NCBI GenBank assembly: GCA_002269645.1
Contig: NIVC01004366.1
Location: 1-48,331 of the forward strand
DNA from: Macrostomum lignano
Taxonomy: Eukaryota
Reading direction: 5' to 3'
Length of the DNA: 48,331 nt
Part shown: piece after piece, positions 1 to 48,331 of the stretch
Layout: each line of letters begins with the position of its first letter
Numbering within the stretch: position 1 is the stretch's first letter
Notes under the pieces: model-generated
Seen by the model: the letters and a program-made list of their open reading frames with translations, nothing else
What the model was told of the DNA's origin: nothing
Databases searched by the model: none
Position numbers and translations under genes: made by a program

Positions 1-1560
1 CATGTAAAAAATCATAGAAGCGTCATGTAAACAATCATAGAAGCGTCATGTAAAAATCATAGAAGCGTCATGTAAACAATCATAGAAGCGTCATGTAAAA
101 AATCATAGAAGCGTCATGTAAAAATCATAGAGTTTAAAAATCATAGAAGCGTCATGTAAAAAATCATAGAAGCGTCATGTAAAAAATCATAGAAGCGTCA
201 TGTAAACAATCATAGAAGCGTCATGTAAACAATCATAGAAGCGTCATGTAAACAATCATAGAAGCGTCATGTAAAAAATCATAGAAGCGTCATGTAAACA
301 ATCATAGAAGCGTCATGTAAAAAATCATAGAAGCGTCATGTAAACAATCATAGAAGCGTCATGTAATTAATCATAGAAGCGTCGTTTAAAAAATCATAGA
401 AGCGTCATGTAAACAATCATAGAAGCGTCATGTAAAAAATCATAGAAGCGTCATGTAAACAATCATAGAAGCGTCATGTAAAAAATCATAGAAGCGTCAT
501 GTAAAAATCATAGAAGCGTCATGTAAACAATCATAGAAGCGTCATGTAAAAATCATAGAAGCGTCATGTAAACAATCATAGAAGCGTCATGTAAACAATC
601 ATAGAAGCGTCATGTAAAAAACCATAGAAGCGTCATGTAAAAATCATAGAAGCGTCATGTAAAAAATCATAGAAGCGTCATGTAAACAATCATAGAAGCG
701 TCATGTTAAAAAATCATAGAAGCGTCGTTTAAAAAATAATAGAAGCGTCATGTAAACAATCATAGAAGCGTCGTTAAAAAATCATAGAAGCGTCATGTAA
801 ACAATCATAGAAGCGTCATGTAAAAATCATAGAAGCGTCATGTAAACAATCATAGAAGCGTCATGTAAAAATCATAGAAGCGTCATGTAATTAATCATAG
901 AAGCGTCATGTAAAAAATCATAGAAGCGTCATGTAAACAATCATAGAAGCGTCATGTAAAAATCATAGAAGCGTCATGTAAACAATCATAGAAGCGTCAT
1001 GTAAAAAATCATAGAAGCGTCATGTAAACAATCATAGAAGCGTCATGTAAAAAATCATAGAAGCGTCATGTAAACAATCATAGAAGCGTCATGTAAAATC
1101 ATAGAAGCGTCGTAAAAAATCATAGAAGCGTCATGTAAAAATCATAGAAGCGTCATGTAAAAATCATAGAAGCGTCATGTAAACAATCATAGAAGCGTCA
1201 TGTAAAAAATCATAGAAGCGTCATGTAAACAATCATAGAAGCGTCATGTAAAAAATCATAGAAGCGTCATGTAAAAAATCATAGAAGCGTCATGTAAACA
1301 ATCATAGAAGCGTCATGTAAACAATCATAGAAGCGTCATGTAAACAATCATAGAAGCGTCATTAAAAAATCATAGAAACGTCGTAAAAAATATAGAAGCG
1401 TCATGTAAACAATCATAGAAGCGTCATGTAAAATCATAGAAGCGTCATGTAATTAATCATAGAAGCGTCATGTAAAAATAGAAGCGTCATGTAAAATCAT
1501 AGAAGCCTCATTTAAAAAGTAATGAAAGTGTCATTTAAAATATTAAGAAGCATCATGGTA
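1..1560. repeat. Tandem satellite, 21-22 bp unit AATCATAGAAGCGTCATGTAAA(C/A); runs off the window start
   Basis: Dozens of near-perfect head-to-tail copies, varying mainly in A-run length; degenerates after ~1500. Confidence 0.97.
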
Positions 1561-1619
1561 GAATAAAAGAAGCGTCATGTCAGACATGAAGGGTGTCATG
1601 TAAAAATTAAATGCAGCTA

Positions 1620-2237
1620 TAATGCTGTGCTGGGGAGAATTACTGAGACGTCAAGGCTCTCAGAGAATAACTGAGATTACGGGAGGGGGGGTTTCTGAGA
1701 TGTCAAAGCAAAAGTCAGAGGCTACTTCAAAGTTCATGTACTTTACTCAATTTTTTATTGCATTCATTGTTGGCTCGCCACGGGGGGGCGCTGATAAAAA
1801 AAGCGTAATGTAAAAAATAAAAGAAGCTTCATGTCGAAGTTAAGAGATTCATTTGGGAATCCCTACGATGTCGAGGCTTGCAGGGAATCGCTATAATGCT
1901 GTAGTAGTGCTATAATGACTCTCAGAGAGAATTACTGAAATTTCAATGCTTTAGGGTTAGGTTAGGGTTAGGGTTAGGGTAGGGTTAGGGTTAGGCTAGG
2001 GTTAGGGTTAGAAGGTTGACAGATATTTTTAGATTTCCAAGGCTTATTGGGGGGTAATGCTGAGATGTCAAGGGGGGAAGTTGATGTGTTAAAGCTTGTG
2101 GGGGGGGGGAATTATTGACATGTCAAGGCTTACAAGGTTTGACAGGAGATTTTTTAAGATTTCAAGGATATATGTAGCTTATTAAAAAACGTGTATTGCA
2201 TTTCTTTGGCGCCCCTACGGGGGGCGTAGATTGCTAG
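1620..2237 (+). mobile_element. Degenerate Helitron-like 3' region with decayed 28-bp-type repeat units
   Basis: Hairpin CGCCCC-tacgg-GGGGCG (2210-2226) followed 7 nt later by CTAG|T (2234-2238), the canonical Helitron 3' layout. Upstream units (gctgagatgtcaagg) are the reverse complement of the 37880-38158 array. Confidence 0.45.
1951..2011 (+). repeat. Interstitial telomere-like (TTAGGG)n, ~10 imperfect units
   Basis: ttagggttaggttagggttagggttagggtagggttagggttaggctagggttagggttag read directly. Confidence 0.92.
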
Positions 2238-3266
2238 TTCAATAACTAGAATTCTTGCTTGGCTTTCATGCTAACATAAATATATCAAAAGAGACCACTT
2301 TCACTGAGCAGTGGATATATATTATGTTCGTGTTACTTTTAGACATTTTTATTATGAAATAATTAAATAAAGAGTTGTTATAGCTGTAAGTACTATAGTT
2401 TGCGAGGCAGTGATCACAGCGTAGTAAAATGAGGGAGCGAGATGGAAACTAGTCAGATTTACACTGGCCCACACACAAGTGTATATAGTCACACTCATGC
2501 GCCTGTAATAACCAATAAATTTGAATCCAAACCTATGGCTACATTGATTCATGGCTTAAACTACAGACGAGAAGTCTGGAGAAGCTATTAGTCATTTCAT
2601 TTTTACAACAGATATACAACAGATCCTGACAACATATAGTGCCGTTTTTGCCTTCAATTTTTTTAGGCTAATTTTATATTTATAATGGCTATATTGACTT
2701 CTTGTGCTCACGCAGGAAAAGGTTCTGATTAATGATTGTATTAAACCTATTAAACTCTTAAAGGAAGGACAATAGCAAAAATCAAGGTAAAAAATCACAT
2801 ATGAGCTGTACTAATTCAAATTTGAGTCATTAGATCAGTAGATTTACTTCAGTAGATTTTAGGCTAAATTTTAAGTCAGCGATTCTCAGCGAACTCAGTG
2901 AACTCAGAAAAAACACCCAGTTTTTTATCACATTTTTAAGTTTCCACCCCAAAAACTTTTCTTTGATCTCAGCCCTCGCGATTGTCGTCTCAACTGTGAG
3001 TGATGCGCTTTGCGCCACAAGCTAGGCCCCAGCTTAGGCTGGTGAGGAGAGAGTCGAGAGTAATGGCTAGAATTGTATTAAGGCTGTCACTTGTTAACCA
3101 CTGGTTTCGGGGCGATAACTTTAACATGATGCTCAGTGTACATGTACGAGCATATACTTTTACAGCTACCGGTATTATTCAATAATGTTTGATTCAGATG
3201 GTCGTATAGATGCAAATATTTTTAGATTTTAGTGGCTTTCACAGCAGAAGTTATAAAACATTGTGG

Positions 3267-4732
3267 TTATTCAGCCGACGAGTCTTGCGAAGTCGAACAC
3301 TCGTCCGCGTCGGACTTGGTCTTGATCCTTTCGGCCACAGCTGCCGTAAATGCAGCGCCCTTTCCACTACCGTCCTCGGCAAGAATCAAGTGGGTATAAA
3401 CATTCTCACAATGAATGTCTAGAAATTCTTGAATGAGAAACTGCAATTTCGGGTGCTTTTTGTACAGAGAGCCATCAACCGCGATTGCGACCTCAGCGCG
3501 CTGAATGCGCTCGACGAACACGGACAGTCCGGCAGCGACAATCTGAGCTGCGCGCACCGACAAAGCGTTCGCCAGGTACCGAACAACGTGGTAGTCCTCA
3601 TCAGAGATGCTGCTCAGTTTCAGCTCCTTCAGACAGCGGTATGTTTGGCTCAGGTCTCGGTGATTGTCCTGCTCTACTCGAGAGATGAAGGATGAAGGGA
3701 AGCTGCCTGGTGTAAGCAGCGCCGGAGACGGCTGGCCTCCGAAGACGAGACCCTCGTCGCAGAGCTTCACGAGAGTGACGCGAGCCAGCTCTCCGAGGTA
3801 CATTCCGCTGAAAAGCTTCTCGAACGTGTACGTTCCGGCATAGAGCGACTCGTTATCCAGCTGGAAGTCGAACTCAGTCTTGAGAAACTTGATCACTCCA
3901 TTGTCTCCGAACGCACCCCACTCAGTGTTCACAATGACGTATTCGTACTCTTGAAACTCGGACGGCGAATGTCCAGTCAGAGACTGCCACTTTGGAATGT
4001 TGCAGATTCTCTCCATGTAGCAGACGTTGCTGCCGGTTCCCATGATGAGCCCGATGCCGCACGATGCGTCCATGAATGCACCACTCATGAGTGTTCCAGT
4101 GGTGTCGTTCAGAACTGCGAGTACGTCGATTTTGAGCGAGTGTTTGTTGATTGCGTCTTGCAGAAGCTTCACCGGATCTTTTCCGATTCCGTCTTTGATT
4201 GATAGGGACTTGTTCAAACGCTCGATCACACCGGAAGTGAGAGAGGTGAGTCCCAGAGGGTATGAGTACGTGAATCCGAGCGGAATTCGCTTTTCGGAGC
4301 TGTCCAGCTTCTCCTTGTGGACGAACTCGGCCAGCTTATCAGCGATAAAGTCAAACAACTCGGCTGCCGTTCCCTTGAGTCTCTCAGTCGGGATGGCAAA
4401 GTTCTCGCAGCTGCTGAAACACCTGCTGCCACTGCGCAACGAAACATCGAGAATTCGAAAGTTTGTTCCGCCGAGATCCAGCGCCAAGAAGTTTCCTCTC
4501 TCGGAACCGTTAAGCAATCCGCGAACAAACGTGACAGCCATTTGAAGCGAGCTCGCTTTCCTTTGTTCTGGGTCATCGCTGAGTCCTTTCTCAATCTCCT
4601 CCCTGAGTCTATCTTTGAGCTCGCAGATCTGTTGATGGCTTATTTGAACTTGCTTATCATGGACTTTATTCGCCAATCTTTTTCCGAGGTGACTTCCATA
4701 TCCAATCGACTTGATCGTCTGATACGACTCAT
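3267..4732 (-). CDS. HK: Hexokinase copy A, intronless, 1-nt frameshift at 4643-4645 (~488 aa if repaired)
   Basis: Motifs FLALDLGGTNFRI, LGFTYSYP, NDTTGTL, GTGSNVCYME, NTEWGAFGD, FEKLFSGMYLGEL, EDGSGKGAA. The ATG at 4732 gives MSRIRRSSRLDMEVTSEKDWRIKSMISKF, homologous to the copy B N-terminus, then AAA TAA; one extra A restores the frame. The listed ORF start at 4676 is a TTG artefact. Confidence 0.93.
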
Positions 4733-5639
4733 CCTGACCTTTGTAAGCTAGTACAGAGCAAAGTATGTGTACTCGTGATAGTGCGACTGGGCACAGTGTT
4801 GCTTCGAACTGAGATCTTATAGCTTTGTCGGTGCCTAGGAGTAGAGGTGTGGCTAGAACTGCATATTTTAGCTAAATTGATTCATGTTTATGTTAAAGTA
4901 CAGTGACTAGGTGAGAATTGCTTCGCTTGAATTCGCTATCTCTGTCAGATCAGACAGAAGCAGCTTGTGAGCCTCCTTCCTTAATGGACCGCGGCTGCGC
5001 TTGATTTGCATCTCATTCTAGTCGCACATCTGCGGCATGCCGAATCACCCGTGTGAGAAAAAAGATTCAGTGAGAATTAATGAAATCGCAGAGGTTTTTC
5101 TCATATCTTGCAGTTTCTTTTGCTTACACAAAACTACACCACATGACACCAGAATGTCACTTGTGGGCTTGCAGTTAACGGTGCAAAGCGGTTTGTCTTT
5201 TTTATTTATCGAGGTACGCAACTAGGCATTATGGAATTCTATTTGTGCGGCTTGCAAAAGATCGAATCTATTTTATGACCTCGAACCCTTAAAAATCCAC
5301 AAGGCTTGCACAGCAAATTGAAAAAGCAAATGCATAGTCAAACAATGTTTCATGCTGATCTGTAGCTCGTTAAACCTAATTGAATACGTTACAGATCAAC
5401 TTCGCAAAAAACACTTTGCATTAAAAACACGGCTCAAAATATTCAAGGATCGAGTCACTGATGCAAGAACTTGGCTGTGAATTTCACATTCAGCCATCAA
5501 TTGCTTGTCGAACAAGGCAGCGCAGTACATATGTGAATATGTGATTTATACTACTCTCAGTACAATTTTTGGCTGTAATGCAGCCTGAAGTTTGGTTGAC
5601 TGTAGTGACAAGTGTGTCCCGTCGATGCGCAGCCAGTGT

Positions 5640-6520
5640 CTAACCTTCGAGTTATTCGGCAGTCAGAGCGATGAATAAAGACTGCTATTGAGCCAATTCA
5701 CTCTTCAGCTCAGCCTCCCAGCGCGAAATAGCTTCTTAAACAGGCGTGAGGAAAGGACTGCATTGATAGCAGCCTCTTGACATCGACATTGCCGGGGACC
5801 CCGTAGTCTTTGGCATTAATATGAGAACTTACGCTATCGATGGTGATGTGGCAGTTGGCTTCAAGAAAAGCTGCAATAAAGTTTTTTATGGTGATGTGCA
5901 GGAATTTTCCTTTGTCACACCCTTTGTTATGCGTGTAGAATTGACGTAGAAAAATATCTAGCTAAGAAAATGGTGATGCGCAGTCCCTTTCGCAAGCCGC
6001 CCTGCCAGTACAGTGCTCTCCGCTCCGTGAGCGACCTTGCAACCGGTGGAACGATCGGGGCATCAAATCCAAACTCATCGATGAATATATTTTATGGATT
6101 GTGAGAACTTCCGCTAAACAAACCCACTCGCAAAACTCCAAGCGCGTCAATCACCGGGGGTGTTTTTCCGGCTGGTAGATCCATTGCCAGCTGCCTGTTG
6201 TATAGGGCACCATTTTCACTGATACAATTGTCCGTGAATTGAAACTTATTTGGAAAATGTTGCCGCAGATTAGCATTCAATTTCCTTAACGTAATGAGCA
6301 GGTTAGATTCAACGAATGCCTGCATCTCCATATTCCACTCGACTCGCTTCGACCCACATTTTAGGAGCGTTTCGATTTTTCCAGAACAAACAGTCGTATA
6401 CTCGTACGTTGTTGTTCTTTTGACATTGAGATGTCCTGCAAAAGCGGTGAAATCCTCCCCTTGTTCAAAGGCTCCGATGATCCTACCTCTGTCAGCATTA
6501 TATCAGATACTAATCCTGTT
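5640..6520 (-). mobile_element. Decayed Tc1/IS630-like transposase (pseudogene)
   Basis: Frame-broken pieces in the correct order: DRGRIIGAFEQGEDFTAFAGHLNVKRTT (HTH1), EMQAFVESNLLITLRKLNANLRQHFPNK (HTH2), NIFIDEFGF (first D), ITIDSVSSH (second D), SPFLTPV*EAISRWEAELK (SPxLNPIE-type E motif). Boundaries approximate; no TIRs found. Confidence 0.75.
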
Positions 6521-6849
6521 GTTGGTTCGGCGAATTTTTTGACCGTTAGCCACGCCAAGATCTTGTGCTCCGAAGCTGTTGTGTTGTCCTCATTCTCACC
6601 GCCTTCCTCAAACAGTTCTTGGTCTTGCTTTTCCATCTTGTCTTTTTCGCAAGGGTACTCGTTCTAATAGATATTTTTGTTGCCCTATCCAAGGACAACT
6701 TTATCACGTGATCCTATCATAATATCATTATGATCCTAAAATCCTTGGTCCTATCATTATGCAGTTTAACGGGAGTTTTAGCCATAGACGGTTAGTCCAG
6801 TTTTACGAGCGTATTAAAGTTAATGCTTCTCTTTTACAAACTCTAAAAC

Positions 6850-7571
6850 TTCCACAGCAGGACTAAGCCAGGGAAGCCTCTATGGTCGCTGCGCTCCCCA
6901 GGAAGGGACACTCACCCGCCCCACCCCACTCCGCTATACAAGTTGAGGGGAATGGCATAGAATATGAAATGATGCTGCTGCTTATCGATTTCTCGCTAGA
7001 GCAGTTTGTACGCGAACTTTTGTAACACCTCTCGTATTTCATAGCTTGCTAACTGGAAAAATAATATATACACAGCCGGAGCTTCTGGAAAATGGATCTC
7101 TGCAATTCCCCGAAAGTGGACAGCAGCAGAGTTGGAGAAGTTGCGCTGAGATCCTGCGATGTTTTGCGTTGAATAGTGCAAACCGCATCTTTCTATGACT
7201 TTTAGTTAAAAAGTTATCAATCATAGAAATGAATAAACGTTGCATTTTCCTATCACTGCTTTCCAATCGGGTTTTTACCCCTAAACTTGTATGCTGCCTA
7301 AACTAGTGTCCCTTCCTTGGGGAGCGCAGCGACCATAGAGGCTTCCCTGACTAAGCATAAAGGGGAATCCATCGGTGAATTCCTTGCAAGTCTACGGAAG
7401 CTGGCTATCACGAGTGGCTTTGAAAGATTTTTAGATGATGCACTGAGAAACTGATTTTTCGTTAGCCTCAGGAATCATCTGATCCAGCAACGACTGCTGC
7501 AAGAATAAAAAAAGACCCTGTCGGACGCGCTCACCCTAGCAACTGCAATCGAAGCAGCGGAGAAGGGTGTG
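6850..7571 (+). mobile_element. Ty3/Gypsy gag fragment interrupted by a MITE
   Basis: With the MITE and one TSD copy removed it reads FHSRTKHKGESIGEFLASLRKLAITSGFERFLDDALRN*FFVSLRNHLIQQRLLQE*KKTLSDALTLATAIEAAEK, a typical retrotransposon gag GES..LR.LA..C.F...LRDRFV.GL pattern with two stops. Confidence 0.75.
6869..7349. mobile_element. 481-bp MITE, ~44-bp TIRs starting CAGGGAAGCC, 7-bp TSD ACTAAGC
   Basis: TIRs at 6869-6912 and 7305-7349 are reverse complements with one indel; ACTAAGC at 6862-6868 and 7350-7356. Confidence 0.88.
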
Positions 7572-8264
7572 TTGAGCTTATCGGAGAAATTTGAGAAACT
7601 GAAACAAGCTGAAGAAAGCGGACAGGTTGCAATATCAATGACAGGGGCGAATGTTATACATTGATAAAGAACTCCAGATTTAGATCTGCGAGCTTCCGAT
7701 TGGCCGAGCAAAAACTGCTTGTATTCAAGCGCTTGTTTTTAAGACTACTTTTTTAGGCTCATGTAGCTGTGCAACGCTTACAAGTATCTTCGCATGAACA
7801 AAGCAATAACATGCATGTGATTGAGGGGCAAAGGTAGCAGGTACGAGTACATTAAATTTATTTAATTTAGTGGGCTACTTAAAAAGACAGCGACAATCGA
7901 ATAGATTAGAATTTAGTGTTTTCTGTCGGAGTTCAAAATAGAAAAAAGGTCTTTAAGCGTCAAAAAGCTAACGGGTCTTTTACTCCAATATCGTGTAGAT
8001 TAATGGTACCTCGTAACTTCGTGTTACTTGGCCGTTCGGACTAAATTTATAGAGAATGAAACAAATCGAAAAAGATAGGATCGATATTCGACTCAAAATG
8101 GAATGACAAAATATTTAAGCATCAACTTGGGCAATAAAAGCAAAGCAGCAAAGCGGATGTCCTGCAGATCTTGTCCGATCAGATTCGGATCTTTCACAGT
8201 CGGGAGTCAAAGCAAACAAAAAGGCACTATTGCCACAACCTGCTCTCAGAAAGATAATTCACTT

Positions 8265-9704
8265 TTACTCGCCATTTGAGGTCTCGTCCCTTCGAAATCT
8301 GTCAACAACAGCAGCGGTGAAGGCCGCGCCCTTGCCGCTGCCGTCCTCAGCGTGTATTAGCCTTGTATGCGTTCTTGGGCAGTACTTGTCCAGGAACTCC
8401 TGAATCAGACCTGGTAGCACAGGATGTTTGGTGAATAGGGACCCGTCGACCGCGATTGCGACCTCAGTGCGCTGAACGCGCTCGACGAACACGGACAGTC
8501 CGGCAGCGACAATCTGAGCTGCGCGCACCGACAAAGCGTTCGCCAGGTACCGAACAACGTGGTAGTCCTCATCAGAGATGCTGCTCAGTTTCAGCTCCTT
8601 CAGACAGCGGTATGTTTGGCTCAGGTCTCGGTGATTGTCCTGCTCTACTCGAGAGATGAAGGATGAAGGGAAGCTGCCTGGTGTAAGCAGCGCCGGAGAC
8701 GGCTGGCCTCCGAAGACGAGACCCTCGTCGCAGAGCTTCACGAGAGTGACGCGAGCTAGCTCTCCGAGGTACATTCCGCTGAAAAGCTTCTCGAACGTGT
8801 ACGTTCCGGCATAGAGCGACTCGTTATCCAGCTGGAAGTCGAACTCAGTCTTGAGAAACTTGATCACTCCATTGTCTCCGAACGCACCCCACTCAGTGTT
8901 CACAATGACGTATTCGTACTCTTGAAACTCGGACGGCGAATGTCCAGTCAGAGACTGCCACTTTGGAATGTTGCAGATTCTCTCCATGTAGCAGACGTTG
9001 CTGCCGGTTCCCATGATGAGCCCGATGCCGCACGATGCGTCCATGAATGCACCACTCATGAGTGTTCCAGTGGTGTCGTTCAGAACTGCGAGTACGTCGA
9101 TTTTGAGCGAGTGTTTGTTGATTGCGTCTTGCAGAAGCTTCACCGGATCTTTTCCGATTCCGTCTTTGATTGATAGGGACTTGTTCAAACGCTCGATCAC
9201 ACCGGAAGTGAGAGAGGTGAGTCCCAGAGGGTATGAGTACGTGAATCCGAGCGGAATTCGCTTTTCGGAGCTGTCCAGCTTCTCCTTGTGGACGAACTCG
9301 GCCAGCTTATCAGCGATAAAGTCAAACAACTCGGCTGCCGTTCCCTTGAGTCTCTCAGTCGGGATGGCAAAGTTCTCGCAGCTGCTGAAACACCTGCTGC
9401 CACTGCGCAACGAAACATCGAGAATTCGAAAGTTTGTTCCGCCGAGATCCAGCGCCAAGAAGTTTCCTCTCTCGGAACCGTTAAGCAATCCGCGAACAAA
9501 CGTGACAGCCATTTGAAGCGAGCTCGCTTTCCTTTGTTCTGGGTCATCGCTGAGTCCTTTCTCAATCTCCTCCCTGAGTCTATCTTTGAGCTCGCAGATT
9601 TGTTTATGCGTCGGGAAGAATTTAGTGATGATAGACTTGATGCGCCAATCCTCCTCGCTGGTCACTTCCAAATCCAGCCGACTAGACCGTTTAACTCGGG
9701 GCAT
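8265..9704 (-). CDS. HK: Hexokinase copy B, intronless, 479 aa, intact
   Basis: Complete ATG-to-stop ORF with the same hexokinase motif set as copy A; single ~50 kDa-type domain. Confidence 0.96.
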   Translation of the reverse strand: MPRVKRSSRLDLEVTSEEDWRIKSIITKFFPTHKQICELKDRLREEIEKGLSDDPEQRKASSLQMAVTFVRGLLNGSERGNFLALDLGGTNFRILDVSLRSGSRCFSSCENFAIPTERLKGTAAELFDFIADKLAEFVHKEKLDSSEKRIPLGFTYSYPLGLTSLTSGVIERLNKSLSIKDGIGKDPVKLLQDAINKHSLKIDVLAVLNDTTGTLMSGAFMDASCGIGLIMGTGSNVCYMERICNIPKWQSLTGHSPSEFQEYEYVIVNTEWGAFGDNGVIKFLKTEFDFQLDNESLYAGTYTFEKLFSGMYLGELARVTLVKLCDEGLVFGGQPSPALLTPGSFPSSFISRVEQDNHRDLSQTYRCLKELKLSSISDEDYHVVRYLANALSVRAAQIVAAGLSVFVERVQRTEVAIAVDGSLFTKHPVLPGLIQEFLDKYCPRTHTRLIHAEDGSGKGAAFTAAVVDRFRRDETSNGE

Positions 9705-10552
9705 TGTTTTAGACTATAATACTTGAACTTCGTTGGAAAACAGCTCGCGACTGCTATACTTCTGACCTCCAATTTTCTCAGTGCTTAGCGAAAGATTTTC
9801 AAGACTGCCGGACAGAAATTGATTGGCGTATTATATCTGCTTTTGAAGAAGACTCCCCTGCTTTTGTGTTTGAGACTAACAGCAACGCTAAGGACAGCTT
9901 ATCTAAGAACGCCTTCTATGTGGTCTTATCAGCGGGCAGTCCCAGCCGAGCTGTGAAACTCCTGTTTTTTTGCTTGTTGCTATCTGGCTTAGTGTACATG
10001 ATCGCTGTTTAACCGTAACATAGCTTCCCGTACAAGTTGCTGGGCTCTATGCACAGTTATTTGTGTCTTTGCAAGCTCTTTTCAAAAGCTTTTTTATTCT
10101 TAAGATAACAATGACCCTGCGGTAGGCAAGGATTGTTGGCCTTTGAATTTTAATGCATACAGCAGATATCGCGGTAAAAATTAGAGCCAATGCTCAGAGT
10201 AGTATAGATATATAACTAAACGCATTTTTTTATGTTAGTCTGCAGTTTTTTTTGCTTGGGTTCACTTCGTACGGTTATGAGACCACCTTTCTCTTATCTG
10301 TTGCTTTTGACCACACGCGACACAACTTTCTAACCCTCTTTGTGGTGGCGTCGGTCAATTTGACATGACAAATGTACTATCAGTTTAAATGGTGGCTTTT
10401 GATTTTTTGACTCTGTAGCTACACATTTATTGTCAACAATGTCAGCGGTTTCTGGGAAAGAATTAAATAGTGCTTCATGATGTGGTTTGGACACTTAGTG
10501 GCTAACTATGCTAAATATAGTCGAAGTACAAGATCATTGGATTTTGGCTGAC

Positions 10553-10660
10553 GGGAGGGGGTTTCATAAGACCGAAATTTCTCAACGCTGAAAATTTTGC
10601 GTGGTCCTCGTTATATTAAGTTTTCTAAGTTGTGAAATTTTAGTCTTGTGAAAGCGACCC
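10553..10660. mobile_element. Short degenerate MITE, same terminus family as 45438-45630
   Basis: The right end, reverse-complemented, reads gggtcgctttcacaagactaaaatttcacaac versus gggacgctttcataagacctaaatttcacaac at 45438; the left end reads gtttcataagaccgaaatttctcaacgc. Confidence 0.6.
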
Positions 10661-11959
10661 GGACTGGCATCTTCAGGTCTGTTTTCTGACGACGAAAAAG
10701 TTCTGAGAGATCTTTGCAATTCTGTCCAATCGTGCAATCCTGTGAAATATTTTTGTTCCAATCTAATATTTTAAGTTGACATGAAATTTCCATTTTGATC
10801 CGAGAGAGACTTGGACTTTGGTTGCACCTTGTTTTGATGCCACGGGACCTCGTCTGCAGTTTTTGATTATTAAAAATGAGGCAGTTAGTGACACTGACAG
10901 TTTTTATGACAAGTGACACGGCAGTGCTATGTCTGTGTTCATGCTTATACTATGCAATATACTCTTGGTAGATAATCAGCAATATACGACTGGCCCATAT
11001 TTTGTAGGTAAAAGACAACAATCATATGTATAAAATGGGATAGTTTTTTAAATGCCCCCTTGGTGTCACATAGCCTATACATTGTCCCCCAATTAGCTGA
11101 CCAATGGGGAAACCTGATCGCTCAAATACAGTGGCATTTCGGTAAGCCATGCAGGAAATTGCTGGAGTTACATTTCTCTTTGGATACTTACATCGACCTT
11201 GATTGGAATTTCCAATCCAATGTGCATAATGAGAACTTAGGCGAATCAAAACAGTCCCAATTCAGCTCAGCGGAGTGAAATATCGATGGCTGTGGATTAA
11301 ATGAACCACGCACAAATGGAATCAATCTTACATGTCGATCAAATTTCTATTCAAAAGAGTATTTCTTTGGCCATTCGTTTTCAAAGTTTCCGGATTCTGA
11401 TTCTTCAATTTACCATGCAGTCGTGAAAATTAAGAAACAGTCTCTGCGCAACCACTCACAAAAGCTAGTTTTAAAGTACAAATACTCTTCTCTTCATTCA
11501 ACTGATGGCTTATGGACTTTCTTTCTTTAGTCAAGTAACCCACGTAGTGTCAAAGAGAAAGTATTCTGTACGAGCTATATGTAGCTGTGTATTGAATAGA
11601 CAATACTTTTGGACCATTCTAGCCATCGTACATTAAACATAAACTTGTTGCCATAAACTTACTTTTTGATCAAAGCAACTGAATGAGACAATGACTGCTG
11701 TAATTTTGCATTTATTCTATCGCATTGTATTTTTCTTTGCATCCTTCTTGAGTGTTAGTAATAGAACAGAAAGCTTTGCTACTTTGAGTAGCATTCAATT
11801 AATTGCAGCCTTGATTCGTGCAAACAACGAATGGGCGTCCACTGAAGTAGAAAAAAATCTGATTGGTCCACAAAAAGCTATACATTACAGTGGCATTTAA
11901 TGCTATCTATCTAGAAGCTTATGGACGCGAATCGCTAATCTGCTTAGGTTTCCATCTTT

Positions 11960-12367
11960 ATGAAATTCGCATCATTTCGTGCAGTTGGTCTTGCTGGCTG
12001 CTGCTTGACCTGCCTGCACAGATGGCAGAGAGCTCTGGCTGCTGCCGGTGTCGAGTCCATCAATTCGACCCTGAATGCGTCAGGCAACTGGAGTGTCGAC
12101 GGCGTCGGAGACAGCGAAATTGACGAGCACAATCATCCACCATCTGCGTCCAGATACCGATCGGCATTTGTTCTCATAGTCAGTCTGAGCGCGATGTGCC
12201 TTCTGGCGATGGGCTTCCTGGCCTACGGCCTGTTCTCCCGCGCCGAGGCCATCAAAGATGACGACGCTGCGGCCGAGATGGACTTGGATCAGGCCATGTT
12301 CGGAGGCCTGCACGACGGAGTTGGCGGCGGCGGCGGCGGCGGCGGTGACGGAGGTTTTGGCGACTGA
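11960..12367 (+). CDS. Small predicted type I membrane protein (135 aa), unknown family
   Basis: GC-rich ORF in AT-rich flanks; hydrophobic N-terminus, N-glycosylation sequons NST/NAS/NWS, TM-like helix AFVLIVSLSAMCLLAMGFLAYGLF, acidic/Gly tail. Confidence 0.65.
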   Translation: MKFASFRAVGLAGCCLTCLHRWQRALAAAGVESINSTLNASGNWSVDGVGDSEIDEHNHPPSASRYRSAFVLIVSLSAMCLLAMGFLAYGLFSRAEAIKDDDAAAEMDLDQAMFGGLHDGVGGGGGGGGDGGFGD

Positions 12368-13432
12368 TTTTTCACCGAAATGTTTCTACTGCCTGTTACT
12401 GTGCTGTTTTACTTGGGCCAATTTAACCAATACTTTCAATTGAAACGGATTCACTTGTCTACCAGAGTCCAGAGACCGTGTTGCTATGGTGGTATAGTTA
12501 GTTCTGATGAACTCTGAGCCAATCGGATCGACGACTTAAGTATTGTTTAAGTAAGTAGTCCTTGCCCTGAGCACGCAAACGCACAGATAAGTACGACAGG
12601 CACACACTCTCACAGGATGTACAGGCGGTCCTGACTTGTCTTTACGGGTAATTGTTACTCTGCATACCCCTCGTGGTAATGGTGAGAGTTTAGGACCAAA
12701 ATGTTACTAATTGCAAAACTGCTATATGCTTTTAGTTTCTGGTAAAAAAAACTAGTGGACGTGAGACAGATTATTAGGTTGAAACTGAAGTAAATATTCT
12801 TACAGCTTGTCAGATCTTGCGACTCTGTCAAATAAAGGAAGCCCATTTGGCTCGTTAGTCCAAATTTGATTTCTCTCTGCATGTGCTCCCTCTACAGGTT
12901 ACTGATGATCCCCTGCCTCTATCTGTTAGCATGTCTTTTGTATTTGAACTATGCTGATTAACTCTCTCTTGCGAATACCTATATTTGCCGAGTACACACC
13001 ACCAATGCTGATGCTAATATTGAGGTTTTTTGTTTCGCAAATAGGAATTACGCGCAAACTGTGTGCGTCAAAGTTCGCGCAGTAAATACCGTTTTTCGAT
13101 TCGCGTGAAGCCAATCTTCCTTCGCAAATATACAGTATAAATGCCTTCGTGGTTGTAAATAACGTACGAGTATATGGCTGCTGTCTATCTGAAGTGCTGC
13201 CGGCCACAAATCGATCAGCATCAGGTTCTGTTCAGGTCTGTTTGACCGGATTGTCACTGCAGGTTTACTGCAGTCTCTGACTCATCAATGCAGTTCCACT
13301 ATACGGTTCGGTTGCGCTGATGGATTGAGGGCGCAGTAACAATCCGATAGTTAAACTGTGGACGAATCGTGCGCGGTCCGTGCTCCCGCAGGATATTGAC
13401 CAGCAGCCAGGCCTCTAAAGCACTAGCCAGTC

Positions 13433-13467
13433 CAGGGAATATTCTACTCTATGTAGAGTATTCCCTG
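13433..13467. mobile_element. 35-bp hairpin mini-element with CAGGGAA ends and 7-bp TSD GCCAGTC
   Basis: cagggaatattctac-tctat-gtagagtattccctg (15-bp arms, one mismatch), flanked by gccagtc at 13426-13432 and 13468-13474. Confidence 0.7.
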
Positions 13468-15632
13468 GCCAGTCCCTCTATCTAGATCGGGGGCAGAACA
13501 GGAAATGTAACTTCCGCAAAAGCAAATTTGCATTAGATTTTGCTGCGAACGGGAAAATAACAGAAGGTTAGGACTCGTTGAATCACTTTAGTCCGCTGAG
13601 ACCATCTGCTGGCTCCCAAAAGGCGAGCCATATTTGAATTTTCTAGTAAACCAGCTGCAGATTGCGGGGGCGGGTTTTACCTAAAAATGCTGGACTCTTC
13701 GTCTATTCGTCTATGGATATTCGTCTATTTAAGGGTCCGCTTCTCCCGTGTTTTCCCATGGAAGCCCAGAAGCATCGGTGATGAGCAGTACATACGCGTA
13801 CTTCTTTAAACTTTGCCAAATTTGGCTAAGCATAAACAGATCTGTATATGGATTCTCAACGTTGACAAAGGAAGATTTGAAGCCTAGCCTAGTGAGGGAT
13901 GCGTGGAATCAATACACATAAAATTTGGGCTGGGCACGCAGCTCAGATCGGAGAAGGATGCGTTGTTTGTTGATTAAGATGTTTGCAATCAATATTTCAG
14001 CCGGGGCTTGATGTAGACTGTCGCTCTGAGCGGGCGGGCGGCTATTGCAGCCCCATGCTGCAGCAGAATCTAAGCTATTACGAGTATAAGCTGCGAATAA
14101 GCGAGGCGAACACGCGCCCAGGTGACTCCACACGCGTAAATGCTGGGGGAATGTGTTTAGGCCACGCGAAATATAATCCAGACAGATAGAGAGGAGGGCC
14201 TTTCAAGAGGCAGACAGACAAGGGAATGGAAATAGAATAGGTCTCGTCACATTTTCTCTGCAAACCGGATAGAACTAATGAGAGAAAAGGGATTACGAAG
14301 CTTATATAATATGCCTATGTATAGATACTCTTATGCAGCTGCCTATATATACTGCATGCGGACTGCATTGGGTCTCAATATGGACGACTACATGCATGCA
14401 ATCAATTTTAGAGTTATTTACATTTTGCAAAATCCCGAGATGATATGCGCAAATAGGGAATTATCTCCCAGTATTATTGTTTCATGACGCAAATTCTAGT
14501 TTTTTTATGAGATTACACCGTTTACATGTATTCGCCATTGACTAAATTACATATAAATTGTCAAATTACATTAGCGAAATAGAATTGTGAAGCCGAAAAA
14601 ATGGAGTGCGTCCGAGTGCCACTTCAATCATCCGAGATGCGTGCATGACAACCGAAAATAATTCCAAAGAAAGGCATCTCCAACGAAGCATCAAATTATA
14701 AAACATGCAAAATGCTATTGCAAACACAGCTCTGAATTCTGTGTTCGCTTCTAAAAATGATCAATAATAGATCGTCCATCGCTGCTTCAATAAGCCTCAG
14801 CTTCCAGAATTGACTCAGCCAGTCAGTTCGTGGATACAATCTGGGGTAATTACGTAGATTGGATAGAAAATTCGCCTCAATCGAATAAATATTTACACTT
14901 GAATAGAATTAATGGCCTTCGCGCATCACCACAGCGTAAGATGAGTAAACGTAAAGACGTAAAGCATATGTATCACCATATAGGCTTGGGTGTACTTCTG
15001 TGCAAACAAAGCATTTTGTTAATTCGCAGGAGGGCGTCGAAGTAACGGAATGCAAGTAATGAGACCTATGATGCACGTAATGGGCACCAGCTTGTAATTC
15101 ACGCCAGTTTAGAAAATGATGCAGCTGTCAGCACGTACGGCCCGGTTCTATCTTAGTTAATCACCGCAAAAATACGACCATATAATGGGCTGTGTGAAAT
15201 TCGATCCCATTTTTGCGCTGCAAGCCATTCAATTTTTAATGAACCCGGCCGCTGACGGATGTGAGACATATGGGTAAAGAAAACACGGGTACAGTAACTA
15301 TAGTATTAAATATTTAGTAATTATGCTCGCTTGCGTTCGGTTTCGCTTAACTGAAAGGCTTACTCCATAGCACATCGTTGTACTTTTACAGGCATATATA
15401 AGCGTAGTACCTCATACGCGTACGTAAAAGTCATTTCGAAAGTGAAACGCAAGGGATACGAGCACACGGATACACACGGACCTACCTATACTTTTGGGTA
15501 TGTAAAAATTGAAGACTTTTGAACATTATATGCTGCATGCTACACATATTGCTCAACTACTGCAGCGCCAGATACTACGAGGGGTGTCCCAGAAGTATGT
15601 GTCACTTTTGCTTGCTTCCACAAGTATATATA

Positions 15633-16246
15633 CCTTTTCAAGCTGGACTTTGGCAAAAGTGACTTCAATTTTGGCAGCCCATAGAAAAAGCATACGCCTG
15701 CCAGCAACATGTCTATGGTCAACTGTGGTAGAATCGGTTAGAGCGTGCATTCAACTTTGGCAAAAGTGAGCGAATTTTGGCAACTCAACCGAACAAGATG
15801 CCGAACGCGCGTATATCGCTGCAGGATCGAGAACGGCTGGTGCGCAGCTACCAAGAAGGAAGAGACTGGAGACGACTGGCGAAGGACCTCGACATAAAGA
15901 GAACCACGGCCGACACAATTATCCACAGGTTTGTCACTGAAGATCGCGTTGCGCTGAAGCAACGAGGAGGAAGCCGTGAGGCCAAAATTTACACCACCAA
16001 TGTTAAATGCTGTGACTCGGTTTGTTGAAGAGAAGCCCACCATAAGGTTGAGGGAGATAAAGGAGAAGATGGAAGCCGAACTTCCAGGCGCACCTGGCGT
16101 GTCGGTGCAGGCAATCAGCCTGGTTGAATGCACGCTCTAACCGATTCTACCACAGTTGACCATAGACATGTTGCTGGCAGGCTTATGCTTTTTCTATGGG
16201 CTGCCAAAATTGAATTGTCACTTTTGCCAAAGTCGAGCTTGAAAGG
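15633..16246 (+). mobile_element. Internally deleted Tc1/IS630-like element: ~123-bp TIRs, TA TSD, N-terminal HTH region only
   Basis: TIRs at 15633-15755 and 16123-16246; TA on both sides. ATG at 15798 gives MPNARISLQDRERLVRSYQEGRDWRRLAKDLDIKRTTADTIIHRF...RGGSREAK, then after a frameshift near 15985 FTPPMLNAVTRFVEEKPTIRLREIKEKM...; no DDE domain. Confidence 0.88.
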
Positions 16247-18106
16247 TAAATATTAATGTGTGTTAAAAAATCATATGCCTTAAAAGTCAGCGGCTTATTT
16301 TAACTTTCATACCATGAAAGTCCGATTTTTATAAGTGCTTCCTGCTGTAAGCAGCATGCATTTGTTTGCATACCCTTAGCCATAGAAATACGCACCACAT
16401 AGTACTTCTATGCTCACTCAGAAGAAAGCCACAAGTAGAGCTGCTCAAGCACAGAGTTGCAAGACAGCAGCTGCAAGATCTGTTCCAGTCATGGACCAGA
16501 TACCCTTGTGACGTTTGAATGCCGACAATTTTTTTTTGGAGTCGAGGTAATGAATTTTTCATAAGATATTCAAGATTTGTCGACCAGCCGGACTAAATTC
16601 AAGTCGTAACAAAACTGGTTTCGGTTGTCCAGGTTGGCATTCGCATAACCATACAAATAGAATTTTACAAGTGCAGTTTTTAAAAATGTGATATTTATAA
16701 TTAACCACAGCCGGTGTTCTATTTTTGAGAAAATACAAATGTTTTAACAAATACAGTTTACTAAATAAGATTTCTATCGACAGTTAAAAGGTATGATAAG
16801 ATGATAAGATGTAGATTCTAAAATATTTGCAGTGAGATAATTGATAATAGCATTCTGTTAATTTTTTATTGAGTTTTAAACATGACTTTCTTGCGTTTAC
16901 TTAGCCAGCCCCTTTTTTTGTCGCGCCGCCCGGGCCCCGCCCGCCACCCGACGACAACCGGCTAGCCGGGCCAAAAGCTTACAAAATCATCGGGCTAACC
17001 GGCAGGAAAGCGCGCTCTCGAGCTCTCGCTTCTCCCGGCTAGAGGGCCCAAAGCGCGCTCCCATACAATCAAATGGGCGCCCGCAGGCACGTTAGCTGGC
17101 TAGTTTTTAAATGATTCTGTTCTGGTTAAATAACTATTAAGGTAAAATACTGAAATATTAGTAACTAGTAAAGTAGTAATTAATTATATTTCAAAAGGAA
17201 TGGCATCAACTGACGAGCGACAACCGTTGTTATTGTCGAGATTTAGGATCTTTTCATACATGGATCGATTGATTAGATGTTTAAATTGATATTTTAATAC
17301 TAAGTATGCTAGATTCATGTATGATATACTAGATACAATTTATACTCGTAATGACTTAATATTGTACATTTTAAAAAATCTGTTTCCCAATTTTCAATGA
17401 CTTGGACATGTTTTCTAAAAAGAGGTCATTTAATTTTAATTTAACGACTAATGACAATTTCTTATTTTCCTACAAATACTCTTTGAGAGACAAAGAGACA
17501 GATAAAATGCAATTTATTAATAGAATAGCATCGCAAAATTTGCAGTCATGACTGATTACTTAAGCTTAGCTGAATGCTGTAGATCATATAAAAATGAAAA
17601 GAAAAATTTTTTATTTTTTTAATTTATGTAGGCCCTAGTCATTTGAAGTGGGGCAGAGGAAGTTTTTTTTGGAAGTGGGTTGAATTATAATTTGTTGCTA
17701 TCACTAATGGGGTGGGGTGGATTCCACGTTGAAATGCTATTGGCATTGAGTTTGCACAAATAAATCTGGAAATTGTGTGCAGACAAATCACAATGCGTTA
17801 TTTCCTCCTGTTTTACTCCAACAGCTAGGTCCTCAATTCCAGGGGGAGGGTAGTTGTAATTGTAGTTGAGCAGTCTTATGCAGGCATAGTCATTCAGACT
17901 TTAGACTCAATAGTCTAGATACCATAATTTTCTTTCTGAGTTTCTGAACTGATTACTGTCAATAGAGTAGCGCTGCCACCACTGTAATTTCGTATTACGG
18001 AATGTAGAGATCTCAGAGCTCATTTGGAGTTGAGATTAATTCTGTTGTTTAATGCCTTACAGGCAAATAACTCAAGTTAAACTGTTAAGGGCTTTGTTTA
18101 ATTAAT

Positions 18107-18365
18107 GGGCCTTTTCATATTGCTTGCTCTGGTTCCAGAACCAGAACCAATTTGTGAAGTATAACTTTTTGTCTCCATAACTAGAGGGAGATACGTGCTA
18201 TAATTTTTTATTATTGAATGACAATCGCGAAGAAGAAAGTGAAAAATTGTGCTAAGTTAGGTTGTTAAGGCAGTCAAATATTAACAGAGTTTAATAGTTA
18301 TACTGCTGTTTTTCTTGGAATTCCGAACCGATTCTGGTTCTGGAATTGGTAATATGAAAAGGCCC
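18107..18365. mobile_element. 259-bp MITE, TIR GGGCCTTTTCATATT, 3-bp TSD AAT (PIF/Harbinger-like)
   Basis: 15-bp perfect TIRs; AAT at 18104-18106 and 18366-18368; subterminal ccagaaccagaa motifs mirrored. Confidence 0.7.
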
Positions 18366-21300
18366 AATGAACTTAATAATTAATAGCAGGCAATTATTAT
18401 TATTTTTATTTTTATTGTTACAAATAAGAGATCACGGTGGAGCCGGGTGCCAACGACAACTATTTAGTCAATGACACTAAACAATTTAATAAAAGCACAC
18501 AAAGAAAGTAGATAAGCAAGCGGGAGCAAGTAAGAGAAGGAAAGCAAGAGCAAAGCATAGGAAGAAAATTGGTGGCTTAAATTAGCCTTATAAAAGTAAA
18601 ACTATGCCGTCCAGCGAGGGATAGGGCAGCAGATGGGGCAGAATGGCAAGGGATGGGGCAACAGATAGGGCAACAGACGACACTATTAATGCAAACAGAG
18701 AATAACAAAAAATTAAACCACAGCATCTCACTCTTGCAAAACAATATAATAGATATACATGCCATAGTCCGGATCATGGCAGGCATACACTGGAATGAAA
18801 ATTCATGTTTTTTCAATTTTACGCTGATGTAAAATAAAAAAATGTGCCAAGACTAAAATTATTTATATGCCATTTTTTCAAAGCATATATATTTTTAGGA
18901 ATTCAAAACTTTTACTTAACATTGAAACGGCTGAAGAGATTTTGACATTGGTTGATATTTAACTACACAATTACATTAGCCTTGAACTTGGCTATTTTTT
19001 GTACGCTAACTATGTACACTTCATGTCAAACCTGAAAATTCTATACGCCAAGTGTATGCCAAGATTGTCAGCGAGAACAAAAATATGCCAGAAAATTTGG
19101 CATAAAGGTCACCTTCCGGACTATGGTATACATATAATGTCATATTTTTTTGAAAATAGATAATTTGAAGAATCCATTATATTGCATATAGTGTTGCAAT
19201 AGCAAATTGATTGATTTTATTGATTTCAACTTTATTGATGCAGTTGCAAAAAAGGTCCTTTATTGTCGCAATGCCTTATAGGCCCCATGTGTAAAGCATA
19301 ATTGCTGGCTATGCACTGCAAGCAACTTCTATGGCAGCCACAAAATGTTCCCAAGCAGCTGGTGCATCTACAAGACTATGGCCTATAGGTTGTGTTGTGA
19401 CTCCCAGTGGGGTTGTGTGACTTATTTTCTGGGGGTCGCAGCTCTAAGAAATGATAGACAAAAAACTTAATGATGCATTATATTGATTATAAAAGAGGTT
19501 GCAAATGTTAAAAAAATAATGCAAATGAATAAATTAAATTAGGGCTGCCTAAAAAGGTTGAGAGCTGCTGATATTTACTACTAGTTTTTGAAACTTATTT
19601 TAATGACAATAGAGACTAAATATACCTTACTTTTAAAAATTAGTCAAGTAACCAAAAATAGATTTTTATTATGTTTTAATTATTTAAAACTTCAACTTTT
19701 TATTTATGTTTTTGCCTATTTTGTATATCTTGCTCATTTTTGCTTAAAACTTTGCTTTTTACTAATACTATTAATATATATTTTCTAATTTCAATATCTG
19801 TGCAGGGCCCCTCCCGATTTCTTTATATAATAGTCACCGTTTAGTCAATTTGAATTCACGCCAAAACTAAGAAACATATTTTGTTTTAATACTTGTATTT
19901 TCTATAATATTTTGCGCTAACAAATTTTTGTTTAAAACTGTAGCAAATTTTAGTATAAATAGAAGCATTTTTGGCAGAGGAGAGACCAACCTTGCGTATT
20001 GCGGTTCTGCAATAAGTGATTGATAGCGAATAGTAAGAGTTCTGAGAAAATAAGAATCAAAGAAGTGTTTTCTATGTAAATTCCTTTTACGAAGTAAGAG
20101 TGAAATAGACTGAAGCATATACAGTACATACTATTGAGAAGCAGCAGTATTGAGTAGTAAGAGAATACAAGTAGATCTAAAGTGATACGTGTAAGAATAA
20201 CTGGAGGCTGTGACCCTCTGATCTCGGTAACACCCAAGGACTTGCAAACTTCATGAAATACATATACCAGTAAGCCAAAATACCACTCAGGCCAAATTAT
20301 TAAATAGAATGCTACCAGAATAACAGAATGCTACCAGAATAACAGAGGAGTAAAATCTTTCAGGGCTAACAGTTTTCTAAGAATAATACTCAGACTAAAT
20401 ACGCAGACAAAATACTTAGACCTATTCTAATAAAAATTCTTATACTTATTCTAAGATTAATAATCTCATAATTTATTAATAGAATAGTCTTGGTGGCAAC
20501 TACCAACATTTATAAAAACAGGAGTTTAGCCCTTTGACAACTTTAGTAACAGCTATGGAATCATCTGAAGAGACAGAAGAATCAGCCCTTTGACAACTTG
20601 GTTGCAGCAGTGGGATAATTTCAGTGAGAGCAATTATGCCTTTGATATATCCAATGTCTTTTTAGCTTTTTATCTATTATCTATTGATAACAATAAATCT
20701 AATATAGCCAGAATAGCCTAAAACTTAGCAAAAATACCAAATAAGTCAGCTTTGGGCCTAAAATATATAGGAAAAATATATAAAAAAAACATTTTTGCTC
20801 TTATCATTATAATCAATATTTTAATTGCTTCTTCTTATTACATAAGCTATAATTTAATATATTAAAAGTTGCTTACTAACAAAGGGCAACAAAGCTAACC
20901 TATTGAAAGAAGTGTGACAAATGTATGAGAGATTTATTCTGTTTTCTCTTGTTCATAATTGCTTTTATTGTGTGTAATTGCATTGCAAAGTTATTTATTT
21001 GTAAAAAAAACCAGCATAGGCAAGTCATAGGACTCTTATTAAAGTACTTTTCTAAGTCATATATTCCAAACAACTAGCTAACCAGGGCTAGAGCTATGCA
21101 TTTTTGGGAGTATTGCTTTTACTCTTAGTCCTTGGTTCTAAACTTATGGTTAAAAGTTGAAAAGTGAAGACACTATCAATTTTTCACTTTTGCATATATA
21201 TAATATGCAGCATTGGCTTTTTTATATTTCATAGTATTAATATTAAGCTCCTTTGAAGTTTTCCAGGCTACAATGTGTTCTCACAAACCATTCCTTTTTG

Positions 21301-21670
21301 CCATACCACCAAAGGGGTCTATCTGAAAAGTGCAGCAATTAGACAATCGCAAAATGGCATATTTTTCAATAGGGATACATAAGAAAAGATTACTCTGACT
21401 GATTGATATGTTTGTGCCTGTCTGCCTATATGATATTGTGCATAAATTATGCATCCTATTGTACAGTGAGGAAGTAAAGAATACTTGCAATAGTTTAACC
21501 TATCACTCATTAAGTCTCAGTTATTGAGTGCCCAATATTACTAAATATGGGATTTAGATATACATTCCTGTAGCCATATCCGTACCTACAGTCAGTGGAT
21601 CTCTACTATTAAGTGATACAAAAAGTTTTATTAATCAATTGCATGTGCTTGTGCCAGCCAACCAGCAGCT

Positions 21671-23240
21671 ATGCGCCGCATTTATATTGGCAACTTGTCG
21701 TCGCGCGCAACCAAGCGCGATATTGCTAAGTTTTTCCATCGCTACGGCCCGCTGGAGGATATCCTGCTGCGTGACGGCTTTGGCTTCGTACAGCTGAGCT
21801 CCTCAACTGACGCCGAAGATGCTGTTGACTATCTGAACGGCCGGGACCTGTGCGGCAGCCGGGTGTCGCTGGAGATGGCCAGGTCGGAGCGCCGTGGCGG
21901 CCGCGATCGCTATGGTCCGCCAACGCGCACCAGGTAGCTACTTTTAGTAGTATTATAACTGTTTTTATTTTTATTCTGCCACAACCAGCGCTGAGTCAAT
22001 TCTGCTGACTCCTGAGCATGTAGAAGCGGGCAATTACTGTACAAGGTGTGCCCCCATACACACGCCCATTCAGTGCGTACAGTGGCCCTGACTTATAATC
22101 GCCAGGCATGTACACTGTGCCTTAGGAAGATTGGCCGAGCACAACCCCAAATTAATGTGTAGATACCATTGAATGGCTCCGCCCCTTATTAATTTATTAA
22201 TTTGTCACAGAACCGTTCTCTTAAAAGTTCGGCAAGTTCCAATCTATGCAGTTCCATATTAATTTGGAGACGGCCCCCAACCTGGCCGCTGTACACTTCG
22301 GGTATTGTCTCGCCGCTGGTTGCGGGCTTTTGTCGCCTTGATTTGCGGCAGCACTCATAGCGGCCCCTGCAGGTAATTAACTAACCTGAATGAAGAGCCA
22401 CAGGCACGTAAAACTCGCGGTTATCACGTAATAATCAATGCTGTACAAAGCGACGAAAAACCATGTTTTGAGTGATTTGAGTCAGGGGAAAAATGAGTGA
22501 AACCTAAATTGAAACTCAATACACTATAGCTTTCTTGAAACCTGTCGCAAATGCCCTGGGCCTTATTGACGTATTTATGTCGCTAAGAATACTGCAAAAA
22601 TCGCCAATTCAGGCACCGCCTGGTTGTCAAGAACCTGGGCTCCGACGTCAAGTGGCAGGACCTTAAAGACCTGGTTCGCCGCGCCGGCGAGGTCACCTTC
22701 GCTGACGTACACCGACCTGTTCGAGGCGAAGGCATCGTTGAATTTGAGAGTCGTGACGATATGCGCCGGGCGCTGAAGCAGTACGACGGATTCGAGTGGC
22801 ACGGCCGCCGGCTGCGCCTGTCTGTTGACGGCGCCGACGACTCGCGACGGTCGCGCCGGTCCCGGTCTAGGTCCCGGTCCAGGTCCAGGTCCCGATCTAG
22901 ATCCCGTTCTCGCACCCGTTCTCGGTCGCGCTCGCGACGGTCCAAGTCCAGGTCCCGGTCTAAGGACCGCTCGAAGTCCCGGTCGGTGTCTAGGTCCCGG
23001 TCCCAGTCCCGATCACGTTCTCGTTCCAGGTCGCGCTCGCCGATAAATAACAACGACAAGGCCAAGGCTAGGTCGGCGTCCCGGTCCAAGTCAAAGTCTC
23101 GGTCTCTGTCCCGCTCGCGCTCCAATTCCCCCGGGTCGCGCCGTTCCCGCAGCGGCTCGCCCGGCGCCCGACGCAACAATAACGGCGCCGCTGCCGAGCG
23201 CCGGTCCCGAAGCCGCAGCGACTCCAGAGGCTCGCGCTGA
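21671..23240 (+). CDS. SR splicing factor, SRSF4/5/6 (B52/SRp55) type; exons 21671-21933 and 22613-23240; ~296 aa
   Basis: RRM1 (IYIGNL...DGFGFV), phase-matched GT-AG intron 21934-22612, pseudo-RRM2 with KWQDLKD (canonical SWQDLKD), long RS tract; AATAAA near 23391. The exact paralog cannot be assigned. Confidence 0.93.
22052..22190 (-). mobile_element. tRNA-SINE family B, degenerate fragment in the SR gene intron
   Basis: gcgtacagtggccctgacttataatcgccaggcatgtacactgtgcc matches the 34512-34720 body. Confidence 0.6.
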
Positions 23241-25599
23241 TGTGGCGGCTAACAATGACTATGGAGAGCGGCAGCGGATGGCCCGGGCTAATTGCAGACT
23301 CCTGGTGGGCCCAGATTCGCCGCCTGCCAAGCCAGCTCCCAGTATGTTTAGCCATTGTTATTGCCTGTCCTGTTGTTTTCTCTGTTTATCAATAAAGTTC
23401 GGGCCTGTTAAAAATGCTTATTTATCTGTTGTGTCTCCCTGATATTTATTTTGTGGCTGTTGTGTGTTTTCTTGCTGTCGCTGCTGCTGCTGCTGTTTCT
23501 TTTTAAAATCGGAATTTTCTGTTAGAAATTTACGTAAAAAAGCAAACGGTTTTCAGTAGTTAGGAAAGCAAATCCATGTTGTGTCCGTGTTTTAGGCTAT
23601 TCCAGCAGTAGCAGCGGCTTCGGTGTTTATCTGTTCCGTATTTTGCACACACAATAACATCTTACTGAACCGCCGATCGTCCCTGAAATGCAAATTTCTG
23701 CCGTGTTTTTACCAGCCTGTTGGGGGTAATTCAAATGCAGCACACCGAGCAAATAACGGGACATTAATTTAAACTCTGCTACGGTTCTCCTACTACAAGT
23801 AGTGTTACACGTAAAATCATTAATTCCTCACTAGTTTGTCATTTCCGCTTGGTCAATTTGTTCTTTGATATTGTAAAGCTCGAAAAATGTTAATTAACTT
23901 TTTTATCAAAGTTTTTTATTGCTGGCCTCTTATAATTGCTATAACAACACTGAACGCAACCTAAATCCATCAGTCGATATGTGAGGAAGTGTCGACTGGC
24001 GATTCATAATTTCCTTTTTATTGACCGTGTTAGAAACCACAAGTTCTCTGTAAACAAGCTGTCCCCCTGTTCAACACCTTTATGGGTTCGCTGACCAGTT
24101 ATTTTTAATAGCAGACATACGTTAATAATTAATAAGCTATCCGGGCAACGTAGTTGGCTAAGCTCCAACTGATATAATATTTTAATAGCATGCGCGTCAT
24201 TAGCCTGCATTATTATTAATTGCTGCTTTATCTACGCAATAATTTCTTTGTTTCTCTCACTCTTTCTGTCCATTTTCGATCAGCCCCCGGGGCCAGCCGA
24301 CCCGCCGGTCCCAGTGCTGTGAGAGGGAGCTGAGCTGATCCGGCGCTGCGCTGAGCTGAGCCAAACCAATGGTGCCTTGGTGCTACACACCATGCGGGCA
24401 GGCCTAAGGTGTCTACAATTAGCAGGCGGAGATCTACATGCAACCTGGGTAACCAGGGTGACTACGTGCATTGTGCAGTGTGGTGTGTTTGTCTACTGAT
24501 AGAGCTGATTGCAAAGTGTCCGCAGCCTGAAAAGTACATAAAAAGTGGCAAAGCATTCAGTAAAATTAGCATAGCATATAATACTCTTAGTAACGCGTAC
24601 CGCACCATTATTAATGCTGAAAACCCTAATTAGATAACGAAGAGCTGGCTTTTGAGATGAGAGATCGGCGATTGCTTTACCTCCGTTCGGTAAGATAGAT
24701 TGAATTTAAATTCACACCGAAATGAGAAATAATTTAATAACAGTACGGGTATTTGCAGCTTAACATAATGTAGATGTTTTGACGGCTTTAATACCTGGCT
24801 TAGCAAGTCCTCATTTTGCACAATTTTGAATTCCATACCATTTATTAAATGAAAGTAAAGAATTGCCGTGAAAGATACTTTTAGGTAGTAGCAACGTTTT
24901 GAAGTCTAAAATTTGATAGTTAAAAAATCTGTTGGGTTATGCTGTTTCTAAGTATTGTTACGGTTGTCGAACTCCTAAAATCAACATTTAGAAGTCGGTG
25001 CGTTGCTCCGCGTAAAAAAAGAGAGCTACATTTATTTTGTGCCCTGCAACTGTGCCAACTGACCCGAGGCTGCGAGAGCGACCCCGGGTTGCCTGCAGGA
25101 GCCGCAGACTAGAGGGTCAGTCGAGCTGTGAGGCCGTGTCTGTCTACTGCTGCTAATTAGTACAGGTAGATGACGTTGGATATGCGTAATTTACTGACAG
25201 TAGTATATGATCCAGCTGGGCAATATTGTAGATAGATGCTATTATTGCCGGAACAGGTGATGCTTGTGACGTAGTAATGAAGCACTGATTAGTTGGGCGT
25301 AGCTGTATACAGTAGGTGAACCTGGTCGCGGCTGAATGGAACCGAGAGAGCCCGGCAGTCTTCCGAAGGGGAATGTTCGGGGAATCTGGTTCAATTCGAG
25401 AGCGGCAATGGGACAACAGTGTCGCTCCCCGGCCGTTAGGACGAAACCATGGAAGCCGTATCACGCCCGTTGCTACAAGCGTAGAAGGCCAATTTGATTC
25501 TATTGTGAGTAGATTACCCGTGAAAATGTGTTAAACCTCGTGTAAATATAAACAACCGCAATCACTTAAGTCTTGGGATGAGAACTGTAAGCGTCACTG

Positions 25600-26010
25600 G
25601 ACGCGTCCCAATGCTAGCCAGTCGACGAAACGCCGAGTGCGCGCCTGTCTTCGCCGGCAGGGTGCCCGCCGAAGTCGCCGACAGTGCAACAGGTCGGTTG
25701 GGTGACCAATCTTGAAGCTGACAAGCAGCAGGCCAGCATGCGCCTCGTCCACCTGCTGTTCGAGCGAGTCTTCTCAGCGTCCAAGTCTTGGCCACGATGT
25801 GGAGTAACGCACCGCCTTCTGTCGGTCTGGTATGGCCTCTGACTGCAGGACCAACCTCACAGAAGGAAACGCAGTCCGCAGCCCAGGCAAGCCAGTAACG
25901 ATGCCAGAGATTCTCGAAAGCGTCTAGGAAACAGCTACCGCCGAGGTAGACGAACTGCTGACATCGCGGAAGTTCCGTCGCCTGTCCGTCAGCGCCTGTA
26001 TAAGACGCCT
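25600..26010 (-). mobile_element. Decayed non-LTR (RTE-like) reverse transcriptase C-terminal fragment
   Basis: Frameshifted pieces ELPRCQQFVYLGG...LAWAA, FPSVRLVLQSEAIPDRQK, KTWTL, SLEQQVDEAHAGLL, RRRQARTRRFVDWL follow the RTE-clade F.YLG...LLY..ETWTL order. Confidence 0.7.
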
Positions 26011-26275
26011 AGAATTCACTCCTTAAGGAAGCTTACACTGGCATCTCTCTTATTTGTAATTAGTACTTTCGACACACTAATAGAGTACTAGAAAAACAGT
26101 TTAATAGCACTGATTTATCTACTTATGATGTACTTTTATGTTGTAATTGTGAGTTCTTTGCTGTTGTATGGGATATTTATTTAGGAATCTTTACCCCGGC
26201 GAGAGGCATTACTGGCCATTCCGCCGACTCCCATGAGCAGGCACACAAGCGCGTGGATACGTACGCAGTCATACG

Positions 26276-26490
26276 CACAGGCACACACTCACACAGGAGT
26301 GTACAGCGGCCCTAACTTTATTTATCATTAGGCATGTACACTTCACTGTGTCTTGGGTACTGGCCCTCAAGGCCGTTAATTGCACGAGCAGAGCCAAGCC
26401 GAGATTCCAGTTTAGCCCCAAATTAATGCGACTGCACTTGGAATCGAGCCTGGGCCGCTGGCACATGAGAGCTGCGCACTGGCTCTGGGG
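26276..26490 (-). mobile_element. tRNA-SINE family B copy
   Basis: Shares cacacactcacacagg-gtgtacagcggccct-aggcatgtacac-ggccctca-ggaatcgagcct blocks with 34512-34720. Confidence 0.65.
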
Positions 26491-27998
26491 GGGGGGGCAC
26501 GGACCCCCTTTGTACAATATGAAATCTTACAATTAAGATTATTTTTTCCTTTCACGAGTAGTATATGGAGCAATTACTGAATTATTTATAGTCTTAAATA
26601 ATTGGATTTTTAATATTGACGCAAGATATAAATCGAGAATTAGCCGCAGCACAATTGCGTGAAAATTTTTGAGACTCGGTCGCTTTTTATACGAAAAAAG
26701 GTAGTTACATAGACTTCGTGTTGTTACCATGGAAACTTAATCGTGTGTTATTTTGAATTTGAAATATAAGCTTAGTCGCTCAGATTCTGTTGGCACTTAT
26801 TTTTATGTTATGATAGTGAAAATTTGACACCTATGAAAAAACTTATGGCTAGTCTTTTTAATGCTTTACGTGTCTGGGTATACAAAACTATATACACTAC
26901 AAGGTGCTGCGAACGGGCAATACAGCAATAAAAAGCTAATGAATGAAAAAAATCCCGACATCATGACAGTTAAATAAAGTTTCGTACCCAAATTATTCGA
27001 GCTATTTTTTGGTATCAATATATGAAGCCTAACTCGGTTGTATTCTGGCTTGTAGTCTTTGATGCATTTTACTTGAATTTCCATTTTATCTCTATCTTCT
27101 TCAGTCGTTAGGTAAAGCTCTTTCTTCTGACCGGTCCCCTAGCGTTTAGATATGAAATCCCAGGCGCAACCGCACAAACAAAACAAAGGAAACTAAATAG
27201 GTTTAATTACGATCGCCGTATTTTTCTGCAGTAAAGAAATTGCATATTGATATTAAGTCTGCGTTCTAAATTCTATTCATGTACGTTGCGGACGTGCCGA
27301 AAGTCAAGTCTATTTTGCTGTGCAAAGTCAACACAGACTGTAAACGGACTTGTCGTCTTCTTACTAGGTGATTTTTCACAGCATTTGGTTTAAACTTTGT
27401 CTTAAATAAAAACCAAGGCTCCCAAGATACTCAGAAAACTTCACGTGCATGCTCTCGAATATTTTTACCAGCGATCTCATCCAATGACATCGGATTTTTG
27501 TGCATGGATCGTGTCCCTGAATCCAACATCGTTAAGCCTTTCGCATGCCTATATAAGTGACGGCTACAGCGCTACAGATACTTTCAAGTTCAACTGTATC
27601 GAGTGGCACAGTTAAATCATCTGATTCTTTTCTTCTGATGAAAGTCTGACACATCTGTAAAAGTTTATTGGGTCAGGTTGCTAACCTGTACTTCTAGGTA
27701 AAAAATCACAATAACGGTGGCGCTATATAAAAAAATACGACTATAAACAATCATAATCTTGGATAAAAGGAATAAATATTAAATATGTAGGCTATCTACT
27801 AATTGTATATCAGATCTGCAATATGATGCGCCAATGACGGCAGTCTCTGGACTGCTCTTAAGCTAGTGCATAGTCCGGTACTTTCACGAGCGCATGCGAG
27901 ACTAGATGCACTGTGCGGAAAGGAGTGGCAGGATGTCCGGTTGGAAAACTGTGGGAGATTTTTAACAGCGCATGCGCAATAGCGCAACAAATTAAAAG

Positions 27999-31621
<3,623 letters not shown>

Positions 31622-32439
31622 CTACTTCGTAGTAGATGTTATTTCAATGAATTTCAATAAATTTTCAAAATTAACCATCGAAGCTTGTTGTGACCTCCTC
31701 ATCTTTTGTCATACATGCAGTAATCATACTGTATTATTGTAGCAAAAAGTACTGGTTGTACTTTTACTTTACATGCGCATTAGCGCAGACAGTGAGACAG
31801 TTCCAGAATTGTGGCTTCACAAAGTTGATCGTTTCATTCTCACATTGGTGACAGATTCCAGACCTTGTAGCAGCAGAAGACTGCAAACATCGGTTCAAGT
31901 TCGTGTCTTATCTTATTAAACACAAGCACACACTTAATGCATCCTTGGAGCTGAACTTGTAAAAGACGGCCAGTTTCCTTCAATAGTTTTTCTGCCCTAA
32001 TGCTGTCTCTATTATCTTTGAGCAGAGCATTTAGTATTCACGCATTACTGTACAAGAGAGGCCGGCGCACTCCAGTTCACAGCGTACCACAGCCGTTTGA
32101 ATTGCTGCCTACAATAGAGATCGAATGGAGAGACAAATTGAAAGACTTGCATGGCTTGTCCAGCAGCAGCGACTCTGTCCACTGCAGCTCGCTCAATATC
32201 CAAGCTGGCTTGCAAGACCCCCTTGCGACAGCGTCTCAAGCTATAAAATGCCCGTCCTCTTAGCCAAGCACAATGAGCCTGCGCATAGCTTGTAAAAGCA
32301 TTGCTGTTCAAAATTTGTTTGCCTATCGGAGGGTTGTAGGATGTTTTTTTGCGAGCGTTTCCACAAAGCCACTAAAATGTTATTCATTTCCGGGGGGGGG
32401 GGGGTTGTGCTTTCATATATCTGACACTTTATGTCTCCG

Positions 32440-32950
32440 AAACTTCAACTCCGCAAAACTTCATATCTCCGACTTTTCATATCTCCGACACTACTTAGCT
32501 CTGACACTTCATATCTCCGACTTTTCATATCTCCGACACTTCTTAGCTCTGACACTTCATATCTCCGACACTTCAGTTCTTCGACACTTCATATCTCCGA
32601 CACTTGATATCTCCGACACTTGATATCTCCGACACTTGATATCTCCGACACTTGATATCTCCGACACTTGATATCTCCGACACTTGATATCTCCGACACT
32701 TGATATCTCCGACACTTGATATCTCCGACACTTCATATCTCCGACACTTCATATCTCCGACACTTCATATCTCCGACACTTCATATCTCCGACACTTCAT
32801 ATCTCCGACACTTGATATCTCCGACACTTCATATCTCCGACACTTCATATCTCCGACACTTCATATCTCTGACACTTCATATCCCCGACACTTCATATCT
32901 CCGACACTTCATATCTCTGACTTTTCATATCTCTGACACTTGATATCTAC
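32440..32950. repeat. 16-bp tandem array CACTT(C/G)ATATCTCCGA
   Basis: Direct periodicity, ~30 units. Confidence 0.95.
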
Positions 32951-32964
32951 GAGTATCGCTAAGG

Positions 32965-33710
32965 TTTAAGTGACTAAATCCAGAACCGGAACTCTCAGGG
33001 TCAAATTTGAGTGACTAAATCCAGAACCGGGGCTCTCAGAAGAGTCAAATTTGAGTGACTAAATCCAGAACCGGGACTCTCAGTCAAATTTGAGTGACTA
33101 AATCCAGAACTGGAGCTCTCAGAGTCAAATTTGAGTGACTAAATCCAGAACCGGGACTCTCAGAGTCAAATTTGAGTGACTAAATCCAGAACCGGGACTC
33201 TCAGAGTCAAATTTGAGTGACTAAATCCAGAACCGAGACTCTCAGAGTCAAATTTGAGTGACTAAATCCAGAACCGGGACTCTCAGAGTCAAATTTGAGT
33301 GACTAAATCCAGAACCGGAACTCTCAGGGTCAAATTTGAGTGACTAAATCCAGAACCGTGACTCTCAGAGTCAAATTTGAGTGACTAAATCCAGAACCGA
33401 GACTCTCAGAGTCAAATTTGAGTGGCTAAATCCAGAACCGAGACTCTCAGAGTCAAATTTGAGTGACTAAATCCAGAACCGAGACTCTCAGAGTCAAATT
33501 TGAGTGACTAAATCCAGAACCGAGACTCTCAGAGTCAAATTTGAGTGACTAAATCCAGAACCGTGACTCTCAGAGTCAAATTTGAGTGACTAAATCCAGA
33601 ACCGGGACTCTCAGAGTCAAATTTGAGTGACTAAATCCAGAACCGTGACTCTCAGAAGAGTCAAATTTGAGTGACTAAATCCAGAACCGGGACTCTCAGA
33701 GTCAAGTTCA
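32965..33710. repeat. 41-bp tandem array GTCAAATTTGAGTGACTAAATCCAGAACCGGGACTCTCAGA (~18 units)
   Basis: Direct periodicity; variation is concentrated in the CCG(G/A/T)(G/A)ACT block. Confidence 0.96.
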
Positions 33711-33973
33711 AGCGGCTTAAAGTCGCTACTGGAACTCAACTCTCAAAGAGCGACAAAGATTGTAGATGAAGCGACAGTCATTCTATAGACTTTTAGATTG
33801 CTTGAGTCTTTGCTTTGCGATTTTATTGCCATTTTCTACAATGGAGAATAGCCACAAAAATGACCCAAAAAAGCACCCAATTACCCATTACCCATGTATA
33901 GAGCTATTGTCAATGAAGTCGTGGTTTATGACTTTAAAGTGAATCCAAACACCACGAAAGCTGGTCCAATCGC

Positions 33974-36586
33974 TCAGGCACCGCCAAGCAGCTCCAGCAT
34001 TGTCCTTAGCCTGTCTTTGTCGTCGAAGCCACCCAACTTTGTCTTCTTCTTCTGGCCGCTCCGTTTAAGCTGGCGCCGACTGCTGCCTCTGCTATGCGCG
34101 CGCTGGTTGCGCCTGAAATTGATTAATTTTTACTATTATTTTGCAACGTTACGCTAGTAGGCTGGAAGCTAAGCTAAATGCACACAAATAGACTTCACTC
34201 TGTCATCATTACTCCTTTGCCAACTTTTTACAGTGCTTTTTTGCGAAACCAGCTGCCGTAGAGACTGCTTCCCCTGAACTTCTCATCAAACTCTTATCAG
34301 GGATCAAATCAAGTCAAGTGAAGTCAAGATTGTGAGAGTCGTGAGCAGGTTGATCATAAGCACTCTAACCCCTATCACCCTTCTCACCCTGCTTATTCTT
34401 CTTCCCCTTCTCATCCAATCACCTTCTCAACCTTCTAGCATTTCGGTTGTGGGCACCCTGACGCAACGTCTTTGGCGACATTGTCGTGCAAACCAGCGCT
34501 GACGGCAACTCGTACACACGCTCACACAGGGTGCACAGCGGCCCTGACTTTCTAATCGTCAGGCATGTACACTGTCTGTGCCTTGTGGGTTGGCCCTCAT
34601 GGGTTCGAATCGCACGACAACCCCCGGGCCCCAACTTAATACAATGTATGGCCGCGCACGGAATCGAACTCGGAATTGTGCCGAGTGTCAGACGCGTCTA
34701 GCTCTGAGCTACACGGCCCCCTAGGTTTAGGGTTAGGGTTAGGGTTAGCAGACGGCAGTCAAAAGTCGTAAACCCCTCTCACCCCTCTCATCCCTCTTAT
34801 CCCTCTTACCCCTCTCACCCTCTAACCCCTCTCACCCCTCTTACCCCTCTTACCCTCTAACCCCTCTCACCCTCTCACCCTCTCACCCCTCTAACCCTCT
34901 CACCCCTCTCACCCTCTCACCCTCTCACCCTCTCAACCTCTCACCCTCTCATCCCTCTCACCCTCTCACCCCTCTCACCCTCTCATCCCTCTCACCCTCT
35001 CACCCCTCACCCTCTCACCTCTCACCCTCTCACCCCTCACCCTCTTACCTCTCTCATTCTCTCACCCCTCTCACCCTCTCACCCCTCTCACTCTCTCACC
35101 CTCTCACCTCTCTCACCTCTCTCAGCCCCCTCTCTCTCACCTTTGGCCACTGCGCTTTGATTTTCCGCGGCCGCCCGCCTTGCCGCCCTTCCAGCCCCGC
35201 TCACGCCAGTACTTTTCCCGTCGCCTGGTAAGGAAGCGCCGATAATCTGCCGCCGGATCTTCGGCTTCTCCCCGCTGGCCCCGGCGGCCCTGACGGTCCG
35301 ACCGGCCACCGCCGATCAATACCATCTTGGCCGAGCCGACTCGAACCCGCTTCCCGTTTGCCACCAACACAAAGCGAAGCGCAACGTCGCCGTGGCGCTG
35401 GTCTCGCTTAGAACGGCGCATCAGTCGGTGCACCTGTCGCAGCAGCTTGCGCAGGGATAGGCGCAGGGTGCACTCGTTTCTATGGCAACTGGTGCGTACG
35501 CCGCTCAACCGTTGGCCGCCGCCACTTGAGCTGCCAGCGGCCACAGCTTTCTGACTTTTTCTTGACGGCTTTGCGTGTCTCTGGCGACAGTTCTTCGGCG
35601 GCTTGGAGCCGAGCGGCAGAGCGACCAGATCTTTCCCGATCTGGTTGGACCAGAACGGACATAACATGTACGCTTGTAATTCCAAAAAGTTGAGTTCAGT
35701 TAAAGATTTAAATAGGCCATTTCGAATGTTGGACTTTTTTACGAATATAATAATTTAAAAATGTTTGATTACACCTACCCCGATAGGCAGATGTGCAACC
35801 GACAGCTCAGCCGCAGCTATTTGCGCGGCGCATCTGAAGGCTGCGTACGGCTGTTCCGTCCAAGGACTGATGGGGGGGGGTCGCCACACACACCCTCAAT
35901 TACCCCAGCTAATGCTGGCACCCATTTTACAGCTGGGTGAACTGAAGCAATGCAGAGTTAAGTGTCTTGCTCAAGGACAGATTGTTCCGAGTGGGTAGAG
36001 AATCGAACCCCCGACCTTCAAGTCGTGAGTCCGACGCTCTAACCACTAGGCTACAACCCCCTGATCAAATATTACCACGAAAGTGTATAAAAACTAGTCT
36101 CTTGATTACTGACAATTACAAAACCGGCTACAGGTGTACAGAGACGTTGACTTTCTCACCATCATCAGGCCCAACTTTCTTACCTGGTACACAATCCTCC
36201 ACGACCGATCGCCGCGTTTCCTAGCGTACACCCGGCCGCGCCAGATGGTCAGGCGACGTCCTTCCCAGCCGCGCTTCGCCAAAGTGAACAGTGTCATGCG
36301 CTGCTGCTTCTGCTTTTTCCTCACTCCTCCTCCTCCTCCTCCTTTTACACTGACGCTGCCCAGCCAGGAGATCCGGTAGGTTGCATCGCCGAACTGCAGC
36401 CGGCCCGAGTCGCAGCGGGCTCGGCACTGGCGCCAGCTGCGCGCTCCGTGACCGGCAAGGCGGCGGCACCAGTCGGGCACCGGCTGGCAGGAGGCGGCTG
36501 GCAGCAGCTTCGCAGCCGGATAGGCGGTCTGGCAGTTCAGCTTCCTGGCGTTGCTGCCACCGCTGCTCGCTGTCACAGTGTCTGAA
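33974..36586 (-). CDS. Orphan basic protein with a PH-like segment; exons ~36586-36184, 35640-35141, 34112-33974
   Basis: CAG|GTAAGA donor at 36184 (phase 0) joins the acceptor at 35640; AG|GTGAG donor at 35141 (phase 2) joins TTTCAG|G at 34112; TGA at 33976-33974. No upstream ATG found, so the 5' end is incomplete. Confidence 0.65.
34512..34720 (-). mobile_element. tRNA-derived SINE family B, best-preserved copy
   Basis: Head GGGGCCGTGTAGCTCAGAGCTAGACGCG...GAGTTCGATTCCGTG with A and B boxes; body shared with five other loci in the window. Confidence 0.75.
34727..35140. repeat. Short (TTAGGG)3-4 (34727-34748) followed by a CCCTCTCA/CCCTCTAA-type microsatellite (34775-35140)
   Basis: Read directly; intronic in the 33974-36586 gene. 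Confidence 0.85.
35765..36061 (-). mobile_element. tRNA-derived CORE-like SINE (family A)
   Basis: Head GGGGTTGTAGCCTAGTGGTTAGAGCG...GGTTCGATTCTC; central TGTCCTTGAGCAAGACACTTAAC...CAGTTCACCCAGCTGTAAAATGGG resembles the MIR/CORE domain. Confidence 0.85.
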
Positions 36587-36746
36587 CTGCCAGTGAGTGG
36601 GATAAAGGATAAAGCGATACTGTAGGCTTAGCTAGTCTACTTTGCTTTTGAGGGGCTTGTTTCTTTGGAGCTGGAAGTTTTGCTGCGGATCCTTGTTCTC
36701 AAGGGATAAAAGGTTTCAGCATGAAGTCGCAGGCTTAGCCAAACCA

Positions 36747-37170
36747 ACACGCGGATCGTACAAGCGAGGCAATATTGGTTCTGTTCTGTTGCGTCACGCG
36801 GATCGTACAAGCGAGGCAATATCGGTTCTGTTCTGTTGCGTCACGCGGATCGTACAAGCAAGGCAATATCGGTTCTGTTCTGTTGCGTCACGCGGATCGT
36901 ACAAGCGAGGCAATATCGGTTCTGTTCTGTTGCGTCACGCGGATCGTACAAGCGAGGCAATATCGGTTCTGTTCTGTTGCGTCACGCGGATCGTACAAGC
37001 GAGGCAATATCGGTTCTGTTCTGTTGCGTCACGCGGATCGTACAAGCGAGGCAATATCGGTTCTGTTCTGTTGCGTCACGCGGATCGTACAAGCGAGGCA
37101 ATATCGGTTCTGTTCTGTTGCGTCACGCGGATCGTACAAGCGAGGCAATATCGGTTCTGTTCTGTTGCGT
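36747..37170. repeat. 47-bp tandem array CACGCGGATCGTACAAGCGAGGCAATATCGGTTCTGTTCTGTTGCGT (~9 units)
   Basis: Period 47 (tcacgcggat at 36841 and 36888); nearly homogeneous. Confidence 0.96.
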
Positions 37171-37879
37171 GTTAGCAGCTGGTCAACTCTGCGTCACCAA
37201 CCTTCCACAATTCCTGAAGCTCCTGAAGTCCTGAACCATCAAATTAGCCATAAAAATGTCACACAAAAGGTGTTAAAAGCGAAGAAAGGAAATCTGTACA
37301 AGCCATTTGACAGGGCAAAAGTGAAGGAGCCTCAGGGAACCAAGCGGTGGTAACGCTCAAAAATCGGGAGCCCCCTCCAGGAAATTGTCTACTGAATAGT
37401 AGGTAGGAAGGAATTTAAAGCGAATCTCTAACAGAGTGCAAAATCCCGGCCTTTCCCCCCTCCTTCTAAAGCTCCCAAAAAGGGAAGACGACCTGAAAAA
37501 AATTTATAGGCTGTTCAGTGATCGCATTAATTTGATTTGCTTGTTTTTAGTCAGCTTTAATTTTGAAGCACCGTTCAATGCAACTAACAGTTAGGAACGG
37601 TACTTAACACTTTCGTTTAGCAGAAAATAGCATAAAATACGAGTATGTTTCTGAAATAAAATGGTAAAGACTCACCATGTGACATACAACAGAAATGTCC
37701 AGGCTAGCAGAGCAACGCTTTGGGGCTACAACGCAAATTTTAGATATGAATAACATTTTTAGATTAGTTGAATAGCAATCAGCGCCCCCTGTTGGGGAAG
37801 CAACAAAGAAAGAAGTTATTATTTTTGAATAAACTGCATGTGGCTTCTGACCTCTCACTCAGCCGTGCCATCTCACCAA

Positions 37880-38158
37880 TTCCCCCGTGAGCCTTGACAT
37901 CTCAGCAATCCCCCCGTGAGCCTTGACATCTCAGCAATCCCCCCGTGAGCCTTGACATCTCAGCAATTCCCCCGTGAGCCTTGACATCTCAGCAATTCCC
38001 CCGTAAGCCTTGACATCTCAGCAATTCCCCCGTGAGCCTTGACATCTCAGCAATTCCCCCGTAAGCCTTGACATCTCAGCAATTCCCCCGTAAGCCTTGA
38101 CATCTCAGCAATTCCCCCGTAAGCCTTGACATCTCAGCAATCCCCCCGTAAGCCTTGA
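37880..38158. repeat. 28-29-bp tandem array GAGCCTTGACATCTCAGCAAT(T)CCCCCGT (~10 units) next to a Helitron-like end at 37772-37800
   Basis: Direct periodicity; flank 37772-37860 is homologous (reverse complement) to 2150-2237 and 1700-1795. Confidence 0.92.
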
Positions 38159-38324
38159 CTTAAGTAAAGTAGATGTCGAAGGTCGCTACACGAAAAGTAT
38201 GCCCGGAGATCGGCAACGCACAAAATATAGCTGTGTTTTTTTAAAAGATTTCGCAAAAAAAGTTGCTGCTTTTTGCACAGCGCTGAATGGGGTTGTGGCA
38301 TAGACTTTAGTGCTCAATTCCCAG

Positions 38325-38614
38325 GGGGTTGTAGCCTAGTGGTCAGAGCGTCGGACTCACGACTGAAAGGTCGGGAGTTCTAATCTCCATCTACTGGAAC
38401 AATCTGTGTCCTTGAGCAAGACGCTTAACTCTTGCATTGCTTCAGTTCACCCAGCTGTAAAATGGGTGCCAGCATTAGCTGGGGTAATTGAGGGCGTGTG
38501 TGGCGACCCCCCAGTCCTTGGACTGAACAGCCGTACGCAGCCTTCAGATGCGCCGCGCAATAGCTGCGGCTAAGCTGTCGGTTGCACATCTGGCCCATTA
38601 GTGCAGGTGTAATC
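38325..38614 (+). mobile_element. tRNA-derived CORE-like SINE (family A), second copy
   Basis: Colinear with the reverse complement of 35765-36061 from the head to the GGTGTAATCAA end. Confidence 0.85.
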
Positions 38615-39566
38615 AATTACAAACATTGAAACACTAAAACTGTTACCACTGCGTTGCTCTGCCATCCAGGCTTCGGACTTCTCCTATGCTACTCTCTGCA
38701 GGACTCATTTTATGCTTTTTATGTTTTTTTTCTGCGACGTTGGCGACTTTGAGCTGGAATGTAAAATAGCGCTCAAATTCAACGGTTTAAAAACTTACAG
38801 ATTGGCGGCTCATTTGTCTTCTGCGATGGTAATTCGTCTTAACTTTTCACAAAATATAACTTATTCTCCTTTAAAACGAATAAGGCTTCGAAAAATACAT
38901 GTATGAAGTTTGAGAGCACAATTTAAGCATGTGTGATTGTTTGACTTGATTTTCAACATTTTCCGTTCCACCTGCCCCGTAGCTGCGCCGACAAGCGGCT
39001 CTCAAATCCGCCAACACGTTTTCCCATTAGGCCGAATTGTGCCGAAAATGAAATTTTCTTGACCCAGAATCTGACTGACTGGCCGACTGCCCTCTGCCGG
39101 CGCACCAAAACAGAAAAATCTCGCCAAAAATTCTCAATCAAAACTATTTACCGCGTCCCTAGCTTCAGCAGTTTTACTGTATCAAGTATATTGTTGAATG
39201 AGAAAACACTGGTCAGAATGATATTTTGCTGAACCAAGCGAAAGCAATGTCTGCTAGGGCCAATGCAGAGAGTCACAAAAAGCTGAAGTATCATCGAAAA
39301 AATATTGATAGAATCGAGCCTGTCTGCAGGCCAGGCCAGTCGGAGTTGGCAGGTCAAAAACGATGAGCAAAATAATAAGTTGCTTCCAATCCATCAAGCA
39401 GAGCGGAAAAATCAACATGAAGTACAAAGTAAATAAATCTTTCATTACAGCTGAAGCCAGTTGTCACCAAGTGCAAATTTCACATTGGCACCATTGCAGT
39501 CCGCAAAATCAGGTTTTGCATGTTCAAGTAAAAGTTGACCCCTTGAAGTCCGGTTCAGCTGTTCAG

Positions 39567-42500
39567 CTACTGGACGCAGCAGGCCCGCGAGTTTTCCACC
39601 CGGTTGACTCGCCACTGGCTCACCAGCTGCGCGATCTTCATGCCGGCGGCCAGAGACGGGTTGGTCTCGTCCCCGGCCCCGCCGCCTCCGGCCAGTCCTT
39701 GTCGCTCCTTGTACACGGCCTCCTCCTGCCGGCTGGGCAGCTCGTTGACCACCCGCACCAGGGTAGCGTCTGACGGGTCAGCGATCGCCAGCAGCGTCAG
39801 GGAGCCATCGATGCCGCCGCAGGCGATGCCGCGACCGTCAAGGGCGCTGACCATCGACTTGATCTCGGCGTGCACTTTGAAGTCGGCCAGCAGGGCGGCG
39901 TCCTCGACTCGGATTAGCCGGATAGTCTTTCTGCCGCTGTGAAAGTGCGCAATGTACTTGTCGCCCTCCGTGAATATTGTGATGCTGGGAAACACTCCGT
40001 CAGAAGTCTGCCGCCGAAGCACCCACTTGGAGTTCTGCGGCTTCCGCAAGTCGATCAGCTTCACGCCGCCAACCAGAGGTGAGAACAGGCCGAAGCGGCC
40101 GTCGGCAGTACGCAGCCCTTGCCACTCGGGCACGGAGCGCACCAACTGCTTCTTGCGCGAATCCCAGAGCTGGCCTTTCTCCTCATCGATAAAAGCGATC
40201 CAGCCCGGCTTGTCCGGCAGGGAGACAATTTGCTTCACGGCATTGGTGCCCTCCAGCTTTGGCTTTGTCTTCTCAACGAATGCGCCAGTCGCGGCGTTAT
40301 AATAGGACACTATGAACTTCTCCTTGGCAGTGCAGGGTACCAACAGCTGCATGCTGTCGATGGAGAATATTGGCGGCACAAAGTCTACAAAGTAGTATTC
40401 AAATTCATATAGCAGCTGGCTGCTGGGCACTGCGTAGCAGCAGATTGCAGCCGTCTTAGAGGCGCGCTTCTCCATGCTAACGGCCAGGACTTTTGAGCCG
40501 TCCAGCGTCATCTCCAGGGCTTCGACTGGCCCGAAGTCGCGTGACAAGAGTGACCCGCCGTCCGGCAGGGACCAGAAGACGAGGCGCCGGCTGTCGGCCG
40601 ACACGGCCACGCTGGCATCGTGAGAGATGAGCGCCTTGAAGATGACAGCGTTTCCACTAGCCGAAAAAGTTTTCAACAGAACGGCCCGCTGTACGTCCCA
40701 CAGTCCCAGGTAGGTGCGAGCCACCGTGAGCGCCGTGCAGCCATCCTTCGACAAGGAGATGTAGTCTATCGGCTTCTCCATGTGGTGAATGTTGAACACG
40801 CGCTCCATGATATTGTTAAAGTTCCACACCTTAATGGTCTTGTCCATGGATGAGGAGACAACGCAATTCAGTGCCACGGAATTGGTCATGGAGACAATGC
40901 GACCGAAATGGGCGTCCAGCTTCTTCATCAGAGTGCCGGTCTTGCACGAGTAGGCCATGACTAGGTGGCGGACGGCGGAGATCATGAACTCATTTCCGCG
41001 ACTGAAGATCAGGAGATTCTGCATTGGATTCTTATTCGGTATGTTCTGATAGCCTTTGGGCAGCGGAGCCCTGGCGCACGGACAGCCTTGCGAAGTGAGA
41101 TGCCAAATTTTGAACTCAGTAGAGCATATGGCTACCAGAATCGTCTCGTCATCGCTGAGGGAGAGACCGACGAACTCGTCGCTGTTCTCTATGGACGAGT
41201 CCCAGGTGTAATTGCCGGTATCCTTGCGCCTGGAGTAGCGATGAATAGTGAAGTTCATGGAGCCGGCCTCGTCCCGCTTGGGAAGGAACATGTGCTGCCT
41301 ACTGTTGCCCATGGCCATGCCAGTGTGGTACTCGATGCTATTCGCCAGGTCGTGGCTAAAGTAGACGCGATACTCCGACGCCACCTTGGTGTTGACTGTG
41401 CAGAAGTAGAAATTATCGGAGCCGCGATATTCGAAGTGCACAATCTCTTCGCCGGAGTCCTGCAGCTCGCCAGTGCTGAGCAGTTCAGCGGCGTGGCTGA
41501 ACTCAAACCACTGCCGAGCGGTAAAGGCCAAACAGACATCGGTGGTCACCAGCACACCGCGCACATCCGAGTCCTTCGGTAGGTTATAGAAGCCGTGCTC
41601 CCCAGATACTAGATTGGTGAAGACTAGCTGGTTGTTGCTGGTGAAGCTGACCGCTCGTCGGTCCTCCGAGTCGATTCGCATGCCTTTGGTGATGCCCTGC
41701 AGGCCGTTGATTGGGATGTTGCGGAAGATCTCGCCAGTCTGCAGATCCCAGATTATGAACTGGTTTGACACGGACACAAGGTACTTGCTGTCGCTTGTCA
41801 CCTGCATTCCGTAGCAGGCAAACTGGTGGCCCTCAAGCGAGTACTCCAACGGACCGCCAGGTGTGTACAGGTAGTGGTGCGCCGGCACCAGAGCGCAGTG
41901 GACCGGGGCCTCTCGATCGCACTCGTGTATGAGATGGCGAACCTTTTCAAAGATGGCATAATAGGGCAACAGGCGGCCGCTGATCTGCGGACCGAGCATA
42001 TTCGGGTCCTTAGTGATGATGCTGGCGGAGAGTCGGAGGCACTCGCTCAGGATGCGCGCGTTCCGGTCGCTGGTCTTTGCAATCATACTGTCCAGGTCGG
42101 ACAGGAGCGCTTGCAAGGGGAAGGCGCTCAGCTTGGCGTGCAGGAACTGGTAGTTGAACAGGCACTCGCTGGCCAGCTCCGCCATCCGGCCGGATTTCAA
42201 CAGTTGAAAGGGCAGCTCGCTGAGCTTGCGCAGGTTGTACCGCACAGTCTTGCCGGCCTCGTTGACGAAGCGCAACGGCTGGGGCGGCACCTTGCGATCG
42301 CTCTCCGAATTCACATCTTTAAGGCCGAAGCGTTGCTTCTGCAGCTCGCTGTAAACGAACGGCTTGGGCACACCGGCCCACTTGCCCAGGAAGTAGTCCG
42401 CCAGGTTCGAGTGGATGCCGGACTTGAAGTTGAGATTTTTGAAGTATCGCTTCTCGCACACCTGGAAGAACTGCCGGTGGTACCAGTAAACTACGTCGAC

Positions 42501-44255
42501 ACCGTCCGCTTCCTTCTCGACTAGGAAGCCGGGCAGCTCGTTGCGGATTCGCGTCCACAGCAGGGGCGGGATGCGCCGCGTCGGTGGCAGGTGGTACTGG
42601 TAGACGTCATTGAGCACCTTCTCGTCCAGTGACAGGTTGTCCTCTAGCTCGGACTCTGATATGCCGCTTTTCGAGGCTGTGATGTAGGAAAATGCGTGAG
42701 TCACCAGTATGAGACCGTGCTGGTTCTCGATGCGCTGGAACAGCTGCATGATGCTGTCAAAGATGTTGAAGGACAGCACGTTCTTCTCCAGCGCGTCGTA
42801 CGATTTCCATCGGCAGACTTCGTCGAAAACAATCTTGACAAATAGCGGCGAAGTGGACTTGGCGAGAGCTTTGTCAACCACTTGCCACTGCTGATTGGTG
42901 ATGGATCGGCTCGCTGACTGCAACCACACTCGCAGAACTTCCAACGATAGCGGCTTGCCAAGATCCTCGAGCTTCAGAAAATTTTCCGCTTTGTTCACCT
43001 TGAGTTTCAGAGTTTTCAACAGGTTGAAGAAATTCGGCAAGATTGAGACCACAATTTTTACGTTAGGCGGAACCTCGTCAGGCAGCCACAGCAGAAGGTG
43101 GGCATTGTTCTCAGGCGACAACTCCTCCAGCGAGTCCAAAAACACAGTGAGAGGCCTGACGGCCGATGCGCAGCTCAGCAAACCCTTGAAGTGCTGGATG
43201 AGACGCGGCAGCTCCTCCGGTATTTCGGCCGGCGGCTGGTCGTACAGGTAGCAGATGTGCCGACACAGATTGGTGAGCAGCACGCCGATTGAGGAACTCT
43301 GAGGCGACGTACCGAGGAGCCGGAAGATCACATTGGGCTCGGCTGTCTTCTGCCACTGCCAGATCTGCAACCGGTGGGGGGGGGTTGCGAGTAACAAAAT
43401 TTACTTAAATTCTATGAGTTGGAAACTCACCAGAGAGCTGGCCTTCGCTAGCAGGGAGGTCTTCCCGCATCCGGGGTCGCCGTACAGAACGAACAGCTGG
43501 CGGTTTCTCGAGTCCTGACAGTACGCCTCTATCTGCTGGAGCTCCGCGTCCCTGCCTTGGAAGACCTGGTTGTAGAAATTGGGGTTGGGGTGTATCGTGG
43601 TTACTTCTTTAAAGCTTGTTCAATCAATTATCGCAAAGAACAGGGCCCCGCCTGACCTCGCAGAGCTTGGCGCACACGTGCAGGTGCTGCAGGATCTCCG
43701 ACATGGTCACATCGTCAGACAGCAGCCGGTTGTGCTTCATGCCGCGGTCGATCAGCTGCACAACTCTCGTGTAGAAGGTGTCGCAGAACTCGTCCACGTA
43801 ACCTGAAAAGAGAAGGCCGGCCAACTAGATATCATTAATTATTAATGCGGGTGGTCAAGCAAATTGGCTTTCCCCGTTAGCGTGCTTCTTCTTTTCAGAG
43901 TTGTTTGGTCTCAGCCGGGGCCAGCTTGCTCAGCGCACACAAAATCAGACTCCCGCTATGAAGGCATTGACCGATGAAGCTGCTTTAGAAGAGGCCCCTG
44001 CCAGCTTCAGGCCTGGGACAGAGGAAAACTTCTGTCAAGTGTTAGTTTTTTACTGCTTTCCCCCAGATCTTAGCCTGACAGGGGCACTCTTGCCCGCCTG
44101 CAGTTTTTTTCTACAGTTTCTCCAATACTTAGCAAGCCAGTCAACACAATTAACTGCATCCTGTGTCACTTGCATCTTGCATTTCCTTCCAGGCTGTACT
44201 GTCCTCTGCTGTACTTCTCTCCCTCCAATCTCAGTCCCGCTCACTCCTTTCTCAA

Positions 44256-44302
<47 letters not shown>

Positions 44303-47300
44303 TCTCAATCCCTCTCTCTCCATTCTCATTCCCTCTCTCTCCTTTCTCAGTCCCTCTCTCTCCGGCCTCAGCATCCCTCCCTCCATTCTCGCCGTTATTG
44401 TAGCATTCTTAAGTCCCTCATTCTCAAGAACCGATTCAATTGTCTCTCCAACTCCGCGTGTCCCCAGACCCTTCTTCTCAAGGCTCGCTCACCGCGATGC
44501 GTGTCAAGGTGAATGCCGGCAGGGTCTACCCAGGGCTGCTTGTAGCGAATAATGGAAGATGCCCGCAGTTTGCTGGGAATTTTCACGTCGCGCAGGTTGT
44601 CCATGAGGTCCTGCGCCTCCCGGTCCACCTCTGAGCCGTTCATGTCAATAAAATTTCGCGCCACACGCCAGTTTGACAGGGTGATGCCCTCCAGGTGGCG
44701 CAGGAACGCCAGCGTATGCCGACTGTTGTTTTCGGCGGTCAGGATGCCGTGAATATTCTCGCGCTCCGTCACTAAAAATTGAGGTTGGGGGTTGTGCAAT
44801 AAAATCCAGCTACTTGCCACTCACTCTCTGTGACTGTTTTGAGAGGTGACGAAAACAGGCATCCTATCTCAACTGCGTACTAGTCACGATAAACTCTGCT
44901 TACCTGGCAACCCTAGTTCCAGTCGGGTTCAGCCACTCGCTGATCCATTCTCAGACTCCCTCTATGATTCCTTCTTAGAACCCCTATGCTCCATTCTCAG
45001 ACTCCCTCTATGATCCATTCTCAGACCCCTCTATGCTCCATTCTCAGTCCCCTCTATGATCCATTCTCAGTCCCCTCTATGCTCCATTCTCAGACCCCTC
45101 TATGCTCCATTCTCAGTCCCCTCTATGATCCATTCTCAGTCCCCTCTATGCTCCATTCTCAGACCCCTCTATGATCCATTCTCAGTCCCCTCTATGATCC
45201 CCTCTATGATCCATTCTCAGTCCCCTCTATGCTCCATTCTCAGACCCCTCTATGCTCCATTCTCAGTCCCCTCTATGATCCATTCTCAGTCCCTCTATGA
45301 TCCATTCTCAGACTCCTCTATGATCCATTCTCAGTCCCCCTCTATGTTTTCTTCTTAGAACCCCTCTATGATCCATTTTCAGTCCCTTCTATAGAACCCC
45401 TCTATGATCCATTCTCAGTCCCCTCTATGAATGTTTAGGGACGCTTTCATAAGACCTAAATTTCACAACGCCTAAGTTTCATATCGCCTAAATTTCACAA
45501 CGCCTAAAATCTTTGCTTCTCTCCTTCACATTCAGTTTTAGGTGTTGTGAAATTTAAGCGATATGAAGTTAAGGCGATGTGAAGTCACGTGCTTTAGGCG
45601 TTGTGAAATTTAGGTCTTATGAAGCGCCCCCATCCATTCTCAGACCCCTCTATGATCCATTCTCAGACCCCCTCTATGATCCATTCTCAGTCCCCTCTAT
45701 GCTCCATTCTCAGTCCCCTCTATGATTCTCAGTCCCCTCTATGAACTCCTCTATGCTCCATTTCTCAGACTCCCTCTATGCTCCATTCTCAGTCCCCTCT
45801 ATGCTCCATTCTCAGACCCCCTCTATGATCCATTCTCAGACCCCCTCTATGATCCATTCTCAGTCCCCTCTATGCTCCATTCTCAGTCCCCTCTATGCTC
45901 CATTCTCAGACCCCCTCTATGCTCCATTCTCAGACCCCCTCTATGATCCATTCTCAGTCCCCTCTATGCTCCATTCTCAGTCCCCTCTATGATTCAGTCT
46001 TATAACTCCTCTATGCTCCATTCTCAGTCCCCCTCTATGTTTTCTTCTTAGAACCCCTCTATGATCCATTTTCAGTCCCTTCTATGATTATTTCTTAGAA
46101 CCCCTTTATGATCCATTCTCAGTCCCCTCTATGATCCATTCTCAGACCCCCTTTATGATCCATTCTCAGACACCATCTATGATCCATTCTTAGTCCCTCT
46201 CTATGATTCTTTCTGAGAACCCCTCTATGATTCATCCTCAAACCCCCTCTATGATCCTTCTATATAGCTTATCTAAATTAAGACTTTTCGCATGGTCCAC
46301 ATGCATTTTCGCCATAAATTCGTGCTCATTCGTTAATTCCCTCTTTCAATTATTGAAACTGCGCGGCTCCGTGAATTCAGCGAAGCGAAAAAATTGATTG
46401 ATTCCGCAGCCAGAGCCCATTGTTATGCACTGAACTGAAATGAACAATGGACTTCGGAACTTCTCTATTTATAGCTAGGAAGCCGGTTCGCTAAAAGTTT
46501 GGTAAACAGACTTTCTCCAATGGAAGAAAATTCACGGGGAATGTAGAAGAATAGCAGATAGCTCTATTTTTAGCTGGATGAGGTTGCCGAAAATCGCGGA
46601 AGTGCGTTGTATGTTGTATCAGTACGCAACAAAAAAAGCATTCTATTCGACAGTTATAAAGAAACCCATTCTATTCATAGCTTTGTCCCATAGAATCTCC
46701 AGAATTTCAAAATCTCAAACAACCTGGCGAAAAAAGAATCATTTTAAGCGCAACTGATTCAGAGCTATGAGAGCATTTAAAGTTTAATTGCCAAGCAAAC
46801 TTGAGCGAAACTTCAAGTGAGTTTTGCAATAATTGCGAGTGTTTCGTCCTGATGTGTACAGCGGCCCGGACTTTCTAATCGTCAGGCATCTACACTCTGT
46901 GCCTCTGGGGGGGTTGGCCCTTGGCAGCGGTTGTTTGAGAATTTTCCATCAAAGATAGAAGCTCCCCCAATCCCGGGCTTGCTCCGGTGAGTCGGTCCAT
47001 GTTTGACATTCATCTGTCTGTGCAGACAGGTATCCCATTGTTTGCTGGGCAATGAAACTAAAAGCACTCTTCCCATAGCAGCTCTGAGCGAGTCTGGTGA
47101 ATGATTTGCAAACTTTTCTGTGTGCTCTTGGTGGCCGGGGTTTTGTAGCTCAGGCTAATGCAGTTCTACCGCCTAAGCACTGTCAGCTGCAGGGAGATTG
47201 TGTACCCTGCAGGAAGGATTGTTGAAGAGAGCTTGGTATGCAGCAATGCCCCCCCCCATTCAAACGATAATTCAACTTCTGCTCGATAGGCTCAAAATTA

Positions 47301-47680
47301 TTGGTGGTAAAGGCTTTAACGATGAAGAATAAAGAAGTTTTGCTTCTAGCCAATAATATTATATTTATTTACCTGAAACTGCAGATACAATCTGCCTCAT
47401 GATTGTGTTGCTAGGCTATGCCGGGAGGAAAGCGGGGCTCACCTGACATAAAATAATTATGCCGCTGATCGGCGTCAATCTTCTGCTCCTGGAAGAGCCG
47501 GTCAGTTGCCTGGCGAAAGATCAGCTGCATCTTGCCCATTGTTGTCCACCACTCGTTCTGGTGGGCCTCCATCATTTTTTGCATGCCCTGTTGAAAGTTG
47601 AGAAGCAGCGGAATTTGGTTAGAAATGTTCCCCCACCCATGCAGTGTTGAGGCTTTTATTGAGGAATCGAGGAACTCCTG
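39567..47680 (-). CDS. NACHT and WD40-repeat protein (NWD1/NWD2-like); exons ~47680-47443, 44771-44493, 43802-43657, 43565-43431, 43364-39567; N-terminus not resolved
   Basis: Phase-consistent GT-AG junctions join HNYFMS|VTERE, THR|GYVDEF, LCE|VFQGRD and SSL|IWQW. Walker A GDPGCGKT, Walker B PLTVFLDS, then WD repeats (LEGHQF...IIWD; LDAHFG...DKTIKVWN). The start of the most 5' exon is approximate. Confidence 0.9.
44259..44300. repeat. (CT)n microsatellite in an NWD intron
   Basis: Read directly; pyrimidine-rich flanks to ~44400. Confidence 0.9.
44940..46260. repeat. 23-bp tandem array CCATTCTCAG(T/A)CCCCTCTATG(A/C)T in an NWD intron, interrupted by a MITE
   Basis: Direct periodicity on both sides of 45431-45631. 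Confidence 0.94.
45438..45630. mobile_element. ~193-bp MITE with long TIRs (GGGACGCTTTCATAAGACCTAAATTTCACAACGCCTAA) inside the satellite
   Basis: Ends are reverse complements with repeated subterminal aaatttcacaacgccta motifs; no clean TSD seen. Confidence 0.8.
46854..46921 (-). mobile_element. tRNA-SINE family B 3' fragment
   Basis: gtgtacagcggcccggactttctaatcgtcaggcatctacactctgtgcc...gggttggccct is near-identical to 34530-34600; a shorter piece sits at ~12596-12640. Confidence 0.7.
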
Positions 47681-48331
47681 GCGATCAAATATTCTCTAGC
47701 TAAAGCTCATCTTTTAGAGCCCATCATAGTTCTTTGGGGATTAAATGAGACGTACGTAAAAAAAACCGATACTCCATATGCTCCCAAGACAAAAGAACCA
47801 GCAGGAGAGATGTTCAGAAGCCATGGATAAGCCATAGACTATAAATGGAGAATCAAAATGAGACACAGCCTATCAATATTTCTCTGTTTCTCTGTCAGTA
47901 GCGGATCATCCATTTCTATCTGCCGCTCAGATCCTTATTTTGATTATCCATTTTTTATAGTCTATGGCTTATCCATTTGGAAGCCAAAGGGCTGCACCGC
48001 AGACCATACCGAAACGGTACAAAAGCCCAGAGATTCAAACATGTCAATGGCATCAAAAACCATTTAGGTAGTCAAAAGCGACTACCTAGCAGCACTATCT
48101 ATCTTTGGCGTATTCTTCTGTAGCGGTGCCATTAGCGCCAGTGTCACTCAAGTAAATTTCCCCAGAGGTAAATAAAGAAGCGTGCTTATCGCGTTTTATC
48201 TATATTAACTGAGTAAACAAGCACTGGAATAAACATTACTAACGTGCTGAGCGACGAACTAGGTGCTAAAATAAATAAAAAACGTTGTGGGATACTACTA
48301 CGCTACTTGTGTGTAAAATTGCCATAGTGCA

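Follow-up and report, generated by a model that had tools for sequence, protein, structure and literature searches.

Contig NIVC01004366.1 of the Macrostomum lignano Mlig_3_7 assembly (GCA_002269645.1), analysed here over a window of 48,331 nucleotides, carries a tandem pair of hexokinase genes, both intronless, both encoded on the minus strand and separated by ~3.5 kb (Table 1). The upstream gene is referred to as copy B and the downstream gene as copy A. No third hexokinase copy or fragment was found in the window, where tblastn returned only these two genes. The spacer between them contains a MITE-like inverted repeat (6863-6907/7311-7355), and in one of three further contigs carrying the pair (L001) it holds an additional 1.46 kb near window position 6755.

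Table 1. Features of the tandem hexokinase locus (window positions)
Feature	Position	Strand	Remarks
Copy B (upstream gene)	8265..9704	-	Intact intronless hexokinase, 479 aa plus stop; unbroken ORF
Copy B private N-terminal segment, codons 1-35	9600..9704	-	36/105 nt unlike copy A
Copy B homogenised core, codons 36-409	8478..9599	-	1 difference from 3507-4628
Copy B private C-terminal segment, codons 410-479 plus stop	8265..8477	-	60/171 aligned nt differ
Graded edge of the copy B C-terminal segment	8449-8477	-	First 29 nt after the core
Copy A (downstream gene)	3267..4732	-	ATG at 4732, stop at 3267-3269; 488 aa when the frame is intact
Copy A private N-terminal segment	4629..4732	-	Encloses the 1-nt deletion site
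Copy A homogenised core	3507..4628	-	Near-identical to copy B core
Copy A private C-terminal segment	3267..3506	-	Includes a 22-codon tail without counterpart in copy B
Copy A 1-nt deletion site	4644..4646	-	Eight-sequence alignment, column 89
Intergenic spacer, 3.5 kb	4733..8264	none	Unrelated to both outer flanks

Copy B matched the Pfam families Hexokinase_1 (PF00349, E 1e-57, 195.6 bits) and Hexokinase_2 (PF03727, E 1e-68, 231.7 bits), and copy A scored 197.4 and 234.3 bits for the same two domains, both copies thus lying above the curated cut-offs of ~24 bits. We take the combination of these domains to denote a hexokinase of the actin-like ATPase fold. Copy B could be aligned end to end with each half of human HK1, and the motifs LDLGGTNFR, GTGSN, NxEWGAFGD, EKxxSGMYLGE, VDG(S/T) and EDGSGKGAA are kept, as are the serine of GFT(F/Y)S(F/Y)P and the ND of LNDT, which includes the catalytic aspartate. 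The sugar-binding motif WTKGF reads LNKSL, with the lysine retained and the threonine replaced by asparagine. Judged by these residues, hexokinase activity is likely. A first protein search returned mostly two-domain vertebrate hexokinases at ~40% identity and no close relatives usable for dating the duplication.

The two genes are mosaics of extreme similarity and extreme divergence. At an offset of 4971, the central tracts differ at one of 1122 nt (3786 C/8757 T), a synonymous CTG/CTA change at Leu316, giving a dS of 0.004 and a dN of 0 over 374 codons. The N-terminal 105 nt are 34% different between the copies (pS 0.90, dN 0.22), and the 171 aligned nt at the C-terminal end are 35% different (pS 0.89, dN 0.21). 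Synonymous sites are saturated in both ends, in agreement with the old duplication proposed by the first-pass annotation, which had also described the near-identical cores and the termini differing at many codons; the four terminal peptides that it quoted are all present. Its remark that the non-coding flanks share no obvious similarity was borne out too, as identity at the same offset falls to 16-33%, the random level, beyond ~3300 and ~4700, and neither the outer flanks nor the spacer show any relationship between the copies. The core is therefore a contiguous tract in which divergence, at silent sites too, is significantly below that of the remaining gene: synonymous differences are distributed unequally between core and ends (Fisher p = 5e-53), and a stretch of 842 nt or more without a mismatch has a probability of ~5e-27 at the mismatch rate of the whole gene. 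At its 3' edge the core grades out, with two differences in the 29 nt past it and then a difference at almost every third base. GC3 is 0.66 in the core, 0.60 in the copy B ends and 0.51 in the copy A ends (core versus copy A ends, p = 0.006).

Three further contigs of the assembly (L001, L002 and L003) carry the pair as well, with the same mosaic structure and boundaries. In the non-coding flanks the contigs differ from one another by 0.1-3%, so that they represent distinct versions of the locus, and this divergence matches the three subgenomes with ~2% SNP divergence reported for M. lignano (PMC10733133). Across the eight cores, from copies A and B of all four contigs, five sites vary, each of them synonymously, and none is fixed for a difference between A and B. 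Core distances averaged 1.9 between A and B and 2.0 among A copies; paralogues within one genome are thus no further apart than the same paralogue across subgenome copies. A T at core column 495 is common to one A copy and one B copy on different contigs, while a G at column 948 is specific to copy A and present on three contigs. The copy B N-terminal segment is identical on the four contigs apart from one synonymous site in L003. Between the window and L001, copy A differs at 3 of 1122 sites in the core, 4 of 240 in the C-terminal end and 0.9-2.6% in the flanks, a contrast that is at best suggestive of post-duplication conversion, to be read with the coding constraint, the small counts and the mosaic contigs in mind. 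Contigs switch nearest relative around copy B, so the single-SNP core patterns, the shared variant and the exact number of differences may be unreliable.

Near-identical paralogues in a polyploid assembly could also be produced by read correction, or by short-read and RNA-seq polishing that turned moderately different cores identical. A single PacBio read set underlies the four contigs, all of which were assembled with Canu and polished with Pilon on Illumina DNA and RNA-seq reads, so that they are not fully independent; the reads used by Pilon included multi-mapping ones, paralogue representation in Mlig_3_7 is known to be error-prone, and homopolymer-type 1-nt deletions occur in two copies. 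Multiple mapping affects 93% of read pairs in this assembly, and chimeric scaffolds account for 36% of its length (PMC10733133). Polishing, however, cannot make divergence jump from ~0.1% to 35% over a few bases, and the 1.1-kb core is far below PacBio read length, so that reads would anchor in the unrelated flanks. A collapse limited to NIVC01004366.1 is unlikely because three other contigs show the same mosaic without a fixed A/B core difference, and the survival of the A-specific G on three of the concordant contigs indicates that the pipeline has not erased every A/B difference. We consider an artefactual origin of the core identity very improbable, and at most a few true core differences would have been erased by polishing.

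The locus is very probably the product of an old duplication in which the central 1122 nt have been kept near-identical by interlocus (ectopic) gene conversion, while the ends escaped long ago. On this reading, 105 nt at the start of the coding sequence and ~210-240 nt at its end would have left the homogenised tract at an early stage. A break within the core of one copy would then be repaired from the other, and the new strand would re-anneal only where the copies match, so that tracts would not extend past the block of homology and the boundary would be self-sustaining. Positions immediately beyond it would gradually be lost from the block, leaving a graded 3' edge. The arrangement of the pair is older than the divergence of the three subgenomes of the neopolyploid, and homogenisation probably recurred until about that divergence or later. 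Copy B would be the gene that is expressed and under constraint, and it is possibly also the net donor; the core GC3, nearer to that of the copy B ends, is a weak pointer to this direction and is as readily explained by GC-biased conversion.

Homologous repair and conversion require stretches of near-identical sequence, and paralogues 35% apart are therefore unlikely to convert in one recent event. This bears on another possible history, in which the centre of one fully diverged paralogue was copied once, recently, into the other. Such an event would account for the lack of intermediate core divergence and of fixed A/B differences, both expected of a conversion that only just preceded the separation of the subgenomes. 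Where copies are 35% diverged and all synonymous sites have changed, as in the ends, however, the near-identical stretches needed for repair would be absent, an in-frame replacement exact at both ends is unlikely, and the graded 3' edge fits the erosion of a long-standing tract. We regard a single conversion as improbable, and homogenisation was probably long-running, on the basis of the homology requirement and the graded edge. The recently homogenised core of the first-pass annotation thus stands with respect to homogenisation and sharp boundaries, which recur on four contigs, and falls with respect to one recent event.

It is conceivable, if rather unlikely, that the boundaries are also held by selection for two isoenzymes with a shared, co-evolving core and separately conserved N- and C-terminal modules, maintained in all three subgenomes. 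The terminal modules combine a dN of ~0.2 with saturated dS, and under such selection they would set kinetics, oligomerisation or location, by analogy with the C-terminus of the T. brucei hexokinases HK1 and HK2. The first-pass annotation had described the ends as targeting or regulatory segments, for which the alignment with human HK1 shows a wider role in the fold: residues 17-35 fall on its first helix, and the diverged C-terminal segment aligns with the region of human hexokinase-1 bearing the conserved VDG[ST] and EDGSGKGAA, of which VDGS and EDGSGKGAA are retained in copy B. By this alignment, the diverged C-terminal segment is part of the catalytic fold and more than a targeting tail.

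The proposal that the pair provides two isoforms fared less well, and the difficulty lies in copy A. In NIVC01004366.1 this gene is out of frame: one A is missing at 4644-4646, and as assembled it reads MSRIRRSS...SKFK and then meets an in-frame TAA at 4640-4642. The run is AAA in the window, AAAA in L002 and ATAA in L001 and L003, and copy A, at 1466 nt in the window, measures 1467 nt with an intact frame in L002 and L003. Since the deletion is unique to NIVC01004366.1 and lies inside a homopolymer, it is probably an assembly error. An intron restoring the frame was rejected, the sole GT...AG candidate being 21 nt long and in the wrong frame, and the other three contigs being in frame without introns. 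In L001 a premature TAG at codon 478 removes only 11 tail residues. Copy A is consequently intact on two of the four contigs (L002 and L003), and copy B on three of four.

Copy A may thus be an unexpressed or decaying duplicate, redundant through polyploidy, the centre of which is overwritten by copy B, a possibility compatible with conversion to which we give less than even weight. A gene call for copy B is present on all four contigs, with an identical protein (P0121) called on three contigs of GCA_002269645.1, versus none of four for copy A, and the three A-type translations had no exact match in the protein collection. A search with the 79-aa A-type C-terminus returned nothing above 56% identity, with arthropod and metagenome fragments only, a weak negative in that copy B, which shares a 15-residue run, was also missed. 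Besides the frameshift and the premature TAG, the private ends of copy A differ among contigs by four replacement, one nonsense and one silent change (three, one and one in the C-terminal segment), versus no replacement and one silent change in the copy B ends; the ratio of replacement or nonsense to silent changes is 5:1 in the copy A ends and 0:5 in the core (Fisher p = 0.015, with small counts). Against decay, the reading frame is intact in L002 and L003, the frameshift is confined to a homopolymer on one contig, the L001 stop takes away no more than the 11 tail residues, all four copy A core variants are silent, and the low dN of the ends relative to their saturated dS points to purifying selection through most of the history of copy A.

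Conversion of this kind is a textbook mechanism, and the value of the locus lies in the example and in the annotation. What makes this an unusually clean case is the passage of silent divergence from zero to saturation over a few bases of genes that lack introns, replicated in three subgenomes. M. lignano is a laboratory model flatworm, and the pair could serve to time conversion relative to a recent duplication of the genome and, provided that both copies are expressed, to test the function of hexokinase termini. For annotation, copy A is without an entry in the public record, and short reads from the core are unassignable to either copy. Our literature search turned up no account of the locus, nor any of M. 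lignano hexokinases undergoing gene conversion.

The classical examples of interlocus conversion are the human gamma- and alpha-globin pairs. Duplicated yeast histone genes are a further case of gene conversion and concerted evolution (PMC4700949). As in such concerted tandem duplicates, the M. lignano pair has a contiguous tract that is near-identical even at silent sites, bounded sharply by much older divergence, and paralogues within one genome that are as similar as the same paralogue across genome copies. Unlike the globin and histone cases, the tract consists of coding sequence only, the genes lack introns and are saturated at silent sites in both coding ends, and the comparison involves three subgenomes of one neopolyploid animal and not species.

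Among hexokinases, the TbHK1 and TbHK2 genes of Trypanosoma brucei also lie in tandem, and the few positions at which they differ are concentrated at the C-terminus, the part that controls activity. These genes are 98% identical with unique 3' UTRs (PMC3195984), and recombinant TbHK2 is inactive alone despite the near-identical proteins (PMC8256278). Both systems consist of two largely near-identical hexokinase genes, but the trypanosome enzymes bear a glycosomal PTS2 signal and arose by an independent duplication in an unrelated lineage, whereas the M. lignano ends are far more diverged and at both termini. Co-evolution by ectopic gene conversion has been proposed for Physcomitrella hexokinase genes (PMC3045890), where, as here, conversion was invoked for paralogues more alike than their age suggests. 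That proposal was based on phylogeny, with genes dispersed on different scaffolds; in M. lignano, in contrast, 3.5 kb separates the two genes, and the sequence itself shows the tract and where it ends.

The two hexokinase genes of the window, copy A downstream and copy B upstream, each carry two Pfam hexokinase domains and align end to end, without introns, with each half of human hexokinase-1. No third hexokinase copy was detected in the window by tblastn. Comparison of the pair bears out the first-pass annotation in its main observations: at an offset of 4971 the two 1122-nt cores differ at a single site, 3786 C / 8757 T, and this change is synonymous (CTG/CTA at Leu316); the coding ends are strongly diverged, and the flanks are unrelated, with identity at random level (16-33%) outside ~3300-4700. 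The comparison of silent divergence along the gene that it had proposed gave a dS of 0.004 in the core versus a pS of 0.89-0.90 in the ends (Fisher p = 5e-53 for silent differences; P ~5e-27 for the core run without mismatches). With dN at 0.21-0.22, the ends are thus old and shaped by purifying selection, whereas the core is young, silent sites included. Protein-level constraint is ruled out as the cause of core identity by this identity at silent sites, leaving homogenisation as the only explanation. The 5' edge of the core is abrupt, while the 3' edge is graded (two differences in the initial 29 nt, then almost every third base); past codon 466 the tails of the two copies cannot be aligned.

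Features of the hexokinase pair and of the surrounding contig
Feature	Position	Strand	Details
Copy A	ATG at 4732, end at 3267	minus	hexokinase gene, frame broken in this contig
Copy B	8265-9704	minus	intact 479-aa ORF
N-terminal segment	codons 1-35 (105 nt)		34% of nt different; pS 0.90; dN 0.22
Core	codons 36-409 (1122 nt); 3507-4628 (A), 8478-9599 (B)		1 site different; dS 0.004; dN 0
C-terminal segment	codons 410-466 (171 nt)		35% of nt different; pS 0.89; dN 0.21
23-bp satellite CATGTAAAAAATCATAGAAGCGT	1-1580, reaching contig end		~70 copies, 90% match
Short telomere-like array TTAGGGTTAGGCTAGGG	1951-2011		3.6 copies
MITE-like element in spacer	6863-7355		45-nt inverted arms, 89% complementary, 403 nt apart
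NWD1/NWD2 NACHT-WD40-related single ORF	39567-43397	minus	1276 aa; Pfam Beta-prop_NWD2_C (E 1.8e-123), HTH_NWD1 match
Minisatellite arrays	28807-29206, 32412-33705, 34774-35124, 36748-37170, 37861-38159, 44941-46261		periods 8 to 47 nt

The locus was assigned to its source assembly (GCA_002269645.1, Macrostomum lignano Mlig_3_7, of which the window is the entire contig NIVC01004366.1) through the complete copy B protein and a fragment of it. The same tandem pair was found on three more contigs of this assembly: NIVC01003845.1 (L001), NIVC01003705.1 (L002) and NIVC01001189.1 (L003). This assembly comprises three subgenomes with an SNP divergence of ~2.2% (1.1% when only coding sequence is counted); one copy in its four-copy blocks is usually redundant, and chimeric scaffolds make up 36% of its length (PMC10733133). 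Non-coding flanks differ by 0.1-3% between the four contigs, and all four have an identical mosaic with identical boundaries. The eight cores (four A, four B) contain five variable sites, every one silent, and no fixed A/B difference; pairwise distances are 0-4, with means of 1.9 (A-B), 2.0 (A-A) and 1.0 (B-B). A T at alignment column 495 is common to L001 copy A and L003 copy B, a G at column 948 is restricted to copy A on three contigs, and at column 105, the last informative site before the 5' edge, L003 copy B has the A-type base. The cores are thus wholly mixed between paralogues over the timescale of subgenome divergence. The mosaic arrangement predates that divergence, and homogenisation probably lasted until about then or later.

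A single set of PacBio reads underlies all four contigs; the assembler was Canu, and polishing was by Pilon with both DNA and RNA-seq Illumina reads. The nearest relative among them switches around copy B (window ~7200-16600): upstream, the window, L001 and L002 are almost identical and L003 stands apart, while downstream it is L001 that stands apart, the other three being alike. This switch may reflect a chimeric consensus or genuine exchange between subgenomes at this gene. Single-SNP patterns in the core and its exact difference count should not be leaned on. Polishing cannot be the source of the main pattern, because divergence jumps too far, from ~0.1% to 35%; nor were all A/B differences erased, since one A-specific variant is still present on three contigs.

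We conclude that the core has been homogenised by interlocus gene conversion limited to the 1122-nt block. The first-pass annotation had proposed an old duplication with a recently homogenised core; the homogenised core stands, but a single recent event is disfavoured. Homologous repair requires near-identical sequence, so once the paralogues had reached 35% divergence, a one-off event would hardly get started, and the graded 3' edge also points the other way. Given the same requirement, tracts begun within the block would also have to stop within it, making the boundary self-maintaining. Taken together, the repair requirement and the graded edge favour a core kept homogeneous since duplication over one recent event. 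GC3 is 0.66 in the core, 0.60 in copy B ends and 0.51 in copy A ends (p = 0.006 for core versus copy A ends); the core being closer to the copy B ends hints that copy B was the net donor or that conversion was GC-biased.

The ends had been described as terminal (targeting or regulatory) segments; they are not simple tails, however. Residues 17-35 align with the first helix of the hexokinase fold, and codons 410-466 with the part of HK1 bearing VDG(S/T) and EDGSGKGAA, motifs kept in both copies. True extensions are confined to residues 1-16 and a stretch at the very C-terminus, 13 residues long in copy B and 22 in copy A. It had also been overlooked that copy A is out of frame in this contig: AAA at 4644-4646, between the N-terminal peptide and the core, leads to a TAA stop (...SKFK-TAA). 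The matching site is AAAA in L002 and ATAA in L001 and L003, placing the deletion, which lies inside a homopolymer, in the window contig only among the four; copy B on L001 has a comparable AAAA to AAA loss. Both are probably assembly errors.

Evidence on copy A function is divided. In its favour are the intact frame on two of the four contigs (L002 and L003), a low long-term dN/dS and exclusively silent variants in its cores. Against it, copy A has a gene call on none of the four contigs, versus all four for copy B; A-type proteins were not found in the protein collection, a weak negative as the C-terminus search also missed copy B; L001 copy A has a TAG at codon 478; and its private ends show four replacement, one nonsense and one silent change among contigs, versus none and five (replacement and silent) in the core (p = 0.015, on small numbers). 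Copy B ends show no replacement and one silent change.

Both genes are single uninterrupted ORFs, whereas the average for genes of M. lignano is 4.9 introns (PMC5730564), which suggests a retrocopy as ancestor of the pair. Both have LNKSL at the usual WTKGF sugar-binding site (copy B residues ~176-181), with Lys retained, Thr replaced by Asn and the remaining catalytic motifs conserved, and their highest identity to outside proteins is only ~40%. By sequence, the pair may form a divergent hexokinase subfamily. Elsewhere, the satellite CATGTAAAAAATCATAGAAGCGT also occurs downstream of copy A on L001. In the spacer, L001 has a 1.46-kb insertion (L001 9894-11354; ~window position 6755) that adjoins the MITE-like element and has a 4-bp flank overlap that may be a target-site duplication. 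The numerous minisatellite arrays are in keeping with the description of the M. lignano genome as rich in repeats.

No earlier report of this M. lignano locus was found in the literature; its interest is modest, as a clean example and an annotation correction. In kind, it is a classic case of tandem duplicates evolving in concert. T. brucei TbHK1 and TbHK2 offer a parallel at the level of function: the two are 98% identical, each has a 3' UTR of its own (PMC3195984), and TbHK2 is inactive by itself (PMC8256278). Conversion among hexokinase paralogues has been proposed in moss (PMC3045890).
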